Source: an uncultured Oscillibacter sp.
Lineage (GTDB): Bacteria > Bacillota > Clostridia > Oscillospirales > Oscillospiraceae
Assembly (NCBI GenBank): GCA_950097265.1
Contig: CATNDJ010000009.1
Coordinates: forward strand, 758-64,757
DNA length: 64,000 nucleotides
Direction of reading: 5' to 3'
The position numbers and the translations under genes are program-made. The notes under the pieces were generated by a model. It was given only the letters and a program-made list of their open reading frames with translations. It searched no databases and had not been told where the DNA came from. Numbering within the stretch: position 1 is the first letter of the stretch; each line of letters starts with the position of its first letter. Positions 1 through 64,000 of this stretch are shown in pieces.

Positions 1-655
1 GCACATCCATCATTCCGCCCAGGATCTCGCCGGAAAACTGGCAGGTGGAAACCGACCCCTCATAGGTCCTCTGGTTCCAGCGGCAGTCCATGCGGTAGGT
101 CCGCTCTTCGCCCCACTCGTTTTCCAGCGTGACTCCGTCGAAGTCCACGCCCGCCCCGCACTCCAGACGGAGCAGATGGCCCTCGTTCTCCACATAGAGA
201 TAGTTCGCATTTCCCACCGTCTCCTTCAAAACGATGGCCGTGTCCAACTGTTCGCTGACATAAGTACTGCAATACCAAATAGTCCCTAGAGTGGCCGCCA
301 GCATCAGCGTCAGAGCCAAGGCCGTCTGCCAGACGTGCTTCCGCCGCTCCGACTTCAGGTTTTCCCGGGAAATCTCCATCAAGTTCTGCACAGGCCGTTC
401 CTCTCTGATGTTCTCCACAATTTCTTCCTCCTCGTCCTTTTGTTCCAGCCTCCGGCAGGCCATCAGCTCCTCCACCCCCAGCCCCAGAGCCTCCGCCAGG
501 GGCTCCAGCAGGGTCACATCCGGGTAGCTCAAGGCCCGCTCCCATTTGCTTACCGCCTTGTCTGTCACATGGACCCGGGCCGCCAAATCCTTTTGCGTCA
601 GCCCGGCGGCCTTCCGGTTCTCGGCGATAAAATTTCCGAATTGCTGTTTGTTCAT
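1..655 (-). CDS. XRE-family HTH regulator with a transmembrane helix and C-terminal domain (runs off the window edge; missing from the ORF track)
   Basis: Manual translation from ATG 655 (SD GAGGTGA upstream): MNKQQFGNFIAENRKAAGLTQKDLAARVHVTDKAVSKWERALSYPDVTLLEPLAEALG (HTH_3 pattern), later VWQTALALTLMLAATLGTIWY (TM); frame stays open to position 2. Confidence 0.85.
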   Translation of the reverse strand, partial: MNKQQFGNFIAENRKAAGLTQKDLAARVHVTDKAVSKWERALSYPDVTLLEPLAEALGLGVEELMACRRLEQKDEEEEIVENIREERPVQNLMEISRENLKSERRKHVWQTALALTLMLAATLGTIWYCSTYVSEQLDTAIVLKETVGNANYLYVENEGHLLRLECGAGVDFDGVTLENEWGEERTYRMDCRWNQRTYEGSVSTCQFSGEILGGMMDV

Positions 656-784
656 GCGATTCACCTCCCCGTTAGTGTACACCAACGCCAAGGAAAAAAT
701 CAACCGACCAGCGGTAGAATCCGGCGAAACCCGTTGATTCCAGGCGTTTCCAGGATCGGGAAAATGCTTCCCCGGCTTCCAGTT

Positions 785-817
785 TTTAAGGTTGGGCTAA
801 GAAACCTCCTGTATGAT
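785..817 (+). promoter_or_regulatory. OmpR/CiaR-type direct repeat TTTAAG-N5-GCTAAG in place of a -35, 10 bp before -10 TATGAT
   Basis: tttaag(785-790) gttgg gctaag(796-801) aaacctcctg tatgat(812-817); no canonical -35. Confidence 0.55.
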
Positions 818-850
818 GCCCCCATCCTGTTCAACGAAAGGAGCCCAAGC

Positions 851-1522
851 ATGAAGCCTCGACACGAGTGGAAGCACGAGATTACCGCCGCCGACCGCCT
901 GGTCCTCGCCTCCCGCCTCTCCGCAATCGCCCGGCGGGACGTCCATGGGCAGAACGGCCGCTACGAGATACGCAGCCTGTATTTCGACGATCCCCGGGAC
1001 ACGGCCCTGCGGGAGAAAATCGACGGCGTGGCCAATCGGGAAAAATTCCGAATACGGTTTTATGGCGGCGACGCCTCTTACATCTGCCTGGAGAAAAAGA
1101 GCAAATGGGACGGCCTGTGCGGCAAGCGCTCCGTCCTCCTCAGCGCCCAGGAGGTCCAGGATCTCCTGAACGGCGACCTGGGCTGGATGCCGGACAGCGG
1201 CAGGCCCCTGGTCCAGGAGCTCTATTGGAAGATGAAATCCAACGTTCTACGGCCCAGGACCATTGTGGATTACACCCGGGACGCTTTCGTCTTCCCCGCC
1301 GGAAACGTGCGGGTCACCCTGGATTACAACATCCGTACCGGCCTGGGGTCCACGGATTTCCTGAATCCCGCTGCCGTCACCGTCCCCGCCGGGGCCGCTC
1401 CCAGCATTCTGGAGGTAAAGTGGGATGAATTTCTTCCCGATATCATCCGGGAAGCCGTGCAGCTTCCGGGGCGGCATACCTCCGCCTTTTCCAAATACGC
1501 GGCCTGCCGCATTTATGGATAA
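851..1522 (+). CDS. VTC-domain (polyphosphate polymerase / TTM-fold) protein
   Basis: SD AAAGGAG then ATG 851; motifs RHEWKH, IRSLYFDD, REKFRIRFY, LEKKSK, VDYTRDAF, VRVTLD, ILEVKWD, FSKY. The ORF-track extension to 335 is spurious. Confidence 0.9.
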   Translation: MKPRHEWKHEITAADRLVLASRLSAIARRDVHGQNGRYEIRSLYFDDPRDTALREKIDGVANREKFRIRFYGGDASYICLEKKSKWDGLCGKRSVLLSAQEVQDLLNGDLGWMPDSGRPLVQELYWKMKSNVLRPRTIVDYTRDAFVFPAGNVRVTLDYNIRTGLGSTDFLNPAAVTVPAGAAPSILEVKWDEFLPDIIREAVQLPGRHTSAFSKYAACRIYG

Positions 1523-1543
1523 CAGAGAAAGGAAACGATTATT

Positions 1544-2218
1544 ATGACTACTTTTCAGGACATCTTCAAATCCAGCTTTCTGGAGAACGTCACCAGCGTC
1601 AGCCTCCTGGACATGAGCCTGGCCCTTATCCTGGCCTTTGGCTTGGGGCTGTTCATCTTCCTGGTTTACAAGAAGACCTTCACCGGCGTCATGTACTCCT
1701 CCGGCTTCGGCGTGACCCTGGTGGCTTTGACCATGATTACCACCATGGTCATCCTGGCGGTCACCAGCAACGTGGTGCTGTCCCTGGGCATGGTGGGCGC
1801 GCTGTCCATCGTCCGCTTCCGCACCGCCATCAAGGAGCCCCTGGATATCGCCTTTCTCTTCTGGGCCATCGCCGTAGGCATCGTCCTGGCGGCGGGGCTG
1901 ATTCCGCTGGCGGTGTTCGGAAGCGTGGTCATCGGCCTGATGCTGCTGATCTTTGTCAACCGGAAGTCCCGCTGCGACCCCTACATCGCCGTCCTCCAGT
2001 GCGACGGCCAGGAGAGTGAGACCCGGGCGGCGGAGTTCCTCCGGCAGAACACCCGCCGCTGTGTGGTGAAGTGCAAGACCGTTCAAAAGGACGCGGTGGA
2101 ACTGAATCTGGAGATTCGCCTGAAGGATGAAAACACCGCCTTCATCAACGCCCTGGCAGACCTTCCCGGCGTCCGCAGCGCGGTGCTGGTGAGCTACAAC
2201 GGGGACTACATGGGGTGA
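1544..2218 (+). CDS. DUF4956 membrane protein (MgtC-like TM region plus C-terminal soluble domain)
   Basis: SLGMVGALSIVRFRTAIKEPLDIAFLFWAIAVGI hallmark; several TM helices. Confidence 0.9.
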   Translation: MTTFQDIFKSSFLENVTSVSLLDMSLALILAFGLGLFIFLVYKKTFTGVMYSSGFGVTLVALTMITTMVILAVTSNVVLSLGMVGALSIVRFRTAIKEPLDIAFLFWAIAVGIVLAAGLIPLAVFGSVVIGLMLLIFVNRKSRCDPYIAVLQCDGQESETRAAEFLRQNTRRCVVKCKTVQKDAVELNLEIRLKDENTAFINALADLPGVRSAVLVSYNGDYMG

Positions 2219-4047
2219 GCCCGATGTCGACTCACAAATACATCGATAAAGTCTGCGCCGCGGCCCTGGTCCTCTGCCTTTTGCTGACCGCCGCTTTTAT
2301 GCGCGGAGAAGCCCTGGGCATCCGGCCCGCCGCGTCGGTCATGGGCTACGAGACCCGGCTTTTTGACACGGGACAGGTGCATACCATCGACATCGTTATG
2401 GACAATTGGGACGGCTTCCTGGAGACCTGTGAAAACGAAGAATACGCCCAGTGCGCCGTGGTGATTGACGGCGAGGCATTCCAAAACACCGCCGTCCGGG
2501 CCAAAGGCAATACCTCCCTCTCCATGGTCTCCGCCATGGACAGCAGCCGCTACAGCTTCAAGCTGGAATTTGACCACTATGACAGCGGCAGGACTTACTA
2601 TGGCCTGGATAAACTGAGCCTGAATAATATCATACAGGACACCACCTATATGAAAGACTACCTCACCTATCAAATGATGGGGGCCTTTGGGGTGGACGCG
2701 CCGCTGTGCAGTTACGTTTACATCACGGTCAACGGCCAGGACTGGGGCCTGTATCTGGCGGTGGAAGGCGTGGAGGATGCGTTTCTCAGGCGAAACTACG
2801 GCGGTGATCCCGGTGAGCTCTACAAGCCGGACAGCATGAGCTTCGGCGGCGGACGGGGCAACGGCCGGGAATTTGACATGGAGAAATTCGTGAACTCCGA
2901 TGAGGAAGATACCCAAGGCCACTTTTCTCCCGACGGCGCGCCTCCCTCCCCGCCGGATGGCGAATCATTCAGGCAGAACAGTCCCGGAGAAGGGAAAAAA
3001 GGCGGCTTCGGCGGCGGGCCCGGAGGCGGTATGGGCGGCGACGATGTGAAACTCAGGTACATTGACAGCGACCCGGACAGCTATTCCAATATCTTTCAAA
3101 ATGCCAAAACGGACGTCAGCAAAGCGGACCAAACCCGGCTCATCGCCGCCCTGAAGGCCCTCAGCGAGGGCGAAAACCTGGAAAATGTCCTGGATATCGA
3201 CGAGGTTCTGCGCTATTTCGTGGTCCACAACTTTGTCCGCAACGGAGACAGCTATACCGGCTCCATGGTCCACAACTACTACCTCTACGAAGAGGACGGC
3301 CGGCTTTCCATGATTCCCTGGGATTACAACCTGTCCTACGGCACCTTCCAGGGCGGAAACGCGGGCAGCGAGGTCAATGCCCCCATCGACTCTCCTGTCA
3401 GCCGCGGAGACAGCCGCCCGATGGTGGATTGGATCTTTGACAGCCCAGAGTATACGGAGCTGTACCACCAGTACTTCCGGGAATTCCTGGAGACTGTGGA
3501 TCCGGCGGCGCTGATAGACGATGCGGCGGCGCTGATTGCCCCCTATGTGGAAAAGGACCCCACCTGGTTCTATACTTATGCAGAGTTTGAGACCGGCGTG
3601 GAGACCCTTCGGGAGTTCTGCCGCCTCCGGACGGAGAGCATTGCGGGACAACTGGACGGTCTCATCCCCTCTACAGAGGCCGGACAGGCGGCAGACGGCT
3701 CCGCCTTGGTGGACGCCTCTTCTATTACCCTCTCCGATATGGGCACGATGAATCGGAGCGGAGGCTTTGGAGGCGGCGGACCGCAGTTCTCTCCGACCGG
3801 CGGCAGTCCGGAAGAGCCAGGCTCCCCGCCTGACCAGGAGGGTGCGGACATACCGGCAATGGAGATCCCGCCCACAGAAGTTCTGCGGCAGGGATTCCCC
3901 GAGTGGCCCGGAGAAGGCTTCCGGGGATTTCCGGGTGAAGCCTCCTCCGCTGCAAACGGAAGCGCTTTGCTGCTAACGGCAGCGTGCCTGACCGTCCTCT
4001 TGGCAGGAATTATAACCGCCTTTTTCTACCGGCGCAGGAAAAGATAA
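2215..4047 (+). CDS. CotH-family atypical protein kinase, membrane anchored
   Basis: RAKGNTSL, SFKLEFD, KLSLNN, YLAVEGVE, LYKP, NGDSY, HNYYLY, IPWDYNLSYG; hydrophobic N-terminus and C-terminal TM plus RRRKR; GTGA overlap with the upstream stop (ATG 2224 is an alternative start). Confidence 0.9.
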   Translation: MSPMSTHKYIDKVCAAALVLCLLLTAAFMRGEALGIRPAASVMGYETRLFDTGQVHTIDIVMDNWDGFLETCENEEYAQCAVVIDGEAFQNTAVRAKGNTSLSMVSAMDSSRYSFKLEFDHYDSGRTYYGLDKLSLNNIIQDTTYMKDYLTYQMMGAFGVDAPLCSYVYITVNGQDWGLYLAVEGVEDAFLRRNYGGDPGELYKPDSMSFGGGRGNGREFDMEKFVNSDEEDTQGHFSPDGAPPSPPDGESFRQNSPGEGKKGGFGGGPGGGMGGDDVKLRYIDSDPDSYSNIFQNAKTDVSKADQTRLIAALKALSEGENLENVLDIDEVLRYFVVHNFVRNGDSYTGSMVHNYYLYEEDGRLSMIPWDYNLSYGTFQGGNAGSEVNAPIDSPVSRGDSRPMVDWIFDSPEYTELYHQYFREFLETVDPAALIDDAAALIAPYVEKDPTWFYTYAEFETGVETLREFCRLRTESIAGQLDGLIPSTEAGQAADGSALVDASSITLSDMGTMNRSGGFGGGGPQFSPTGGSPEEPGSPPDQEGADIPAMEIPPTEVLRQGFPEWPGEGFRGFPGEASSAANGSALLLTAACLTVLLAGIITAFFYRRRKR

Positions 4048-4100
4048 AACCGGACCGCCGTCCCCTCTTGAACGGGCGGCGGTCTGGTTCTATTCTTTTT
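4048..4100 (+). terminator. Intrinsic terminator of the VTC operon
   Basis: aaccggaccgccgtccc...gggcggcggtctggtt followed by a T-rich tract. Confidence 0.7.
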
Positions 4101-4148
4101 GCGGATCAATTTATTGAACAAAATCCAGCTTTTGTTTAATAATTGCAG

Positions 4149-4183
4149 AAAGAAACAGGACAGGCTGTTTTGGCCTGTCCTGT
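4149..4183 (-). terminator. Terminator after yebC
   Basis: acaggacaggc / gcctgtcctgt 11-bp stem with a U-rich tract on the minus strand. Confidence 0.75.
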
Positions 4184-4190
4184 GCTGGAA

Positions 4191-4925
4191 TCAGTCATTG
4201 TCCCAGTTGTGCCAGACGTTTTGTACGTCGTCGCTGTCTTCCAGCATGTCGATGAGCTTCTGCATGTTTTTTACGTCGCCCTCTCCGCTGAGCGTAATGT
4301 AGTTCTGGGGCACCATTTCCACATCAGCGTTAACAAAGCTGTACCCCTTCTCCTCCAGAGCTTTTACCACGTCGTTAAAGGCGTCCGGATCGCAGGTGAT
4401 CTCCAGGGCGGGCCCGTCGGCCTCGAAGTCGGCGGCTCCGGCGTCCAGGGCGTCCATCATGACGGTTTCCTCGTCCAGCTCTCCATCCTCATTGTCGATG
4501 ACAATGACGCCTTTTTTATCAAAGGACCAGGATACGCAGCCGATGGCCCCCAGGTTGCCGTTGCACTTGTCAAAAGCGTGGCGGACTTCCGGCGCGGTGC
4601 GCTGGCGGTTGTCGGTCAGGGCCTCCACAATGACGGCCACCCCGCCCGGACCGTAGCCCTCGTAGGTGACGGCCTCGTAGCTGTCGGTATTTCCCGCTCC
4701 CAGGGCTTTGTCGATGGTCCGTTTGATGTTGTCGTTGGGCATATTGACCGCTTTGGCTTTGGCTATGACCGTCGCCAGGCGGGAGTTATTGTTGGGGTCG
4801 CCGGATCCCCCTTCTTTTACTGCGACGATGATTTCCCGCGCAATCTTCGTGAAGGCGGCGGAGCGCTTGGCGTCGGCCGCGCCTTTGGTTTTCTGGATAT
4901 TATGCCACTTGGAATGTCCCGACAT
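4191..4925 (-). CDS. yebC: YebC/PmpR-family protein
   Basis: MSGHSKWHNIQKTKG, YEGYGPGGVA, DDVQNVWHN. Confidence 0.95.
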   Translation of the reverse strand: MSGHSKWHNIQKTKGAADAKRSAAFTKIAREIIVAVKEGGSGDPNNNSRLATVIAKAKAVNMPNDNIKRTIDKALGAGNTDSYEAVTYEGYGPGGVAVIVEALTDNRQRTAPEVRHAFDKCNGNLGAIGCVSWSFDKKGVIVIDNEDGELDEETVMMDALDAGAADFEADGPALEITCDPDAFNDVVKALEEKGYSFVNADVEMVPQNYITLSGEGDVKNMQKLIDMLEDSDDVQNVWHNWDND

Positions 4926-4930
4926 AACGT

Positions 4931-5719
4931 TTATTCTCCTTCCACATAATACTGAATCGCTTCCCTATGGGCCGCAGATTTTTGGACCTGCAATTCCGGA
5001 AACCGCCCGGACAAAAACGCGGCAACTTCCCCGCAGACCGGATCTTCCGTGGGGAAATGTCCTGCGTCAACGAGGTTGATCCCCTTGACCTTCGCATCCA
5101 CAAACTGGTGATAGCTCAAATCGGAGGTGACAAAGGTGTCGCACCCGGCGGCGATGGCGGCGTCCTCAAATTCTCCGCAGGCGCCTCCGCCCACAGCCAC
5201 CCGGTGGACGGGCTTCCCCGCGTCGCTGTACCGCACACCATTGCAGCCCAAGGTCCTCGAGACAAAGCGGACGAACTCCGGCAGCGTCAAGGGTTCCGCC
5301 AGCCAGCCGCAGCGCCCCACACCCTCGCCGGTGAAGCGCTCCGGTTCCTGAATGCCCAGTATCCGGGCCAGAACGTCGTTGACGCCGCCTTCCGCCACGT
5401 CCAGGTTCGTGTGCATGCAGATGGCGGACACGTTGGCCCGCAGCAGCCGCGTCAGTAGGCTCCCCTGAAAGGTATCGTCCCGCACCGTCTGCACCTGGGA
5501 CCACTTGCAGTTCATAATGGGATGGTGGGAGACAATCAGCTGACAGCCCGCCGCAATGGCCTCTTCCGCCACGGCGTGGGTAATGTCCAGCGCCACCATG
5601 CAGCGGCCAACCTCCTGAGCAGGATTCCCCAGCAGATGGCCCACATTGTCCCAGTCCATGGCTCCTTCCCGGGGAGCCAGCTCAAACAAAGCCGCTTCGA
5701 TTTCACCGACTGTTGGCAC
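4931..5719 (-). CDS. Nif3-like dinuclear metal-centre protein (YqfO/YbgI)
   Basis: WDNVG, VSHHP, HTNLD, DAGHFPTE. Confidence 0.92.
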   Translation of the reverse strand: MPTVGEIEAALFELAPREGAMDWDNVGHLLGNPAQEVGRCMVALDITHAVAEEAIAAGCQLIVSHHPIMNCKWSQVQTVRDDTFQGSLLTRLLRANVSAICMHTNLDVAEGGVNDVLARILGIQEPERFTGEGVGRCGWLAEPLTLPEFVRFVSRTLGCNGVRYSDAGKPVHRVAVGGGACGEFEDAAIAAGCDTFVTSDLSYHQFVDAKVKGINLVDAGHFPTEDPVCGEVAAFLSGRFPELQVQKSAAHREAIQYYVEGE

Positions 5720-6401
5720 GCCGCCACTCCTCTCTCATGGACAGCAGCGCGGTGATGATTTCCCGCAGCGCGTCCCCTTTTTCCCGCCCGCCGCCGGAGC
5801 GGTTAAGTCCCGCCACCGCCGTCTGAAGGCGAATAATCTTTTGAATGATGTACCGTTCCCCCAACGGATCGTGAAGCAAGGCCGCCCCTCCGTGGAGCTG
5901 GCCCAAGGTCAGGGACATCTCCCCTCCCCCGGCCTCCATGACCGGGTAGATGGTCCCCCGGTCCTCCACCAGCGCCTCCCGGCGGATGGCATAACCGTTT
6001 TCCGCCAAAAAGGCCCGGAGGACCTCCGCCCGTGTCTGGGGCTGGAGCAGCAGCGTATGCGTTCCGTCGGCAGTCCACGGAGCCCGGGCCAGAATGGAGG
6101 CGATATTCTCGCCCCCCATTCCGGCGACGGCGATGGTATCCGCCTCCTCCGGCGACACCACCTCCAGCCCGTTTCCCTGCCGGAAGTCAACGCCGTCTGC
6201 ACCGTAGGTCCTCCCTGTCTCCCGAGCCCGGGCCAGGGGTCCTTCCCGCAGATCACAGGCAATGGCAAAGACCACGCGCCCATGGAGCCGGAGCCACACA
6301 GGAAGGTAGGCGTGATCCGTGCCAACATCGGCGAGCCGCGCGCCGGGAGGCACCCAGTCTGCCAGCAGCTGAAGGCGGGGCGTCAGTTCCAGCGTTCTCA
6401 A
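5703..6401 (-). CDS. trmK: tRNA (adenine22-N1)-methyltransferase
   Basis: RL..LADWV, ADVGTDHAYLP, IAGMGG, LLQPQ; usual trmK-nif3 adjacency. Confidence 0.9.
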   Translation of the reverse strand: MRTLELTPRLQLLADWVPPGARLADVGTDHAYLPVWLRLHGRVVFAIACDLREGPLARARETGRTYGADGVDFRQGNGLEVVSPEEADTIAVAGMGGENIASILARAPWTADGTHTLLLQPQTRAEVLRAFLAENGYAIRREALVEDRGTIYPVMEAGGGEMSLTLGQLHGGAALLHDPLGERYIIQKIIRLQTAVAGLNRSGGGREKGDALREIITALLSMREEWRRANSR

Positions 6402-6408
6402 GGCGGAA

Positions 6409-6618
6409 TCACTCCGCCTTTTTATTGGCCTCTTCGTTCACCAGGGCCAGCAGCTTTTCCACGTCGATGCCGTGGACCATGCAGGCCTCTTCCACGGTCT
6501 CTCCGCGGGAGGACGGGCAGCCCAGGCAGTGCATGCCGATGGACAGGAAAATGGGCGCGGTCTGAGGGGCGATGTCCAGAATATCGCCGATGATGGTGTC
6601 TTTTGTAATCTCAATCAT
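6409..6618 (-). CDS. DUF1858 / hybrid-cluster-associated redox disulfide domain protein
   Basis: ITKDTIIGDIL...GMHCLGCPSSRGETVEEACMVHGID. Confidence 0.9.
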   Translation of the reverse strand: MIEITKDTIIGDILDIAPQTAPIFLSIGMHCLGCPSSRGETVEEACMVHGIDVEKLLALVNEEANKKAE

Positions 6619-6715
6619 TTTAGGATTCCTCCGTATTAAAAATGGGATTCAGCGTTCAGCCGTTTGGGCCGCCGTTCCTCCGGAAGAAATTTCCGCAGAC
6701 GGCTATCGTTCAGCT

Positions 6716-6744
6716 ATTATACTCTATTATTTGCCCGAATTCAA
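6716..6744 (-). promoter_or_regulatory. sigmaA promoter of the DUF1858-trmK-nif3-yebC run
   Basis: TTGAAT-17-TATAAT on the minus strand. Confidence 0.7.
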
Positions 6745-6765
6745 TAGAAAATCCGACAAAAGGCG

Positions 6766-6800
6766 AAAAACACCCCCACGCTTTTGCGTGGAGGTGTTTT
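6766..6800 (-). terminator. Terminator after the zinc-ribbon gene
   Basis: aaaacacccccacgc-tttt-gcgtggaggtgtttt. Confidence 0.75.
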
Positions 6801-6839
6801 CATTAGAATTGGCACAAGAGACGAAACCGGAAAAACCGA

Positions 6840-7121
6840 TTAGCGCTGCTCTTCGCGCATCTTGGCGAAGCACTCGCTGCAGTAAACCGGACGGTCAGAA
6901 CGGGGCTCAAAGGGCACGCGGGCCTCGCCGCCGCAGGCAGCGCAGACAGCGGTGAAATACTCCCGGGGACCGCGGGCGGCGTTCTTGCGGGCGTCGCGGC
7001 AGGCCTTGCAGCGCTGGGGCTCGTTCTGGAAGCCGCGCTCAGCGTAGAACTCCTGCTCACCGGCGGTGAACACGAATTCCTGACCACACTCTTTGCACAC
7101 TAAGGTCTTGTCTTCGTACAT
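6840..7121 (-). CDS. Zinc-ribbon / CxxC-x17-CxxC domain protein
   Basis: DKTLVCKECG..FVFTAGEQEFY..RGFQNEPQRCKACR and CAACG..ARVPFEP..DRPVYCSECF. Confidence 0.9.
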   Translation of the reverse strand: MYEDKTLVCKECGQEFVFTAGEQEFYAERGFQNEPQRCKACRDARKNAARGPREYFTAVCAACGGEARVPFEPRSDRPVYCSECFAKMREEQR

Positions 7122-7159
7122 GATTTTACCCTCTCTTTGAAAAGAAAATTATATTGCGT

Positions 7160-7801
7160 TCAGCGTTTGCTGAGATCGCCGGAAAGTAATTGCCGCGCCA
7201 CCTTGCGTCGAATGCGCTGCACGGCGTTGTCCACGGATTTCGGGGGCTTGTTCACCGCTTTTGCAATTTCCCTGCAAGAAAGACCGTCCAGATAGAACCC
7301 CAAAATCTTTGCTTCAAACTCGGACAACTGTTTCCGGACACCGGATAAGAGGGCTGCCGTGTGTTCCCTGTCGATCAGGAAATCTTCGGGATTACGCTGC
7401 GCCAAATTACTGGTCCCAGAGGTGAGGGGATTGCTGTCAAAGTGGGAGTCGTCTAGGGATAGCGATTGATTGAGCGGCTGCTGCTTATCCCGCGCCGAGG
7501 CGCGGAGCACAGAATAGAGTCGGCTGCGGATGCAGATCTCTGCGAAGGTGCGGAAGGACGCCTCTTTTCCGGCGTCGTATTCCCGGACGGCCGTAATGAG
7601 GCCCACCATACCCTCCTGCGTGAGATCCTCGCTGTCGCCCCCTGCCAGGAAAAAGGGGCGGGCACAGGTGCGGACTAAGCGGTTATACCGGGTGACAAGA
7701 GTTTCCTCTGCCAAGCGGTCTCCAGCTGCGGCCAGGAGACACAGGGCCTCGTCCGGCTGCCGCTCCAGTTCCGGCACATCGTTCTCGTAAGTATTGTGCA
7801 T
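7160..7801 (-). CDS. sigH: Sigma-H-type RNA polymerase sigma factor
   Basis: DSEDLTQEGMVGL..AVREYD..KEASFRTFAEICI, PLNQSLSLD, KSVDNAVQRIRRK. Confidence 0.85.
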   Translation of the reverse strand: MHNTYENDVPELERQPDEALCLLAAAGDRLAEETLVTRYNRLVRTCARPFFLAGGDSEDLTQEGMVGLITAVREYDAGKEASFRTFAEICIRSRLYSVLRASARDKQQPLNQSLSLDDSHFDSNPLTSGTSNLAQRNPEDFLIDREHTAALLSGVRKQLSEFEAKILGFYLDGLSCREIAKAVNKPPKSVDNAVQRIRRKVARQLLSGDLSKR

Positions 7802-7806
7802 GTTGT

Positions 7807-7836
7807 ATTATACCCATCAGCAAAGGAAAATGTCAA
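7807..7836 (-). promoter_or_regulatory. sigmaA promoter only 5 nt from the sigH ATG
   Basis: TTGACA-18-TATAAT-acaac-ATG on the minus strand. Confidence 0.75.
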
Positions 7837-7866
7837 GCAATTTATCAAAATAAACGGAAATTTTCC

Positions 7867-9225
7867 TTAAAATTTTAGTGATTTTATGAGGCTAACCAGA
7901 ATATCGGCCGTATTTTGCGCAATTTCGGTCGTCTTTGCTTCCACCATGACTCGAATCAGGGCCTCCGTCCCCGAAGCGCGGACAAGCACCCGGCCCTCGC
8001 CGTTCAGGGCGGACTCCTCCCGCTTCACGGCTTCCGCCAGTTCCTGGGAGTCCATGATTTTCTCTTTCACGCCGCCGCTGTGGGGGACCTCCACGTTGAT
8101 GAGCACCTGAGGATAGGCGGCGCAGACGGAGGCCAGCTCCGACGCCCGCTTCCCCGACTGAGCCAGGACCTGGAGGAACTGGAGAGCCGTTACCTGTCCG
8201 TCGCCGGTGGTCTCCAGGGCGGTGAAGATGGTGTGGCCGGACTGCTCGCCGCCGATGCGGAAGTCCCGGCGAAGCATCTCCTCCAGCACGTTCCGGTCCC
8301 CCACGGCGGTACAGGCCAGGTCAATGCCATGATTGCGGCAGAACTCGTGGAGTCCCAGATTGCTCATCACCGTGGCCACAATGGCGTTCCCCCGGAGCAC
8401 GCCCCGGCGCTTCATGTCCAGGGCGCAGACGGCCATAACCTTGTCTCCGTCAATGACGCCTCCGGTTTCGTTCACCAGCAGGCAGCGGTCCGCGTCGCCG
8501 TCGAAGGCCACGCCGACGTCATAGCCCCCCTTCACCACCTGGGCCGCCAGGTCCTCCAGGTGGGTGGAGCCGCAGCGGTCGTTGATGTTCACCCCGTCGG
8601 GGGTCCGGTGGAGGAAGACCGTATGGGCCTTGAAGCGGCCGAAGAGCTCCGGAGCCGTGGCGCTGGCGGCACCGTTGGCGCAGTCCACCAGGATGCGCAG
8701 GCCGGACAGGTCCGAATCAATGGTGGAGGCCACAAAGTCAATGTAATCCCGCTTGAGCTGCTTCATGCCGTGGTGTCGGCGGCCCAGTTCCCCCCGGGTT
8801 TTCAGGTCCATGGGGGCTTCCGAAAAAATCTTCTCCTCCACCCGGTCCTCCAGCGCGTCGGAGAGCTTATAGCCCTGGCCGTTGAAGACCTTGATTCCGT
8901 TGTGCTCATAGGGGTTGTGGGAGGCGGAGACCACGATGCCCGCGTCCGCCTTTTCCTGCCGGGTAAGGTAGGCCACGGCGGGCGTGGGGATGTCTCCTAC
9001 GGGCTTCACGTCCGCGCCCACGGAGCACAATCCCGCAATCAGCGCCGCCTCCAGCAAGTCGGAGGAAATGCGGGTATCCTTGCCCAGGACCACCGTGGGG
9101 CGCTCACCGCCCTTTTCCTCCATCAAAACCGTCCCCACGGCCTGCCCGACCTGGAAGGCCAGGTCCGCCGTCAGGTTCTCCCCCACTACGCCGCGGATGC
9201 CGTCGGTGCCAAAAAGTTTACCCAT
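7867..9225 (-). CDS. glmM: Phosphoglucosamine mutase
   Basis: MGKLFGTDGIRG, SASHNP, AFDGDADR, GGEQSGH, RASGTE. Confidence 0.97.
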   Translation of the reverse strand: MGKLFGTDGIRGVVGENLTADLAFQVGQAVGTVLMEEKGGERPTVVLGKDTRISSDLLEAALIAGLCSVGADVKPVGDIPTPAVAYLTRQEKADAGIVVSASHNPYEHNGIKVFNGQGYKLSDALEDRVEEKIFSEAPMDLKTRGELGRRHHGMKQLKRDYIDFVASTIDSDLSGLRILVDCANGAASATAPELFGRFKAHTVFLHRTPDGVNINDRCGSTHLEDLAAQVVKGGYDVGVAFDGDADRCLLVNETGGVIDGDKVMAVCALDMKRRGVLRGNAIVATVMSNLGLHEFCRNHGIDLACTAVGDRNVLEEMLRRDFRIGGEQSGHTIFTALETTGDGQVTALQFLQVLAQSGKRASELASVCAAYPQVLINVEVPHSGGVKEKIMDSQELAEAVKREESALNGEGRVLVRASGTEALIRVMVEAKTTEIAQNTADILVSLIKSLKF

Positions 9226-9232
9226 AAATCGA

Positions 9233-9619
9233 TTACCTCTTTCTTCCAAAATCGTCAAATTCCCGTTTCAAAGCCCGCTCCGTGACGGGGATGACCGCCA
9301 AAAGCGGGACCATTTGCAACCCAGTCAAAATCATGCCGAAATTTCCAACCGCGTCGACTTCCCGCCCAAACAGCAGAGCCATCCACAACAGGGAGACCAC
9401 CAGCACGGGCTGACCGGCCCGATACCAGAAGCGCCCGCTATAGCGCTGGGCAAACTCCCAGGTCTGCCGGTTCCGCATGGAGCGGGTCGTGCGGTAACCA
9501 TAGCCGTCGTTAATCTCCCCAGGCGGGTTTTTCATAAAGCTCCGCCCCAGGAGAATCATGCTTCCGGGAATCAGCAGAGCCATAGCCAGCATAAACAGCC
9601 ATAAAAGAAACTCCGTCAT
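9233..9619 (-). CDS. SdpI/YhfL-family membrane protein
   Basis: PGEINDGYGYRTTRSMRNRQTWEFAQRY; three TM segments. Confidence 0.8.
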   Translation of the reverse strand: MTEFLLWLFMLAMALLIPGSMILLGRSFMKNPPGEINDGYGYRTTRSMRNRQTWEFAQRYSGRFWYRAGQPVLVVSLLWMALLFGREVDAVGNFGMILTGLQMVPLLAVIPVTERALKREFDDFGRKR

Positions 9620-10371
9620 CCTTTCTCCTCCAGCAGATACCGCAGCATTCGCTCCGGGTCGTCCAGAAAGCGCTTTGTCAACTGGTAATGCTCCGTCTCC
9701 CGGTACTCTACCGGCCGGACGCCGTTTTCGCTCAGCTCATAAATCCTGGCTCCGGGAAACGCCATCAGAATCGGTGAATGGGTCGCTATGATAAACTGAG
9801 AGTCCGCTTTCACCAGCAGGTCTATCTCCCCCATCAGCGTCAGAAGGCGCGAGGGCGACAGGGCCGCCTCTGGCTCGTCCAGCAGGTACAGCCCCTCCCC
9901 GCCGAAGCGGTTTTGCACCAGGGCCAGGAAGCTCTCCCCGTGGGATTGATTGTGGAGGGACACGCCGCCGTAGCTGTCGATGAGCCTGGGCGCAAAGGAG
10001 GGCGCTTCGTCCATTTCGTCAATATTCGTGGCCACATTGTAAAAGCTCTCCGCCCGGAGGAAAAAGCCGTCCCTGGGATACCGCTTCCGGGCAGGGGTCA
10101 GATACTCCCCCAGTATGGAGTGAGTAGCCCTTGTGGAGAAGTTGAAATTCCGGGTGCCGCCCTCCGGGTTAAAGCCGCAGGCCACGGCGGTCCCCTCCAG
10201 CAGCGTGGACTTCCCCGTCCCGTTCTCTCCCACCAGAAAGGTGACGGGCCGGTCAAACTTCAGGACGCCGCCCTCGATTAAATAGTTTACCGGCCCCAGC
10301 CTCCGGAGCCAGCTCCCCTCCGGCAGCTCCCGCCGGAGACGGACGGAGGCCAGATACCCCGGACCGCTCAC
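9616..10371 (-). CDS. Predicted standalone AAA/ABC-type ATPase (COG3910-like)
   Basis: [44 protein letters not shown]. Confidence 0.85.
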
Positions 10372-11429
10372 AATGATATCTGCTCCATAACATCCTCGGA
10401 GGCCGCGCCGCCGGGGATGGGCTTGTGCAGGTGCTGGTACGCTTTCTGCGTCACGCAGCGCCCCCGGGGCGTCCGGGTCAAGAAGCCCAGCTGCATCAAA
10501 TAGGGCTCGTAAACATCCTCCAGGGTAACCGATTCCTCGCCGATGGTAGCGGCCAGCGTTTCCAGGCCCACGGGGCCGCCGCCATAGTTGTCTATAATGG
10601 CCTCCATCATCCTCCGGTCCACCGGGTCCAGGCCCAGGTAGTCGATCTCCAAAGCGCAGAGAGCCTGGTCCGCCACGCTCTTGGTAATGACGCCGTCCGC
10701 TCGGACCTGGGCATAGTCCCGGACCCGGCGGAGCATCCGGTTTGCGATGCGGGGCGTGCCCCGGGACCGCCGGGCAATCTCATAAGCCCCCTCCAGCACA
10801 ACGTCCACATTCAAAATCCCGGCGGAGCGGGTGACGATCTTCGCCAATTCCTCCGGCGTGTAGAGCTCCAGCCGCAGCGTCACGCCGAAGCGGTCCCGCA
10901 GGGGCGCGGAGAGCTGTCCCGCCCGGGTGGTGGCCCCGATAAGGGTGAACTTTGGCAGGTCCAGCCGGATAGAATTGGCGGAGGGCCCCTTTCCCACGAT
11001 AATGTCCAGCACGTAATCCTCCATGGCGGGATACAAAATCTCCTCCACGGAGCGATTCAGTCGGTGTATCTCATCTACAAAAAGAATATCTCCCTCGTTC
11101 AAGTTTGTCAGCAGCGCCGCCAGGTCCCCCGGCTTCTCAATAGCGGGGCCGGAGGTGATGCGGATATTGACCCCCATTTCCTGGGCGATGATGCCCGCCA
11201 AGGTGGTCTTGCCCAGTCCCGGAGGGCCGTGGAGCAGAACGTGGTCCAGGGATTCCTCCCGCTTCCGGGCGGCCTCAATGAAGATGGAAAGGTTTTCCTT
11301 GGCCTTCTCCTGACCGATGTACTCCCGCAGGCTCCTTGGCCGCAGGGAGCCCTCTTGGGCGTCCTCCTGCAAAAAGGTCTTCGCCACGATGGGCTCCTCG
11401 TAGATATCGCTTCCAAAATCAATGCTCAA
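10368..11429 (-). CDS. ruvB: Holliday junction helicase RuvB
   Basis: [36 protein letters not shown]; TTG start at 11429 after SD AAAGGA. Confidence 0.97.
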
Positions 11430-11455
11430 ACGCTCACGTCCTTTTCCCGGGAAAT

Positions 11456-11662
11456 TTATCGCAGGATGATCCCCACAATGATAGCCAGCAGCGCTACGCC
11501 GAACAGACAGCCCGAAGCCGCCAGCCACCGCTGAGCCCTGCACCGATACCGCTCCGACTCCTCCGGCTCCAGGTCCCGGCCGTTCAGCAGGCGGCAGTAT
11601 TTAAAAAATTGAGACATTGCAAAGATGGTCCCCAAAAATCCAATGATAATCACACGGGACAC
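11456..11662 (-). CDS. Small (68 aa) two-TM hypothetical protein
   Basis: Strong SD AAAGGAGG then GTG 11662; [12 protein letters not shown] and [16 protein letters not shown] hydrophobic ends. Confidence 0.6.
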
Positions 11663-11777
11663 CGCCGCACCGCCTCCTTTCTTCAAAATCGCTGTAAAGC
11701 AGATTGCCTTTTCACCGTTATTCTGCGCTCCGCCAGAAAGGAGTCGGTCAAAAGCCAAATTCTATCTATAAAGTGAT

Positions 11778-11809
11778 AAAGCTTTACACAAACTGCAATG
11801 TAAAGCTTT
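11778..11809 (-). terminator. 11-bp perfect hairpin right after the ruvA stop
   Basis: aaagctttaca...tgtaaagcttt. Confidence 0.6.
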
Positions 11810-12414
11810 TAGAGCTTTGCCATGCGTTTCAGCCCTTGCCGGACGATTTCTTCCAGAGGCTGCTCCATATCCAGGCCCTTCAGCGCCGCGGAAACCTCCT
11901 GGCTGGAGTAACCCAGGACCGCCAGAGCCTGGGCCGCCTCCGTGGCCTTATTCCCAAACACCGCCGGGGCAGGCGCGCCCTTCCCGCCGGAAAAGTCAAG
12001 CCCTCCGGCGGTTTCCTTGGCCATTTTATCCTTCAGCTCCAGAATGATGCGCTGGGCGATCTTCTTCCCCACCCCCGGCGCGGCGGTCAAAGACTTCTCA
12101 TCCCCGGTGACGATGGCCATGGCCAGCGTCTCCGGTGTGCCGGAGGACAGGATGGCCAGAGCCGCCTTGGGCCCCACGCCGGACACGCCGATGAGCAGCT
12201 TGAAGCTGTTCAGCTCGCTCTGAGTGGCAAAGCCGTAGAGCTCAAAGAGGTTTTCCGCCACGTTGAGATAGGTGTAGAGCTTTTTCCGCTGGCCCTTCTT
12301 CAAGGCGGCCAGGGTGTTGTTGGTGGTCTTGCAGGCGTAGCCTACGCCTCCGCAGTCGATGACCGCCAGATAGGGCAGAATTTCCGCCACAGTACCGTCT
12401 AAATAGTAAAACAT
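11809..12414 (-). CDS. ruvA: Holliday junction branch migration protein RuvA
   Basis: GVGY, LYGF, GVSGVGPKAALAIL, PGVGKKIAQRIILELKDK, ALAVLGY. Confidence 0.97.
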   Translation of the reverse strand: MFYYLDGTVAEILPYLAVIDCGGVGYACKTTNNTLAALKKGQRKKLYTYLNVAENLFELYGFATQSELNSFKLLIGVSGVGPKAALAILSSGTPETLAMAIVTGDEKSLTAAPGVGKKIAQRIILELKDKMAKETAGGLDFSGGKGAPAPAVFGNKATEAAQALAVLGYSSQEVSAALKGLDMEQPLEEIVRQGLKRMAKL

Positions 12415-12435
12415 AACGCCTCCATGCTACCTTTG

Positions 12436-12945
12436 TCAGACCGTCTCCGGCGCGTCCCCGTTCCGGGGCAGCCGGGAAGTAAAGCTCCTGGCGTGGCACA
12501 GGGCCAGGGCCAGCGCGTCGGCGGCGTCGTCGGGGCGGGGGACCTTCTGCAGCTTCAAAAGCCGCCGGGTCATGTCCATCACCTGCCGCTTCTCCGCCTT
12601 GCCGTAGCCCGTCACCGCCAGCTTTACCTGGGAGGGGGTGTACTCGTACAGGGGCACGCCGCACTTCTCAGCGGTGTAGAGCAGGACCCCCCTGCCGTGG
12701 GCCACGGCGATGCCGGTGGTGATATTCGTGTTAAAAAACAGCTCCTCTATGGAAATGACGTCCGGTTTCAACTGGCCGATCAGCTCTTCCATATCGGCGC
12801 CGATCTGGTAGAGTCTCCGGCTCAGGGGCAGCCCCGCCGGTGTGGTGATGGCCCCGTAAGTTACCATCCGCGCCTGTCCCCGCTCCGCCTCCACCAGGCC
12901 GAAGCCAATGGTGGCAAAGCCGGGGTCGATGCCTAATATCCGCAT
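12436..12945 (-). CDS. ruvC: Crossover junction endodeoxyribonuclease RuvC
   Basis: MRILGIDPG, IEELFF, VTGYGKAEKRQV, DDAADALA. Confidence 0.97.
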   Translation of the reverse strand: MRILGIDPGFATIGFGLVEAERGQARMVTYGAITTPAGLPLSRRLYQIGADMEELIGQLKPDVISIEELFFNTNITTGIAVAHGRGVLLYTAEKCGVPLYEYTPSQVKLAVTGYGKAEKRQVMDMTRRLLKLQKVPRPDDAADALALALCHARSFTSRLPRNGDAPETV

Positions 12946-12976
12946 ACTCCGCCCCTTTCGGCTTGCATTCTTAGTC

Positions 12977-13005
12977 AGTATAGCAAATTTCACCGGAATG
13001 CGCAA
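12977..13005 (-). promoter_or_regulatory. sigmaA promoter of ruvC-ruvA
   Basis: TTGCGC-17-TATACT. Confidence 0.65.
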
Positions 13006-13054
13006 CAAGAAAAACGGAAGCAGACCTTAATTAAAGTCACAAAAGCGCCGCCCT

Positions 13055-13085
13055 AAAAAAGGCGCTGCCGGTCCGGCAGCGCCTT
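13055..13085 (-). terminator. Terminator after xerD
   Basis: aaggcgctgccg / cggcagcgcctt stem with a U6 tract on the minus strand. Confidence 0.75.
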
Positions 13086-13099
13086 CTCTATGTATTCCG

Positions 13100-13984
13100 T
13101 TACGCCCGGGGATGGGCCTTTTGATAAATGTCCTTCAAATTTCCCTTCACAACATGGGTATAAATCTGCGTGGAGGAGATATCCGCGTGGCCCAGCATCT
13201 CCTGGATGGACCGCAGGTCCGCGCCGTTCTCCAGCAGGTGCGCCGCGAAGGAGTGCCGCAGGGTATGGGGGGTGATCTCCTTCTCTATCCCAGCCTTCTC
13301 CTGATAGTGCTTGATAATCTTCCAGAAGCCCTGGCGGCTCATCCGCTCTCCGTTCATATTGACAAACAGGGCGGTTTCCTCCTCGTCGGACACCAGTTGG
13401 GGCCGAATCTTCCAAACGTAGTCCTGCAGGGCCTTCACCGCCGTGCGGTACAGGGGGATGATTCGTTCCTTACCCTTGCTGGAGCAGTGGACGAATCCGG
13501 CGGCCAGGTTCAAATCGTCCAGGTCCAGAGTAATCAGCTCGCTGACCCGGATGCCCGTGGCGTACAGCAGTTCCAGCATGGCGTGGTCCCGAAAGCCCTT
13601 GGCGTCCACGCACTGGGGCTGCTCCAGAAACAGGTCCACCTCTTTGGAGGTCAGGATTTCCGGGTACTTCCGCTCCACCTTGGCGGCGGCGACCCCTTTG
13701 GCGGGGTTGGATTTCATCTTACCGCTGAAGAGCTGGAAATTGTAAAAGGATTTCACCGAGGCCAGAAAGCGGGTAACAGAAGCGGCGGACTTGCCCCGGC
13801 TCATCATCCAATCCATGTAGGATTGGACCGTCTCGGCGGTGGCTTCCAGCAGACTGGGGCCCCGGACCTTCAGATAGTCCGAGAACTGAGTCACATCCCG
13901 CAGGTAAGAGGCCACGGTATTTTGGGAGGCATGCTTTTCCCTCACCAAATATTCCCCATAGCGCGCGATCTCGTCCGTAACAAT
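13100..13984 (-). CDS. xerD: Tyrosine recombinase XerD-type (start codon uncertain)
   Basis: S.NTVASYLRD, RDHAMLELLYATGIRVSEL, GKERIIP, TPHTLRHSFAAHLLENGADLRSIQEMLGHADISSTQIYTHV; follows spoIIM as ripX/xerD does in Bacillus. Confidence 0.92.
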   Translation of the reverse strand: MVTDEIARYGEYLVREKHASQNTVASYLRDVTQFSDYLKVRGPSLLEATAETVQSYMDWMMSRGKSAASVTRFLASVKSFYNFQLFSGKMKSNPAKGVAAAKVERKYPEILTSKEVDLFLEQPQCVDAKGFRDHAMLELLYATGIRVSELITLDLDDLNLAAGFVHCSSKGKERIIPLYRTAVKALQDYVWKIRPQLVSDEEETALFVNMNGERMSRQGFWKIIKHYQEKAGIEKEITPHTLRHSFAAHLLENGADLRSIQEMLGHADISSTQIYTHVVKGNLKDIYQKAHPRA

Positions 13985-14019
13985 CCCTTCTCTCTTTACC
14001 AGTGTCGGCGCGGTGTTTT

Positions 14020-14649
14020 CTAACCTGTCAGCATCCGTTCCAAAAGCTGCCGCAAAAACCAGGGGGACAGCATCAAATCGGCGCACATTCCCGCCAGCAG
14101 CGTCCCAAAAATCACTGCCAGACGCCGCCACCACCCCCGGTCGTAACGCATAGGGACAGAGCGCCGCCCCCCTCCTAAAGAGAGGCGGAGCAGATCTATG
14201 GAACGCTCCAGCGACGGAACCGCCAGCAGAAAATAGCAGGGCAGCGTCACCGCACACCGGAGGCCGAACACTGCCAGCGCCAGCAGTACGCCGTCACGGC
14301 CGAAAGCAGCCGTAAAACAGCAGACGGAAAAAGACAGGAAAAATCCAAAAGCTCCCGTTGTCAGAGGCAGAAGCAGCACGCCGATGGAGGCAAAGCCCAT
14401 CAGGAAAGCAGCCAGCGGATAGCGGAGATACAGCGCCGCCGCCGACAGCGCCGCCCCAGGAGACGGGGCTTCCTCTCCTACCTTCAGAAAATCCGTCAGA
14501 TATCGAGTCAGCTCGTCGCCCGTAGCGTCCGGAACCCGACCGGAAAAGACCTGTCCCAAAACGACGCCGGCGAAAAAAAACAGCGCCAGAAACAGCAGGC
14601 GGGACAACTGCCGCCTTCGCTCCGTCATCTCCCGCCTCTTCCACTCCAA
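14020..14649 (-). CDS. spoIIM: Stage II sporulation protein M-like membrane protein
   Basis: Multi-TM, G..LPL...GF..SFS pattern, upstream of xerD, with a sigmaE-like promoter. Confidence 0.7.
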   Translation of the reverse strand: MEWKRREMTERRRQLSRLLFLALFFFAGVVLGQVFSGRVPDATGDELTRYLTDFLKVGEEAPSPGAALSAAALYLRYPLAAFLMGFASIGVLLLPLTTGAFGFFLSFSVCCFTAAFGRDGVLLALAVFGLRCAVTLPCYFLLAVPSLERSIDLLRLSLGGGRRSVPMRYDRGWWRRLAVIFGTLLAGMCADLMLSPWFLRQLLERMLTG

Positions 14650-14667
14650 ACCGCCTCACCTCAACTC

Positions 14668-14696
14668 ATCCTATGAGGGAGGCCGGCGGCTTATAC
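14668..14696 (-). promoter_or_regulatory. sigmaE-like sporulation promoter of spoIIM
   Basis: GTATAA-15-CATAGGAT (CATAnnnT) on the minus strand, then SD GAGGTGAGG. Confidence 0.6.
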
Positions 14697-14729
14697 GCCT
14701 TTCGGAAAAAGCCGGGCAATTCGACAGAT

Positions 14730-14771
14730 AAGAAAACACCCTCCTGCCGGCAGCGGCAAGGGAGAAGGTGT
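14730..14771 (-). terminator. Imperfect terminator-like hairpin upstream of spoIIM
   Basis: ACACC..CUCC..UGCC-loop-GGCA-GGAG-GGUGU-UUUCUU on the minus strand. Confidence 0.5.
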
Positions 14772-14800
14772 GCAACCACGTAAAATCAGCTTGTACTCAT

Positions 14801-14829
14801 AATATAGCTCTTTTTTTTGCTTTCCGCAA
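14801..14829 (-). promoter_or_regulatory. sigmaA-like promoter upstream of spoIIM-xerD
   Basis: TTGCGG-17-TATATT. Confidence 0.55.
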
Positions 14830-14871
14830 GATGTTTCCTAAAAAAAGCACTTTTTTGGGATTTATGACAAA

Positions 14872-14899
14872 ATGTTATGTAAACTACATTATGTAAACC
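14872..14899 (+). other. dif-like site / tandem XerD-binding arms
   Basis: TTATGTAAACT (14875-85) and TTATGTAAACC (14889-99); the B. subtilis dif XerD arm is TTATGTAAACT. Confidence 0.55.
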
Positions 14900-15088
14900 A
14901 TTGAAATCGAATAGAACAGAACAGCGAGCCGCCGCCGCCGCCGTCCACATTTGGGGGGACGCATACCTCGCCGATCCCATATCTGCCGCCCCTCCCCTCC
15001 CCTCTCCGGCGGCGGCCTAATTTCGCCGCCGAAGGAGGATTGGGAGGAAAACCGGCGTTTTTGTGCAATCCAACAAAGGTCTTCTTTT

Positions 15089-15478
15089 TCACTTCCGCCG
15101 CCGCCGCTTCCTGGGCCCAGCCGCTCCGCCCAGCAGTCCCCCAGCCAGGCCGCACAGCAGCAGAACGCCGCCTCTGCCCAGCCAGGAGACTTCCTCCCAG
15201 AAGCCCAGACCCGCCAGAAGCAGCACGGACAGGAACAGCGCCGCCGTCAGCACGCCCCCCGCCCGCCAATGGGTCAGGCGCACCGTCAGCAGTCCACCGG
15301 CCAGTGCGGACGCCGCACACAGCGCCGCCACCAGGGGAAAGCTCCCCCCTTCCGACAAAGCTCCTTTCACCAGCAGCAGCGTCAAAAGCAGCAGGCCCAG
15401 GATGTATACGCTCAGAGACAATCCCCACCCTGCCAGAAAGCCCTGCCATACCGCCAGCTTTTTTCGTCCTTTCGTCAT
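15089..15478 (-). CDS. TIGR04086-family membrane protein
   Basis: Four TM helices, Gly-rich, basic tail RKRRRRK; usual neighbour downstream of yajC in Clostridia. Confidence 0.75.
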   Translation of the reverse strand: MTKGRKKLAVWQGFLAGWGLSLSVYILGLLLLTLLLVKGALSEGGSFPLVAALCAASALAGGLLTVRLTHWRAGGVLTAALFLSVLLLAGLGFWEEVSWLGRGGVLLLCGLAGGLLGGAAGPRKRRRRK

Positions 15479-15582
15479 AAAAAATCCTCCCTCAAAACAT
15501 GCTCTTGAAAAAGCATATTCTTCGGGAGGTGGTTTTTATGCGTTTGAGCTGGGACAAAATCGGGCCTGGGACCCCAGGGCTT

Positions 15583-15945
15583 TTACAGCTCCGGATTCCA
15601 ATCGCCCTTGTCGCTCTCGGACTCTTTCTTTTCCTCTTCCTTCTTGGCGGGTTTCTTCTCTTCTTTTTTCTCCTCGGGCTGTTCGCCGCTCTGGACGCCC
15701 ACAGAGCTGACGGCCCACTTTGTCAGCTCCATGCGGACCCGGTCGTCGCTGGTTTCGATAACAATCGTGTCCTTGCCAACGGAGACAATCCGGCCGACGA
15801 TGCCCCCGATGGAGGTGATGGTGTCGCCTTTCTTCAGGCTGTCCCGCATTTCCTGGGCCTTTTTCTTCCGCTTATTCTCCGGGCGGATCATCAGGAAATA
15901 CATGATTGCCAGCATGACAATCAACATGAGAATTGTGTAATCCAT
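15583..15945 (-). CDS. yajC: Preprotein translocase subunit YajC
   Basis: MYFLMIRPENKRKKK..EMRDSLKKGDTITSIGGIVG. Confidence 0.95.
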   Translation of the reverse strand: MDYTILMLIVMLAIMYFLMIRPENKRKKKAQEMRDSLKKGDTITSIGGIVGRIVSVGKDTIVIETSDDRVRMELTKWAVSSVGVQSGEQPEEKKEEKKPAKKEEEKKESESDKGDWNPEL

Positions 15946-15983
15946 TCAGAACTTCCTTCCTTTTGTGTAATCAGAATGTGTTC

Positions 15984-16011
15984 ATTATACCAGATACTGC
16001 GCGTTTTGCAA
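15984..16011 (-). promoter_or_regulatory. sigmaA promoter of yajC
   Basis: TTGCAA-16-TATAAT with an extended TG. Confidence 0.65.
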
Positions 16012-16063
16012 GCCTTTTCTTCAAAGGATTTCCTTTTCCTTCCATAAGACGCTGAAAACGCAG

Positions 16064-16092
16064 TGGACAAGCGCTTCCTTTCCTGGTATAAT
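16064..16092 (+). promoter_or_regulatory. sigmaA promoter of the GNAT gene
   Basis: TGGACA-17-TATAAT with an extended TG. Confidence 0.7.
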
Positions 16093-16125
16093 GAGGCTCA
16101 AATTTTCTGTTTGGAGGTGCTGCAC

Positions 16126-16644
16126 ATGCTTTCTTTTTCCCTGAGACCCTGGCAGAAGACGGATGCGGAGTCTATCGCTATGGCGGCAGATAACCCGAAC
16201 ATTGCGGTAAACCTGCGAAACGTCTTCCCCTCTCCCTATACCCTGAAGGACGCGGAGTGGTTTGTGGGAGACTGCATCGCCCAGGGTGAGGCCCGGCGGC
16301 TCATGCGGGCCATCGTCATAGACGGAAGGGCCGCGGGCAGCGTCAGCGTCTCCGTCAAGGACGACGTGTACGAAAAATCCGCCGAGCTGGGCTACTGGCT
16401 GGCCGAGGAACATTGGGGCCGGGGCGTTATGACGGAGGCGGTGCGGCAGATCTGCCGGGAGGCTTTCAGCCGCTTTGACATCCTCCGCATTTTCGCGGAG
16501 CCCTTCGCGGACAACCTGGGCTCCCGGCGGGTACTGGAAAAAGCGGGCTTCACCTGCGAGGGAACCATGCGGAACGGGGTTTTCAAAAAGGGGCGGGTTG
16601 GCTCCTACTGTATGTATGCCCTTCTGCGGGGGGAACTGAAATAA
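16126..16644 (+). CDS. RimJ/RimL-family GNAT N-acetyltransferase
   Basis: AELGYWLAEEHWGRGVMTEAV, NLGSRRVLEKAGF. Confidence 0.9.
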   Translation: MLSFSLRPWQKTDAESIAMAADNPNIAVNLRNVFPSPYTLKDAEWFVGDCIAQGEARRLMRAIVIDGRAAGSVSVSVKDDVYEKSAELGYWLAEEHWGRGVMTEAVRQICREAFSRFDILRIFAEPFADNLGSRRVLEKAGFTCEGTMRNGVFKKGRVGSYCMYALLRGELK

Positions 16645-16656
16645 GCCCTCCCCTCT

Positions 16657-16683
16657 CACCTCCTGATTTGCGGCGCATACACT
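16657..16683 (+). promoter_or_regulatory. sigmaK-like sporulation promoter
   Basis: AC-16-CATACACT. Confidence 0.55.
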
Positions 16684-16734
16684 GGATTGAAAGGACCTTG
16701 TTCTTTCGCCAGCTACTTATTAGGAGGTATTGCA

Positions 16735-17568
16735 ATGCCCGAGAAAGTCATGCCCGGTCCCGTGGAGGACCTCAGCGGCATCCGAGAGGCAGTTTGCATT
16801 CATACACGGAAAGTGTACGATTCTTGCCGTGACAAAGACTGCATCGAGGACCTGCGTTTCTACCCCAAGCTTCAATATGTGGACGTCATCAACCGCGCCC
16901 TGTCCGTCAAGGGAGGCAGCGCCAAGCTGCTCTATGTCTACGTGGACGTGGAGCCCGTCAGCTTCAACCGGGGCTTCTACACCGTCGACATGCGCTTCTT
17001 CTACTCCGTCACCCTTCAAGCTTACCTGAGCTGTCCCGCCCCCGTCACCGTGGAGGGTCTGTGCGTCTTCGACAAGCGGGCCATCCTCTTCGGCAGCGAA
17101 GGAAACGCCAAAATCTTCTCCTCCGAGCTCCGCACCGGCGAACCGGATCTCCAGCTCACCAGCCGCTCCAATCTCCCCGTCGCCGTGGTCGAGGCCGTGG
17201 ATCCCATCGTCCTGGACGCCCGGATTATGGACTGCTGTGGCAAGCGGGACTGCGACTGCGAGCTGTGTGAGGTTCCCTCCTTTGTCAACAGCTGCTTCGA
17301 CGGGGAGCTCTCCAGTGGTGACGACAGCCGCCGCATTTACGTTACCCTGGGCCAGTTCTCCATCGTCCGCCTGGAGCGGGACTCCCAGCTCTTGGTTCCG
17401 GTGTACGACTACTGCATGCCCGACAAGGAGTGCGCCTGCGGCAGCGGAACCGAGGACCCCTGCGGCATCTTCCGCAACATTTCCTTCCCGGTGGGCGAGT
17501 TCTTCCCGCCCAACACCGTGCGGATGCCTGAGAACTACGAGGAATGCTGCTGCGCCTGCCGCAAATGA
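16735..17568 (+). CDS. Cys-rich conserved hypothetical protein, probable spore coat/exosporium component
   Basis: SD TAGGAGG; AVCIHTRKVYDSCRDKDC; Cys clusters DCCGKRDCDCELC, ECACG and ECCCACRK; sigmaK-like promoter. Confidence 0.7.
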   Translation: MPEKVMPGPVEDLSGIREAVCIHTRKVYDSCRDKDCIEDLRFYPKLQYVDVINRALSVKGGSAKLLYVYVDVEPVSFNRGFYTVDMRFFYSVTLQAYLSCPAPVTVEGLCVFDKRAILFGSEGNAKIFSSELRTGEPDLQLTSRSNLPVAVVEAVDPIVLDARIMDCCGKRDCDCELCEVPSFVNSCFDGELSSGDDSRRIYVTLGQFSIVRLERDSQLLVPVYDYCMPDKECACGSGTEDPCGIFRNISFPVGEFFPPNTVRMPENYEECCCACRK

Positions 17569-17572
17569 AATC

Positions 17573-17602
17573 AAGGACCGCCCCAATTCCGGGGCGGTCC
17601 TT
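17573..17602. terminator. Convergent terminator
   Basis: aaggaccgcccc / ggggcggtcctt 12-bp stem. Confidence 0.75.
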
Positions 17603-17607
17603 TCCGC

Positions 17608-18693
17608 TTACTCGTATTCCACCGTGCTGGTCTTGGGACTGATGATGCAGACGTAGCTGTTTCCCTGTCCTAACGCCAGGGAGCGGCCGTCCTCCAGCGT
17701 GTAGGAGAAGGCGCTGTCCCGGTCCTTCCGGTTCCAGCGGATGGGAACTGTCTTGCCGCCGCAGAAGAAAAGTCCCTCCCCCTCTCCGGTGGTCTGGACC
17801 CGGAGGCGGCCTACGTCGTCCAGAACAGCGGTGGAGGTTTTCAGCACCAATACGTTTACGGCGCTGACCTGGTCTCCCGTACTGCCGTCCACGTGCTCTT
17901 TTCCGTACTGGCCCACCAGGTATTTCCCCGCAGACTCGTCATAGTCAAAGGTTCCCGTCTTATAGGCGGAGAAACGGACCTTAATGTGCTCCGCCGTCTC
18001 CCCTGCCGCCGGGGTCCCGTCCTCCACGAATGCCTGGAGGTAATTCCAGCCGCTGCCGTGCTCCGTGGTAATCTTCCCCTTGGACAGGTACTCCAGAATC
18101 TTTTCCCCGGAAGTAATCAGGCTGTGCTCATAGCCATTGTTCTTTCTCCGGTCCGGGTCCCGCCAGAAGATCTTCGCATCCTCTCCGCCCCGGACACCGT
18201 CCATGTGGTCCACACCCCAGCTCCGCAGGTTGGAATACGCCTCCTGACTGCCCCCGGCGTGGACGTAGACTGCGTCATGCCCCAGGGCCAGCTCCACAAA
18301 ATAGGGCCGGGCGGAACGGACGCTGCCCAGGATGTCCACGCCCTCTACCGTCTGATAGAGGCACAGCATCCGGGTAATGCCGCCTTCCACCGGAACTTCA
18401 TAGATAATATCTGCCTGAGAGATGCCCAGCTGAGGCTGGGCCGCCTTCAGGTTGTTCAGCATAATGGCGATGGGCCGCAGATTCTCATACTCCGGCTCCA
18501 TAGGAAGGCCCGTCAGCGGATTGACGCCCGCCGGGACGTAAGGCTCGGGTTCCGGCTCCGGCTCGGGAGGCGGGGCGGGGTCCGTTTTCTCCGTGGGCTC
18601 CGGCTCCGGTTCAGGAGCAGACTTCTTCCCACAGCCCGCCAGGGCCATCATCATGCACGCCGCCAGTAAGATTGCCAGCGTCCTCTTTTTCAT
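17608..18693 (-). CDS. DUF3048-domain lipoprotein
   Basis: Lipobox LAGC, Pro/Glu linker, NPLTG, RPIAIMLNN, GISQADIIYE..VEGGITR, GSVRSARPYF. Confidence 0.88.
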   Translation of the reverse strand: MKKRTLAILLAACMMMALAGCGKKSAPEPEPEPTEKTDPAPPPEPEPEPEPYVPAGVNPLTGLPMEPEYENLRPIAIMLNNLKAAQPQLGISQADIIYEVPVEGGITRMLCLYQTVEGVDILGSVRSARPYFVELALGHDAVYVHAGGSQEAYSNLRSWGVDHMDGVRGGEDAKIFWRDPDRRKNNGYEHSLITSGEKILEYLSKGKITTEHGSGWNYLQAFVEDGTPAAGETAEHIKVRFSAYKTGTFDYDESAGKYLVGQYGKEHVDGSTGDQVSAVNVLVLKTSTAVLDDVGRLRVQTTGEGEGLFFCGGKTVPIRWNRKDRDSAFSYTLEDGRSLALGQGNSYVCIISPKTSTVEYE

Positions 18694-18809
18694 CTTGCCG
18701 CCGCCTTTCTCGTTTAGAACTGTCCCTATGATACCAATGTCGGCGGGAACCGTCAAGGTGCTTTCCGGTAAATTTCGACAAATTTCCGCCTCAGGTTCTC
18801 CGGGCAGAC

Positions 18810-18838
18810 TTGTGTTTTTCCCTCCGGCGGAGTATAAT
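18810..18838 (+). promoter_or_regulatory. sigmaA-like promoter of the DUF4364 gene
   Basis: TTGTGT-17-TATAAT. Confidence 0.55.
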
Positions 18839-18891
18839 AAGAAATAGAAATTCCCGCTTTTTGAGCGGAAACCGGAGAGGAGGCCGGTCAC

Positions 18892-19416
18892 ATGCCGGGT
18901 TTCATCCAGGACAAGCTGGAAATCAAATTTCTCATCCTCTACATCACCGCCAGGGTCGAGGAACCGGCGCCCTTTGACACCATCCTGGACCTGACCCTTT
19001 GCGACGACGCCATCGACTACTTCGATTTTTCCGAGTGCCTGGCCGACCTGGTCCGCACGGAGCACCTGGCTATAGACCGGAATGGCCTCTACGTCCTGAC
19101 GGACAAAGGCCGCCGGAACGGCGCCGCCTGTGAATCCAGCCTCCCCTATTCCGTCCGCCGGCGCTGCGACAAAAATCTGGAGGAGTGGAATCGGAAGCTC
19201 CGCCGCCAGCGGCAGGTGAAAGCCGCCGTCGAGCAGCGGCCCAACGGCACCTATACGGCGCGCTTTCAGCTGTCCGACGACAAGGGCGGCGTCATGGATT
19301 TGAAGCTGATGATGGTGGACCAGGACCAGGCCAAGGCGGCGGCAAAACGCTTCCGGGAAGCGCCGGAAAAGTTCTATGGCCAAATTATTCAGCTGTTCTT
19401 ATCCCAAGACCCATAA
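18892..19416 (+). CDS. DUF4364-family protein
   Basis: KFLILYI, IDYFDFSECLADL, wHTH-like N-terminus, LPYSVR. Confidence 0.8.
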   Translation: MPGFIQDKLEIKFLILYITARVEEPAPFDTILDLTLCDDAIDYFDFSECLADLVRTEHLAIDRNGLYVLTDKGRRNGAACESSLPYSVRRRCDKNLEEWNRKLRRQRQVKAAVEQRPNGTYTARFQLSDDKGGVMDLKLMMVDQDQAKAAAKRFREAPEKFYGQIIQLFLSQDP

Positions 19417-19454
19417 AAAGCGCGGGTACGGAGTCCCTCCGTACCCGCGCTTTT
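19416..19454. terminator. Bidirectional terminator
   Basis: aaaagcgcgggtacggag / ctccgtacccgcgctttt. Confidence 0.85.
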
Positions 19455-22400
19455 ATTTGACGACCACATTTTCATCCCCCAGGATCTCCCTGGCCTCCTG
19501 GATCAGGGCTCTGTGGAGCATCGCCCGGGTGCCGTAGACCTTCCGGGTGTCCGCCATGACCATTTTCACCTGGGCGTCGCCGGGGAACATGGTAAACACC
19601 AGCTTCATATGACGGAGGGAGGGGTGGTCCAGGGATGGAAATTTCAGATACAGCGTCTCCCCCTGCACCAGCTTACCGGCCTTGGCCGCAGGGGGCGGGG
19701 GCGGGGCGCCGCCCTCCGCCGTCTCCAGGGGATAGGCGGTATCGCACATCAGTTGGGGCGCCTTTTCATCCCGGACGGACAGCTTGCCCTTCACAACCAC
19801 GGCCTGATTCTCCCGGAGGTAGGGCCCGCAGACATCCAGCGTCCGGCTGAAACATAGCATCTCGATGGAGCCGGTCTCGTCCTCCACCACCACATAGGCC
19901 ATGAGGCTGTTGTTTTTCGTGGTTTTGGTCTTGCTGGAGGTTACCACCCCCGCCAGGGTCAGATACTGCCCGTCGGCAAAGCGGGTGGGGCCGTTCTCCT
20001 GGGCAAAGTCTTCCAGCACTTTTCCAATCTGGGGGACCCGCAGCCGCCGCACGATATCCCGGTAGGCGTCCATAGGATGGCCGGAGAGATAGAGTCCGGT
20101 AGTCTCCTTCTCCATGGTCATCCGCTCCTGTGCGGTAAACTCCGGGACGTCCGGCAGGTGGACATCTTCCGCCGCCTGAGAAGAACGGGACATGCCGAAG
20201 ATATCCAGCTGCCCCTCCAGGTTCTGCCGCTGGCGGGCGGCGGCGGCATCCAGCACCTTCTCATAGACCCGGACCAGCTGGGACCGCCGGGCCCCCGTGG
20301 AGTCGAAGGCCCCGGCCCGGATCAGATTTTCCAGCGCCCGCTTGTTCATATCGCTGCCCGCCATGCGGCGGCAGAAGTCGGGCAGGGACCGGAAGGGCCC
20401 GGCCTCCTCCCGCTCCTTCATCACGGCCTGGATAAAGCCCCGTCCGATGTTCTTGATGGCCACCAGCCCAAAGCGGATGCCCCCCTCTTCCACAGTGAAG
20501 CGGTCCAGGGAGCGGTTGATATCCGGGGGCAGCAGGGCGATGCCGCAGTCCCGGCACTCGTTGATATAGCCCGCCACCTTGTCGGAGTTATCCAGCACGG
20601 AGGTCAAAAGCGCCGCCATGTATTCCCGGGTGTAGCGGCACTTGAAATAGGCCGTCTGATAGGCCACCACAGCATAGCTGACGGCGTGGGCCTTGTTGAA
20701 GGCGTAGTTGGCAAAATCATAGATTTCCTGGTAAATGGCCTCCGCCGTGGCCTCCGGGATACCGTTCGCCACACAGCCGGAGATGCCCCGGCCGGGGTCG
20801 CCGTGGAGAAACGCTTCCCGCTCCTTCTCAATGTCTTTGGCCTTTTTCTTGCTCATGGCCCGGCGGACCATATCCGCCTGCCCCAGGGAGTAGCCCGCCA
20901 AATCCTGGAAGATCTTGATAACCTGTTCCTGATATACGATACAGCCGTAAGTGACGGACAAAATGGGCTCCAGGGAGGGATGGCGGTACTTGATGAGCTT
21001 CGGATCCTGCTTACAGGCGATGAATCGGGGAATAGAATCCATGGGCCCGGGACGGTAGAGGGCGATGATGGCGGTGAGGTCCTCGATATTCTGGGGCTTC
21101 AGTCCCACGCAGACCCCGGTCATGCCGGTGGACTCCATCTGGAACACGCCGGACGTCTTTCCCGCTGCCAGCATCTCATAAGTCTCCGGGTCCTCCTCCG
21201 GAATGTCTGCCAAGCGGAAGTCCGGCTGGTGCTCCTTGAGAAGCTGCACCGCGTCTTCCAGCACCGTCAGATTTCGGAGGGCCAGAAAGTCCATTTTCAG
21301 CAGGCCCAGCTCCTCCAGCGTCACCATGCCATATTGGCAGACCACGATGTCGTCGTTTTTCGCCAGGGGCACGTACTCATAGACCGGCCGCTTGGTGATG
21401 ACCACCCCGGCAGCGTGGGTAGAGGCGTTCCGGGGCATGCCCTCCAGCATCTGAGCCGTGTCGATGAGGCGCTTGACCGTCTCGTCGCCGTTATAGAGGT
21501 CGCTGAGGGATTTCGTCAGCCGCAGGGCGTCCGCCAGGGTGATGTGGGCTCCGGGGGGATTGGGAATCTGCTTGGCGATCTGGTCCACCTCGGCATAGGG
21601 CAGGTTCATCACCCGGCCCACATCCCGGACCACGCCCCGGGCGGCCATGGTGCCGAAGGTAACGATTTGGGCCACGTGGTCCTCCCCGTACTTCCGGCGG
21701 ACGTACTCGATGACCTCCCCCCTTCGGGTGTCGCCGAAGTCCATGTCGATATCCGGCATGCTCACCCGTTCCGGGTTCAGGAAGCGCTCAAAGTAGAGCC
21801 CGTATTTTACCGGGTCGATGTCCGTGATATAGAGACAGTAGCTGACCATGGAGCCCGCGGCGCTGCCCCGGCCCGGCCCCACGGGGATGCCCACGCTTCG
21901 GGCGTAGCGGACAAAGTCCGAGACGATGAGAAAATAATCCGTAAATCCCATCTTCTCAATCATGTCCTGCTCATATTGGAGCTGCCCCCGGTGGGCGTCG
22001 TCCTCGCCGTAACGGTCCCGGTAGCCCTGGTCGCAGAGCTCTTTTAAATAGGAGAAGCTGTCGTAGCCCGGGGGAAGCTGAAACTCCGGCAGGTGGTACT
22101 TCCCGAAGGTAAAGTCCATGCTGCACATGTCCGCCACTTTCGCTGTGTTCTCCAGGGCCCCCTCGTAACCGGAGAACAGCTCCGCCATCTCCGCCTCGCT
22201 GCGAAGGTAGAAATTCCGGGGCTCGTAGCGCATCCGGTTCTCGTCGTCCAGGGTCTTTCCCGTCTGGATGCACAGGAGCACGTCGTGGGCTTCCGCGTCC
22301 TCCTTCCGGAGATAGTGGGCGTCGTTGGTGCAGGCCATGGGCAGGCCCGTCTCCTCATGGATGCGGAGCAGCCCGCGGTTGACCAGCGCCTGATCCTGGA

Positions 22401-22941
22401 TGCCGTGGTCCTGGAGCTCCAGATAGAAGTGGTCCGGGCCGAAAATTTCCGACATTTCCAGGGCATAGCGCTTGGCGTTCTCGTACTCCCCGTTCCGCAG
22501 CCGCCTGGGAATCTCCCCCGCCAGGCACGCGGACAGGGCCACCAGGCCCCGGCTGTGTTCCCGCAGCAGCTCCAGGTCGATCCGGGGCTTGATGTAAAAG
22601 CCCTCGGTCCAGGCCAGGGAGACCATGTAGGAGAGGTTGCGGTAGCCCTCCTCATTTTCGCAGAGGAGCACCAGGTGGCGGCTCTCGGAGTCGAACTCGT
22701 GGACCTTGTCGGTGAGCCTCCGGCCCTCCGCCGTTACATAGACCTCGCAGCCGATGATGGGCTTAATTCCCTCCGCCTTGCAGGCCCGGTAGAAGTCCAC
22801 CGCGCCGTACATGACCCCGTGATCCGTGACGGCGCAGGCGGTCTGGCCCAGGTCTTTTACGATTTTCGGCAGGTCCCGGATCCGGCATGCGCCGTCCAGA
22901 AGGCTGTATTCCGTATGGACATGGAGGTGGACGAAGGACAT
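19453..22941 (-). CDS. dnaE: DNA polymerase III alpha subunit
   Basis: FVHLHVHTEYSLLDG, GPGRGSAAGS, PDIDMDF, YAFNKAHA. Confidence 0.98.
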   Translation of the reverse strand: MSFVHLHVHTEYSLLDGACRIRDLPKIVKDLGQTACAVTDHGVMYGAVDFYRACKAEGIKPIIGCEVYVTAEGRRLTDKVHEFDSESRHLVLLCENEEGYRNLSYMVSLAWTEGFYIKPRIDLELLREHSRGLVALSACLAGEIPRRLRNGEYENAKRYALEMSEIFGPDHFYLELQDHGIQDQALVNRGLLRIHEETGLPMACTNDAHYLRKEDAEAHDVLLCIQTGKTLDDENRMRYEPRNFYLRSEAEMAELFSGYEGALENTAKVADMCSMDFTFGKYHLPEFQLPPGYDSFSYLKELCDQGYRDRYGEDDAHRGQLQYEQDMIEKMGFTDYFLIVSDFVRYARSVGIPVGPGRGSAAGSMVSYCLYITDIDPVKYGLYFERFLNPERVSMPDIDMDFGDTRRGEVIEYVRRKYGEDHVAQIVTFGTMAARGVVRDVGRVMNLPYAEVDQIAKQIPNPPGAHITLADALRLTKSLSDLYNGDETVKRLIDTAQMLEGMPRNASTHAAGVVITKRPVYEYVPLAKNDDIVVCQYGMVTLEELGLLKMDFLALRNLTVLEDAVQLLKEHQPDFRLADIPEEDPETYEMLAAGKTSGVFQMESTGMTGVCVGLKPQNIEDLTAIIALYRPGPMDSIPRFIACKQDPKLIKYRHPSLEPILSVTYGCIVYQEQVIKIFQDLAGYSLGQADMVRRAMSKKKAKDIEKEREAFLHGDPGRGISGCVANGIPEATAEAIYQEIYDFANYAFNKAHAVSYAVVAYQTAYFKCRYTREYMAALLTSVLDNSDKVAGYINECRDCGIALLPPDINRSLDRFTVEEGGIRFGLVAIKNIGRGFIQAVMKEREEAGPFRSLPDFCRRMAGSDMNKRALENLIRAGAFDSTGARRSQLVRVYEKVLDAAAARQRQNLEGQLDIFGMSRSSQAAEDVHLPDVPEFTAQERMTMEKETTGLYLSGHPMDAYRDIVRRLRVPQIGKVLEDFAQENGPTRFADGQYLTLAGVVTSSKTKTTKNNSLMAYVVVEDETGSIEMLCFSRTLDVCGPYLRENQAVVVKGKLSVRDEKAPQLMCDTAYPLETAEGGAPPPPPAAKAGKLVQGETLYLKFPSLDHPSLRHMKLVFTMFPGDAQVKMVMADTRKVYGTRAMLHRALIQEAREILGDENVVVK

Positions 22942-22967
22942 GGCGCCTCCCCCTTTCTATCTTGTCT

Positions 22968-23411
22968 TTATTGCTCAGCCGGTTTCATCCGAAGGGCCAG
23001 CAGGGCCTTGATATCCTCCAAAACCTCCGAAGAGGTCAGGTCGATCATCAGCCAGCGCCCCATTTTCGAAGACGCCGTGTTCCGGTAGAGCGCCCGGGTA
23101 TCCTCCGTACAGGTCAAAAGCACTCCCTCCGCGGCCAACTCATCCTTGGGCGCAATGGAAATCATCGCCGTCACATAGCCTGGCCGGAGGTATACGGTGG
23201 TCAGGGCCTTGCTCCCCTTCTTGAATTTCACGTTCCATCCCGGCTCCAGGCCGCAGCGGCTGTACTCCGTCCGGGGCTCCGCGCCGTAGGCGTCCTTTAA
23301 ATACTGCCGGAGCTCCGGCCAGAGGGGGTTGTCCGCGTAACGGTCCATCTCCTCCAAGGAGGGCTGGCGGTCCATCGGGAACCGCTGGGCCCACGTCATG
23401 TTGTCAGGCAT
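22968..23411 (-). CDS. DUF3788-family protein
   Basis: YSRCGLEPGWNVKFKKGSKALTTVY, GRWLMIDL. Confidence 0.75.
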   Translation of the reverse strand: MPDNMTWAQRFPMDRQPSLEEMDRYADNPLWPELRQYLKDAYGAEPRTEYSRCGLEPGWNVKFKKGSKALTTVYLRPGYVTAMISIAPKDELAAEGVLLTCTEDTRALYRNTASSKMGRWLMIDLTSSEVLEDIKALLALRMKPAEQ

Positions 23412-23431
23412 AAATTTCCTTTCTCCTTGTC

Positions 23432-24337
23432 TCAAAGTCCTTCCGCCAGCTCCACCAGCTTCCGCAGCCGGTGATTCAGGCAGGATTTTGTCACCGGCGG
23501 GTCAAACTGCTCCGCCAGCTCAGAAAGGCTCAGCTCCGGGTGGGCCAGCCGCAGGGCCGCCGTCTCCTGGAGCTTGTCCGGCAGATCCTTGAGCCGCCCC
23601 GACATCTCCAGCTTTCGGATGGCGGCCCCCTGGCTCTGGGCGGCCTCCACCGCCTTGTCTAAGTTGGCGCTGTCACAGTTCAGCCGCCGGTTCACACTGT
23701 TGCGGATGCCCTTTTCCACTTTGGTGGACATGATGCGCATGGCCGCCGCCGGCGCGCCGATGAGGGTGAGGAAGTCCTCAATTTGGTCGCTCTGTTTAAA
23801 GTAGGTGACGGCGCTGCCGTTCCGGGTCACGCTTTTGGGAGGATAGCCGCTCTCCCGCAGCAGCACCTCCAATTCCCGGCTGGCCTGGAGGTGGGAGCTG
23901 GTCAGCTCCAAATGATAGCGCTTGGCGGGGTCCGTGATGCTCCCCCCGGCAAAGAAACAGCCCCGGAGGAAGGAGGCCCGGCAGCAGTCCTCCTCCAGCA
24001 TGGCGAAATTGATGTGAAGGGCCAGGCTCTGCCGGGGGGCGTAACCCAGGAGGTCGATGATATGGTCCAGCTTCTCCCGCTCCTTGATTTGAAAGACCAT
24101 TTTCCCCCCCTCTCCCCGGTCCGGGTCCGGCTGGCGGTCGAACCGGAGGTCGAAGGCCCGCTGAAAAAGCCGGGGCAGCCGGACGGCAAAATTGGGATTT
24201 TCCGTAATGATCCGAACCTCGGAGGAGCTGAAGGTGTGGCAGTAAAGCAGGATGCCGTACGCCTCCGCCTGGGCGCAGCAGCGCCGCTGAATCGGCAGTC
24301 TGCACAGCTCATTTTTCGTATCAAAGGAAAAGGACAC
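23432..24337 (-). CDS. whiA: WhiA DNA-binding protein
   Basis: SFLRGCFFAGGSITDP..YHLE, NRRLNCDSANL, KSCLNHRLRKL; GTG 24337 fits the SD best. Confidence 0.95.
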   Translation of the reverse strand: MSFSFDTKNELCRLPIQRRCCAQAEAYGILLYCHTFSSSEVRIITENPNFAVRLPRLFQRAFDLRFDRQPDPDRGEGGKMVFQIKEREKLDHIIDLLGYAPRQSLALHINFAMLEEDCCRASFLRGCFFAGGSITDPAKRYHLELTSSHLQASRELEVLLRESGYPPKSVTRNGSAVTYFKQSDQIEDFLTLIGAPAAAMRIMSTKVEKGIRNSVNRRLNCDSANLDKAVEAAQSQGAAIRKLEMSGRLKDLPDKLQETAALRLAHPELSLSELAEQFDPPVTKSCLNHRLRKLVELAEGL

Positions 24338-24381
24338 CGGCAAAACCTCCTCAGCGGCAGTCTATGTAAAGGAAATAACCA

Positions 24382-25410
24382 TTACTCCGTTCGATAGCGT
24401 CCCCCGGCAATGCGGACGTTCCGTTCCGCATGGAGGAGAATCAGTTCCTGGGCCAGCTTGTCGGGATGGTGGCGGACATAACCGTCCTGCACCATGACGA
24501 TGGGACGGCTGACCAGTTCCACCCCCAGGGCGGCGCAGCGCTCCTTGTCATAGCGCAGCAGCTCCGCCCCCTCCTGGGCGTAGCGCTCCGCCGCATCCTG
24601 AGGAATGGGAGAGGAGTTCACCAGGCTCAGGTGGAACAGCCCCGGCACCGAGTGCTTAAACAGGGCCGCGATATGGTCTGAGGCGGTGTAACCCTCCGTT
24701 TCCCCCTCCTGGGTCATGACGTTGCAGACATAGATCTTTAATGCGGAGGATTCCTGGATGGCGTCCACGATGCCGTCCACCAGCAGGTTTGGAATGATGC
24801 TGGTGTAGAGGCTCCCGGGCCCCAGGACAATCATGTCCGCCTCCCGGATGGCGGCCAGGGCCTCCGGCAGGGCCTTGGGATGCTCCGGCAGCAGCCGCAC
24901 TTTGGTAATACGGCAGTCTTCCTTCTTCTTGCAGTGGAAAATTTTGGACTCCCCGATGACGCTGGCTCCGTTTTCAAACTCCGCCTCCAGCTGCACGTCG
25001 GCGGTGGTCACGGGCAGCACCCGGCCGGTGATGGCCAAGACCTCGCTCATCCGGCGCACCGCCGTATCGAAGCTGGGGGAAATGCCGTTCAGCGCCGCCA
25101 GGAAGAGGTTTCCAAAGCTCTGTCCCGCCAGGGTCCCCTCCTGAAAACGGTAGTCCATCATCTGCTTCATCAGCGGCTCTGTATTGGCCAAAGCTACCAG
25201 GCAGTTGCGGATGTCTCCCGGCGGGGGCATTCCCAAATCCTGGCGCAGCGCGCCGGAGCCGCCGCCGTCGTCCGCCACTGTGACGATGGCGGAGAGATTT
25301 TCCGTGTAGTCCTTCAAGCCCCGCAGCATGTTGGACAGGCCGTGTCCGCCGCCGATGACGGCGATGCGGGGCCCGTGCTTCCGGGGCGCGCGGTAAGGCC
25401 GGTATTCCAT
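24382..25410 (-). CDS. yvcK: Gluconeogenesis factor YvcK (GlmR)
   Basis: GGGHGLS, TVADDGGGSG, PPGDIRN, GPGSLYTS. Confidence 0.93.
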   Translation of the reverse strand: MEYRPYRAPRKHGPRIAVIGGGHGLSNMLRGLKDYTENLSAIVTVADDGGGSGALRQDLGMPPPGDIRNCLVALANTEPLMKQMMDYRFQEGTLAGQSFGNLFLAALNGISPSFDTAVRRMSEVLAITGRVLPVTTADVQLEAEFENGASVIGESKIFHCKKKEDCRITKVRLLPEHPKALPEALAAIREADMIVLGPGSLYTSIIPNLLVDGIVDAIQESSALKIYVCNVMTQEGETEGYTASDHIAALFKHSVPGLFHLSLVNSSPIPQDAAERYAQEGAELLRYDKERCAALGVELVSRPIVMVQDGYVRHHPDKLAQELILLHAERNVRIAGGRYRTE

Positions 25411-25426
25411 AGAGCTCCTTTCCGCC

Positions 25427-26290
25427 TTAAACGGCTCTTTCCATATCCCGGTGGTGCTCCGCCGTCTGATAGCCCCGGCCGCGGATGAACTCCGTCAGCG
25501 CATGGGCGATGGCCACGGAGCGGTGATGCCCGCCGGTGCAGCCCACGGCAATGACCAGGCCGGTCTTCCCCTCCTCCGCGTACAGCGGCAGGGTGAAGCC
25601 CAGCAGGTCCTCCACCTTGCGGAGGAAATCGTGGGTCTGCTGAAAGCTGAACACATAATCGGAAACCGGCTTGTCCAAGCCGGTCTGGTGCCGCAGCTCC
25701 TCGATGTAAAAGGGATTCGGCATAAAGCGCACGTCCAGCACCAGGTCCGCCTCCAGGGGGATGCCGTACTTAAAGCCGAAGGAGGTCACGCTTACCGTCA
25801 TGCCCGCCTGTTCCCCTTCACCGTTGAAAATGCGCAGCAGCTCGCTTTTCAGCTTGGCGGTGGAGAGCCGGGTGGTGTCGATGACGAAATCCGCCCGCTG
25901 CTTCACCGGCTGCATCAGCTCCCGCTCCCGCTCCACGGCCTCCTCCAGGGAGTCGGCTTCCTTCTCCAGGGGATGGCGGCGGCGGGTCTCCTTATAGCGC
26001 TTGATGATGGCCGCCGGAGACGCCTCCAAAAACAGCATCCGGCAGACGCCCTCCATGCCCTTCAGCTTATCCAGCACGTCGAACAGTTCATTGAAGGACT
26101 CCGCTGTCCGCACGTCGTACACCAAGGCTACCCGGGCGTACCGCCCGCCGCCCCCGGCGCAGAATTCCGCAAATTTCAAAATCATGGCGGCGGGCATGTT
26201 GTCCACAATATAGAAACCGCTGTCCTCCAAAAAGGACGCCGCCTTGCTTTTCCCACCGCCGGACAGGCCGGAGATGATCAAAATTTCCAT
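25427..26290 (-). CDS. rapZ: RNase adapter RapZ/YvcJ
   Basis: ISGLSGGGKS, RRYKETRRRHPL, SFGFKYG, DVRFMPNP, GCTGGHHRSV. Confidence 0.95.
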   Translation of the reverse strand: MEILIISGLSGGGKSKAASFLEDSGFYIVDNMPAAMILKFAEFCAGGGGRYARVALVYDVRTAESFNELFDVLDKLKGMEGVCRMLFLEASPAAIIKRYKETRRRHPLEKEADSLEEAVERERELMQPVKQRADFVIDTTRLSTAKLKSELLRIFNGEGEQAGMTVSVTSFGFKYGIPLEADLVLDVRFMPNPFYIEELRHQTGLDKPVSDYVFSFQQTHDFLRKVEDLLGFTLPLYAEEGKTGLVIAVGCTGGHHRSVAIAHALTEFIRGRGYQTAEHHRDMERAV

Positions 26291-26304
26291 GGGAAAACTC
26301 CCCC

Positions 26305-27222
26305 TCACTCCACAAACTTGACCTCCGGTTCCAGCCGGACGCCGGTTTTTTCCAGAACGGCCTCCTGCACCTGCCGTATCAGCTCCTTAATATCGGCGCA
26401 GGTAGCTCCACCCCGGTTGATGATGAATCCCGCGTGCTTTTCCGACACCTGGGCCCCGCCCACCATCCGGCCCTTCAAACTGCATTGGTCGATGAGGGTC
26501 CCGGCAAAACAGCCCTCCGGCCGCTTGAAGGTGCTGCCCGCGCTGGGCCACTCCAGAGGCTGGCTGGCCTTCCGGCGGGCCATGAGGTCCCCCATAGTCT
26601 CCCGGATGTTCTCAGGATCTCCGGCGGAGAGCCGGAACACCGCGTAAAGCGCCGCCGCCTCCGTATGTTCCGTGAGGAAGCTCCGGCGGTAGCCGAAAGA
26701 CAGCTCCTCTCCGGAGAGATATTTTACCCCCTCCTCCGGGAACAGGGCCGATACGCCGGAGACCGCCTGCTTCAGTTCCCCGCCGTAGGCCCCGGCGTTC
26801 ATGCACACGCCGCCGCCCACCGTTCCGGGGATGCCGTGGGCAAATTCCAGCCCCGTCAGCCCCTGCTTACAGGCGAAATCCGCCAGCCGGGCCAAGGACA
26901 CGCCGCACCCGGCAATGATGGTATCCGGCTCCTCCCCCATCTCCAGGCGGCAGAGGCGGCCGGTCCCGACCACCAGCCGGTCCAGCCCCTCGTCCGGGGC
27001 CAGCAGGTTTGTGCCGTTGCCGGCCACCAGGGGCCTCGCCCCGCACTCCCGGGCCATGGACAGCAACAGCACCAGCTGTTCCCCGTTTTTCGGGAAGGCC
27101 ATCCGTTTCGCGGGCCCCCCCACCCGGAAGGAGGTGTGCTTCGCCATGGGCTCCTCTTTCAGCACCCGCAAATCCGGCAGGTAATCCGTTATCTGCTTGT
27201 CAAGCCGCGTCACCCAGTCCAT
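26305..27222 (-). CDS. murB: UDP-N-acetylenolpyruvoylglucosamine reductase
   Basis: HTSFRVGGPA, GIPGTVGG..MNAGAYG, PSAGSTFKRP, HAGFIIN. Confidence 0.96.
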   Translation of the reverse strand: MDWVTRLDKQITDYLPDLRVLKEEPMAKHTSFRVGGPAKRMAFPKNGEQLVLLLSMARECGARPLVAGNGTNLLAPDEGLDRLVVGTGRLCRLEMGEEPDTIIAGCGVSLARLADFACKQGLTGLEFAHGIPGTVGGGVCMNAGAYGGELKQAVSGVSALFPEEGVKYLSGEELSFGYRRSFLTEHTEAAALYAVFRLSAGDPENIRETMGDLMARRKASQPLEWPSAGSTFKRPEGCFAGTLIDQCSLKGRMVGGAQVSEKHAGFIINRGGATCADIKELIRQVQEAVLEKTGVRLEPEVKFVE

Positions 27223-27258
27223 TCATGGGCCCCCTTATTTTCAAGATGCCTGCAAACC

Positions 27259-28173
27259 TCACATCGCCCGGCCCAGCATCGCCGCGCCAATGATGCCCGC
27301 ATCGTTTCCCAGCTCCGCCGGGAGGATCTTCGTAACCCGTCCCCCGTGGCGGGAAAAGCTCTCCTTCGCCACGGCCTCCCGCAAAGGCTCCAGCAGCAGC
27401 CGCTCCGGGGCCGCCGCTACGCCGCCGCCGATGGCCACGGCCTCAGGGCGCAGGATATTGATGAGGCTGGCCAAACCGCCGGCCAGGTGGTTCACATAGC
27501 TCCGGCAGACGGCCAGGGCCGTCTCGTCCCCCGCCTCCGCCGCCTGAAAGGCCGTCCGGCCCTCCACGCCATGCTCCGCGGCAAACCGATGCAGGGCGCT
27601 CTCCGGGTGGGCCTCCATGGCCCGCTTCGTCTGCTGAATCAAGCCCGTGGCGGAGGCATAACGCTCCCAGCAGCCCCTTCGGCCGCAGTTGCAGAGCTCG
27701 CCGTCCTGGCAGATCACCATGTGGCCCGCTTCGCTGGAGGCCAGGCCGCCCCTGAGCTTCCCATCTACGATGATCCCCGCGCCCACGCCGGTGCCCAGGG
27801 TGATAACGGCAAAATCCCGGGTTCCCTGCCCCGCTCCCCGGAAAAACTCGCCTACGGCGGCACAGTCCGCATCGTTGCCCAGCAACAGGGGCAGATCCAG
27901 ATGACGGCGGAAGAACTGCTCTAGGGGAACATTTTCCATGGGGATGTTGGTGGTAAAAAGCACGTCGCCCCCGTCCACCGCCCCGGGAAGGCCCACGCCC
28001 ACCCAGCGGACCTTGTCCTGCATAACCTTTTTAGACAGTTCCGCCAAAGTCTCCGCGAACTTCTCCGGGCCCTGGAAATCCAGGGGAACCCGCTCCACTT
28101 TTACAATGTTGCCCACCTCGTCCACCAGGCCGGCCTTCAGGTTCGTGCCGCCTACATCGATACCGATATACAT
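27259..28173 (-). CDS. ROK-family sugar kinase (glucokinase-like)
   Basis: IGIDVGGT, NDADCAA.GE, EAGH, CNCGRRGCWE. Confidence 0.92.
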   Translation of the reverse strand: MYIGIDVGGTNLKAGLVDEVGNIVKVERVPLDFQGPEKFAETLAELSKKVMQDKVRWVGVGLPGAVDGGDVLFTTNIPMENVPLEQFFRRHLDLPLLLGNDADCAAVGEFFRGAGQGTRDFAVITLGTGVGAGIIVDGKLRGGLASSEAGHMVICQDGELCNCGRRGCWERYASATGLIQQTKRAMEAHPESALHRFAAEHGVEGRTAFQAAEAGDETALAVCRSYVNHLAGGLASLINILRPEAVAIGGGVAAAPERLLLEPLREAVAKESFSRHGGRVTKILPAELGNDAGIIGAAMLGRAM

Positions 28174-28185
28174 AGCTTTTCCTCC

Positions 28186-29115
28186 TTACAGCTTTCCATC
28201 CGCCCGGGCGTCCACCTTCTGGGCCAGCTCCTGGGCCGCGTTGTAGCCCAGCTTCCGATGCCGGTTGTTCATGGCCGCCACCTCTACGATGCTGGCCAGG
28301 TTCCGCCCCGGGCGCACTGGAATGGTCAGGGTGGGGACCTGGATGTCCAGGATGTCAATGTAGTGATCCTCAATGCCCAGGCGGTCGTAAAACTTCTCGC
28401 TGTCCCAGGGCTCAAAATTCACCACCAGGTCCAGTTGGACCTCGTTTTTCACGGCCCGGACGCCGAAGAGCTGCTGCACGTTGATGACGCCGATACCCCG
28501 CAGCTCAATGTAGTTGCGAATCACCTCCGGCGCGGTGCCCATCAACCGGCCGGAGACCCGCCGGAGCTCCACCGCGTCGTCGGCCACCAGCCGGTGGCCA
28601 CGCATGATGAGCTCAATGGCCGCTTCGCTTTTGCCCACGCCGGAATCTCCGGTAATCATGACGCCCTCGCCGTAGATATCCAGCAGCACGCCGTGGCGGG
28701 TAACGCAGGGAGCCAGCACCCGGTTCAGATATTCGATGGTGCGGCTGGTAAAGGCCACCGTCACCTCATTTGTCCGCAGCAGGGTCTTTTGGTGCTCCAC
28801 GGCGCTCTCAATGCACTCCGGGAAACAGTCCAGGCTCCGGGCAATCACCAGGGCGGGAATGTCATAGAGAAAGAGGTCGTCAAAGCACTTGCGGCGCTGC
28901 GCGTCGGTAAGCCCCCGGAGGTAGGTAACCTCCGCCTTGCCGATCACCTGGAGGCGGCAGGGGTCGAAATAGTCGTAAAAGCTGTGAAACTGAAGGCCGG
29001 GACGGTTCAGATCCGGCACAGTCAGCAGAGCGCTGTCAAAATCGCTGCCCCGGTTCAGAACCTCCAAGCGAAAGAGGGATACAAAATCCTTCACCTTCAT
29101 ACCGTGTTCACGCAT
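28186..29115 (-). CDS. hprK: HPr kinase/phosphorylase
   Basis: HGVLLDIYGEGVMITGDSGVGKSE, HRLVADD, IELRGIG, PVRPGRNLA. Confidence 0.96.
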   Translation of the reverse strand: MREHGMKVKDFVSLFRLEVLNRGSDFDSALLTVPDLNRPGLQFHSFYDYFDPCRLQVIGKAEVTYLRGLTDAQRRKCFDDLFLYDIPALVIARSLDCFPECIESAVEHQKTLLRTNEVTVAFTSRTIEYLNRVLAPCVTRHGVLLDIYGEGVMITGDSGVGKSEAAIELIMRGHRLVADDAVELRRVSGRLMGTAPEVIRNYIELRGIGVINVQQLFGVRAVKNEVQLDLVVNFEPWDSEKFYDRLGIEDHYIDILDIQVPTLTIPVRPGRNLASIVEVAAMNNRHRKLGYNAAQELAQKVDARADGKL

Positions 29116-29183
29116 GGCGTTTCTCCTTTTCCCGGTGAAAGCCGGGCGTCCTTGGTTTTCGCGTCCATGACGCGTCCGTTTCC

Positions 29184-29212
29184 ATTATATATGAAGTCTT
29201 CCGATTCCGCAA
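29184..29212 (-). promoter_or_regulatory. sigmaA promoter of the hprK-dnaE operon
   Basis: TTGCGG-17-TATAAT. Confidence 0.65.
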
Positions 29213-29319
29213 CACTTTCCCTCCAGAAGATCCCCAGGAAATCCCGCAAAAAAACCTCAAGTATCACAGCATAGCGCCATGATATTTGAGGCAAAGCATG
29301 GAAGGAAACCCTTTACGGG

Positions 29320-29347
29320 AAAAGGGGGGACGTTAGTCCCCCCTTTT
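29320..29347 (-). terminator. Terminator after rplA
   Basis: aaaagggggga-c...g-tcccccctttt-type stem immediately after the stop. Confidence 0.8.
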
Positions 29348-29353
29348 AAGTCA

Positions 29354-30046
29354 TCAGACCAATTTCGCGGTATTCATCCGCACGCCGGGGCCCATGGTGG
29401 CGGCGGCGACGCAGCTGCGGATATACTGGCCCTTGGCCGCAGCGGGCTTGGCCTTCACAATGGCGCCCATCAGAGTGTTGTAGTTCTCCGTCAGCTTCTC
29501 CGGGCCGAAGGAGACCTTGCCGATGGGGCAGTGGATGATGTTGGTTTTGTCCAGGCGGTACTCGATTTTACCGGCCTTGACTTCCTGCACGGCCTTGGCC
29601 ACGTCGGGAGTCACGGTGCCCGCCTTGGGAGAGGGCATCAGGCCCTTGGGGCCCAAGACCTTACCGAGACGGCCCACCACGCCCATCATATCGGGGCTGG
29701 CGACCACCACATCGAAGTCAAACCAGTTTTCCTTCTGAATCTTCTCCACCAGGTCCATCTCGCCCACGTAGTCGGCTCCGGCGGCCTTGGCGGCCTCGGC
29801 CTTGTCCCCCTTAGCGAAGACCAGCACCCGGACGGTCTTGCCGGTGCCATGGGGCAGGACGATGGCGCCGCGGACCTGCTGGTCGGCGTGCCGGGAGTCC
29901 ACGCCCAGCTTCACATGGAGCTCGACGGTCTCGTCGAACTTGGCGGTAGCGGTTTTGCAGACCAGCGCCAGGCCCTCGGCGGGCTCATATTGGGTGTTCT
30001 TGTCAATCTGCTTGGCACTGTCCTGATATTTTTTGCCTCTAAACAC
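29354..30046 (-). CDS. rplA: 50S ribosomal protein L1
   Basis: [32 protein letters not shown]; GTG start 30046 after SD GAGGAGG. Confidence 0.97.
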
Positions 30047-30064
30047 TGTTACTTCCTCCTCATA

Positions 30065-30092
30065 GTGGTTCTTCGGAACGGAATCCTCCCAC
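30065..30092 (-). ncRNA. L1-binding autoregulatory RNA site upstream of rplA
   Basis: GUGGGAGG-AUUCCGUU-CCGAAGAACCAC, resembling the known L1 mRNA site GUGGGAGG...CC..AACCAC. Confidence 0.7.
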
Positions 30093-30132
30093 TGTATGGA
30101 GCGGCGATCCGGCCGCTCTCCTGTTATGTTGG

Positions 30133-30558
30133 TCAGTCGCCGACGATAACGCCCATGGACCGGCAGGTCCCGGCGATCATGCTCATGGCGGACTCCAGGT
30201 TGGCGGCGTTCAGGTCCCGCATCTTGATCTCGGCAATTTTTTGGACGCTGGCCTTGGAGATAGTAGCCACCTTGGTTTTGTTGGGAACGCCGGAGCCGGA
30301 TTCGATGCTGCATTCCTTCTTGATCAGCACAGCCGCCGGAGGCGTCTTGGTGATGAAGGAGAAGGAGCGGTCCGCGTACACGGTGATGACGACGGGGATG
30401 ATCATTCCCGCGTCGTTTTTGGTGCGTTCATTAAATTCTTTGGTAAAGGCGGCGATGTTCACGCCGTGCTGGCCCAGAGCGGGGCCCACGGGGGGAGCGG
30501 GCGTCGCCTTGCCCGCGGGGATTTGCAGCTTTACATAACCAGTGATCTTCTGTGCCAT
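30133..30558 (-). CDS. rplK: 50S ribosomal protein L11
   Basis: [30 protein letters not shown]. Confidence 0.98.
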
Positions 30559-30585
30559 GGAGCGGCACCTCCTACGATTTAAAAT

Positions 30586-30621
30586 GTGGTTCGGCGGGAC
30601 GGTTCCTCTCGTCCCTCCCAC
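30586..30621 (-). ncRNA. Second L1-binding RNA site upstream of rplK
   Basis: GUGGGAGGGAC...GUCCCGCCGAACCAC. Confidence 0.65.
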
Positions 30622-30640
30622 CTGCGCGCAAACGCGCGGC

Positions 30641-31165
30641 TCAGTTCAGAACTTCGACCTGATCCAGCTCCAGGTCCACCGGGGTCTCCCGGCCGAACAT
30701 GGAAACCATGACGCTGACCCGGTTTTTCTCCGGCTCGATCTCCTCCACCACGCCGGTGAAGCTGGCCAGCGGGCCGTCCATGATTCGCACGTGGTCGCCC
30801 AAGCCATACTTGACGACGATCTCGTGTTTCTCCATGCCCATGGCCAGAACCTCTTCCTCCGTCAGGGGAATGGCCTTGTTGGCGGTGCCCACGAAGCCGG
30901 TGACGCCCCGGACGTTCCGCACCAGGTGCCAGGTCTCGTCCGTCATGATCATCTTGATGAGCACGTAACCGGGGAAGACCTTCCGGGCCACTTCCTTGGA
31001 AGCGCCGCTCTCGGTGATCTCCGTGACGTTTTCCATGGGGATTTCCATCCGCAGGATCATATCCTCCATGTTCCGCCCGGTGACAAGCTTTTCAATGCTG
31101 GTCTTAACGGCGTTTTCATAGCCGGAGTAGGTATGCACGACATACCATTTCGCGCTGTCTGCCAT
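30641..31165 (-). CDS. nusG: Transcription factor NusG
   Basis: [34 protein letters not shown]. Confidence 0.98.
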
Positions 31166-31175
31166 TCTGCGTTCC

Positions 31176-31385
31176 TCAGGCGCCAAAGGCGCTCAAGATC
31201 ATCTGAACCAGGGAAACGGAGACAAAGTCGAACACCCAGATAAACGCGCCGATGATAGCGGAGCACAGAAGCACCGTGCCTGTATTTTTCATCACCGTCT
31301 GCTTGTTAGGCCACACGACCTTTTTCAGCTCGCTTTTCATTTCGCGGAACCAAAGGCCGCGATCCTTTTTCTTCGCTTCTGCCAT
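31176..31385 (-). CDS. secE: Preprotein translocase SecE
   Basis: FREMKSELKKVVWP plus one TM helix. Confidence 0.95.
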   Translation of the reverse strand: MAEAKKKDRGLWFREMKSELKKVVWPNKQTVMKNTGTVLLCSAIIGAFIWVFDFVSVSLVQMILSAFGA

Positions 31386-31409
31386 TCTTCAATTACGCCC
31401 TTTCCTCAA

Positions 31410-31559
31410 TTATTTGGTTTCGCTGTGGAGCGTGTGCTTCCGGCAGAAACGGCAATACTTGTTCAGCTCCAGCTTGTCCGGTGTGTTTTTTTTGTTTTTC
31501 ATGGTATTGTAGTTTCTCTGCTTGCACTCGTTGCATCTCAGGGTTACCTTGACTCGCAT
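31410..31559 (-). CDS. rpmG: 50S ribosomal protein L33, Zn-binding form (49 aa, below the ORF-track cutoff)
   Basis: Manual translation [49 protein letters not shown]. Confidence 0.96.
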
Positions 31560-31688
31560 TCTTTCGGCACCTCCTTATATTAGCTTTCCTCCGGGGAAAG
31601 CCGACTGCCTCCCTGCCGGGACCTGTCCGTCGCGGCTTGAAAAGCGAAAAAGCGCACAACAAAAAAGCCCCGCTCACAGGTAAGATCG

Positions 31689-31717
31689 AGTATAGCACAC
31701 GTTTCCTCATGGGTCAA
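31689..31717 (-). promoter_or_regulatory. sigmaA promoter of rpmG-secE-nusG-rplKA
   Basis: TTGACC-17-TATACT. Confidence 0.75.
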
Positions 31718-31808
31718 CACTTTTTTTGAAAAAATTCCTAGAAAAACGGCTCTGTTTCCAGCGATTCAACGCCCTGTAAAAAAACTTCAGTTTTTTTGAA
31801 AATTCTTC

Positions 31809-31837
31809 TTGCATTTTTCGATGGATTCTGTTATTAT
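31809..31837 (+). promoter_or_regulatory. sigmaA promoter of rpmB
   Basis: TTGCAT-17-TATTAT with an extended TG. Confidence 0.65.
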
Positions 31838-31894
31838 AACACTCGTGCTTATGAAAATACGCACATAGTATGCGACAGCAGGGAGGTGCAATGG

Positions 31895-32083
31895 ATGGCT
31901 AAGTGCGAGTATTGCGGCAAAGGCGTGACCTTTGGCATTCAGGTCTCTCACTCTCACCGGCGTTCCAACCGTCCCTGGAAGCCCAACGTGAAACGTGTCA
32001 AGGCGATCGTGGATGGTTCTCCTCGCCACGTGTATGTCTGCACCCGGTGCATGCGCTCCGGCAAGGTTACCAGAGCGGTCTAA
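31895..32083 (+). CDS. rpmB: 50S ribosomal protein L28
   Basis: MAKCEYCGK...QVSHSHRRSNRPWKPNVK...VCTRCMRSG. Confidence 0.97.
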   Translation: MAKCEYCGKGVTFGIQVSHSHRRSNRPWKPNVKRVKAIVDGSPRHVYVCTRCMRSGKVTRAV

Positions 32084-32093
32084 TGAGAACGAG

Positions 32094-32128
32094 AAAAGCT
32101 CCCGGACTTCGGTCCGGGAGCTTTTTTT
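32094..32128. terminator. Bidirectional terminator (copy 1 of the CTCCCGGAC-N4-GTCCGGGAG hairpin)
   Basis: aaaagctcccggac-ttcg-gtccgggagctttt. Confidence 0.85.
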
Positions 32129-32129
32129 G

Positions 32130-32768
32130 CTAAACACGGGTCCTCCGCCCTGCCCGCTCAAAATCTATCCGCACAAATTTCTTCCCGTTGGGAAGCCCGC
32201 GCTCCAGGGTTTTAACCGTCTGGCAGCCGATTTCCCCCATGGCCCTCTCCAGGGCCCGCTCCTCCATCTGGCGGTGCACCCTCTCCAGTTTGTCGAAAGC
32301 GTGCAGGTACGGCGAGTCCGACACCCAGCCGTCCTCCGTGTTGATCTGGATGACGCAGGAAACCCAGCGGGGCCTCACCCGGCGCACCGCTCTTTGAAAG
32401 CTCTCATAGCCGATGTATTCCACCAGCAGGTCCGCGATGACCAGATCCGCTTCCGGCAAGCCGCCGGGATCCTTCGTCAAATCCACCCGCAGGCATTCCA
32501 GCACGCCGGTCAAATTCGGATGCCGGGCGGTGGCCGCCTCCAAATAAGTGGCGTTGACATCCACCCCGTACACTTTTTCCACCCGGTCCTCTCGAATATG
32601 CTCCAAGCCGTTTCCGCCCGCGACGCCCAGAATCATGACCCTGGAGGCCGGATAATCCCCGAGCTGGCCTTTCATCATCTCATTCAGCGCCTGAAGCTGA
32701 AAAACAGAATCCAGCTTCATGTGGTTCTCATAGTCCTCCAGCGAGATCTCTTCCCATGGATTTTTCAT
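32130..32768 (-). CDS. Class I SAM-dependent methyltransferase
   Basis: MKNPWEEISLEDYENHM, ILGVAGGNG, YGVDVN, ADLLVEYIG. Confidence 0.85.
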   Translation of the reverse strand: MKNPWEEISLEDYENHMKLDSVFQLQALNEMMKGQLGDYPASRVMILGVAGGNGLEHIREDRVEKVYGVDVNATYLEAATARHPNLTGVLECLRVDLTKDPGGLPEADLVIADLLVEYIGYESFQRAVRRVRPRWVSCVIQINTEDGWVSDSPYLHAFDKLERVHRQMEERALERAMGEIGCQTVKTLERGLPNGKKFVRIDFERAGRRTRV

Positions 32769-32787
32769 TTGTCCCCCTCCCATGCTG

Positions 32788-32816
32788 AAAACTCCCGGAC
32801 TCTTGTCCGGGAGTTT
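32788..32816 (-). terminator. Terminator after tgt (copy 2 of the same hairpin)
   Basis: aaaactcccggac-tctt-gtccgggagttt. Confidence 0.8.
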
Positions 32817-32830
32817 AAAAATCCGGGAAC

Positions 32831-33964
32831 CTATACCCGTTCCGCCAGCTTCCCGCTGTATGCCGCCCGGAAATCCCCGAAGCGCCCCTGGTCCAGGGCC
32901 TCCCGGATTTTGGCGGTCAGCTCATTATAAAAATAGAGGTTGTGCAGCACCGCCAGCCGGAGGGCCAGGGTCTCCTCCGCCTTGAAGAGGTGCCGGAGGT
33001 AAGCCCGGGAAAAACGCCTGCACACCGGGCAGCCGCAGCTCTCGCTGATGGGCCGGTCATCTGTGGAATATTTGGCGTTCAGGATGTTCACGGTTCCCTC
33101 CCAGGTGAAGAGCTTCCCGTGCCGCCCGTTCCGGGAGGGCATGACGCAGTCGAAGAAATCCACCCCCCGGGCTACGCCCTCGATGATATTGCTGGGAGTG
33201 CCTACACCCATGAGATACCGGGGCTTGTCCTGGGGCATGTGGGGTTCTACCGCGTCGATAATATCGTACATGACCTGGGTGGGCTCCCCCACCGCCAGGC
33301 CGCCGATGGCGTAGCCGTCGCAGTCCAGCTTGGCAATCTCGTCCATGTGCCAGATCCGGAGGTCCGCAAAGGTCGCCCCCTGGTTGATGCCGAAGAGGAG
33401 CTGGCCGGGGTTGACGGCGTCCGGCAGGGCGTTCAGCCGGTCATGCTCCCGCTTGCAGCGCTCCAGCCACCGGAGGGTCCGTTCGCAGGAGGCTTTGGCA
33501 TATTCGTATGCCGCCGGATTTTCTACGCACTCGTCGAAGGCCATAGCCACGTCGCTGCCCAGGTTGGACTGAATGCGCATCGACTCCTCCGGTCCCATGA
33601 AGATCTTCCGCCCGTCGATGTGGGAGGAGAAATAAACCCCCTCTTCCTTGATTCGCCGGAGGGGGGCCAGGGAGAAAACCTGGAAGCCGCCGGAATCGGT
33701 AAGGATCGGCCCGTCCCAGTTCATGAATTTATGGAGTCCCCCCATTTGCCGGATCAGCCCGTCGCCGGGGCGGAGATGGAGGTGGTAAGTGTTGCTCAGC
33801 TCAATCTGGCAGCGGACCTCCCGAAGGTCGAAAGCATCCACGCCGCCTTTAATCGCGGCCTGGGTCCCTACGTTCATAAACACCGGGGTCTGGACCGCGC
33901 CGCCGTGGGCGCAGGAAAACTCGCCGCGCCGGGCGCGGCCCTCTGTCTTTAAAAGCTTGAACAT
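32831..33964 (-). CDS. tgt: tRNA-guanine transglycosylase
   Basis: TPVFMNVGT, SNTYHL, TDSGGFQV, AFDEC, GGLAVGE, RYLMGVG, DFFDCVMP, CGCPVC. Confidence 0.97.
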   Translation of the reverse strand: MFKLLKTEGRARRGEFSCAHGGAVQTPVFMNVGTQAAIKGGVDAFDLREVRCQIELSNTYHLHLRPGDGLIRQMGGLHKFMNWDGPILTDSGGFQVFSLAPLRRIKEEGVYFSSHIDGRKIFMGPEESMRIQSNLGSDVAMAFDECVENPAAYEYAKASCERTLRWLERCKREHDRLNALPDAVNPGQLLFGINQGATFADLRIWHMDEIAKLDCDGYAIGGLAVGEPTQVMYDIIDAVEPHMPQDKPRYLMGVGTPSNIIEGVARGVDFFDCVMPSRNGRHGKLFTWEGTVNILNAKYSTDDRPISESCGCPVCRRFSRAYLRHLFKAEETLALRLAVLHNLYFYNELTAKIREALDQGRFGDFRAAYSGKLAERV

Positions 33965-33978
33965 CTGTCTCTCCTATT

Positions 33979-34230
33979 TTATAAGCTGTCGAAAAAGGCC
34001 CTGAGCTCCGCCTTTTTCTCCGCAGGGATCCCCTTCTTGGGCACGCCCAGCTCCGCCCCGGCCAGGGCCGTGAGCTGATGGAAGCAGGCCGTGGGGTCCG
34101 CCTGGGCCCGGATTCGCAAAAACGCCTCCCGGGCTCCTGCCGCCCGGAAGTCCTCCGGGGTCTCCAGACCCGCCCGGCGGAGATTCTCCGCCAGCTTGGG
34201 GCCGATGTTTGGAAGGTCTGTCAGCGTCAT
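33979..34230 (-). CDS. TfoX C-terminal-like helix-hairpin-helix protein
   Basis: LTDLPNIGPKLAENLRRAGLETPEDF...GAREAFLRI. Confidence 0.8.
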   Translation of the reverse strand: MTLTDLPNIGPKLAENLRRAGLETPEDFRAAGAREAFLRIRAQADPTACFHQLTALAGAELGVPKKGIPAEKKAELRAFFDSL

Positions 34231-34242
34231 GGCGCTTTCTCC

Positions 34243-35268
34243 TTACGAGATAAACATGGCGTCGCCGAAGGAGAAGAAGCGGTAGCGCCGCTCCACCGCC
34301 TCCCGGTAGGCGTTCAGCACCGCCTCCCGCCCTGCAAAGGCGGACACCAGCATAATGAGAGTACTCTCCGGCAGGTGGAAATTGGTCACAAGGCCGTCCA
34401 TGACCTTGAAGCGGCAGCCGGGATAGAGGTAGATGTTTGTCCAGCCGGACCGGGGCTCCATGTGCCCGTCCTCCGCAGCCCAGGACTCCAGCGTCCGGCA
34501 GGAGGTGGTTCCCACGCAGACGACCCGCCCGCCGCCCGCCTTCGTGCGGTTGATGAGCTCCGCCGTCTCCAGGGGGATGGTGCAGTACTCGCTGTGCATG
34601 GGGTGGTCCTCGACGTCCTCTTCCTTCACCGGGCGGAAGGTCCCCAGGCCCACGTGGAGGGTGACATAGCCTAGGCGCACGCCCTTGGCCTCTATTTCCT
34701 TTAAGAGCTCCGGCGTGAAGTGCAGCCCCGCCGTGGGGGCGGCGGCACTGCCCAGGACCTTGGAATAGACGGTCTGATACCGCTCCTGGTCCTGAAGCTC
34801 TTCCTTGATGTACGGCGGCAGGGGCATCTTCCCCAGGCGCTCCAGCACCTCCAGGAAAATCCCCTGATATTCAAAGCGAATCAGGCGGTTGCCCTCCGCC
34901 TCCTCCCTCACCACTTCGGCGGCAAGAGACCCGTCGCCAAAGGTCATCCGGGCTCCGGCCCGCAGCTTCCGCCCTGGGCGGACCAGGCATTCCCAGACAT
35001 TCTCGCCCTTGTCGGACAACAGCAGTACCTCGCAGGCGCCGCCGCCCGGCAGCCGCCGCCCCAGGAGCCGGGCGGGCAGGACCCGGGAATCGTTCATAAT
35101 CAGGCAGTCCCCGGGGCGCAGCAGGGACGGCAGGTCATAGAAATGACGGTGTCCCGTCTCCCCAGTCCGGCGGTCCAGGGTCATGAGCCGGGAGCCATCC
35201 CGTTTTTCCATCGGCGTCTGGGCGATGAGCTCCTGGGGAAGCTCGTAGTAAAAGTCGCTTGTCTTCAT
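34243..35268 (-). CDS. queA: S-adenosylmethionine:tRNA ribosyltransferase-isomerase
   Basis: [49 protein letters not shown]. Confidence 0.98.
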
Positions 35269-35277
35269 GGCATATCC

Positions 35278-36936
35278 TTATCTGATCGTAATATCCGTGT
35301 AATAAAAGTTCAGAATCTCCTGGGAGCTGTAGCCCAGCTCCGCCATGGCCTTGGCCCCGTATTGGCTGAGGCCCACGTTGTGTCCGTTTCCGGCGCCGGT
35401 GATGACAAAGTTTCCGTTGGAGCTCCCCCCGCCCGCGGGCTGGCGGACCTCGCCGGAGACCGTCACAGTGCCGGAAGAAGTAATCGCCGAGGCGGTGTTT
35501 CCCCGCAGCGTGCCCAACGTCCCGTTTCCGGAAATGACGGCGGCCCCGTCCAGGGAGGAGAGCTGCCCGGAGCCGTTGACGGACAGGCCGCCAAAGTCCC
35601 CCCGCCGGCCGTTGATGTCAAAGCGCATGCTGCTGACGGATTTTTGATAGGTGCTGCTGTAGAAAATCATCCGGCAGTCGTCCCCGGTGAAGGTCTTAGT
35701 ACCGCCGCTTCCCACGAAGGTCACCTGCTTCACGTTCCCTAAGGGCGTGTACTCCGAGACGTAAACGTCCTGAACCGTGCCCACAGAGTGGCCCTTCTGG
35801 TCTAAAATCCAGCTCAGCTCCGAGGCGGTGTAAGTCACGGAATAGCTGTTGTTTGGAACGGAGGTCTGGGCCTCGTAGGGGTCTGTCTTCCCCTTCAGAT
35901 ACCCGGTCTCCGTACCCCAGACGTTGGCCCCGTCCTCGGTGGCCCCGCCGTTGGAGGAGTGGTAAACCGCGTCCTGGACCAAGGTCCCGTTGTAGTAAAT
36001 ACACAGCCCGGCGGTGTTCTCCACCGCCCGGTCGCTGGTCTCCGAGGGTCCCGCGCCGCCGCTTCCGTGGCCGTTGTAGACCTGGCAGTCCACTCCGTTG
36101 CAGACGTCGAAGCCGTTGTCCCGCAGGTGCTTGCTGTGCCCCTGGACAAAGGTTCTGGCACAGACGGCCTGGGCCTCCAGGGCCTCCAGGGGCCACGCGC
36201 CGCCCATCTCGTAGGGGATGACCCCTTTTACATAATCCTCCAGGCCGACAATGTTCACCACGTTCAGATTTCCCCCGGTGACCCGGGGATACTCGAAGCC
36301 CCCACCGTACTTATAGCCCTTGAACCAGGTGGAGGTCTCCCGCCCCGAGGGACGGACTCCCAGGGCGCGGACGCCGCTGCAATCGAACTCGAAGAGAACG
36401 TCCGCAGTCCTGGTCCTGGTGACGATCACCCCTGTGGAGGAGGACCGGACGGCCCGCCCGCCATAGCGGCCCGCCTCCGCTTCCGCTTCGGCCTGAGAAC
36501 CGTAGCAGCCGATCCGGACCACGTGTTCCCAGTCCGTCCAGGCGGGCCAGCCGCCTTCGGACCGGGCCCGGTCCGCCGCCTCTTCAAAAGAGCGGAAGCC
36601 GTCCAGCTGGACGTGCCATTCCCCCAGGGTGCGAAAACCCCCGGCGGGCACGGAGGGGGAATAAACGCCGCTGCCGTCCATATAAATAGTTCCGGCGGCG
36701 GTCATGGAAATGGCGGTTTCCTCCGTCCAGCCCAGGGAGGTAAAGGAGCGGTCTTCCTCAAAATAGCCGAACTCATAGCCGGAGCCCACTGCGTTCTCCA
36801 GATTGGCGGAGAACAGCGCGGAGGAGCCGTACCGCAGGCCCACCTTGACAACGCCGTTGCTTACGGCGGACGCCGCCGGAGTGCTGAGGGCAAAAAAAGT
36901 CACAACGAGAAACAGGGTCAGCAGCTTATTTTTCAT
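35278..36936 (-). CDS. SpoIID/LytB-domain protein (secreted lytic transglycosylase-like)
   Basis: Signal peptide; LEDYVKGVIPYEM, EALEAQAVCART, CQVY, YHSSNGG, GNGHNVGLSQYGA. Confidence 0.92.
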   Translation of the reverse strand: MKNKLLTLFLVVTFFALSTPAASAVSNGVVKVGLRYGSSALFSANLENAVGSGYEFGYFEEDRSFTSLGWTEETAISMTAAGTIYMDGSGVYSPSVPAGGFRTLGEWHVQLDGFRSFEEAADRARSEGGWPAWTDWEHVVRIGCYGSQAEAEAEAGRYGGRAVRSSSTGVIVTRTRTADVLFEFDCSGVRALGVRPSGRETSTWFKGYKYGGGFEYPRVTGGNLNVVNIVGLEDYVKGVIPYEMGGAWPLEALEAQAVCARTFVQGHSKHLRDNGFDVCNGVDCQVYNGHGSGGAGPSETSDRAVENTAGLCIYYNGTLVQDAVYHSSNGGATEDGANVWGTETGYLKGKTDPYEAQTSVPNNSYSVTYTASELSWILDQKGHSVGTVQDVYVSEYTPLGNVKQVTFVGSGGTKTFTGDDCRMIFYSSTYQKSVSSMRFDINGRRGDFGGLSVNGSGQLSSLDGAAVISGNGTLGTLRGNTASAITSSGTVTVSGEVRQPAGGGSSNGNFVITGAGNGHNVGLSQYGAKAMAELGYSSQEILNFYYTDITIR

Positions 36937-37115
36937 GGAACCTCCCAACGTTCCCCGGCTTGACGCGCCGCGGAAATCATGATACCATACGTACAGCAGA
37001 CATTTGTCCGTGCATCAAGCACAATTGTAGCCATATGCGAATATTATAATACAAGACCGCGTTAAATTCAACCAGGAAATCCAAGTGGGCAACAGCGCGG
37101 CGGGAGGAGCATACT

Positions 37116-38207
37116 ATGAAACAGTACAAAGTCGGGGTCATCGGCTGCACCGGCATGGTGGGCCAGCGCTTCGTCACCCTTCTGGAAAATCACCCCTGGT
37201 TCCGCCTGACGGCGGTGGCCGCCAGCGCCCGCAGCGCCGGGAAGACCTATGAGGAGGCCGCCGCTCCCCGCTGGGCCATGACCTCTCCCATGCCGGAGGA
37301 GGCCAAGGGCCTGGTGATCCTGGACGCGGAGGCCGACGCGGAGAAGCTGGCCGCCCAGGTGGATTTCTGTTTCTGCGCCGTGGATATGAAAAAGGAAGAG
37401 ATCCGGGCCCTGGAGGAAAAATACGCCAAGCTGGAATGCCCCATCGTCTCCAACAACTCCGCCCACCGCTGGACGGACGACGTGCCCATGGTGGTGCCGG
37501 AGCTGAACGCGGAGCACATTGAAGTCATCGAGGCCCAGCGGAAGCGCCTGGGCACAAAGCGGGGCTTTATCGCCGTGAAGTCCAACTGCTCTCTCCAAAG
37601 CTACGTCCCCGCCCTGCATCCCCTGCTGAAATACGGCGTGGAAAAGGCCCTGGTCTGTACGTATCAGGCCATCTCCGGCGCGGGCAAGACCTTTGAGCGC
37701 TGGCCGGAGATGATGGACAACTGCATCCCCTATATCGGCGGCGAGGAGGAAAAATCCGAGCAGGAGCCCCTGAAGCTCTGGGGTAAGGTGGAGGGCGGAA
37801 AGATCGTCACGGTCGCCGGCCCCTCCATCACCGCGCAGTGCTTCCGGGTGGCCTGCCAGGACGGCCATATGGCGGCGGTGTTCGTGAAGTTCCAGGAGGG
37901 CAAAAAGCCCACCGCCGGCCAAATCAAGGCCGACTGGGCCGCCTTCCGGGGACCCGCCCAGGAACTGGGCCTCCCCTCCGCCCCCAAACAGTTCCTCCAT
38001 TACTTCGAGGAGCCGGACCGCCCCCAGACCCGGCTGGACCGGAATCTGGAAAACGGCATGGCCGTTTCCCTGGGCCGTCTGCGGGAGGATACGCAGTACG
38101 ACTACAAGTTTGTGGGCCTCAGCCACAACACCCTCCGGGGCGCGGCGGGCGGCGCGGTCCTCCTGGCCGAGCTGCTGTGCGCCAAGGGCTACATTGATGC
38201 GAAGTAA
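37116..38207 (+). CDS. asd: Aspartate-semialdehyde dehydrogenase
   Basis: IGCTGMVGQRF, SNNSAHR, KSNCS, QAISGAG, SHNTLRGAAGG. Confidence 0.95.
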   Translation: MKQYKVGVIGCTGMVGQRFVTLLENHPWFRLTAVAASARSAGKTYEEAAAPRWAMTSPMPEEAKGLVILDAEADAEKLAAQVDFCFCAVDMKKEEIRALEEKYAKLECPIVSNNSAHRWTDDVPMVVPELNAEHIEVIEAQRKRLGTKRGFIAVKSNCSLQSYVPALHPLLKYGVEKALVCTYQAISGAGKTFERWPEMMDNCIPYIGGEEEKSEQEPLKLWGKVEGGKIVTVAGPSITAQCFRVACQDGHMAAVFVKFQEGKKPTAGQIKADWAAFRGPAQELGLPSAPKQFLHYFEEPDRPQTRLDRNLENGMAVSLGRLREDTQYDYKFVGLSHNTLRGAAGGAVLLAELLCAKGYIDAK

Positions 38208-38241
38208 TTTCCTCATTCCTTCTATCCCTCTATATTCCACG

Positions 38242-38280
38242 AAAGAGGCGGTTTCCCGCAGATAAGCGGGCCGCCTCTTT
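38242..38280 (+). terminator. Hairpin between asd and dapA
   Basis: aaagaggcgg...ccgcctcttt. Confidence 0.6.
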
Positions 38281-38316
38281 CTGCCGGTCCAGGACCGAGA
38301 AAGGAGCGCAATTACT

Positions 38317-39207
38317 GTGAAGCATCCCATCTTTACAGGCTCTGCGGTTGCAATTATTACGCCGTTCAAAGATGGCGGCGTGGACTTCGATACCCTGAGG
38401 GACCTTCTGGACTTCCAGCTGGAAAACAGGACGGACGCCGTCGTCGTCTGCGGCACCACCGGCGAAGCCAGCACGATGACTTACCAGGAGCGGGCGGATA
38501 CCATCGCGTTCTGCGTCCGGCATGTGGGAGGCCGGGTCCCGGTCATCGCCGGGTCCGGGTCCAACTCCACGGAAAACGCCGTCACCCTCTCCCGGGAGGC
38601 GGAGCGGCAGGGGGCCGACGCCCTGCTTGTGGTGACGCCCTATTACAACAAAGCCACGCAGGCGGGGCTGCTCCGCCATTACCGGACCATTGCGGGCGCG
38701 GTCTCCCTGCCCATCATTTTATATAACGTTCCCTCCCGCACCGGGGTCTCTATCGCACCGGAGACTTATGCCGCTCTGGCGGAAACCTCCAACATCGCAG
38801 GGGTCAAGGAGGCGTCGGGAAACCTGGGGAATATCCAGCGAACCCGGGTCCTCTGCCCCGAGGACTTCTCTATCTGGTCCGGCAACGACGACGAGACCGT
38901 CCCCATCTGCGCCCTGGGGGGCAAGGGGGTTATCTCCGTGGCCGCCAACATCCTCCCGGCGGAGATGCACCGGCTGACGCAGCTGTGCCTCAAAAACGAC
39001 TTCGCCGCCGCCGGGAAATTGCAGGTACACCTGAAAGAGCTCTGTGACGCCATGTTCTGCGAGGTGAACCCCATCCCGGTAAAGACCGCCTTGGGGCTGT
39101 TGGGCTGGCGGGTCGGAGAGCTCCGGTCCCCCATGTGCCCGCCAAGCCCGGAGAACCTGGAGCGCATCAAAGCTGTGCTGGCAAAGTACGGACTTCCGGT
39201 CTCATAA
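38317..39207 (+). CDS. dapA: 4-hydroxy-tetrahydrodipicolinate synthase
   Basis: GTTGEAST, TPYYNK, ILYNVPSRTG, GVKEAS, EVNPIPVK. Confidence 0.96.
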   Translation: MKHPIFTGSAVAIITPFKDGGVDFDTLRDLLDFQLENRTDAVVVCGTTGEASTMTYQERADTIAFCVRHVGGRVPVIAGSGSNSTENAVTLSREAERQGADALLVVTPYYNKATQAGLLRHYRTIAGAVSLPIILYNVPSRTGVSIAPETYAALAETSNIAGVKEASGNLGNIQRTRVLCPEDFSIWSGNDDETVPICALGGKGVISVAANILPAEMHRLTQLCLKNDFAAAGKLQVHLKELCDAMFCEVNPIPVKTALGLLGWRVGELRSPMCPPSPENLERIKAVLAKYGLPVS

Positions 39208-39209
39208 GC

Positions 39210-39240
39210 AAAGCAGCCGCCCTTCCGGGCGGCTGTTTTT
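39210..39240. terminator. Convergent terminator
   Basis: aaagcagccgccc / gggcggctgttttt. Confidence 0.8.
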
Positions 39241-39243
39241 CTG

Positions 39244-40440
39244 TCACGCAGTCCTCATTTCCTCCCAATACGCCCCGATGGCCCGGATATTTTCCTCTAG
39301 GGATTTGCTCTCGTCGTAGAGCTCGTTATCTGTCCAGTCCGCCAAATCGTCCTTGAACTCTGCGCCGGGACCGCCGGAGCGGAAGTTTCCGCCCTCCGTA
39401 GTCAGCAGCAGCTCGCTGTCCTTCAGGAGGCCGTGGACCTCCTCCAGAAAGGCGGCAATCTCCTCCGGCTCAAAGCGCTCGTGCAGTTCATTGAAGTTCA
39501 TGTCAAAGTTCACACTGCCCTCTCGGACCACCTGCTCTTCCCCGGCTCCATCCAGGTAAAAGAGCTCATATGTATAGGAGGCGTACCCCTGGTACATGGT
39601 GGGGAGATAGCGGAGCAGATAGTCCTCCCCCTCCACCCGGCAGGCGAAGCAGGAGTCCCAGCCCACGTGAGCCTCTACAAAGGAATCGCCCCAATAGAGG
39701 CGGTTGTCCGGCCTGCGGATCCGGAGCTCATACCAGCCCTCCAGATTCGGTTCCTCATCTTCGCCCACTGTCACCAGCTCTACGAGTTCCGGCTCCCCGT
39801 CGTGGTCAAAGTCATAACTCCCCGGCAGGGTCTCATGGCGCTCCTCCCAGACAATGCCGTTGAGCTTTCCCTCCCGCGCCTCTACGGCACAGATGTAAAA
39901 CCTCTGTTCTCCGGCGTCACCGCCCCGGCCGATGGTCAAATCCAAACTGCCCTCCGACTGCCACACACCCCAAGGCTCGTCCTCCGGCAGGAACGTATAT
40001 TCCGGGATAGGACTCCCGTCCGGCAGGGTGAAGTCCCACCTGCTCCAGTTCTCCGTCTCGAGGATGACAATGCCGCACCACGTCCGGGCACTGTAAGCCA
40101 AGGCCGCAAAACCTCCCTCCGGAGACCAGAGGATGGACTGCCAGGGCCAGCCCTGGTCCTGCCAAAGCACCTCCCCCGTCTCCCGGTCTATGATTTGCAG
40201 ATACTCCGGGGGCTGGACGCCGCTGACATAGTCGCCGCCGGCTCCCTGGGCCCTGGCCTCGAAGCGCCCATCCGGAGAAAGGGTCTCCCCTTCTATCTGA
40301 GCCACCGGCGTGGCGGCGATCAGCGCTTCATACGCGTCCGGCTCCTCCGCCGGAGCCTCTGTTTTTGCCGGAGGCTCCTCTGCCTGTCCGCAAGCCGCCA
40401 GCAGCAGCATCAGCGCCAAAACGTCCAGCAGTCTCTTCAT
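39244..40440 (-). CDS. Acidic lipoprotein of unknown function
   Basis: Lipobox LLAAC; DFDHDGEPE (DxDxDG Ca-binding-like loop); Trp-rich. Confidence 0.75.
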   Translation of the reverse strand: MKRLLDVLALMLLLAACGQAEEPPAKTEAPAEEPDAYEALIAATPVAQIEGETLSPDGRFEARAQGAGGDYVSGVQPPEYLQIIDRETGEVLWQDQGWPWQSILWSPEGGFAALAYSARTWCGIVILETENWSRWDFTLPDGSPIPEYTFLPEDEPWGVWQSEGSLDLTIGRGGDAGEQRFYICAVEAREGKLNGIVWEERHETLPGSYDFDHDGEPELVELVTVGEDEEPNLEGWYELRIRRPDNRLYWGDSFVEAHVGWDSCFACRVEGEDYLLRYLPTMYQGYASYTYELFYLDGAGEEQVVREGSVNFDMNFNELHERFEPEEIAAFLEEVHGLLKDSELLLTTEGGNFRSGGPGAEFKDDLADWTDNELYDESKSLEENIRAIGAYWEEMRTA

Positions 40441-40473
40441 GCGCCCCTCTCCTTTTATTAGAATAGTATCAGC

Positions 40474-40502
40474 AGTATACCGCCCCGCCAGCTCCGCCGC
40501 AA
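40474..40502 (-). promoter_or_regulatory. sigmaA promoter of the lipoprotein gene
   Basis: TTGCGG-17-TATACT. Confidence 0.6.
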
Positions 40503-40588
40503 TCTCAAAGCGGTTACAATTCTTTACAATCCGGTACAGAAGCCCGGGGCGGCGGGAAAATGCGGCCAGGTTTTTCCTCTTTTACCAC

Positions 40589-40617
40589 TTGTGCTTTTCC
40601 GTGGAATCGTTTATAAT
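40589..40617 (+). promoter_or_regulatory. sigmaA promoter of asp23-fakA
   Basis: TTGTGC-17-TATAAT. Confidence 0.6.
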
Positions 40618-40688
40618 AATGGGCAAGTGCTGGTTCAGCCGGGGGCGGAAGCGCCCCTTGTCAATACCGGGAAAGAAAGGACGTTCTC

Positions 40689-41039
40689 ATGATTCAATTC
40701 AAGTCTGAACAAGGTGAGATCTCCGTCAGCAGCGCCGTGTTTTCCAACATCACGGGTATGGCCGCCACCAACTGCTTCGGCGTCAAGGGCATGGCTTTCC
40801 GCTCCATGACCGACGGACTGGTCCACCTGCTGCGCCGCGAAGCTATGAGCAAGGGCGTCAGCATCTCGTATCACGAAGACGACTCCATCTCCATTGAGCT
40901 CCACATCATCGTGGAAAACGGCGTGAACCTCCCCGCAGTCTGCCGGTCCATCATGAACGAGGTTCGCTATGTGGTGGAGAAAAACACCGGCGTCACGGTC
41001 CGGGCCGTGGACGTCTGCGTGGACTCCATGACCCTGTGA
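40689..41039 (+). CDS. Asp23/Gls24-family protein (YloU-like)
   Basis: AATNCFGVKGMA, IELHIIVENGVNL. Confidence 0.92.
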   Translation: MIQFKSEQGEISVSSAVFSNITGMAATNCFGVKGMAFRSMTDGLVHLLRREAMSKGVSISYHEDDSISIELHIIVENGVNLPAVCRSIMNEVRYVVEKNTGVTVRAVDVCVDSMTL

Positions 41040-41055
41040 GGGAGGAAGAAAGCGA

Positions 41056-42747
41056 ATGAAAGAACAAATCACCGGCGGGCTTTTCAAGCGGATGATCCTC
41101 CACGGAGCCGCCGCCATCACGGCCCAGAAACAGGCCATCAACGACCTGAACGTCTTCCCAGTCCCCGACGGAGACACGGGCACCAATATGTCCATGACCA
41201 TCGGCGCCGCCGTGACGGAGCTGAAAAAGGCCGAGCCCGCGGCGCTGGATCAGGCTGTGTCCATTACGGCCTCCGCCCTTCTCCGGGGCGCCCGTGGCAA
41301 CTCCGGCGTCATTCTTTCCCTGCTCTTCCGGGGCCTCTCCAAGGGCCTGAAGGGCCTGGAAACCGCCGGGGCCGCCGACTTCGCCGCCGCCATGCAGGAG
41401 GGCGTGTCCTCCGCCTACAAGGCCGTCATGAAGCCCGCCGAGGGCACCGTCCTCACCGTGTCCCGCCTGGCCGCCAAGCGGGCTGTGGAGTGCGCCGCCG
41501 GGGAAGCGGACTTCGAGAAGGTACTGGAGGCCGCCATTCAGGAGGGCTACGAGGCCCTGGCCCAAACCACCGATATGAACCCGGTGCTGAAAAAGGCCGG
41601 AGTAGTGGACGCGGGCGGCAAGGGCTACCTGCTGATTCTGGAGGGTATGCTGGCGGAGCTCCGGGGAGAGCCCATGCCGGAGGCCGTGGAAGAGGAGTCT
41701 CAAAAGGCCAAGGCCGACTTCGACGTGTTTTCTACCGAGGAAATCACCTTCGCCTTTGACACGGTGTTTATCGTCCGAAAGAACGACCCCAATGTAAACC
41801 TGGACCCCTTCCGGGCCTATCTCAACAGCATCGGGGACAGCCTGGTTATCGGAGAGGACGACGAGGCGTTCAAGGTCCATGTCCATACCAACATCCCCGG
41901 CAGCGCCCTGACAGAGGGGCAAAAGTACGGCACCCTGGAGCTGGCGAAGATTGAGAACATGCGGACCCAGTACGAGGACGTGGCCGCCGGAAAGAAAGCC
42001 CAGAGCGTGGACGACCTGGAGATGGAAGAAGCGGCGCTGGAAGCCGCCGGAAACCCGGAGAGCGGCCACAAAGTAGCCCCGCCGGAGAAGAAGTACGGCT
42101 TCCTCTCCGTCTGTGCCGGGGATGGCCTGGCCGCCGTGTTTCAGGACCTGGGCGTGGACGGCGTGGTATCCGGCGGACAGACCATGAACCCCTCCACAGA
42201 GAGCATTCTGGAGGGTGTGGACCAAATCCCCGCCGAGACGGTGTTCGTCCTGCCCAACAACGGAAATATCATCATGGCCGCCCAGCAGTGCGCGGCTCTG
42301 ACGGAGAAAAACGTGGTGGTCATCCCCACCAAAACGGTACCCCAGGGCATCACCGCCATGATGAACGTGGACTTCGAGGCTCCCGACGCCGAAACTCTGA
42401 CCGGGTCCATGACGGAGGCCCTCTCCGGCGTTACCACCGCCCAGATCACTTACGCGGCCCGAGACTCGGACTTCGACGGCTTTGACATCAAGGCCGGGGA
42501 TTATCTGGCTCTGGAGGAGGGAAAGCTCTTCGGGACGGATGGATCTCTTCACAGCCTCCTGGAAAAGCTGGCGGCAGACGCGGCGGAGCGTGACGCGTCC
42601 TTCATCTCGCTGTACTTCGGCGAGGACGTGAAGGAGGAGGACGCACAGGAGGCCGGCAAGCTCTTTGAAGACGCCTGTCCCGGCGCGGAAGTCATGGTTC
42701 TCTCCGGCGGGCAGCCTGTATACTATTATATTATCTCCATGGAATAA
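41056..42747 (+). CDS. fakA: DAK2-domain fatty acid kinase catalytic subunit (YloV-like)
   Basis: NVFPVPDGDTGTNM, GARGNSGVILS, KPAEGTVLTV, VVDAGG, GGQTMNPS, GGQPVYYY. Confidence 0.93.
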   Translation: MKEQITGGLFKRMILHGAAAITAQKQAINDLNVFPVPDGDTGTNMSMTIGAAVTELKKAEPAALDQAVSITASALLRGARGNSGVILSLLFRGLSKGLKGLETAGAADFAAAMQEGVSSAYKAVMKPAEGTVLTVSRLAAKRAVECAAGEADFEKVLEAAIQEGYEALAQTTDMNPVLKKAGVVDAGGKGYLLILEGMLAELRGEPMPEAVEEESQKAKADFDVFSTEEITFAFDTVFIVRKNDPNVNLDPFRAYLNSIGDSLVIGEDDEAFKVHVHTNIPGSALTEGQKYGTLELAKIENMRTQYEDVAAGKKAQSVDDLEMEEAALEAAGNPESGHKVAPPEKKYGFLSVCAGDGLAAVFQDLGVDGVVSGGQTMNPSTESILEGVDQIPAETVFVLPNNGNIIMAAQQCAALTEKNVVVIPTKTVPQGITAMMNVDFEAPDAETLTGSMTEALSGVTTAQITYAARDSDFDGFDIKAGDYLALEEGKLFGTDGSLHSLLEKLAADAAERDASFISLYFGEDVKEEDAQEAGKLFEDACPGAEVMVLSGGQPVYYYIISME

Positions 42748-42751
42748 GCGG

Positions 42752-42780
42752 CAGGCCCGGACCACGTGGGTCCGGGCCTG
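42752..42780 (+). terminator. Perfect 12-bp hairpin sharing the CCCGGAC/GTCCGGG core
   Basis: caggcccggacc-acgtg-ggtccgggcctg. Confidence 0.65.
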
Positions 42781-42806
42781 TTTCGTGTTGGAAAGAAGGT
42801 TCTGGC

Positions 42807-43748
42807 ATGACCGTCGGCCGCTTCGCCCCCTCCCCCAGCGGGCGCATTCATTTGGGAAATATTCTCTGCTGCCTCCTGGCCTGGCTCAGCGCCCGGCGGA
42901 AGGGCGGGAAAATCATCCTGCGGATCGAGGACCTGGACGCAGCCCGCTGCCCCCGGCGCTACGCCGGGCAGATGATTGAGGACCTCCGCTGGCTGGGCCT
43001 GGACTGGGACGAAGGACCGGAGGCCGGGGGACCGGACGAGCCCTACTTTCAAAGCCAAAGGACGGCGCTCTACCAGGCCGCGCTGGAGCGGCTGGAGGCC
43101 CAGGATCTGATTTACCCCTGCTTCTGCACCCGGGCGGAGCTCCACGCCGCCAGCGCCCCCCACCGGGAAGACGGCCAGACCGTTTACGCCGGAACCTGCC
43201 GGGGGCTGACCCCCGCCCAACGGGAGGAACGGGCCAAAGCACGCCCTCCTGCCTTACGGCTCCGAGTGCCTGACAAGGAGTTTTCCTTGATAGATGGACA
43301 CATGGGAAACTATGCGGAAAATCTGGCGCGGGACTGCGGGGATTTTCTCCTGCGCCGGTCCGACGGCATGTTTGCCTATCAGCTTGCGGTGGTAGTGGAC
43401 GACACCGCTATGGGGGTGACAGAGGTGGTCCGGGGGGCGGACCTGCTGGCCTCCACGCCGCGGCAGCTGTATCTCTACCAGCTCCTGGGGCTGACTCCCC
43501 CGGCGTTCATCCACTTCCCCCTCCTGCTGGCTCCCGATGGGCGGCGGCTCTCCAAGCGGGATGCCGACGCGGGGTTGGACAGCCTCCGGGGGCGGGTCAC
43601 AGCGGAGGAGCTGCTGGGACGGCTGGCCCAACTGGCGGGCTTCCACCCTTCCGGTGAACCCTGCCCGGCGGCAGGACTGCTGAGGGAATTTTCCTGGGAA
43701 ACGGTTCCCCGGGAGGACATCCGGCTGCCGGAAAACCTGTTTGAATAG
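42807..43748 (+). CDS. gluQ: Glutamyl-queuosine tRNA(Asp) synthetase
   Basis: GRFAPSPSGRIHLGN, RIEDLD, YPCFCTR, YQLAVVVDD, VVRGADLL, RLSKR; 313 aa, no anticodon-binding domain. Confidence 0.9.
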   Translation: MTVGRFAPSPSGRIHLGNILCCLLAWLSARRKGGKIILRIEDLDAARCPRRYAGQMIEDLRWLGLDWDEGPEAGGPDEPYFQSQRTALYQAALERLEAQDLIYPCFCTRAELHAASAPHREDGQTVYAGTCRGLTPAQREERAKARPPALRLRVPDKEFSLIDGHMGNYAENLARDCGDFLLRRSDGMFAYQLAVVVDDTAMGVTEVVRGADLLASTPRQLYLYQLLGLTPPAFIHFPLLLAPDGRRLSKRDADAGLDSLRGRVTAEELLGRLAQLAGFHPSGEPCPAAGLLREFSWETVPREDIRLPENLFE

Positions 43749-43781
43749 GAAAAGACCGGGGATTTATGTCCCCGGTCCTTT

Positions 43782-44606
43782 TTATAGAAAGGTTTCGATC
43801 TCCTTCGGCTCCTGAAAGTTCTTCTCCAGCATGGCCACATGGGAGAGGAAAGCCGGGTCGTCGAAGTATTTGGCGTGATGGGTGCATTTCCGCACGCAGG
43901 ATTGGCACTTGATGCAGATCCCCGGCACCTCCGCCACGTTCTTCGGGTCGATGGCCCCCATGGGGCAGGTCCGGGCGCAGACTCCGCAGTTGCAGCATTT
44001 GCCCAGGTCCGTTTTCGGCTTGGCCTTCAGGAACTTTGCCGGCTCGCCGTCCAGGCCCTTGGGGATGTAATAAGGCGCTTCCGGGTCCCCCGGGACTTCC
44101 ACCGGCGGGGAAATCTCTCTTTGCTCCCGGAGCTTTGCGGCAATCCGCCCCGCAAAGGCGCGGATGGCCCGTCTGTCGTCCCAGTCGGGGCGGCCGTCGC
44201 CCAGGACGTCGGTAAAGGCGTGGCGGCCCGGGAAAGTCCCCGCCGCCACGGTGCGGAAACCCTTTGACTCCAGCAGGGCGCAGAGCTCCGCCAGGGAATT
44301 GTCGTAGGCCCGGTTGCCGAAGGTCACCGCCGCCACCGCCAAGGCTCCGTTTCCCCGGAGCCTGGCCTGAAAGTCCGGCGCGATCTTGTTGGGCATCCGG
44401 CCCGCATAGGTGGGAGACCCCACCACCACCAGGTCGCCGGGGCCGAACACGTAATCCGCGGCCCGCTCGCCGGGCTTGCGGAAGCCGTGGAAAACCGCTT
44501 GGGGCCGACCCAGTTCCTCCTCCAGTCCCTCCATCAGGGCGCGGACCACCTTTTCCGTAACGCCGGTGGCGCTGTAGCAGAGCCCGTGAATCTGTCTCAC
44601 TTCCAT
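43782..44606 (-). CDS. EFR1-type flavodoxin-ferredoxin fusion
   Basis: YSATG, GSPTYAGRMP, TFGNRAYDNSL; two CxxCxxCxxxC-type motifs (CCNCGVCARTCP, CIKCQSCVRKC). Confidence 0.88.
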   Translation of the reverse strand: MEVRQIHGLCYSATGVTEKVVRALMEGLEEELGRPQAVFHGFRKPGERAADYVFGPGDLVVVGSPTYAGRMPNKIAPDFQARLRGNGALAVAAVTFGNRAYDNSLAELCALLESKGFRTVAAGTFPGRHAFTDVLGDGRPDWDDRRAIRAFAGRIAAKLREQREISPPVEVPGDPEAPYYIPKGLDGEPAKFLKAKPKTDLGKCCNCGVCARTCPMGAIDPKNVAEVPGICIKCQSCVRKCTHHAKYFDDPAFLSHVAMLEKNFQEPKEIETFL

Positions 44607-44622
44607 GAACGACCCTCCAATC

Positions 44623-44832
44623 TCACAGGGAAAAATCCTCTTCGCTGAGCCGTTTGGTGTCCAGCGCCGCCGGGCGGGGCGGGACGCGCTTCAGCGGGTC
44701 GTAGCGGAAAGCCCGGCAGGAATGCTCCACCGGCACCACGCCCCGCTTCACGCAGGCCACCTCCCGCTCGTTCAGCTGCTGTCCCCGCTTGCAGTAGGCA
44801 CAGCGGGGGTCGATGTCTTTCCGGAAGAGCAT
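44623..44832 (-). CDS. Small Cys-containing conserved hypothetical protein
   Basis: SD GGGGAGG; CAYC...C.KRG.V....SC..F.YDPLKR.P. Confidence 0.7.
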   Translation of the reverse strand: MLFRKDIDPRCAYCKRGQQLNEREVACVKRGVVPVEHSCRAFRYDPLKRVPPRPAALDTKRLSEEDFSL

Positions 44833-44861
44833 AGGCCCTCCCCCCTTCTAAATGGATAGTC

Positions 44862-47168
44862 TCAAAGCGTATGCAGGCAGACCCGTTCGTTTTCCGCGGC
44901 GGCGTTGATTCCGATGATGGGTTCCTCGTAGCTGTTGATAATTTTTGTCGCCATGGGATCCTCCAGCTCCTTCTGGATGGTCCGCCGGAGATTCCGGGCC
45001 CCGTAGGTCCGGGAATATGACTTCTTGGTCAGGAAGTCCACCAGGGTGGCGTCGTAGGTGAAGTTAATACCCTTCTCCTTCAAGGAGTCCCGCAGCTCGT
45101 CCAGCATGATGCGGGCGATGGACTGGAAATCCTTCTCGGAAAGGCGGTTGAAGGTAATGACGGCATCCACCCGGTTGATGAACTCCGGCCGGAGGAACTG
45201 CTGGAGGGCCTTCATGGCCTTCTCGCTGTCCTGCTGGCTCAAGCTCCGGTCAAAGCCCACGGTCCCCTCTTTTGTTGCGCTTCCCGCGTTGGAGGTCATG
45301 ACAATGATGGTGTTTTCAAAGTTCACCTTCCGTCCATGGGCGTCGGTAATCTCGCCGTCGTCCAGGATTTGCAGCAGCACATTCAGCACGTCGGGGTGGG
45401 CCTTCTCAATCTCGTCGAAGAGGACCACGGCGTAGGGCTTCCGGCGGATCTTCTCGGTGAGCTGTCCTGCCTCGTCATAGCCCACATAGCCCGGGGGAGA
45501 ACCCACAATGCGGGAGACGGAGTGCTTTTCCATGAACTCCGACATGTCCAGCCGGATTAAGGCGTCGGGGGTGTTGAACAGGTCCGTGGCCAGCTGCTTC
45601 ACCAGCTCCGTCTTCCCAACGCCGGTGGATCCCACAAAGATAAAGCTGACGGGCTTGTGCTTCGGGGAAATGCCCACCCGGTTCCGGCGGACGGCGGCGG
45701 AGACCGCCTCGATGGCCTCGTCCTGGCCGATAATATGTTCCTTCAAGCGCTCCTCCAACCGGCTGAGGCGCTGGAACTCCTGTTCCCGGATGCGGGAAGC
45801 GGGAATCTTGGTCCATAACTCGATGACGTGGGCCAGGTTCTCCATGGTCAGCTGGGGCTGTCCCTTCTCGTCAATGGCGCTGAGCTCTGTGGAAAGCTGG
45901 AGGTCCCGGCTTTTCAGCTCCGCCATGCGGGCGTAGTCCTCCTCGGACTTCTCCTCCTTCTCCTCCAGCATGGTCCGTTCCTTGGCGTAGTCGTCCACCT
46001 CCCTTTGAATCTGCATCCGGCGGGAGATATCCGGATCCTTCAGATTCAGGTCGGAGCTGGCCTCGTCGATAAGGTCGATGGCCTTGTCTGGCAGGAAACG
46101 GTCCGTAATGTAGCGTTCGCTGAGAAGCACCGCCTGGCGGAGGATGCCTTCCGTCAGCTTCACGCCGTGGAACTCCTCATACTTGGGCGCCAGGCCCTTC
46201 AGGATTTTGATGGAATCCTCTACCGACGGTTCGTTCACCGTTACCGGCTGAAAGCGCCGCTCTAAGGCAGAGTCCTTTTCAATGTGCTTGCGGTATTCGT
46301 TAAAGGTGGTCGCCCCGATGACCTGGATTTCCCCACGGCTCAGGGCGGGCTTCAGAATGTTCGCCGCGTTCATGCTGCCCTCGGCGTCTCCCGCTCCCAC
46401 CAGGTTGTGGACCTCGTCAATCATCAATATGATGTTTCCCAGGCGCTTTACCTCGTCAATCAGGCCCTTCATCCGGCTCTCAAACTGGCCCCGGAACTGA
46501 GTGCCGGCTACCAGGGCCGTCAAATCCAGGAGGTAGACTTCCTTTTCCCGGAGCTTGAAGGGCACGTCGCCCTCCGCGATGCGCTGGGACAGACCCTCGG
46601 CAATGGCCGTTTTGCCCACACCGGGCTCCCCGATGAGGCAGGGGTTGTTCTTCTGGCGGCGGTTCAGAATCTGGACCACCCGCTCGATCTCCTCCACCCG
46701 GCCGATAACCGGGTCCAGCTTGCCGTCCTTGGCCTTCTGGGTCAGGGAGATACAGTAATTTTCCAAGTACTTCCGCTTGGCGTTCTTGGGGGAGTCCTTC
46801 TTCTCCCGGCGCTCGGTGCGGCCCTCCTCGGAACCGTCCTTGGAGGAGGATTCCCCGCCGGAGAACAGGCGGTTTAAGAAGGGAAACGTGGCGGTCTTGC
46901 CCTCTTCCTCCTCGTCGCCCTCTTCTCCGCTGGGCAGGTCCTCGATGTTTTCCACCCCGTTCATGGCCTGCATCATTTCGCTGTTCAGGGTTTCCAGGTC
47001 CTCGTCGGAGATGCCCATGCGCTTCATCATGTCGTCCACCTGGGGCAGTCCCAGCTCCTTGGCGCACTTCAGGCACAGGCCCTCGTTGATGGTCTTTTCG
47101 CCGTCCAGTTTGGAAATGAATACCACGGCGACGTTTTTCTTGCATCTGGAACAAAGTGTCGGCTGCAT
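44862..47168 (-). CDS. Two-AAA+ Clp ATPase with an N-terminal Zn finger (ClpE/ClpC-like)
   Basis: CSRC..LCLKC at the N-terminus; [39 protein letters not shown]. Confidence 0.93.
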
Positions 47169-47253
47169 ACCTCTTAAACCTCCACGCGCCCTCCGGCGCT
47201 GATCATTTGATATCGGGCCTCACGGAGGCCCCCCGGCCAGACCGGGGAAATTC

Positions 47254-47937
47254 TCATACCCCCAGGAATTTCAGGGCGTCCAAGGGCGTATAAGTGGTGA
47301 AAAACCGGAAGATTTGGCTGCCCTCCTGGCCGTCGAAGGAAACGCCCACCAGGCGCAGCGCCCACACCGCCAGAAACAGCAGCAGGGCCCCCTCCGCCAG
47401 ACCGGCCAGCCCACCCCCCAGGGCGTTGAGCCCGTGAAGGCCCGGCAGCCTCAAGAACGCGTCCAGCATCCGAACCAGCAGATGCAGGGCGGCGCTTAGC
47501 AGGACGAAAGAAATCATGTACAGCACGCCGTAGAGCATGGACTGGGCCAGACTCTCCACGACGGCCGCCGCCAGGGACACGCCGGTGTCCCGGACGGCCT
47601 TTTCCGTCCGGTCCGACAAAGCCTCCCGCCGGGCCCGGTCCACCCCCAGCAGGTCCAAAAGCTCCTCCAGGGGCAGACTCTCCCCCGGTGCAGGGTCCGG
47701 GCGCCGCTCCTGAATCGCTTCCTCCAGCCGGATGGCGATCCGCTTCTCTACGGCCGGGGCTATCAGCTTGGCCGCCGGAACCGACAGGGCCGAGGCGATG
47801 ATCCCCGCTCCCGCCAGGGACAGCGCCAGCACCAGCAGTCCCGCCAGGGTCCGCAGCAGTCCTTTCCAGGCCCCCAGAATCCCGAAGCCCGCCAGCACCG
47901 CCACGGCAACAGCATCTATTATAACAGGTGTCGTCAA
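47254..47937 (-). CDS. CvpA-family membrane protein
   Basis: GAWKGLLR, LNALGGGLAGLAEG; TTG start. Confidence 0.8.
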   Translation of the reverse strand: MTTPVIIDAVAVAVLAGFGILGAWKGLLRTLAGLLVLALSLAGAGIIASALSVPAAKLIAPAVEKRIAIRLEEAIQERRPDPAPGESLPLEELLDLLGVDRARREALSDRTEKAVRDTGVSLAAAVVESLAQSMLYGVLYMISFVLLSAALHLLVRMLDAFLRLPGLHGLNALGGGLAGLAEGALLLFLAVWALRLVGVSFDGQEGSQIFRFFTTYTPLDALKFLGV

Positions 47938-47995
47938 ACTTTCCTACCTCTTCCCGTGTAAACGTTTTGTGAACACGCCGCTTATTTTCATACAG

Positions 47996-49156
47996 TCAAG
48001 GCAAAAACAGGCTGGCGGAACCGGCGGACAGCAGCAGCGCCGCCCCGTCGGGCCGCATCAGGACTCCCCGGGCATCTCCCGTCCCCTGAAGCGTGGCGTA
48101 GGGCTGGAGGTCCTGATTATAGACTGCCAGGCGGTCCGCGTAAAGCACAGCCAGATAGCGGCCGGAGGCGGAGACGTCCAGCACCTCCTCCCGGACATCC
48201 AGGGAACCCAGCTCCTCTCCGTCCTTGTCCACGGTGACCAGCCGCCCCACGCTGCCGGAGCGGTAGCGGTTCAGCAGCAGCGCCGTGAAGCCCGTACCCC
48301 CCAGGTCGTACTCCCGGAGGTAGGACCCGGTGTAGGTGTAGGTCCCGGCAATCTCCCCGTTCGCTCCAGCAAAGGTCAGCGCGGTGTCCGAGACTGTCGC
48401 CAGCCGCCCATCCTGCTCTCCAATGGCGGCCACCAGCCCGCCGGATATGCTGTAATCCGCCTCCGGGTCCGTCCCCGGCATCTTGTAAAGCACAATGCTG
48501 CTGACAAAAACGCCGTTTTCCTGTCCCAGGGTCACCGCCGCCAGGGAATCCCCCAAGACATACCCGTCCAGCACAAAGCGCTGAGAGGACTTGAACTCAA
48601 AGGCCGGGTCCGGGTTCAGGGTCCGGTCGTAGACCTTGACGCTGCCCTTGTAGCCCTTCTTCTGGGCCGTCACCGCCAGCTCGCCGTTCCGGTTCAGCGT
48701 GGCGGATATGTAGGGTTCCTCCTCATCGGCGGTGAGCTCCAGGAGAAGGCCCGACTGGTCCAGCACATACAGCGCCGTGCCCCCCACGTCGTAGGCCACG
48801 GCCCGGCCTCCGCCGGAGACCAGGGCCGGGGCCGTCATGGTCACCGGGGCGGACCAGACCTCCTCCCCGGCGCTGTTATAGAGGCTCAGGGATGCGTCCG
48901 ACAGCACCGCCAAACTCTCCCCCAGGAGAGCGAAGCGGTTCTTGGAGGCGGCGTCGTAGTGGTAAACCGTCTCTCCCCCCGCCTGCTCCGAGCGCCCATA
49001 GTGAAGGTAGCGCCGGAGGATGTCGAAGCCGGTGCCGTCCCGGTAGGCCGCGAAGAGCACCACCAGCAGCACCGCCGCCAGCAGCAGCAGAAAACTCAAA
49101 AAGCTGCGGATGGGATGCTTTCCCTCTTTGGACTTGTCCACGCGTTTCTCACTCAT
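47996..49156 (-). CDS. DUF5711-family protein (TM anchor plus beta-propeller-like domain)
   Basis: N-terminal TM, beta-rich repeats; typical neighbour of cvpA. Confidence 0.65.
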   Translation of the reverse strand: MSEKRVDKSKEGKHPIRSFLSFLLLLAAVLLVVLFAAYRDGTGFDILRRYLHYGRSEQAGGETVYHYDAASKNRFALLGESLAVLSDASLSLYNSAGEEVWSAPVTMTAPALVSGGGRAVAYDVGGTALYVLDQSGLLLELTADEEEPYISATLNRNGELAVTAQKKGYKGSVKVYDRTLNPDPAFEFKSSQRFVLDGYVLGDSLAAVTLGQENGVFVSSIVLYKMPGTDPEADYSISGGLVAAIGEQDGRLATVSDTALTFAGANGEIAGTYTYTGSYLREYDLGGTGFTALLLNRYRSGSVGRLVTVDKDGEELGSLDVREEVLDVSASGRYLAVLYADRLAVYNQDLQPYATLQGTGDARGVLMRPDGAALLLSAGSASLFLP

Positions 49157-49904
49157 TCAGCCGTTCATCCTTATACCAGATTCTCGTCAGGTACAGTCCG
49201 CCGGGGGGCATTGTAGGCCCCGCCAGGGTCCGGTCCCCGCTCTCCAAAATGGCGGGGATGTCCTCCGGGGCGAATTTGCCCTCGGCGGCGTAGAGCACGG
49301 TCCCGGTGATGGCCCGGACCATGTTATACAAAAAGCCGTCGGCGCACACCCGGAGCTCCAGCAAATCCCCGTTTCGGGTAACGTCGCACCAGTAGACAGT
49401 CCGCACGGTTGTCTTCGTCTCCGTCCCCACGGAGCGGACGGCCCGGAAATCGTGGGTCCCCACAAACATATGGGCGGCCCGGTTCAAAAAGTCCTCATCC
49501 AGCCGCTTCGGATAAAAATAGGCCCGGTTCACATAGAAGGGATTTTTGAAGCGGGAGTTGTAGATGCGGTAGGTATACTCTTTCTTGATGCAGGAGCCGA
49601 TGGCGTTGAAGTCCTCCGGAACCTCCACCGCCTCCCGGACGGCGATATCCTCCGGGGTGTGGGTGTTGATGGCGTAGGGCATCCGGTCAATGGGGATGCG
49701 GCTTTCCGTGCGGAAGTTGGCTACATACCGCTCCGCGTGGACCCCGGCGTCTGTTCTCCCGCAGCCGGTGAGGTGGACGGGGCCGCCGCAGACTTTGGAA
49801 ATGGCCTTTTGCAGGGTCTCGCAGACGGAGGCGGCGTTTTTCTGCACCTGCCAGCCGTGGTAGGCCGTTCCGTTATAGGTGAGCTTCAGGGCGATGTTAC
49901 GCAT
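49149..49904 (-). CDS. truA: tRNA pseudouridine(38-40) synthase
   Basis: YNGTAYHGWQ, GCGRTDAGVHA, GFLYNMVR, PPGGLYL. Confidence 0.96.
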   Translation of the reverse strand: MRNIALKLTYNGTAYHGWQVQKNAASVCETLQKAISKVCGGPVHLTGCGRTDAGVHAERYVANFRTESRIPIDRMPYAINTHTPEDIAVREAVEVPEDFNAIGSCIKKEYTYRIYNSRFKNPFYVNRAYFYPKRLDEDFLNRAAHMFVGTHDFRAVRSVGTETKTTVRTVYWCDVTRNGDLLELRVCADGFLYNMVRAITGTVLYAAEGKFAPEDIPAILESGDRTLAGPTMPPGGLYLTRIWYKDERLNE

Positions 49905-49921
49905 GTGCCGCCTCCTTTTTG

Positions 49922-50824
49922 TCAGTCCCAGGTGAGCCTGGGCCAGTCCTCCCACTCGGAGTTGACCGGCGCGACGTCCCGCTCGGCAACGGCAACCCAG
50001 TCGTGGAGCAGGAACTCATAACCCAGGCCGTTTTCGTCCCGGCAGAAGAAGGTCAGGGCCATCCGGTCTCCGGGCTCCGCCGCCGCGGACAGCTTGCCGC
50101 AGGAGTATTCGTCCAAGCGGTCTCCCGGCTCCGCCGCCTGCTCCGCCGCGATTTCGCCGTTTCGCCGGAGGCGGAACACCTGGCCCTCTGTCTCCAGAGT
50201 GCGGGCGGCGTAATTTTTCGTATACAGCTCCGCGCCGCATTCATATACGGTAAAGGCGCCTTTCAGATACTCCGCCTGGGTCCGCCCTCCCTGATAAGTA
50301 CACTGGACCGGCAGCAGCTCACCCGTGTCGTACACGCCGCCCAAGTTCTCCCGGCGCTGAGAACCGCCGTCCCCAATCAAGATATCCAAAGCAAATTCCA
50401 GCCGTCCCCTGTCCAAGGGAATCTCCAGCACGCCGGTAAACGTTCCCTTCCCGCCGCCGGAAAGGGGCGCGGAGCCCTCTCCTACCGTGCCGCCGTCCCC
50501 AGTCCACAGAAGCTCGGCGGCGGTGTCCTCCCGCCACTCCTTCAAGGACACGGATGCCTCCACCCGGAGGCTGCGGGAGGCCCGGTCAGGCTCGGCGGAA
50601 ATGATATCCCAATCCTGGACCAGCTTGTCCGCTTCCATCCCTGTCCGCTGGACGGCCTGGACCCGCTCGTCCAGCCGCCGCGTCTCCATTTGCAGATTGC
50701 TTTCCACGCTGCCAAGCTGATTCCGCAGGTCCGAAATTTGGCGGAGCTGCCAGAAATTCAGCCCCAGCAGAACGACGCAGAGAAGCAGCGTAAGGCTCTG
50801 TATCCGGTCTTTCTTTCCGTCCAT
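49922..50824 (-). CDS. Single-TM, coiled-coil hypothetical protein
   Basis: SD AAGGAG, ATG 50824; LTLLLCVVLLGLNFW then a heptad-rich stretch. Confidence 0.7.
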   Translation of the reverse strand: MDGKKDRIQSLTLLLCVVLLGLNFWQLRQISDLRNQLGSVESNLQMETRRLDERVQAVQRTGMEADKLVQDWDIISAEPDRASRSLRVEASVSLKEWREDTAAELLWTGDGGTVGEGSAPLSGGGKGTFTGVLEIPLDRGRLEFALDILIGDGGSQRRENLGGVYDTGELLPVQCTYQGGRTQAEYLKGAFTVYECGAELYTKNYAARTLETEGQVFRLRRNGEIAAEQAAEPGDRLDEYSCGKLSAAAEPGDRMALTFFCRDENGLGYEFLLHDWVAVAERDVAPVNSEWEDWPRLTWD

Positions 50825-50834
50825 ATGCTTCTCC

Positions 50835-51641
50835 TTAGAATCCAAAGGCCCGAAGGGCGATGACTCCCGCCAGGATCAGCACCCCCAGCGTCAGGGCGAT
50901 GTAGTCCCGGCGCTCGTATTTCAGAACGTGGAGCTTCGTCCGCCCCTCCCCGCCGTGGTAGCAGCGGCACTCCATGGCCGTGGCCAGCTCGTCCGCCCGG
51001 CGGAAGGCGCTGATGAACAGCGGCACCAGAATGGGCACCAGGGCCTTGGCCTTCTCCATCAGGTTCCCGCTCTCAAAGTCCGCACCCCGGGCCTTCTGGG
51101 CGGACATAATCTTGTCCGTCTCCTCAATCAGGGTCGGGATGAACCGCAGGGCGATGGACATGATCATAGTCAGCTCGTGGACCGGCACGTGGAAGCGCTT
51201 CAGGCCGTTCAGCAGCCGTTCCAGGCCGTCGGTGAGGCTGATGGGGCTGGTGGTATAGGTCATGAGGAAGGTGCCCATGATGAGGAGCATGATGCGCAGC
51301 ACCATAAAGGCGGCGTTCCGCAGACCCGTGCTGGTGATATGGAGGGGCCCCCAGGCCCAGAGAACCCCCTCGCCGGGGGTGAAGAACAGGTTCAAAAGGC
51401 CGGTGAAGACGATGATGAACAGCACCGGCTTCAGGCCCCGTACCAGGGCCTTCAATCCCACTTTGGAAACGCGGACGCAAGCCGCCAGCACCAGGGCCAT
51501 CAAACCGTAGGCCAGAAAGCTTCCGGCGGTAAACAGGGCCGTGATATACAGCACCACCAGCAGAATCTTCGTCCTGGGGTCCAGCTTGTGGGCCACGGTA
51601 TTTCCTGGGAAATACTGACCCAGGGTGATGTCTTTTAACAT
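50835..51641 (-). CDS. ecfT: ECF transporter T component
   Basis: LDPRTK, IALRFIPTL, AQKARG, AMECRCY. Confidence 0.95.
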   Translation of the reverse strand: MLKDITLGQYFPGNTVAHKLDPRTKILLVVLYITALFTAGSFLAYGLMALVLAACVRVSKVGLKALVRGLKPVLFIIVFTGLLNLFFTPGEGVLWAWGPLHITSTGLRNAAFMVLRIMLLIMGTFLMTYTTSPISLTDGLERLLNGLKRFHVPVHELTMIMSIALRFIPTLIEETDKIMSAQKARGADFESGNLMEKAKALVPILVPLFISAFRRADELATAMECRCYHGGEGRTKLHVLKYERRDYIALTLGVLILAGVIALRAFGF

Positions 51642-52498
51642 GAGGCCCCTCCCCTCTTGAGGGCCAGGAGCTGCTTTTCCAGGGCCTCCACGGTGTAGAC
51701 GGCGGGGTCGACGGGGACTCCCCGGTCCCGGAGGGCCATGGCCACCCGGGTGATTTGAGGCACGTCCAGCCCGGCGGAAAGGAGCTCCTCCGCCCGGGTG
51801 AAGACCTCCGCCGGGGTCCCGCTCATCAGGATATGGGCGGATTTCAGCACCAGAATGCGGTCCACGTTCTGGGCAATTTCATCCATGCTGTGGCTGACTA
51901 AGATAATCGTGGTCCCCTTGTTCCGGTGGTACTCCCGGATGTTTGCCATCAGGTTCTCCCGGCCCGCCGGGTCCAGTCCCGCTGTGGGCTCGTCCAGTAC
52001 CAGCACCTTGGGCTCCATGGCCAGCACTCCCGCCAAGGCCACCCGGCGCTTCTGGCCCCCGGAAAGCTCAAAGGGGGATTTTTCCAGCTGCTCATCCCGG
52101 AGGCCCACCAGGCGGGCCGCCTCCCGGACGGCGTGGTCCAACTCCTCCCCCGTCTTCCCCTGATTCTTGGGGCCGAAGGAAATGTCCTTATACACCGTCT
52201 CCTCGAAAAGCTGGTACTCCGGGTATTGGAACACCAGCCCCACCTGAAAGCGGACGTTCCGTATTTTTTTCGGCTCGGCCCAAATGTCTTTTCCGTCCAG
52301 CAGCACCTGCCCGGAGGTGGGCTTTAAAAGGCCGTTCAAATGCTGAATCAAGGTGGACTTCCCGGACCCGGTGTGGCCGATCACGCCCAGGAACTCCCCC
52401 GGCTCTACGGCGAAGCTGACGTCCTCCACCGCGCTGCGCCGGAAGGGCGTTCCGACGCCGTAGGTGTGGGTCAGGTTTTTGATCTCCAGGATAGACAA
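51635..52498 (-). CDS. ecfA2: ECF transporter ATPase A2
   Basis: GHTGSGKST, FQYPEYQLFEETV, LSGGQKRRVA. Confidence 0.95.
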   Translation of the reverse strand: MSILEIKNLTHTYGVGTPFRRSAVEDVSFAVEPGEFLGVIGHTGSGKSTLIQHLNGLLKPTSGQVLLDGKDIWAEPKKIRNVRFQVGLVFQYPEYQLFEETVYKDISFGPKNQGKTGEELDHAVREAARLVGLRDEQLEKSPFELSGGQKRRVALAGVLAMEPKVLVLDEPTAGLDPAGRENLMANIREYHRNKGTTIILVSHSMDEIAQNVDRILVLKSAHILMSGTPAEVFTRAEELLSAGLDVPQITRVAMALRDRGVPVDPAVYTVEALEKQLLALKRGGASC

Positions 52499-52501
52499 GG
52501 C

Positions 52502-53371
52502 TCAGTTCCCCCTCTGTCCGTGTTGCTTCTTCAAGGTTCCGGCCACGGCGGCGGCGCAGTCCTCCACGCTCAGCGCGTCCAGGGGCACGTCCCAGCCGCC
52601 GCACCGAAGGCGGTCCAGCAGGTCCACGGTGTCCGGCACCGTCAGGCCCAAGTGCCGGAGGCGGGTTACTTGGCTGAACACCTCCTCCGGCGTTCCGTCC
52701 AGGTCCACCCGGCCGTCGTTCATCACGATGACCCGGTCCGCGTCCTCCGCCTCGTTCATATGGTGGGTGATCAAGACCACCGTGATGCCCTTTTCTTTAT
52801 TCAGGCGATGAATGGTGAACAGCACTTCCCGCCGGCCGATGGGGTCCAGCATGGCGGTGGCTTCGTCCAGGACAATACAGGCGGGCTCCATGGCAATGAC
52901 CCCGGCGATGGCGATACGCTGCTTTTGCCCGCCGGAGAGGAGATGGGGCGCATGGGTGACGAACTCATCCATGCCCACGGCCTTCAGGGCCTCGTCCACC
53001 CGCTTCCGTATCTCCTCCGTGGGCACGCCCAGGTTCTCCGGGGCGAAGGCCACATCCTCCTCCACTACATTGGCGACAATCTGGTTGTCCGGATTCTGGA
53101 ACACCATGCCCACCCGCTGGCGGATGGCCAGAAGCAGCTCCTGGTCCAGGGTGTCCATACCCTCCACGTACACCTTCCCCCCGGCGGGGAGCAGGACGGC
53201 GTTGAAGGTCTTGGCCAGGGTGGATTTTCCGGAGCCGTTGTGGCCCAGGATAACCACAAAGCTGCCCTTCTCTATGGTCAGGTCCACGCCCCGAAGGGCA
53301 TACACCGGCTTCTGTCCCTCGTCCGCCGGGTAGGCGAAGCGAAGGCTCTCGGTTTGAATCATGTCAGGCAT
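52502..53371 (-). CDS. ecfA1: ECF transporter ATPase A1
   Basis: GHNGSGKST, FQNPDNQIV, LSGGQKQRIA. Confidence 0.95.
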   Translation of the reverse strand: MPDMIQTESLRFAYPADEGQKPVYALRGVDLTIEKGSFVVILGHNGSGKSTLAKTFNAVLLPAGGKVYVEGMDTLDQELLLAIRQRVGMVFQNPDNQIVANVVEEDVAFAPENLGVPTEEIRKRVDEALKAVGMDEFVTHAPHLLSGGQKQRIAIAGVIAMEPACIVLDEATAMLDPIGRREVLFTIHRLNKEKGITVVLITHHMNEAEDADRVIVMNDGRVDLDGTPEEVFSQVTRLRHLGLTVPDTVDLLDRLRCGGWDVPLDALSVEDCAAAVAGTLKKQHGQRGN

Positions 53372-53386
53372 TGTCTTTCTCGCTTT

Positions 53387-54250
53387 CTATTCGGAAAACC
53401 ACCGGCCCGTGGCCCCGCAGGGCAGGGCTAAACCGGTTTCCGTCACGGGAAGCCCCAGCTCGTCCCAGGCGCACTTCCCGCCGTACTTCTCCTTCACCAA
53501 CAGGTTTAGAAGGTAGCCCAGCACCGACGGTGCCAGCCCGGTGGTGTAGGAGTTGATGAGCACAAACAGGGGCTTGTCCGACAGCACCCCGGCGCAGAGC
53601 TTTACGAAGGGATACAGGTTCTCCTCCAGCTTCCAAACCTCGCCGCCGGGGCCCCGGCCGTAGCTGGGCGGGTCCATGACGATGGCGTCGTAGGTCTTCC
53701 CCCGGCGGATCTCCCGTTCCACAAACTTGGCGCAGTCGTCCACAATCCAGCGGATGGGGGCCTCGGAAAGGGCGGACAGTTTCGCGTTCTCCCGTGCCCA
53801 GGCCACCATGCCCTTGGCGGCGTCCACGTGACAGACGCTGGCCCCGGCCCTGGCGCAGGCCACGGTGGCCCCGCCGGTATAGGCGAAGAGGTTCAGCACC
53901 CGGACGGGCCGCCCGGCGTTTTTGATCTTCTCCGCCATAAAATCCCAGTTCACCGCCTGTTCCGGGAAGAGGCCGGTGTGCTTGAAGTTCATGGGCTTCA
54001 CCTGGAAGGTCAGGTCCCGGTAGCGGATTTTCCAGCTCTCCGGCAGGGCCTTCTTCTCCCAGTGCCCCCCGCCGGTGGAGGAGCGGAGGTAGCGCCCCCC
54101 GGCCTTCCGCCAGGCGGGATGCTCACGGGAAGTTTCCCAAATGGCCTGGGGGTCCGGGCGGACCAGGACCTGACGGTCCCAGCGCTCCAGGCGCTCCCCG
54201 CCGCCGCAGTCCAGCAGCTCATAATCCTCCCATCGGTCCGCAATCCACAT
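53387..54250 (-). CDS. Class I SAM-dependent RNA methyltransferase (RlmI/RlmK-like)
   Basis: FKHTGLFPEQ, VLNLFAYTGGAT, VDAAK, MDPPSYGRG. Confidence 0.88.
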   Translation of the reverse strand: MWIADRWEDYELLDCGGGERLERWDRQVLVRPDPQAIWETSREHPAWRKAGGRYLRSSTGGGHWEKKALPESWKIRYRDLTFQVKPMNFKHTGLFPEQAVNWDFMAEKIKNAGRPVRVLNLFAYTGGATVACARAGASVCHVDAAKGMVAWARENAKLSALSEAPIRWIVDDCAKFVEREIRRGKTYDAIVMDPPSYGRGPGGEVWKLEENLYPFVKLCAGVLSDKPLFVLINSYTTGLAPSVLGYLLNLLVKEKYGGKCAWDELGLPVTETGLALPCGATGRWFSE

Positions 54251-54290
54251 GGCCGGTCCTCCCGTTCTCTATGATATAATAAATCAGGTT

Positions 54291-54320
54291 ATTATACCGC
54301 TCCTATAGGCATTTCGTCAA
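54291..54320 (-). promoter_or_regulatory. sigmaA promoter of the methyltransferase-ecf-truA operon
   Basis: TTGACG-18-TATAAT. Confidence 0.65.
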
Positions 54321-54373
54321 CCTTTCCTTGCCGGATTTAGGAAGAAGCCACAAAAAATTTCCATCTCTCCCTC

Positions 54374-54433
54374 TTGACATAGATAGATTCCCGATATATA
54401 ATGCGGATACTGGTATATCGGCAATCTATCTAT
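54374..54433 (+). promoter_or_regulatory. Consensus sigmaA promoter overlapped by a 20-bp inverted-repeat operator (padR)
   Basis: TTGACA(54374)-17-TATAAT(54397); arms atagatagattcccgatata (54379-98) and tatatcggcaatctatctat (54414-33) match at 19 of 20 positions. Confidence 0.8.
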
Positions 54434-54446
54434 TAGGAGGTGTCCC

Positions 54447-54794
54447 ATGGAACTGGAAAAAAGCCTGGTCAGTGGGAGCATGTCCCTGCTGGTGCTGAAG
54501 CTGCTGGAGGACGGGGACCTGTACGGCTACCAGATGATCGCGGAGCTCCGGCGGCGGAGCGAGGACGCCTTCCGCCTGAAAGCGGGGACCCTCTATCCCC
54601 TGCTCCACAGTCTGGAGGAAAAGGGCCTGGTCACCGCCTATGAGCGGACGGCGGAGTCCGGCAAGGCCCGGCGTTACTACCATCTGACAAAACAGGGGTG
54701 GGACGCCCTGCGGGAGAAGGAGAGCGCCTGGAACGCTTATGCCCGGGCCGTGGGCCGGGTGCTGAAAGGGGGCGCGTGCCTTGCCGGAGCGTAA
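54447..54794 (+). CDS. PadR-family transcriptional regulator
   Basis: LYGYQMI, GTLYPLLHSLE..GLV, RRYYHLT..G. Confidence 0.95.
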   Translation: MELEKSLVSGSMSLLVLKLLEDGDLYGYQMIAELRRRSEDAFRLKAGTLYPLLHSLEEKGLVTAYERTAESGKARRYYHLTKQGWDALREKESAWNAYARAVGRVLKGGACLAGA

Positions 54795-56151
54795 GACCAT
54801 CGCCGCCTGGCTGGAGGCGGTACAGGAGCAGATTCGCTGGAAGCGGGCCCGGCCTGTTCTGATTCAGGAGCTGGCGCGGCACCTGGAGGATCAGCGGGAT
54901 GACTTGCTTAAAGAGGGCAAGGACCCGGAGGAGGCGGAGCGGCTGGCGGTGGAGGACATGGGGGACCCGGTAGAGGTTGGGACCGAGCTGGACCGGGTGC
55001 ACCGCCCCCGGCCCCAGTGGGGGCTGTTGGGACTGACCTTCGTCCTGGCGGCCATAGGGGCTTTCCTGCGGGTGGAGTTCCTCCAAGCAAGCCCCTACCC
55101 CAGCAGGGAGCAGGTGTTGGTGAAAACCCTGGCCTCCCTAGCCACCCTGGGGCTGGGCACGGCGCTGATGATGGGCGCGTATTTTCTCGACGTTTCCCGG
55201 CTGGTCCGGCACGCTCGGACCGTGTACATTGGAACGCTGGCAATGACGGTTCTGCTCCTCCTGTATCCCACCTATTACAACGCCCTCATGACAACGCTTT
55301 ATCCCCTTGTCTATGCCCTCTGGCTCTACAGCTTCCGGAACAGGGGCTGGAAAGGATTTTTACTTACCATTTTAGGCGGTATTCCTCTGGCGGTGAGCTG
55401 CGCCGTCATCCCCGCTATGTCAGGTCTTTCAGTGCTGCTGTTCTCCGGCCTGGCGCTGACGCTCTACGCGGCGGGGCGGGACTGGTTCGGTGTCGGCAAA
55501 TTGAAGGGCGCCGGCGCAACTCTGGCCGTTGTTTTCGGTTTCCTGGCCTATCTCCTCTTCATGGGCTATCTCAATTCCTTCCTGCTTCGAGTGGTGATCG
55601 CCCTCCGCCCGGAGCTGGAACGGGAACACCGGGGCTATATGGGCTGGATGCTTCAAACGTTCTGGGCGGACGTTCCCCCTCTGCGGCGCGTCAGCGGCGA
55701 GGCCGCCCTGTCGGTCAACGCGGGAGCGCGGGTCTTCGGCGCGGGCCAGGAGATGCGGCCCATCGACTTCTCCCATGACTTCCTCCCCGCCTCCATGGCG
55801 GTGGCCTGGGGCTGGGTCCCCCTGCTGGCCCTGCTGGCGGCGCTGGGGGTTCTGCTCCTCTGGCTGCTGGTGAAGGGCCTGCGGCAAAGCTATCTGCCGG
55901 GGCGCTTCGTGGTCCTGGCGGTGGTCCTGACTTTGGGACTTCAGACGCTGTTCAGCGCGGCGCTGAATTTCGGCTTTGTGCTCTTCTCCGCCAGCCTGCC
56001 CCTGGTGGTGGGGAACTTCCAGACGGTCGTCGACATGGCCCTCATCGGCCTAGCTCTGTCGGTGTTCCGTGGGGACTCCATCGCCCGGGAGGAGCCCGCC
56101 GGGCCCCTCCGCCCCCGCAAGCGGCTGCGGGTAAAGTTCGAGTACCAATGA
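54781..56151 (+). CDS. HAAS / permease-prefix domain fused to a degenerate FtsW/RodA/SpoVE (SEDS) domain
   Basis: ELARHLED...G..PEEAERLAVEDMGDP.EVG.EL (HAAS); GY..W...., SHDFL, LGLQTLFS..NFG, LPL remnants of SEDS motifs. Confidence 0.8.
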   Translation: MPERKTIAAWLEAVQEQIRWKRARPVLIQELARHLEDQRDDLLKEGKDPEEAERLAVEDMGDPVEVGTELDRVHRPRPQWGLLGLTFVLAAIGAFLRVEFLQASPYPSREQVLVKTLASLATLGLGTALMMGAYFLDVSRLVRHARTVYIGTLAMTVLLLLYPTYYNALMTTLYPLVYALWLYSFRNRGWKGFLLTILGGIPLAVSCAVIPAMSGLSVLLFSGLALTLYAAGRDWFGVGKLKGAGATLAVVFGFLAYLLFMGYLNSFLLRVVIALRPELEREHRGYMGWMLQTFWADVPPLRRVSGEAALSVNAGARVFGAGQEMRPIDFSHDFLPASMAVAWGWVPLLALLAALGVLLLWLLVKGLRQSYLPGRFVVLAVVLTLGLQTLFSAALNFGFVLFSASLPLVVGNFQTVVDMALIGLALSVFRGDSIAREEPAGPLRPRKRLRVKFEYQ

Positions 56152-56189
56152 AAACAGCCTCCCCGTCACGCGGCGGGGAGGCGTTCTTT
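56152..56189. terminator. Convergent terminator
   Basis: aacagcctccccg...cggggaggcgtt. Confidence 0.7.
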
Positions 56190-56820
56190 ATACCTTTTTA
56201 ATTGGATGGCGAATCACGGTTTTCCACTTCTCCGACGGGACCTTTCTGGCGTCGGAGAGATAGATTTCATGGTGCTGCCGGGCCTCGCTCAGGTCGTTGG
56301 TGCAGCCTTGCTCCTGTAAAAACGCGTCCATCTTCGCCACCGACTCCGGCTCGGAGTCAAAGGAGCCCAGGTGCATGATCTGAACGCAGAGGCCCTCGTC
56401 CACCGTCAAAAACTCCGCGGCGGAGCAGTCCAGCTTCTTTTTCCGGGAGGCGGTCTCCACCGCCCAGGCGAAGTCCTCCCGGGTCACGAAGTCCGGAAGG
56501 CGGATGACGGAGGTCCAGAGAAAAGAAGATTTATCGCCGTAGTCGAAGCTCTCCTTCCCCTCCTGCCGCCAGAAGCCCTCCAGCGGCGGGACCACGTACT
56601 CGAAAAATCCCTCGATGTGGTAATCGCCCTTATAGCTCATTTTCAGCGTGTAGGCCACGGCATACAGCACGGCCATGGCCTGCTGGTAGGCCCCTCCCTC
56701 CTGGTTGGGGTCCCCTTTTCCCCTTACGGCGATATAGTTCATTTGGGGAACGGTCACGATCTCCGGACTGCCCTTGGGCAGATAGAACTCCTTGAACTCT
56801 TTTTTGAAATCAAAGGCCAT
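56188..56820 (-). CDS. GyrI-like small-molecule-binding domain protein
   Basis: MAFDFKKEFKEFYLPK, GKGDPN, VVPPLEGFW, CVQIMHLGSFD.EP, HHEIYLSD. Confidence 0.88.
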   Translation of the reverse strand: MAFDFKKEFKEFYLPKGSPEIVTVPQMNYIAVRGKGDPNQEGGAYQQAMAVLYAVAYTLKMSYKGDYHIEGFFEYVVPPLEGFWRQEGKESFDYGDKSSFLWTSVIRLPDFVTREDFAWAVETASRKKKLDCSAAEFLTVDEGLCVQIMHLGSFDSEPESVAKMDAFLQEQGCTNDLSEARQHHEIYLSDARKVPSEKWKTVIRHPIKKV

Positions 56821-56904
56821 CTCCATCATCCTTTCTGAAACCAGTTTATCAGGTTCTGCGGAAAACGCAAGCATATGTTAATTCTGGAAATCCCCTCCAA
56901 AATA

Positions 56905-56988
56905 TTGACCGAGGTGGGGATTTCCTGTATAATAGGCAAATACCGGCGCGGATCTCTGCCGCGGCCCTTTTGGGCGGCGGACTTTTTT
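56905..56988 (+). promoter_or_regulatory. sigmaA promoter followed by a leader terminator/antiterminator
   Basis: TTGACC-17-TATAAT (56905-33); hairpin ccgc-g-gccc-tttt-gggc-g-gcgg then T6 (56959-88), upstream of the start codon. Confidence 0.6.
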
Positions 56989-57027
56989 ACATACCATTTC
57001 GACAAAAAGCGACGAAAGGAACCTGCT

Positions 57028-58788
57028 ATGCGTCAAATTCGACTGCGCATCCTCTCCGGCCTCCTGGCCGGGGCCCTGCTCCTCACCCCCGTCATGGCCT
57101 TCACCGACACCAACGGCCACTGGGCCGAAGCCGCCGTCAACAAGTGGAGCCAGGAATACGGCGTGCTCCAGGGCTATGACGACGGGTCCTTTAAGCCCGA
57201 CGCCTCCATCACCCGGGGCGCCTTCGCCGGGATTCTCGACCGCTTCCTACAGTTCCAAACCGCCGCCCCCGCCGGAACCTTCTCCGACACCAAGGGGAAC
57301 CGCTGGGAGGACTCCATTTTGAAGCTCAACGCCGCCGGGGTATACCTGGGCAGCGAGGGCAAAGCCCTGCCGGGGGACAGCATCACCCGCCAGCAGGCCA
57401 TGACCATGGTATCCCGGGCCTTCCGGCTGGGCGGAACCGACGGCGCCCTGACCTACCACGACGAGGCCCAAATCGCGGGCTACGCCCGGCCCTACATCGC
57501 GGAGCTCGCCGGCCGGGGCTGGATTACCGACGCGGTGGATAACAGCTTCCGCCCCACGGAGCCCCTGACCCGGGCGGAGCTGGTAAACTTGCTGAACAAC
57601 ATGATTCAGGTCCTGATTCAAAGCAGCGGGAGCTACTCCAGCAATGTGGAGGGCAGCCTGCTGATCAACGCCGCCGCCGGAGCGAGCCTGTCCGGCATGA
57701 CCATATCCGGGGACCTGCTCATCGCTCCCGGCGTCACCGGGGCCGTCACCCTGGACAATGTGACGGTCACCGGGGAAATCCGCAATTTCAGCTCCATCAC
57801 GCCGCAAATTACCAATACTCCCACAGAGGCCCCCGCCGGCCCGGTAACGCCGGTACTCCCTCCCACACCGGAGGAGCCCGGCACCCCCGGTTCCGGGGAT
57901 GATTTCGACTGGGGCATCGTGGTCGTGCCCTCCCCCGCGGACCCCAACGCGCCGGCCACGCCGGAGCAGCCCGCCGGACCCGGCATCCAGCCCAGCGAAG
58001 TTTACACCCCCGGCGTCACCACCGGGGAGACCATTGACTACAACGACCGGAAAATCCCCGTCTACGCGGGCACGGAGCGGAACCGGCTCCAGCATGGGGA
58101 CTTTATCTGGGCCGCGGACCACCCGGACCGGCTGGTTTACATCGGCAATCAATTCCGCACCCGCTTCGGCATTGACGTCTCCGCCTACCAGAACCGGGCC
58201 AGTGAAAACGAGACCATCGACTGGCAGGCGGTCCGGAACGACGGCGTGGACTTCGCCTTCGTCCGCATCGGCCTCCGGGGGTACTCTTCCGGAAAGCTGG
58301 CGGAGGACGCTTTCTACCGCCAGAACATCGAGGGAGCGATGAATGCCGGAATTGAGACCGGCGTGTACTTCTTCGCCCAGGCCATTACCGTGGAAGAGGC
58401 CATTGAGGAGGCGGATTTCGTCATCGAGCGCCTCCGGGGCCTGAACATCGACGGTCCCGTAGCCTACGACTGGGAAATGCACGACTCCAGCTACCGGGTT
58501 TACGGCACCACTCCGGAAATGGCCACCGCCTGCGCCGTCGCTTTCTGCAAGCGCATCCAGGAGGCGGGCTACACGCCTATGATCTACGCCGGGTCCTACG
58601 TCAGCTATGTCAAATACGACCAGGGGGCCATCGCGCCCTACCTTTGCTGGTATCCTGAGTACAAGAGCAACGAGTCGGAAAAGCTGTGCCCAACCCTCTA
58701 TTACCAGCCGGATTACTGGCAGTTCTCCAGTAAATGCTCCGTCGCCGGTATCGGCGGTAATGTGGATGTAAATATCCAGTTCATCTGA
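57028..58788 (+). CDS. SLH-anchored GH25 lysozyme/muramidase
   Basis: Signal peptide; three SLH repeats (ITRGAF, ITRQQA, LTRAEL); Pro-rich linker; GIDVSAYQ, IDWQAV, FAFVRIG.RGY, VAYDWE, WQFSS. Confidence 0.9.
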   Translation: MRQIRLRILSGLLAGALLLTPVMAFTDTNGHWAEAAVNKWSQEYGVLQGYDDGSFKPDASITRGAFAGILDRFLQFQTAAPAGTFSDTKGNRWEDSILKLNAAGVYLGSEGKALPGDSITRQQAMTMVSRAFRLGGTDGALTYHDEAQIAGYARPYIAELAGRGWITDAVDNSFRPTEPLTRAELVNLLNNMIQVLIQSSGSYSSNVEGSLLINAAAGASLSGMTISGDLLIAPGVTGAVTLDNVTVTGEIRNFSSITPQITNTPTEAPAGPVTPVLPPTPEEPGTPGSGDDFDWGIVVVPSPADPNAPATPEQPAGPGIQPSEVYTPGVTTGETIDYNDRKIPVYAGTERNRLQHGDFIWAADHPDRLVYIGNQFRTRFGIDVSAYQNRASENETIDWQAVRNDGVDFAFVRIGLRGYSSGKLAEDAFYRQNIEGAMNAGIETGVYFFAQAITVEEAIEEADFVIERLRGLNIDGPVAYDWEMHDSSYRVYGTTPEMATACAVAFCKRIQEAGYTPMIYAGSYVSYVKYDQGAIAPYLCWYPEYKSNESEKLCPTLYYQPDYWQFSSKCSVAGIGGNVDVNIQFI

Positions 58789-58793
58789 TAAAG

Positions 58794-58832
58794 AAGCGTC
58801 CCCCGGCGGTTCTTCGCCGGGGGACGGCTTTT
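58794..58832. terminator. Convergent terminator
   Basis: gtcccccggcg / cgccgggggac stem. Confidence 0.8.
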
Positions 58833-59649
58833 ACTTCCGCTTCACGGGATAGCAGACCTCGGTAACGAACTCGTCGGGATTCCGGGTCTCGTGGGGGCTG
58901 ACGTGGTAGATGAAGAAGGAAGCCCCGTCAAAGGCCCAGCCGTTGTCCTCCACCCAGGCGGCCACGGCCTCGTTCACCGCGGGAATCTGGTCGTAGCTTC
59001 CCAGACAGGTGGCGGAGGCCACCTGTACCGCCGGGACGGTCTTGAACTTCACGTGTTCCGTGTCGGGGTAGGTTCCCGCCACGCTTTTCTGGATTTCTAC
59101 GTCCACGTCCCGCTCCTTGAACTCGCCGTCGTGGTAAACCGCGGCGCACAGAGCCGGGTCCCCATCCTGGATGTTCATCCGGGCGGTCTCCTGGCAGTAG
59201 ATGCTCCACAGGGCGCCCTCGTGGTCATAGGAAGGGATTACCTGGCGCACGCTGGCCACCTGCCGCTCCGGCAGGGTCTTGATGGTCACGTCGTATTTCA
59301 TTTTGTCCTTGTCCTTTCTTAGGCGTTCCAGGGCCGTGTCCAGCAGCCGCAAACGCCTCTGCGCCTCCTCCATGACCTCCCGGGCCTCAGCCCGCTGCAG
59401 CAGCAGGCAGCGCTCCAGCGCCCTGGGGTCGTCGTAGCAGTCCAGCACCTCCCGGACGGCCGCCAGAGGGAAGCCCATGTCCCGGAGGGCCCGGATGCGG
59501 TTGGCGGTTGGAAGCTGGCGCTCGCTGTAGTAGCGGTAGCCGGTGAAGGGGTCGATGGACGCCGGGGCCAGAAGCCCGGCCTCGTCGTAGCGGCGCAGGG
59601 AGCGGATGCTGACTCTGGAGAGCCTGGAAAATTCGCCGATTTTCAGCAT
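58831..59649 (-). CDS. MerR-family regulator with a GyrI-like effector domain (BmrR/BltR-like)
   Basis: MLKIGEFSRL..VSIRSLRRYDEAGLL.PA.IDPFTGYRYY; C-terminal GyrI-like domain. Confidence 0.92.
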   Translation of the reverse strand: MLKIGEFSRLSRVSIRSLRRYDEAGLLAPASIDPFTGYRYYSERQLPTANRIRALRDMGFPLAAVREVLDCYDDPRALERCLLLQRAEAREVMEEAQRRLRLLDTALERLRKDKDKMKYDVTIKTLPERQVASVRQVIPSYDHEGALWSIYCQETARMNIQDGDPALCAAVYHDGEFKERDVDVEIQKSVAGTYPDTEHVKFKTVPAVQVASATCLGSYDQIPAVNEAVAAWVEDNGWAFDGASFFIYHVSPHETRNPDEFVTEVCYPVKRK

Positions 59650-59690
59650 AGCGGTACCTCCACAACGTTGTGAATCTTGAGCTCAGAAAC

Positions 59691-59721
59691 AGGATAAGCC
59701 CTCCCCCCGGGGGAGAGTCAA
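59691..59721 (-). promoter_or_regulatory. MerR-type promoter with a 19-bp spacer and dyad
   Basis: TTGACT-ctcccccggggggagggct-TATCCT; dyad CTCCCC-N3-GGGGAG inside the 19-bp spacer. Confidence 0.75.
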
Positions 59722-59755
59722 GAGGAAATTCTGAAAAATTCATATACCGTATATC

Positions 59756-59784
59756 TTGCATATTTTTTCCCGTTGTGCTATACT
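59756..59784 (+). promoter_or_regulatory. sigmaA promoter of the OLE RNA
   Basis: TTGCAT-17-TATACT, ending about 7 nt before the 5' closing-stem strand. Confidence 0.75.
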
Positions 59785-59791
59785 GTTTTCC

Positions 59792-60448
59792 GCTAAGCGG
59801 CGGCGCAGTATTCTAGTCAGATCTGCCGTTTCCTAGGGAGGGCCTAAAAATCCTCTGAAGGGCACATCGATGAAACCCGTGGTGCCTGCTTGATACGCCC
59901 AGTTTTGGGTGGGTGCTGGGGGGAAGCGCGTGGAATTTGCGCGCTTGCGGACTCAGGGCGTCTACCAATGGCATGGTCTATCCGACCCTGTTTCCGTGGA
60001 GACCTGTTCTTGTGCGCGGACGTACTCCCATCGTGGTATTTCCGGCCCGCGTACGAAACAGATTGTGAACCTGCAATGCGGTGCATCGGTCCCTCGGGGC
60101 CGTAACGCTGTGTGCAGCCGTAGCCTGCCTTGAGTGGGGCGGGTGGATCAGGGAACTACAGGAAGAAGCCCCGGCCAGGGCGGCTTCCTGATCGCCCTTT
60201 GAAACCCGTTTTGCAAAAGAGGCTAAAGAAGCGGACGGACTGTGGTGGAAATCACCTAGGCTGTCCTGACGGGGCAGGAAAAGGATTGCAGTGCGGACTA
60301 AGTGGCAATCGGGTAGCACGGACGGGCGACGCCGCGCCGGAGCGCCGAACGGGAAACCGCCCCCATCGGCAACGAGGGGTGCGCTCCGGGGAAATCCAAC
60401 CCGTACCTAAGCCGTAAGATTTACTTTTTCTGCCGCCGCCGGCTTAGC
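59792..60448 (+). ncRNA. ole: OLE RNA (ornate, large, extremophilic RNA)
   Basis: About 657 nt with no credible ORF; 5' GCUAAGCGGCGGC pairs with 3' GCCGCC..GCUUAGC; blocks I recall from OLE RNAs (AGUAUUCUAGUCAG, GGGCCUAAAAAUCC, GGGCACAUCGAUGAA, UGCAGUGCGGACUAAGUGG); directly upstream of oapA-dxs-tlyA-nadK. Confidence 0.88.
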
Positions 60449-60491
60449 TCTAAAAAAACAGAGGCCGTCTCCGGCCTTTCGGGAGGTTCCT

Positions 60492-61034
60492 TTGAAGAAA
60501 CAGCAGAAGGGAAAGGCCCCTTCCCCATATCGTTGGGCCCTTACGGTCTTTTTGATGGCGGTGGTCCTCTCCGCCGTGCTGAGTCTGGCGTCGGAGTCGA
60601 TGCTGGAGGGCGCGGGCGTGACCGCCGCCCTTTTGATGTTGGCGCTGTTTATCGGCCTGGGCATCGTGTTCGACATCATAGGCGTAGCCGTCACGGCGGC
60701 GGACCCCAAGCCCTTTCACGCCATGGCCTCCCATAAAGAAAAAGGGGCCAAACAGTCCCTCATGCTGCTGCGGAACGCCGGACGTGTCTCCAGCGTCTGT
60801 AACGACGTGGTGGGGGACATCTGCGGCATTGTCAGCGGCGCCACGGGAGCGGTAATCGTCACCCAGCTCCAGCGGGCGCTGAACCTGCGGACCGTGCTGA
60901 TCTCCGTGGCCGTCACGGCCCTGGTGTCCGGCCTGACCATCGGCGGCAAGGCCCTGGGCAAGACGGTGGCTATTAAGAAAAGCACCCAGGTGGTCTACTG
61001 GGCCGGACGGTTTTTGTACTTGTTCCATCATTGA
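60492..61034 (+). CDS. oapA: OLE-associated protein A
   Basis: GIVFDIIGVAVTAA, PFHAMA, VSSVCNDVVGDICGIVSG, LTIGGKALGK; four TM segments. Confidence 0.88.
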   Translation: MKKQQKGKAPSPYRWALTVFLMAVVLSAVLSLASESMLEGAGVTAALLMLALFIGLGIVFDIIGVAVTAADPKPFHAMASHKEKGAKQSLMLLRNAGRVSSVCNDVVGDICGIVSGATGAVIVTQLQRALNLRTVLISVAVTALVSGLTIGGKALGKTVAIKKSTQVVYWAGRFLYLFHH

Positions 61035-61045
61035 GAGGAGAAGCT

Positions 61046-62905
61046 ATGCTTTTGGATTCCATCCACTCTCCCGCCGACGTCCGGGCGCTGCCGGAGGGCC
61101 AGCTCCCCCAGCTCTGCCAGGAGCTGAGGGAGTTTCTTGTAAAAAGCGTCTCTCAGACCGGGGGCCACCTGGCCTCCAACCTGGGGGCGGTGGAGCTGAC
61201 GGTGGCCATCCACCGGGTCTTCGACACGGAGCGGGACCGGCTGGTCTTTGACGTAGGCCACCAGTGCTACGTCCACAAGATTTTGACGGGCCGCCGGGAG
61301 CGGTTCGATACCCTCCGGCAACTGGACGGCCTCTCCGGCTTTCCCAAGCCCGGGGAGAGCAAAGATCACGACGCCTTCATTGCCGGGCACGCCTCCAACT
61401 CCGTCTCCGTGGCCTTAGGGATGGCACGGGCGCGCTCCCTCCAAGGGAAGGACTACAGCGTCCTGGCCCTCATCGGCGACGGGGCCCTCACCGGGGGCCT
61501 GGCCTACGAGGGGCTGAACAATGCCGGGGCCTCCGGCGAGCCCTTGATCGTAATTCTGAACGACAACGGCATGTCCATTAACCCCAACGTAGGGGCCATG
61601 CCCTCCCACCTGGCCCGGCTTCGGTCCCGCCCCGGGTACTACCATTTTAAGAAGTGGTACCGGAACCTCTTCGGGTCCCGGCCCATGAAGAATCCTCTTT
61701 ACCGTTTCAGCCACAAGGTCAAGACCTTTTTGAAGCGGAGCCTTTTCCCTGGCAGCACCCTCTTTGAAGATATGGGCTTCACCTACCTGGGCCCCGTGGA
61801 CGGCCACGACCTCCCCCGGCTCTGCGACGCGCTGCGCTGGGCCCGGGAGCTGAACGGACCCGTGGTGGTCCACGTGAACACCGTCAAGGGCAAGGGCTGT
61901 TCCTTCGCAGAGCGGAACCCGGACATGTATCACGGCGTGGGTCCCTTTGACCCGGAAACCGGCCTTTTGAAAAAAGCAGGAGGGGAGAGTTTTTCCTCCG
62001 TCTTCGGCAGGGCCCTGGCGGACTTCGCCCGGGAGGACTCCCGGGTCTGCGCCATCACCGCCGCCATGGCCGACGGCACGGGCCTTTCCGGCTTTGCCAA
62101 GTCCTTCCCGGACCGCTTTTTCGACGTGGGCATCGCCGAGGGCCACGGCGTCTCTATGGCGGCGGGCATGGCAGCCAAGGGGCTGCTGCCGGTCTTCGCC
62201 GTGTACTCGACCTTTTTGCAAAGAGGATATGACATGCTGATCCACGACGTGGCCCTGGAAAATCTCCATGTGGTCCTGGGCGTGGACCGGGCGGGCCTGG
62301 TGGGGGCCGACGGCGAAACCCACCACGGCTGCTTCGACCCACTGTTCCTGTCGTCCCTGCCGGGCTATACCGTCCTCTGCCCCGCCAGTTTCGCGGAGCT
62401 GCGGCACATGCTGCGGCGGGCTCTCTTCGAGCTGACCGGCCCCGTGGCGGTCCGCTACCCCAAGGGGGGAGAGGGCGCCTATCGGGACGACGCCTCGGAC
62501 AAACCTCTGGTCCGCCTCCGGGCGGGGCGGGACGTGACCCTGCTGACCTATGGCGTGCTGGTGAACCAGGCCCTGGAGGCGGCAGAGCTTTTAGAAAAGA
62601 AGGGCATCCAGGCGGAAGTCCTGAAGCTGAATCAAATCGCCCCCCTGGACGGGGAGGTCTTCCGGAACTTCCTGGAGAGGACGGAGGTCCTGCTGGTGCT
62701 GGAAGACTGCTTCGGCGCGGGCTGCGTAGGCCAGCGGGCGGCCGCCATTCTGGCGGGAGAGGGCCGGGTCCCGAGGAAGCTGATTTTAAAGAACCTGGGC
62801 CGGACCTTCGCCCCAGAGGGCAGCGTCCCTCAGCTGGAGGAGCGGTTCGGCCTGGACGCCGCCGCCGTGGCCGCGGCGGCGGAGGAGGTTTGCCATGAGC
62901 GATAA
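61046..62905 (+). CDS. dxs: 1-deoxy-D-xylulose-5-phosphate synthase
   Basis: GGHLASNLG, DVGHQCY.HK, GDGALTGG, LNDNGMSI, DVGIAEGH, DRAGLVG.DG.TH. Confidence 0.97.
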   Translation: MLLDSIHSPADVRALPEGQLPQLCQELREFLVKSVSQTGGHLASNLGAVELTVAIHRVFDTERDRLVFDVGHQCYVHKILTGRRERFDTLRQLDGLSGFPKPGESKDHDAFIAGHASNSVSVALGMARARSLQGKDYSVLALIGDGALTGGLAYEGLNNAGASGEPLIVILNDNGMSINPNVGAMPSHLARLRSRPGYYHFKKWYRNLFGSRPMKNPLYRFSHKVKTFLKRSLFPGSTLFEDMGFTYLGPVDGHDLPRLCDALRWARELNGPVVVHVNTVKGKGCSFAERNPDMYHGVGPFDPETGLLKKAGGESFSSVFGRALADFAREDSRVCAITAAMADGTGLSGFAKSFPDRFFDVGIAEGHGVSMAAGMAAKGLLPVFAVYSTFLQRGYDMLIHDVALENLHVVLGVDRAGLVGADGETHHGCFDPLFLSSLPGYTVLCPASFAELRHMLRRALFELTGPVAVRYPKGGEGAYRDDASDKPLVRLRAGRDVTLLTYGVLVNQALEAAELLEKKGIQAEVLKLNQIAPLDGEVFRNFLERTEVLLVLEDCFGAGCVGQRAAAILAGEGRVPRKLILKNLGRTFAPEGSVPQLEERFGLDAAAVAAAAEEVCHER

Positions 62906-63722
62906 GCTGAGGCTGGACGTGCTTTTGGTGGAGCGGGGCCTGGAGGAAAGCCGCCAGCGGGCCCAAGCCGTCATCATGAGCGGGCAGGTATTCGTAGACG
63001 GCCGCCGGGCGGACAAGCCCGGCATGGCGGTGCCTGCCGCTGCCGCCGTAGAAATTCGCGGAGACAAGCTCCCCTATGTCAGCCGGGGCGGGCTGAAGCT
63101 GGAAAAGGCCATGAAGACCTTTCCCATCCGCCTTCAGGGGGCCGTCTGCGCCGACGTCGGGGCCTCCACCGGGGGCTTCACCGACTGCATGCTGCAAAGC
63201 GGCGCGGCCAGGGTCTACGCCGTGGACGTGGGCCGGGGCCAGCTGGCCTGGAAGCTGCGCAGCGACCCCCGGGTGGTCTGCCTGGAGCGGACCAACGCCC
63301 GGTATCTCAGCCGGGAGCAGGTGCCGGAGGAGCTGGCCTTCGCCTCCGTAGATGTGAGCTTCATCTCTTTGAAGCTGATTCTCCCTCCCCTGGCGGCCCT
63401 GCTGAAAGAGGGCGGCCAGGTGGTCTCCCTGGTGAAGCCCCAGTTTGAGGCGGGCCGGGAAAAGGTCGGGAAGAAAGGCGTGGTCCGGGACCCCGCCGTC
63501 CATCTGGAGGTCCTGGAGCGCTGGCTGGTCCACGCCGGGGAGGCGGGGTTGACAGTGCTGGGCCTGACCTACTCCCCCATCCGGGGGCCGGAAGGGAACA
63601 TCGAGTACCTGGGCTTCCTGCAAAAAGGAGGCGGGACCGCCCCGGAACCGGATTTAAAGGCCCTGGTGGAGGAATCCCACCAGGCGCTGAAGGAACACGA
63701 AGAGGGGGAAAATGCCCTATGA
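62895..63722 (+). CDS. TlyA/YqxC-family RNA methyltransferase
   Basis: RLDVLLV, YVSRGGLKL, DVGASTGGFTD, DVSFISL, LVKPQFE, GPEGNIEY. Confidence 0.95.
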   Translation: MSDKLRLDVLLVERGLEESRQRAQAVIMSGQVFVDGRRADKPGMAVPAAAAVEIRGDKLPYVSRGGLKLEKAMKTFPIRLQGAVCADVGASTGGFTDCMLQSGAARVYAVDVGRGQLAWKLRSDPRVVCLERTNARYLSREQVPEELAFASVDVSFISLKLILPPLAALLKEGGQVVSLVKPQFEAGREKVGKKGVVRDPAVHLEVLERWLVHAGEAGLTVLGLTYSPIRGPEGNIEYLGFLQKGGGTAPEPDLKALVEESHQALKEHEEGENAL

Positions 63723-64000
63723 GCCCCAAAAAAATCATTCTGTGCCCCAATCCCAACCGGGATCAGGGGATGAAGACCACCCGGGCGGCGGAGGCCATTC
63801 TTCGCGGCCTGGGCTTCCAGACGGTGGTCTGCTCTCCCTTCCGGGACCGGAAGGAAGGGGCCTTCGCCGACTACGACGTGCTGCCCCTGCCTCAGGAGCT
63901 CCGGGGGGCCGACCTGCTGATTACCTTCGGCGGGGACGGAACCATCCTGCACCTTGCCAAGCTGGCGGCGCTTCACAAGATGCCGGTGCTGGGCGTGAAC
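63719..64000 (+). CDS. nadK: NAD(+) kinase, N-terminal part (runs off the window edge)
   Basis: ATG 63719 overlapping the tlyA stop; ITFGGDGTIL, PVLGVN. Confidence 0.85.
   Translation, partial: MSPKKIILCPNPNRDQGMKTTRAAEAILRGLGFQTVVCSPFRDRKEGAFADYDVLPLPQELRGADLLITFGGDGTILHLAKLAALHKMPVLGVN

Follow-up and report, generated by a model that had tools for sequence, protein, structure and literature searches.

Three genes encoding VTC, DUF4956 and CotH proteins form an operon

The window, a stretch of 64,000 nucleotides from an uncultured Oscillibacter sp., contains three co-directional, nearly abutting genes at positions 851-4047, which open reading frames and Pfam matches place in the order VTC-DUF4956-CotH. 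The features of the locus are as follows:

1..655, minus strand: 5' part of a gene for an XRE/HTH_3 regulator with a TM segment (Pfam HTH_3, E 1.1e-12)
656..850, plus strand: intergenic/promoter region common to the trio and the divergent regulator (sequence inspection)
851..1522, plus strand: VTC-domain gene encoding a soluble Vtc4-like TTM enzyme of 223 aa, a putative polyphosphate polymerase (Pfam PF09359)
1544..2218, plus strand: DUF4956 membrane protein gene, 224 aa (Pfam PF16316)
2224..4047, plus strand: CotH-family kinase-like protein gene (Pfam PF08757)
4048..4100, plus strand: intrinsic terminator with a GC-rich hairpin of 16 bp and, after it, a T-rich tract (RNA folding)

The regulator, which is 363 aa long in the full contig and extends past the left end of the window, is transcribed divergently from the trio. 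A Shine-Dalgarno sequence, GAAAGGAG, lies at 836-843 upstream of the VTC gene, and a consensus scan of 656..850 found no sigma-70 site. The VTC and DUF4956 genes are separated by 21 nt. Since conservation among homologues places the start of the third gene at ATG 2224 (M4 of the listed open reading frame) and not at GTG 2215, the DUF4956 and CotH genes are separated by a 5-nt gap instead of sharing a 4-nt overlap. The terminator hairpin (4048-4089) has a folding energy of -31.4 kcal/mol (z -4.77), with none of 200 shuffled sequences equally stable, and the gene beyond it is convergent. The short gaps and the hairpin with its U-tract after CotH agree with an initial sequence-only reading of this DNA, which described three tightly linked genes with one terminator. 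We conclude that the VTC, DUF4956 and CotH genes form an operon.

Contigs assembled from gut reads of uncertain type (labeled "RNA?") were considered as a sign of co-transcription. Two of them span the VTC-DUF4956 junction (X4, 1214-1600; X9, 1472-1665), but the contigs are fragmentary, with 90-95% identity, and are too weak as proof.

The VTC-domain protein resembles Vtc4

The family assignments made in the sequence-only reading were all recovered by profile searches. The product of the first gene matched PF09359 over residues 4-219 of 223 (E 3.5e-36; 125.4 bits against a cut-off of 23). It consists of one VTC domain with no hydrophobic or TM segment, and Pfam and TM prediction found neither an SPX domain nor the DUF202 three-helix TM domain. 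An AF2 model, built from a relatively shallow alignment, had a pLDDT of 80.2, with the last 15 C-terminal residues of low confidence. When the model was compared with the PDB using Foldseek, the best 13 matches were all Vtc4, Vtc2 or Vtc3 (top E 6.7e-12, TMq 0.71), while the other TTM proteins among the matches listed reached E 2e-7 at best (TMq 0.41-0.51). Vtc4 thus outranks the triphosphatases and cyclases by about five orders of magnitude.

The catalytic residues point in the same direction. The invariant R67, R69, K83, Y141 and R143 align to Vtc4 R264, R266, K281, Y359 and R361. Three further motifs, R4-x-E-x-K8, E188-V-K190 and S214-K215, fit Vtc4 K200, E426/K428 and S457/K458 at the motif level only. 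For E426, S457 and K458, a profile of the C-terminal segment returned spurious SecA matches and did not align to Vtc4, so these equivalents stay at that level. K458 is the residue that tells active Vtc4 from inactive Vtc2 and Vtc3. Predicted fold and catalytic residues both liken the protein to Vtc4 and set it apart from generic triphosphatases and cyclases.

It could be argued that the protein is a TTM triphosphatase, a cyclase or a signaling enzyme, and that the whole module is a sensor or signaling device. According to published abstracts, most characterized bacterial TTM/CYTH proteins are triphosphatases or cyclases, and an ACT-like domain in the DUF4956 protein suggests ligand sensing. 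However, the Pfam family is VTC and not CYTH, the structural ranking favors Vtc4, and K215, the match to K458, appears conserved at the motif level. We therefore regard a non-polymerase as improbable. The literature searched contained no biochemical data on bacterial VTC-domain proteins.

The DUF4956 protein appears to be a distant relative of the MgtC superfamily

The second protein matched PF16316 (E 6.6e-11; 42.7 bits against a cut-off of 30.6), as did all 59 aligned DUF4956 homologues. Its predicted architecture comprises an N-out amphipathic helix, five TM helices and, on the cytoplasmic side, a C-terminal domain of ACT/ferredoxin-like type (AF2 pLDDT 88.7), and the counts of K and R indicate an N-out/C-in topology. 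In the motif SLGMVGALSIVRFRTAIKDP, G82, G85 and R91 are invariant, and conservation reaches 90% or more at most of the remaining positions. The most conserved basic cluster and the ACT-like domain are both predicted to be cytoplasmic. The family is large, with 5,597 clusters at 50% identity, and the exact signature motif was found in at least 598 species-level genomes.

A match to the NCBIfam MgtC/SapB model (E 5.6e-7) fell far under its cut-off, and the Pfam MgtC model matched 30 of the 59 homologues in a colinear but sub-threshold manner (best E 1.1e-5). Foldseek matches of the DUF4956 model were confined to the C-terminal domain and comprised the MgtC C-domain, NikR-C and ACT; against the C-domain of Mycobacterium tuberculosis MgtC (2LQJ), TMt was 0.63. 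The TM domain yielded nothing informative. From these sub-threshold sequence matches and C-domain fold matches, DUF4956 appears to be a distant MgtC-superfamily relative with a cytoplasmic ACT-like domain. It appears to share with MgtC/SapB/YhiD proteins a 5-TM N-terminal domain and an ACT-like cytoplasmic C-domain, but Pfam lists it as a family apart, it has a near-invariant motif of its own, SLGMVGALSIVRFRT, and it is obligately paired with a VTC enzyme.

The sequence-only reading viewed the operon as a split bacterial VTC machine with DUF4956 as its translocation module. DUF4956 resembles the VTC channel (DUF202) neither in sequence nor in structure, and none of the 50 PDB matches listed for the DUF4956 model was a VTC chain, although the structures compared include VTC complex entries such as 7YTJ and 8I6V. 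Since DUF4956 is MgtC-like and does not match the Vtc1/Vtc4 TM channel, the comparison is one of analogy, not homology. The likeness to yeast VTC (Vtc4/Vtc3/Vtc1) lies in the Vtc4-type tunnel catalytic domain with its triphosphate-binding residues kept, and in the genetic coupling of the enzyme to a membrane protein with conserved cytoplasmic-side basic residues. Unlike yeast VTC, the enzyme here is soluble and separate, lacking both SPX and DUF202; the membrane protein coupled to it is MgtC-like and unrelated to the yeast one, with five TM helices and an ACT-like domain; and the system has a third, extracytoplasmic subunit.

MgtC proteins are known as regulators, not channels. The reported action of MgtC on the F1Fo ATPase and PhoR, with the MgtC-like sequence and architecture of DUF4956, counts for a rival explanation based on cytoplasmic phosphate or polyphosphate homeostasis, in which the VTC enzyme would make or hydrolyze internal polyphosphate, DUF4956 would regulate phosphate or energy balance, and the third protein would merely be co-regulated, with a separate surface role using ambient ATP or binding.

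Apparent VTC-DUF4956 and DUF4956-CotH fusions among long DUF4956 matches (P0130, P0216 and P0173) proved to be garbled, frameshifted stretches. As artefacts, they confirm adjacency only, and no genuine VTC-DUF4956 fusion was found.

The CotH protein is membrane anchored and predicted to face outward

The third protein matched PF08757 with E 3.9e-62 (211 bits). It begins with a conserved N-terminal anchor (MSTHKYIDKVC followed by a TM segment), continues with a CotH domain carrying a low-complexity insert of about 80 residues, and ends with a low-complexity linker, a C-terminal TM helix and an RRRKR tail. D345 and D370 are conserved in 100% of 53 homologues. They align with two Asp residues of Bacillus cereus CotH (5JD9) that lie 23 residues apart, as do D228 and D251 of B. 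subtilis CotH, the pair to which D345 and D370 are equivalent. The kinase fold is thus predicted to be catalytically intact, and the CotH domain is predicted to be extracytoplasmic. Topology prediction therefore upholds the arrangement proposed from the sequence alone, with a soluble VTC protein inside, a multi-TM DUF4956 protein (five TM helices) in the membrane and a CotH protein, anchored at both termini, outside.

The host is a spore former, and cotJ and yunB lie a few kilobases from the trio. Because CotH is a Bacillus spore-coat kinase, phosphorylation of the spore coat during sporulation has to be weighed as a function of the trio. The window protein has the CotH fold and the catalytic and metal-binding Asp residues of the Bacillus Ser/Thr kinase. 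However, Bacillus-type CotH is a soluble mother-cell protein built into the coat, whereas the window protein has hydrophobic anchors at both ends, a basic tail and the insert, and is predicted to be extracytoplasmic; with an anchor at each end, it would not be expected to float freely in the cytoplasm of the mother cell. No CotB/CotG-type substrate gene lies near the trio, no sporulation gene recurs next to it in 80 related loci, and carriers of the trio include Streptococcus and Bifidobacterium, which do not sporulate, as well as Nonomuraea. We consider a spore-coat function highly improbable, and nothing was found that links the trio to either the spore or the mineralization role suggested earlier.

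VTC-DUF4956 is a conserved core with a swappable outward domain

Some of the homologue searches returned near-identical Oscillibacter proteins only. Across 85 related loci spanning Clostridia, Bacilli and Actinomycetota, the VTC and DUF4956 genes are adjacent in 84, which places the arrangement far beyond chance. Core-domain searches and Pfam identified the third gene as CotH in 61 of the 85 loci and as a Cthe_2159 beta-helix protein in 20; the two never occur together. The co-occurrence that the sequence-only reading proposed as a check is thus borne out. An earlier count of CotH in 76 of 80 loci, obtained by iterated search, reflected drift through shared anchors and low-complexity linkers and was replaced by the core-domain counts.

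The third-gene products of both types are secreted or anchored. All 67 full-length products examined, CotH and beta-helix combined, have a hydrophobic anchor at the N-terminus, and 48 of the 67 have one at the C-terminus. Among the 80 loci from Clostridia, CotH and Cthe_2159 proteins have one conserved N-terminal anchor in common (MSTHKxIDxIC-TM-LFMNG), and this sharing suggests that the anchor may be a docking element. From the adjacency and the alternation of CotH and Cthe_2159 behind the same anchor, we conclude that VTC-DUF4956 is the core and that the outward-facing domain is swappable. The replacement of CotH in 20 of the 85 loci also weakens the earlier proposal that CotH uses polyphosphate as a phosphoryl donor, since the supply of a donor to a kinase cannot in general explain why VTC and DUF4956 are paired.

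Apart from the trio and an antisense shadow ORF of DUF4956, the only gene families to turn up in over 16 of the 80 Clostridia loci belonged to a two-component pair. Two-component systems of the OmpR/PhoB family lie upstream in 42 of the 80 loci. A Pho-type identity was considered, and the best sub-threshold matches include PhoB/PhoR- and PnpS-type models, but every match is under its curated cut-off. These systems count toward the homeostasis explanation, as does the preference for cytoplasmic polyphosphate of the authors of a preprint on Streptococcus intermedius. That explanation, however, accounts neither for the extracytoplasmic nature of the third-gene product, nor for the same anchor on two unrelated ectodomains behind VTC-DUF4956, nor for the repeated embedding in exopolymer loci described below. 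We judge it rather unlikely.

The trio occurs both within and outside exopolysaccharide loci

The gene trio is not new. Bioinformatic work has already listed these genes as accessory to the pel operons of Gram-positive bacteria, which is the only prior description of the trio. In S. intermedius (SIR_1594/1593/1592: cotH, "polyphosphate polymerase" and DUF4956), deletion of each gene gave little or no phenotype, Pel production was unchanged, and the preprint's authors noted that polyphosphate might remain cytoplasmic. The sequence-only reading was aware of no experimental description of the trio; the existing knockouts are poor in phenotype.

The pel accessory genes encode the same three families side by side. 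The window trio differs from them in its order (V-D-C), in a CotH protein that ends in a TM anchor and not in an FN3 domain, and in standing alone. Among the genes called in the full contig up to 10 kb from the trio in both directions, Pfam found no Pel or other polysaccharide-synthesis genes and no DUF4832 gene, and no such synthesis family recurs in the 80 related loci. The claim in the preprint that the trio is absent outside pel operons therefore fails for the Clostridia loci analyzed here.

Elsewhere, the genes are repeatedly embedded in exopolysaccharide or surface-glycan loci, including pel operons, loci with a GT2 synthase and a HEAT protein, and EPS clusters. On a Planococcus plasmid, the trio or pair has as neighbors genes for a GT2 synthase, a HEAT protein and one glycosyltransferase; in Pseudobutyrivibrio, the trio or pair lies within an EPS cluster; and at another locus it lies beside GT2/GT4/PMT_2 genes with a beta-helix protein. 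The Planococcus locus is of the same type as Clostridium perfringens NELoc-2 and similar synthase-type EPS loci, where glycosyltransferase, HEAT-repeat and deacetylase genes accompany those for VTC-domain proteins and CotH. The window locus has none of the polysaccharide genes.

These neighborhoods raise the possibility that the trio modifies surface glycans or EPS, with CotH acting as a glycan kinase, the beta-helix protein as a lyase, epimerase or binder, and VTC-DUF4956 supplying phosphoryl groups or energy across the membrane with polyphosphate as an intermediate. In favor of this explanation, Cthe_2159 proteins are similar to PL9 lyases and can bind both cellulose and polygalacturonic acid. 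On the other hand, glycan-synthesis genes do not recur within 10 kb in the window or in most of the 80 Clostridia loci, the S. intermedius deletions left Pel production unaffected, and no CotH-family member is known to phosphorylate sugars. Glycan modification as the function of the trio appears unlikely.

A candidate envelope module for polyphosphate

We tentatively favor, at somewhat less than even chances, the view that the trio is a self-contained envelope module, in which a Vtc4-like enzyme works at the membrane with the MgtC-like DUF4956 protein and with a tethered, outward-facing third protein; the recurrent exopolymer neighborhoods count for it. Against it stand the dissimilarity of DUF4956 to the VTC channel, the regulatory role of known MgtC proteins and the scant phenotypes of the S. 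intermedius deletions. Judging from the retained Vtc4 residues, the cytoplasmic enzyme would polymerize the phosphate of ATP into polyphosphate. DUF4956, which is probably oligomeric, would bind the enzyme or the nascent chain through its ACT-like domain and the conserved R-x-R-x-x-x-K loop on its cytoplasmic side and, by analogy with VTC only, would pass the polyanion outward. The third protein would join VTC and DUF4956 through its conserved N-terminal TM anchor, and its ectodomain, here a CotH kinase fold and in a quarter of the relatives a polyanion/carbohydrate-binding Cthe_2159 beta-helix, would use the polymer, bind it or process it, either on the cell surface or within the matrix.

A tentative but reasonable reading is that the envelope module exports polyphosphate. 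Its logic would resemble that of synthase-dependent exopolymer secretion, with the synthase in the cytoplasm, a conduit through the membrane and a modifier outside. A more specific version, a synthase-dependent polyphosphate secretion machine with the Vtc4-like polymerase docked on an oligomeric MgtC-like DUF4956 pore and with interchangeable ectodomains using or holding surface polyphosphate, is a serious but doubtful possibility. In such a machine, the surface polyphosphate could donate phosphoryl groups where there is little ATP, or it could be the anion that pairs with cationic polymers of the matrix, such as Pel.

Bacterial polyphosphate is currently attributed to PPK1 and PPK2. These kinases, the established bacterial route to polyphosphate from nucleotide triphosphates, have unrelated folds, are cytoplasmic and lack a dedicated membrane or extracytoplasmic partner. 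No bacterial polyphosphate export route was found in the literature searched, and the supply of a phosphoryl donor to secreted kinase-fold proteins like CotH outside the cell is a second question on which the module bears. A widespread module that combines a Vtc4-type enzyme, a membrane protein and an outward partner makes both questions testable, and its culturable carriers include Streptococcus, Planococcus, Paenibacillus and Butyrivibrio. Since one outward domain can replace another while the anchor is conserved, the functional core can be narrowed to VTC-DUF4956, which also offers a concrete handle for interaction studies. If the secretion machine proves true, it would represent a third, PPK-independent bacterial route to polyphosphate and the first dedicated polyphosphate exporter outside eukaryotes. 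The trio may be how some bacteria place polyphosphate on their surface.

Gene organization of the operon

The sequence-only reading had described three tightly linked genes with one terminator, encoding a soluble VTC-type enzyme, a multi-transmembrane (TM) DUF4956 protein and a membrane-anchored CotH kinase. Analysis of the region gave the following features.

1-655, minus strand: XRE/HTH_3 regulator with a TM segment, divergent, directly upstream of the operon and extending beyond the window (363 aa in the full contig)
851-1522, plus strand: VTC gene, 223 aa (Pfam VTC PF09359, E 3.5e-36)
1544-2218, plus strand: DUF4956 gene, 224 aa (PF16316, E 6.6e-11)
2224-4047, plus strand: CotH gene, corrected ATG start (PF08757, E 3.9e-62)
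4048-4089, after CotH: 16-bp hairpin with a U-tract (-31.4 kcal/mol, z -4.8)

The three genes are co-directional, the hairpin lies directly 3' of CotH, and good Shine-Dalgarno sequences precede the VTC and DUF4956 genes. The ATG at 2224 was preferred to the GTG at 2215 as the start of the third gene because it is conserved among the homologues. The next gene past CotH is yebC, in convergent orientation. The VTC protein contains no hydrophobic segment, DUF4956 contains several, and CotH has one at each end. The gene map, family matches, hydrophobic segments, hairpin and convergent yebC therefore confirmed the described arrangement.

Identical proteins are present in MAGs from the mouse gut; among named homologues, the closest carry the annotation Oscillibacter sp. 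In gut sequencing runs of uncertain type, contigs of related strains span the VTC-DUF4956 junction, which is weak evidence compatible with co-transcription of the two genes. A sharp peak of contig depth in gut sequencing runs at 1740-1873, the DUF4956 motif region, probably reflects many related species sharing a near-invariant stretch rather than higher expression. At 59784-60455 on the plus strand the window also encodes an OLE (Ornate Large Extremophilic) RNA at full length (Rfam RF01071, 393 bits, E 5e-112), one of the known large non-coding RNAs.

Similarity of the VTC protein to yeast Vtc4

The 13 best PDB matches of the AF2 model of the VTC protein (pLDDT 80.2) were all Vtc4, Vtc2 or Vtc3. 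HMM alignments paired R67, R69, K83, Y141 and R143 with Vtc4 R264, R266, K281, Y359 and R361, which bind triphosphate and are needed for polyphosphate synthesis in yeast; all five were invariant in 15/15 proteins sampled from the related loci. Three further conserved motifs fit Vtc4 at motif level: R4-H-E-W-K8 (R196/K200), E188-V-K190 (E426/K428) and S214-K215 (S457/K458). K458 sets active Vtc4 apart from the inactive Vtc2 and Vtc3. Other TTM proteins, including triphosphatases and class IV cyclases, matched the model from E 2e-7 with TMq 0.41-0.51, compared with E 6.7e-12 and TMq 0.71 for the best Vtc match. As a less likely alternative, the protein may have a non-polymerase TTM activity.

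Structure and relatives of DUF4956

DUF4956 belongs to a large family (5,597 clusters at 50% identity, E <= 0.001). In its AF2 model (pLDDT 88.7), five TM helices lie between a short N-terminal helix and a C-terminal alpha/beta domain. Three residues of the motif SLGMVGALSIVRFRTAIKDP (G82, G85 and R91) never vary, and conservation reaches 90% or more at most of the others. The K+R counts per loop indicated an N-out/C-in topology, with both the RFRTAIK loop and the ACT-like domain on the cytoplasmic side.

The operon had been read as a split bacterial VTC machine. The Foldseek matches listed for the DUF4956 model included no VTC chain and were confined to the C-terminal domain (NikR-C, the C-domain of Mycobacterium tuberculosis MgtC, and ACT domains), so that DUF4956 is better described as analogous, not homologous, to the VTC channel. 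Weak matches to MgtC/SapB (NCBIfam) and, in 30/59 homologues, to Pfam MgtC gave a weak but consistent sequence signal of kinship with MgtC. As an alternative to polyphosphate export, the operon may serve cytoplasmic phosphate homeostasis, with DUF4956 as an MgtC-like regulator.

A DUF4956 variant (P0219, at 1349-2374 of locus L092) carries an N-terminal extension of roughly 120 residues; no VTC gene lies upstream of it in L092, a short contig.

Conservation of the gene pair and exchange of the third gene

Scanning species-representative genomes for the DUF4956 motif returned at least 598 confirmed relatives. We analyzed 85 loci, namely the best 80, all from Clostridia, and five plasmid-collection records, and counted genes by core-domain searches checked by Pfam. 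The expected co-occurrence of the three genes held for VTC and DUF4956, which adjoin in 84/85 loci, but only in part for CotH, which is the third gene in 61/85 (including one fragmented copy and one locus in CotH-VTC-DUF4956 order). A Cthe_2159 beta-helix protein (PF14262) is the third gene in 20/85, no locus (0/85) has both, and in 3/85 a third gene was not found. The remaining locus (1/85), from Hymenobacter, has DUF4956 without VTC. On this Hymenobacter volaticus (Bacteroidota) plasmid (L084, 7896-9979), the genes after DUF4956 encode a TolC-family outer-membrane protein and a T9SS-sorted protein; a two-component system lies nearby, and DUF4956 has no detectable VTC neighbor.

In the Clostridia loci, CotH-type and beta-helix-type third genes have two features in common: a homologous anchor at the N-terminus (MSTHKxIDxIC-TM-LFMNG..LG) and the low-complexity linker together with a TM helix at the C-terminus. 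The beta-helix loci are scattered over at least six separate blocks of the DUF4956 tree, suggesting repeated ectodomain swaps. The VTC-DUF4956-CotH order also occurs in Planococcus and Nonomuraea, and Paenibacillus pairs VTC-DUF4956 with a Cthe_2159 lipoprotein.

The anchored CotH protein

The alignment of CotH to Bacillus cereus CotH (5JD9) falls into two blocks, with a low-complexity insert of ~80 residues between them (window 2827-3069, residues about 205-285); a second such stretch forms the juxtamembrane linker (window about 3730-3940, residues about 505-575). Both are rich in Gly, Pro, Met and acidic residues, and variable repeats such as MPEMGE occur at both sites in homologues (e.g., P0130). 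D345 and D370 correspond to D228 and D251, the Asp residues whose mutation inactivates Bacillus subtilis CotH, and occur in all 53 homologues covering these positions.

The C-terminal hydrophobic segment of CotH is followed by RRRKR. Across full-length third-gene products of both types, an N-terminal hydrophobic segment is present in 67/67 and a C-terminal TM helix with a basic tail in 48/67. An outward-facing catalytic domain is therefore predicted, in line with the extracytoplasmic location first proposed. One related genome (locus L013, 1688-3781) has intact VTC and DUF4956 genes but a CotH gene broken into three ORFs; this copy is probably a pseudogene or the result of a sequencing error.

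Genomic neighbors and relation to pel operons

In 42/80 loci, and likewise in Paenibacillus, the genes immediately upstream encode an OmpR-family response regulator and a histidine kinase; such a pair takes the place of the XRE/HTH_3 regulator in roughly half of the related loci. As a further alternative, the module may belong to a glycan-modification system. In Planococcus it stands at an exopolymer locus resembling Clostridium perfringens NELoc-2, beside genes for a GT2 synthase, a HEAT protein and a glycosyltransferase, and in Pseudobutyrivibrio it lies inside an EPS cluster; another exopolymer locus combines the beta-helix protein and VTC-DUF4956 with GT2/GT4/PMT_2 genes. On the full contig of the window, housekeeping and sporulation genes flank the trio, and no Pel or other polysaccharide-synthesis genes were indicated within 10 kb on each side. 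A distant VTC-DUF4956-CotH locus (L089-L091, 8165-11177; DUF4956 38% identical) is followed on the same strand by three unannotated ORFs and an SLH-domain (S-layer homology) protein.

The sequence-only reading knew of no experimental description of the trio. The three genes had been described as an accessory set in Gram-positive pel operons. In Streptococcus intermedius, Pel production and aggregation persisted after each single deletion of a trio gene, with aggregation slightly reduced in the DUF4956 mutant alone. The authors of that study suggested that polyphosphate might stay cytoplasmic and reported the trio to be absent outside pel operons; the related loci described here contradict the latter claim. 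Biochemical work on bacterial VTC-domain proteins, DUF4956 or secreted bacterial CotH proteins was not found in the literature searched.

A proposed three-part module across the membrane

The use of polyphosphate as phosphoryl donor by CotH, as first proposed, cannot be a general rationale, because in 20 of the loci CotH is replaced by the Cthe_2159 beta-helix, a non-kinase that binds acidic polysaccharides. Among the alternatives, only a spore-coat role and chance adjacency of the three genes are effectively excluded. The findings support a module of three parts, one inside the cell, one in the membrane and one outside, with VTC-DUF4956 as its core. The first proposal is thereby kept with two modifications, a membrane partner that is analogous to the VTC channel and a CotH-donor rationale that is not general. 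The best-supported mechanism is a polyphosphate route in which the Vtc4-like enzyme would synthesize polyphosphate at the membrane, the polymer would be handed to, or passed through, DUF4956, and the anchored ectodomain would act on or with it.

Follow-up and report, generated by a model that had tools for sequence, protein, structure and literature searches.

The OLE ribonucleoprotein (RNP) of Halalkalibacterium halodurans comprises OLE RNA with OapA, OapB, OapC and bS21. In this species oapB and oapC are essential; as a rule the two genes (ybzG, KOW, and ybxF, L7Ae family, respectively) lie apart from ole. H. halodurans OLE RNA is transcribed within a single polycistronic unit and acts in a membrane ribonucleoprotein complex (PMC12265935). 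The class was taken as known in the original prediction for this DNA, and the 2024 survey of Fernando and Breaker indeed lists 2,822 OLE RNAs across the Bacillota, uncultured gut clades included (PMC11332333). Cryo-EM structures have been solved for the RNAs of two mesophiles, Clostridium acetobutylicum and C. botulinum (PMC12265935). In the corresponding models, the A-rich loop of P4 is dimerisation centre 1 and the GGCC loop of P9 dimerisation centre 4, the P5.1 loop is the kissing partner of P6.1, and P3, about 12 bp long, joins domain 1 to domain 2 and is the proposed membrane-spanning stem (PMC12265935). The k-turn recognized by OapC in H. halodurans has J4a/5 as its bulged strand (PMC9723947, PMC12286853), and J6/7 is the non-bulged strand in the cryo-EM model (PMC12286853), while binding of OapB to P13/P14.1 requires a GNRA loop and a bulge (PMC7936274). 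OapA is regarded in the literature as distantly related to the MpfA-type transporters, with which it overlaps in function and anticorrelates in distribution (PMC12265935, PMC11332333).

Against this background, the summary of established knowledge given in the original prediction is dated, as it left out the RNA dimer, the transmembrane model, the links to carbon source and Mn2+, and bS21. The value it assigned to the locus as a non-extremophile model and a source of extra covariation is overstated, and neither use is a new opportunity, because the survey already covers gut clades (PMC11332333) and the cryo-EM structures come from mesophiles (PMC12265935).

Identification of the OLE RNA

The window, i.e. 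the whole 64-kb stretch of DNA that was analysed, was compared with the Rfam covariance models, and a single match was obtained, to RF01071 (OLE), at 59784-60455 on the forward strand. The match extends over the full model (positions 1-616 of 616) and scores 393.2 bits (E 5e-112), against a curated gathering threshold of 50 bits. With the outer ends of the closing stem taken as its limits, the RNA occupies 59792-60448 (+), exactly the 657 nt at which the non-coding structured sequence had been estimated. Its GC content is about 60%, in a window of 61.4% GC. Within a set of 80 related loci, the nearest relatives belong to Oscillibacter, Dysosmobacter and other Oscillospiraceae, mostly gut MAGs, and the RNA runs containing sequence of the locus are mouse-gut metatranscriptomes; both observations place the host within the Bacillota, where OLE RNA typically occurs in anaerobes or extremophiles, and agree with the high-GC gut clostridium proposed at the outset. 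The structured region is thus confirmed as a genuine full-length OLE RNA accompanied by oapA, from a GC-rich, mouse-gut Oscillibacter-like bacterium.

Since the class is well described, the present copy is an ordinary member of it. The presence of both P7 and P8 assigns it to the full-length type, as opposed to variants 1 or 2 (PMC11332333), and a long P9 and a P13 tip with a candidate OapB site are also found. It shares with this type the full model match, helices P1-P15, the conserved loops of P4, P5.1, P6.1 and P9, the GNRA loops on P13 and P14.1, the following oapA and dxs-tlyA-nadK genes, and a Bacillota host. It differs from it in GC content, in having a promoter of its own, with neither ispA nor xseA upstream in the window and in the closest relatives, and in length, 657 nt versus the typical ~600 nt, the excess coming from the 22-nt J5/6 hairpin and from longer P7 and P8 tips. 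Two modest additions to the known class were observed: the J5/6 hairpin, which covaries and is absent from the Rfam consensus, and the dedicated, conserved promoter.

Secondary structure and covariation

The predicted helices were evaluated on 73 sequences of the clade. The 177 pairs, distributed over 22 helices, are paired in 88.0% of cells, as compared to 38-50% in controls with slid partners, and changes on both sides are seen at 100 of them; none of 500 shuffles reached the observed covariation values. About one third of the positions of the RNA are invariant in these sequences, which differ from each other by up to 32%.

The long 5'/3' closing stem noticed in the original reading of the sequence corresponds to P1/P2, in which 59792-59804 pairs with 60435-60448 to give 13 bp with one bulged G. 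This stem, which is not included in the Rfam structure line, reaches 78.6% pairing, and 6 of its 13 pairs show compensatory changes. P3 is formed by 59822-59832 and 60228-60239 (11 bp and one bulged A), close to the ~12 bp described (PMC12265935); it is 93.6% paired with compensatory changes at 8 of 11 pairs, and in a separate test P3 and P2 were found paired in 97%.

Within domain 1, the P4 hairpin (59837-59856) carries the A-rich loop CUAAAAAU, invariant in the 73 sequences. It is followed by the J4a/5 segment UCGAUGAAA (59867-59875), whose C85, U88, G89, A90 and A91 do not vary within the clade, and by P5/P5.1 (59876-59922, from the Rfam alignment), whose helix is 92.3% paired and whose loop ACGCCCAGU is invariant. 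P6/P6.1 and J6/7 extend over 59949-60002, and both the P6.1 loop CAAUGGCAUG and J6/7 (GUGGAGA, 59996-60002) are invariant. The Rfam alignment places P7 at 60003-60061, P8 at 60071-60117 and the long P9 arm at 60127-60223. The P7 and P8 helices are 85% and 92% paired, respectively, and their tips are each 16-18 nt longer than the Rfam consensus, appearing as insertions in the alignment. The palindromic GGCC loop of P9 is invariant. Pairing is 93-96% in the basal helices of this arm, whose distal part is poorly aligned.

Domain 2 (P10-P15, 60245-60434, from the Rfam alignment) contains helices 17-22, which are 78-100% paired with many compensatory pairs. P13 (60316-60337) shows a GCGA tetraloop (60326-60329) and bulged nucleotides, and P14.1, also within domain 2, a GCAA tetraloop (60369-60372). 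All the near-invariant blocks of OLE RNA are present, namely the P4 A-rich loop, GCCCA in P5.1, AAUGGCAU in P6.1, the P9 GGCC loop, GUGGAGA in J6/7 and the joining regions of domain 2, and none of them changes across the 73 sequences. As a whole, the architecture is that of the H. halodurans RNA. The four dimerisation elements, J4a/5 and J6/7 are conserved in sequence with respect to the C. acetobutylicum and C. botulinum dimers (PMC12286853, PMC12265935). Palindromic segments occur near P2 (CUAG and AGAUCU) and P4a (CAUCGAUG), and are candidate OapA-binding elements.

The J5/6 hairpin

The additional hairpin in J5/6 (59924-59946, AAGCGCGU-GGAAUUU-GCGCGCUU) is a 22-nt insertion with respect to the Rfam consensus. 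It is found in 73 of 73 clade sequences, where it is 86.1% paired and 7 of its 8 pairs covary, and in a metagenome sample it is present in about 60 OLE RNAs and missing from 34. The C. acetobutylicum RNA, of 577 nt, does not have it, and the available structures are of OLE RNA devoid of this insertion. Only the stem is conserved, the loop varying freely in sequence and length, a pattern more in keeping with a structural spacer than with a site of specific binding. A three-way "k-junction", in which the hairpin would become part of the k-turn, was considered and dropped, as the k-turn of the cryo-EM model uses J6/7 (PMC12286853). Covariation cannot choose between the two k-turn models, because position 84 of J4a/5 varies and J6/7 is invariant.

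As to the protein partners, neither oapB nor oapC was found by Pfam among the 48 of 63 window ORFs scanned for them, nor was mpfA among the window ORFs scanned, the search being confined to the window. On the RNA side, the k-turn strands J4a/5 and J6/7 and the P13/P14.1 GNRA loops required for OapB binding are all recognizable, and the invariance of the two k-turn strands suggests that OapC-type binding is retained.

Promoter and upstream element

A sigmaA promoter had been predicted before the RNA, and is present at 59756-59784 (+), with the -35 box TTGCAT at 59756-59761, a 17-nt spacer and the extended -10 box TGCTATACT at 59776-59784. A generic consensus scan of the window did not report it, because its score (3/6 and 5/6) falls below the scan rule; the call was retained because the promoter is positionally conserved. 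The -35 and TGnTATAcT boxes are kept in place in about 70 of 72 relatives, with a spacer of variable sequence, and the promoter lies 6-8 nt ahead of the start of P1. A conserved promoter directly before OLE differs from the polycistronic arrangement of H. halodurans.

When the 72 relatives are aligned on the -10 box, most of them share conserved columns between about -75 and -35, so that conservation extends some 40 nt upstream of the -35 box. The consensus of this region is aaaaatt.aca..tt.taTatac.gaAtat.TTGtATATTtat. In the window it corresponds to an AT-rich element at 59734-59755 (+), formed by the A-tract AAAAATT followed by the palindrome CATATAC-C-GTATATC, of which no further copy occurs elsewhere in the 64 kb. 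The element might serve as an UP element, as an operator or in both ways.

Taken together, these features admit a broader reading, which we put forward tentatively and regard as rather doubtful: the J5/6 hairpin would mark a large Oscillospiraceae-type OLE subclass and provide natural-variation evidence for an OapC k-turn made of J4a/5 and J6/7, as in the cryo-EM model, not of the first-proposed J5/6. Together with the dedicated strong promoter and its conserved upstream palindrome, OLE in these gut bacteria would be an RNA of extreme abundance under regulation of its own, with a partner or regulator specific to the clade. A further reading, in which the particle of this clade departs from the H. 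halodurans paradigm, the hairpin docking a clade-specific partner or replacing OapC and the promoter with its palindrome placing OLE under a specific transcription factor, appears unlikely. The consistent covariation of the hairpin, its occurrence in a large group of gut-metagenome OLE RNAs, the conservation upstream of the -35 box and the lack of oapB and oapC among the window ORFs scanned would be in line with it; however, the hairpin is conserved in its stem alone, the J4a/5 and J6/7 strands of the k-turn are still invariant, and the upstream element may be nothing more than an UP element belonging to a strong promoter.

oapA and the downstream genes

OLE is located directly upstream of oapA in 80 of 80 related loci. 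In the window, oapA (60492-61034, +) begins 43 nt past the RNA with a TTG start preceded by a GGGAGG ribosome-binding site, and encodes a protein of 180 aa with the NDVVGD motif at residues 104-109. The only domain detected is Pfam CNNM, at 29.4 bits against a cut-off of 28.4, a bare pass. The hydropathy profile shows four hydrophobic segments, and OapA is a small membrane protein made up of a CNNM-type transmembrane domain only. This domain is shared with the MpfA/CorC/CNNM divalent-cation transporters, from which OapA differs by its size and in having neither the CBS pair nor a CorC domain.

The homologues among the matches listed for OapA were only close relatives, named "CNNM domain-containing protein"; a diverse set was drawn from a search of representative proteins, which gave 870 representatives at E<=1e-10, the 150 listed ranging between 92 and 296 aa. 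In 41 family representatives, 36-60% identical, residues D61, D105, G108, D109, S115, G116, K153 and K157 are invariant, so that both Asp residues of NDVVGD, to which the original prediction had drawn attention and which are also conserved in the H. halodurans protein, are strictly kept. D105 and D109 are invariant in 24 close relatives as well, and this NDxxGD pair is presumably the one altered in the PM1 mutant. In PM1, two strictly conserved Asp residues of OapA are changed (PMC7936274). PDB searches by sequence, with the protein as well as with a profile, gave no meaningful match to any chain, and no NCBIfam model matched OapA; an AlphaFold2 model built from 27 close homologues had a mean pLDDT of 48 and was unfit for fold search.

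The three genes expected downstream follow in the predicted order, all on the forward strand: dxs (1-deoxy-D-xylulose-5-phosphate synthase, 61046-62905; Pfam DXP_synthase_N at 381.7 bits and transketolase domains), syntenic in 79-80 of 80 loci; a tlyA-type rRNA methyltransferase gene (62895-63722; Pfam S4 and FtsJ domains), syntenic in 74 of 80; and the N-terminal part of nadK (63719-64000), which is cut by the end of the window and whose 93 aa give weak NCBIfam NAD kinase matches (best E 6.7e-9).

Between OLE and oapA a hairpin of 8 bp is found at 60460-60479 (+), AGAGGCCG-UCUC-CGGCCUUU, preceded by a run of seven A and with a folding energy of -13.6 kcal/mol. Terminator-like sites were reported here by the scan on both strands. 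As the stem consumes its own U's, the hairpin is at best a weak terminator. It is not conserved: the corresponding spacers of the relatives range between 22 and 2380 nt, and many contain no hairpin at all.

RNA abundance in metatranscriptomes

The abundance of the RNA was estimated from the depth of assembled contigs in four independent mouse-gut metatranscriptomes, in which closely related strains are pooled over conserved segments and strand information is absent. Depth measured in this way is 10^4-10^6 over 59802-60451, zero upstream of the OLE promoter and about 10-400 over oapA and dxs; OLE is about 1000-fold deeper than the oapA-dxs message just downstream, the fall taking place across the OLE-oapA hairpin. 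The four runs contain 36-41% of the 31-mers sampled from a stretch that is 47% OLE. Coverage at a likeness of at least 96% begins at 59804, RNA ends being resolved to ~10-15 nt only in these data. The discrete block of very high depth matches the ~650-nt transcript that had been indicated as a check of the prediction: OLE accumulates in gut metatranscriptomes, as seen in contigs of pooled strains, as an abundant, discrete RNA of the expected ~600-nt kind, here about 650 nt. With the significant covariance-model match, both conditions named in the original prediction as refuting it thus turned out in its favour.

These data also bear on a different role for the structured region, namely that it acts chiefly in cis, as a leader (a giant riboswitch or attenuator) controlling oapA-dxs-tlyA-nadK, and not as a stable trans-acting RNA. 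Such a leader would account for the position of OLE at the 5' end of the operon, for the only recognizable promoter being shared with oapA, for the hairpin between the two and for the low depth of oapA, as expected if most transcripts stop. We consider it very improbable, as the hairpin is weak and unconserved, with spacers of widely different length, many of them free of hairpins, the depth of OLE is typical of a stable product, and H. halodurans OLE RNA works in a membrane RNP (PMC12265935); moreover, in two of the related loci (L011 and L073) OLE is not at the operon start, being located behind ispA within a longer cluster. A copy that is decaying or no longer functional, or else a match arising by chance or from low complexity, can be practically discarded: the 393 bits obtained compare with 442-526 bits for OLE RNAs without insertions, a difference due to three insertions common to the whole clade, and 16 of the 156 Rfam model pairs are non-canonical in the window sequence, but the match is full-length and highly significant, a third of the positions are invariant in a divergent set, helices are kept by compensatory changes and expression is very high.

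Proposed function

We are therefore highly confident that the locus encodes a functional full-length OLE RNA, heading an ole-oapA-dxs-tlyA-nadK cluster in an Oscillibacter/Dysosmobacter-like member of the mouse-gut Oscillospiraceae. Membrane localisation, dimer formation, OapA binding and phenotypes are extrapolated from H. halodurans, an alkaliphile unlike the anaerobic gut mesophile considered here, and from clostridia. By this analogy, two OLE RNAs would be held together as a dimer by the A-rich loop of P4, the kissing loops of P5.1 and P6.1 and the GGCC loop of P9, none of which varies here. OapA, a transmembrane protein of the CNNM type with four helices and conserved Asp residues, would anchor the RNA at the membrane, and the 11-bp P3 would connect domain 2 with the globular domain 1 and might span the bilayer in doing so. 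The RNP would then help the cell against stress associated with divalent cations (Mg2+/Mn2+), with short-chain alcohols, with cold and with poor carbon sources, the RNA probably supplying the regulatory role that CBS and CorC domains have in the related all-protein MpfA transporters. Expression of oapA and of the genes downstream is most likely achieved by read-through from the OLE promoter past the weak hairpin.

In terms of annotation, an ncRNA feature for OLE RNA is due at 59792-60448 (+), and the gene generically labelled "CNNM domain-containing protein" should be named oapA. Cultured relatives include Dysosmobacter, Neopoerus faecalis and Bengtsoniella intestinalis, so that the system could be studied in a gut anaerobe, a model role already filled by the mesophilic clostridia. 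The gain for the field is a small one: gut Oscillospiraceae carry full-length OLE RNAs, which have the J5/6 hairpin and a private promoter in common and are among the deepest-covered sequences of mouse-gut metatranscriptomes.

The OLE RNA and its gene surroundings

The Rfam 15 scan of the 64-kb window produced a single match, to RF01071 (OLE), at 59784-60455 (+). The match, which bears out the original prediction, covers the full model (1-616 of 616) with 393.2 bits, the gathering score being 50 bits, and an E-value of 5e-112. By transferring the Rfam structure line onto the window copy, 156 pairs were obtained, 16 of which are non-canonical. Both ends are unpaired in the Rfam structure. The long 5'/3' stem that had been predicted is present: 59792-59804 pairs with 60435-60448, forming a closing stem of 13 bp with one bulged G, and with both strands of this stem included the RNA is 657 nt long, as proposed. 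The presence of P7, P8 and a long P9 assigns the window copy to the "full-length" type, set apart from variants 1 and 2 by Fernando and Breaker (PMC11332333).

Four genes were expected 3' of OLE, and all are there on the same strand: oapA (60492-61034, +; TTG start 5 nt after GGGAGG; 180 aa; Pfam CNNM, 29.4 bits with a cut-off of 28.4), dxs (61046-62905, +), a tlyA-type S4+FtsJ methyltransferase gene (62895-63722, +) and, 3' of it up to the window end, the first 93 codons of nadK (+). Upstream of OLE, Pfam identifies a MerR/GyrI-like regulator (58831-59649, -). The prediction is a correct annotation of an already known element: the OLE class was first described in 2006 and is covered by a curated Rfam model, which readily detects the window copy. 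The 2024 survey reports OLE in 2,822 Bacillota genomes, uncultured gut clades among them (PMC11332333), and cryo-EM structures exist for OLE RNAs of mesophilic clostridia (PMC12265935). Only small additions to what is known of the class emerge: a subclass with a hairpin in J5/6, and a conserved promoter of its own for OLE.

Host organism and related loci

Related loci were collected by scanning GTDB, at one genome for each species, with OapA, and the best 80 of 562 confirmed loci were used. These 80 are named Oscillibacter, Dysosmobacter, Vescimonas, Oscillospiraceae or "Clostridia/Clostridiales/Bacillota bacterium", and the majority are gut MAGs of mouse, human, chicken or ruminant origin. 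Within this set, the closest OapA is 98% identical, and the OLE RNA is 96.7% and 94.8% identical to those of loci L002 and L001, respectively. For Dxs and TlyA, identity to the counterparts in the same two loci is no more than 85-90%, so the source is a related but distinct species. The GC content is 61.4% for the window and about 60% for the OLE RNA. In public runs, 34-47% of the 31-mers sampled from a 1401-nt stretch, 47% of which is OLE, were found in 23 cases; 18 of the 23 are listed as RNA, and the RNA runs carry the label "mouse gut metagenome". Base composition, relatives and runs agree with the high-GC gut clostridium initially proposed.

Conservation and secondary structure

An OLE homologue precedes oapA in all 80 of these best loci; it is full-length in 72, the remainder being cut by contig ends. 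The 72 full-length RNAs were aligned with the window copy (73 sequences, 735 columns), resulting in a mean column identity of 76%, with about one third of the positions invariant. The structure scored on this alignment comprised the Rfam pairs, the closing stem and one extra hairpin, for a total of 177 pairs. In the 73 sequences 88.0% of the cells are paired, compared to 38-50% after shifting the 3' partners by 1-3 columns, and changes on both sides are seen in 100 of the 177 pairs. None of 500 shuffles reached any of the five observed pairing measures.

Helix P3, omitted by Rfam, is formed by 59822-59832 and 60228-60239 (11 bp and one bulged A). Its pairing amounts to 93.6%, 8 of the 11 pairs show compensatory changes, and the P2 sub-helices next to P3 are invariant. 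Also invariant in the clade are the loops of P4 (CUAAAAAU), P5.1 (GCCCA), P6.1 (AAUGGCAU) and P9 (GGCC), which are the dimer contacts according to the cryo-EM papers (PMC12265935). The tip of P13 is a GCGA tetraloop with bulged nucleotides beneath, and that of P14.1 is GCAA; the P13 tetraloop with its bulges and the P14.1 tetraloop are the determinants of OapB binding (PMC7936274).

The J5/6 hairpin

The window OLE exceeds the Rfam model by about 55 nt because of three insertions, located between P5 and P6 (22 nt), at the tip of P7 (16 nt) and at the tip of P8 (18 nt). The first is a hairpin (59924-59946), found in all 73 sequences. Its pairing is 86.1%, 7 of the 8 pairs show compensatory changes, and the loop varies freely in sequence and length. 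Much longer J5/6 inserts occur in two of the related loci (L050 and L059), and three others (L064, L072 and L075) have an extra hairpin of about 20 nt after P7 (alignment columns 298-318).

The distance between the P5.1 and P6.1 loops was measured in 120 metagenome loci, fetched with the P4-J4a motif, and turned out to be bimodal. It is 40-43 nt in 34 loci, where J5/6 is UUAAGG as in the consensus, and 55-104 nt in about 60, where a hairpin is inserted. All 12 sampled metagenome loci were confirmed as OLE by Rfam; in this sample, RNAs lacking the insert score 442-526 bits and measure 607-641 nt, and those with it 363-418 bits and 663-819 nt. The bimodal spacing shows that the hairpin is a trait of a large, mostly gut-derived OLE subclass, not of this locus alone. 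The longest spacing, 104 nt compared to 40-43 nt without insert, belongs to an 819-nt OLE (L098, 789-1607).

The P4-J4a motif is also matched by AT-rich metagenome contigs with a GC of about 0.31-0.35 (L086, L089, L100, L109, L118, L129 and others). Most AT-rich loci matching this motif yielded no P5.1/P6.1 anchors; L145, L160 and L168 are exceptions, with both anchors normally spaced. L086 holds a short OLE (139-688; 550 nt, 325 bits), possibly belonging to the reduced variants reported from the RF39/TANB77 clades.

A k-turn bound by OapC was proposed by Lyon et al. in 2022 from J4a/5 and J5/6 (PMC9723947); in the 2025 cryo-EM structure, J4a/5 pairs with J6/7 instead (PMC12286853). J5/6 hairpins of 20 to 80 nt carry G-C where the first model needs A-A, and J4a/5 and J6/7 stay invariant in the clade. 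Such a hairpin appears to fit the arrangement of J4a/5 with J6/7.

Promoter and upstream region

The OLE promoter (59756-59784) consists of TTGCAT, 17 nt and TGCTATACT. It was not reported by a generic promoter scan, because its -35 box matches at only 3 of 6 positions. When the 72 relatives were anchored on the first P1 nucleotide, the same layout was seen 6-8 nt before P1 in about 70 (TTGyAT or TTGnAA, a 16-17-nt spacer variable in sequence, TGnTAtAcT), so that the predicted sigmaA promoter has its boxes kept in position. The MerR gene was seen in none of the best 80 of 562 loci; OLE is preceded by a D-Ala-D-Ala carboxypeptidase and a pseudouridine synthase in L001, and by canonical nusB-xseA-ispA in L011 and L073. 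The promoter, kept while the upstream gene differs among relatives, therefore belongs to ole. Synteny between the window and these three loci (their 1-3300) breaks directly upstream of OLE.

In most of the 72 relatives, conservation extends some 40 nt farther upstream, over an A-tract and palindromic TGTATATAC/GAATAT motifs. The window has, just 5' of the -35 box (59734-59755), AAAAATT-CATATACCGTATATC, with the palindrome CATATAC-C-GTATATC, of which no second copy was found in the window. This segment may serve a strong promoter as its UP element, may act as an operator, or may do both.

Expression of the RNA and the OLE-oapA spacer

Four metatranscriptomes from different studies were compared over 59400-61400, by using assembler contigs, which carry no strand. 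Between 59400 and about 59800 there is no coverage, except for one low-depth contig in run X3. Over OLE, where contig depth on conserved segments pools related strains, depth ranges from 4x10^4 to 8x10^5 in three runs and from 5x10^2 to 3x10^4 in the fourth; over oapA and dxs it is 0-440. At a likeness of at least 96%, coverage runs from 59804 to 60448-60451, where the predicted transcript of about 650 nt is thus recognized as a block of high depth, then is zero at 60452-60469 and about 50-126 from 60475. The lack of coverage over the first 12 nt is probably due to strain differences and not to the true 5' end. Even distal P9 (60137-60203), which is poorly conserved, reaches a depth of 5x10^3 to 2x10^5 at a likeness of at least 93%, hence high expression can be ascribed to the window OLE itself or to a near-identical RNA. 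The data favour OLE being a discrete, very abundant RNA. In run X2, P7/P8 and most of P9 are missing from one low-depth contig (depth 40), in which 60014 is linked to 60120 and 60148 to 60281. This contig may have arisen as a chimera, assembled across conserved words that are repeated, or it may come from a different strain with a shortened variant.

The 43-nt spacer between OLE and oapA contains an A7 run (60452-60458) 3' of the closing stem, an 8-bp hairpin (60460-60479, -13.6 kcal/mol) and the ribosome-binding site. Four of the RNA runs holding OLE are oligo-dT libraries, and internal priming on the A7 run or the A-rich P4 loop may explain the OLE depth in them. The hairpin is a weak terminator at best, since its 3' U's lie within the stem; in relatives the spacer varies from 22 to 2380 nt, many lacking a hairpin. 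We infer that transcription started at the OLE promoter continues through oapA-dxs-tlyA-nadK; in that case, OLE would owe its thousand-fold excess to the stability of the RNA, whether or not partial termination and processing contribute. Spacers of 200-700 nt occur in L007, L008, L031, L040, L055 and L068, and that of L076 holds a 769-aa ORF (1607-3916), for which a weak match to a solute-binding protein (SBP_bac_8, 25.8 bits, below cut-off) was the only one.

OapA, partner genes and proposed role

OapA has four hydrophobic segments (about 15-35, 42-68, 105-124 and 132-155) and a basic C-terminus. Among 1.84 billion cluster representatives, 1155 relatives were found at E<=1e-3, 870 of them at E<=1e-10; the best 150 of the 1155 are 92-296 aa long and thus transmembrane-only proteins. 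In 41 relatives of 36-60% identity, only D61, D105, G108, D109, S115, G116, K153 and K157 are invariant. The aspartates of NDxxGD are presumably the pair changed in the dominant-negative mutant PM1. This mutant alters "two strictly conserved aspartate residues" (PMC7936274). The AlphaFold model of OapA was too poor for use, and no PDB chain was matched by sequence.

The Pfam scan took in 48 of the 63 plausible window ORFs, among which no L7Ae-family or KOW protein and no CNNM+CBS transporter was found. That no partner gene is among the scanned ORFs says little, as these genes are unlinked to ole in the model species. According to the 2024 survey, OapB is found in only about 60%, and OapC in about 45%, of OLE-bearing species (PMC11332333).

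The 657-nt RNA is conserved, highly expressed and structured, with a conserved membrane-protein gene behind it. Going by established work, two OLE RNAs would dimerise through the conserved loops (PMC12265935), OapA would tether them to the membrane, and P3 would join two domains, one of which may lie on either side of the bilayer. The particle would tune the response to divalent-cation, alcohol, cold and carbon-source stress. It is probably the regulatory module of a CNNM-type transporter without CBS and CorC domains of its own, a role that seems plausible in a gut anaerobe making and meeting short-chain fatty acids and alcohols.

The scanned ORFs otherwise depict an ordinary chromosomal stretch, including yebC, a NIF3-family gene, trmK, a sigma factor, glmM, ruvABC, a tyrosine recombinase, yajC, dnaE, ECF transporter genes, truA, a Clp ATPase, fakA, asd and a SpoIID-domain gene. 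Three adjacent genes at 335-4047 (+) encode a VTC domain, DUF4956 and a CotH kinase; the trio is polyphosphate-related and unrelated to OLE. Three sizeable ORFs with coding-type GC3 had no Pfam match: 39244-40440 (-), 49922-50845 (-) and 54781-56151 (+). The last encodes a very hydrophobic protein of 456 aa and lies downstream of a PadR regulator.
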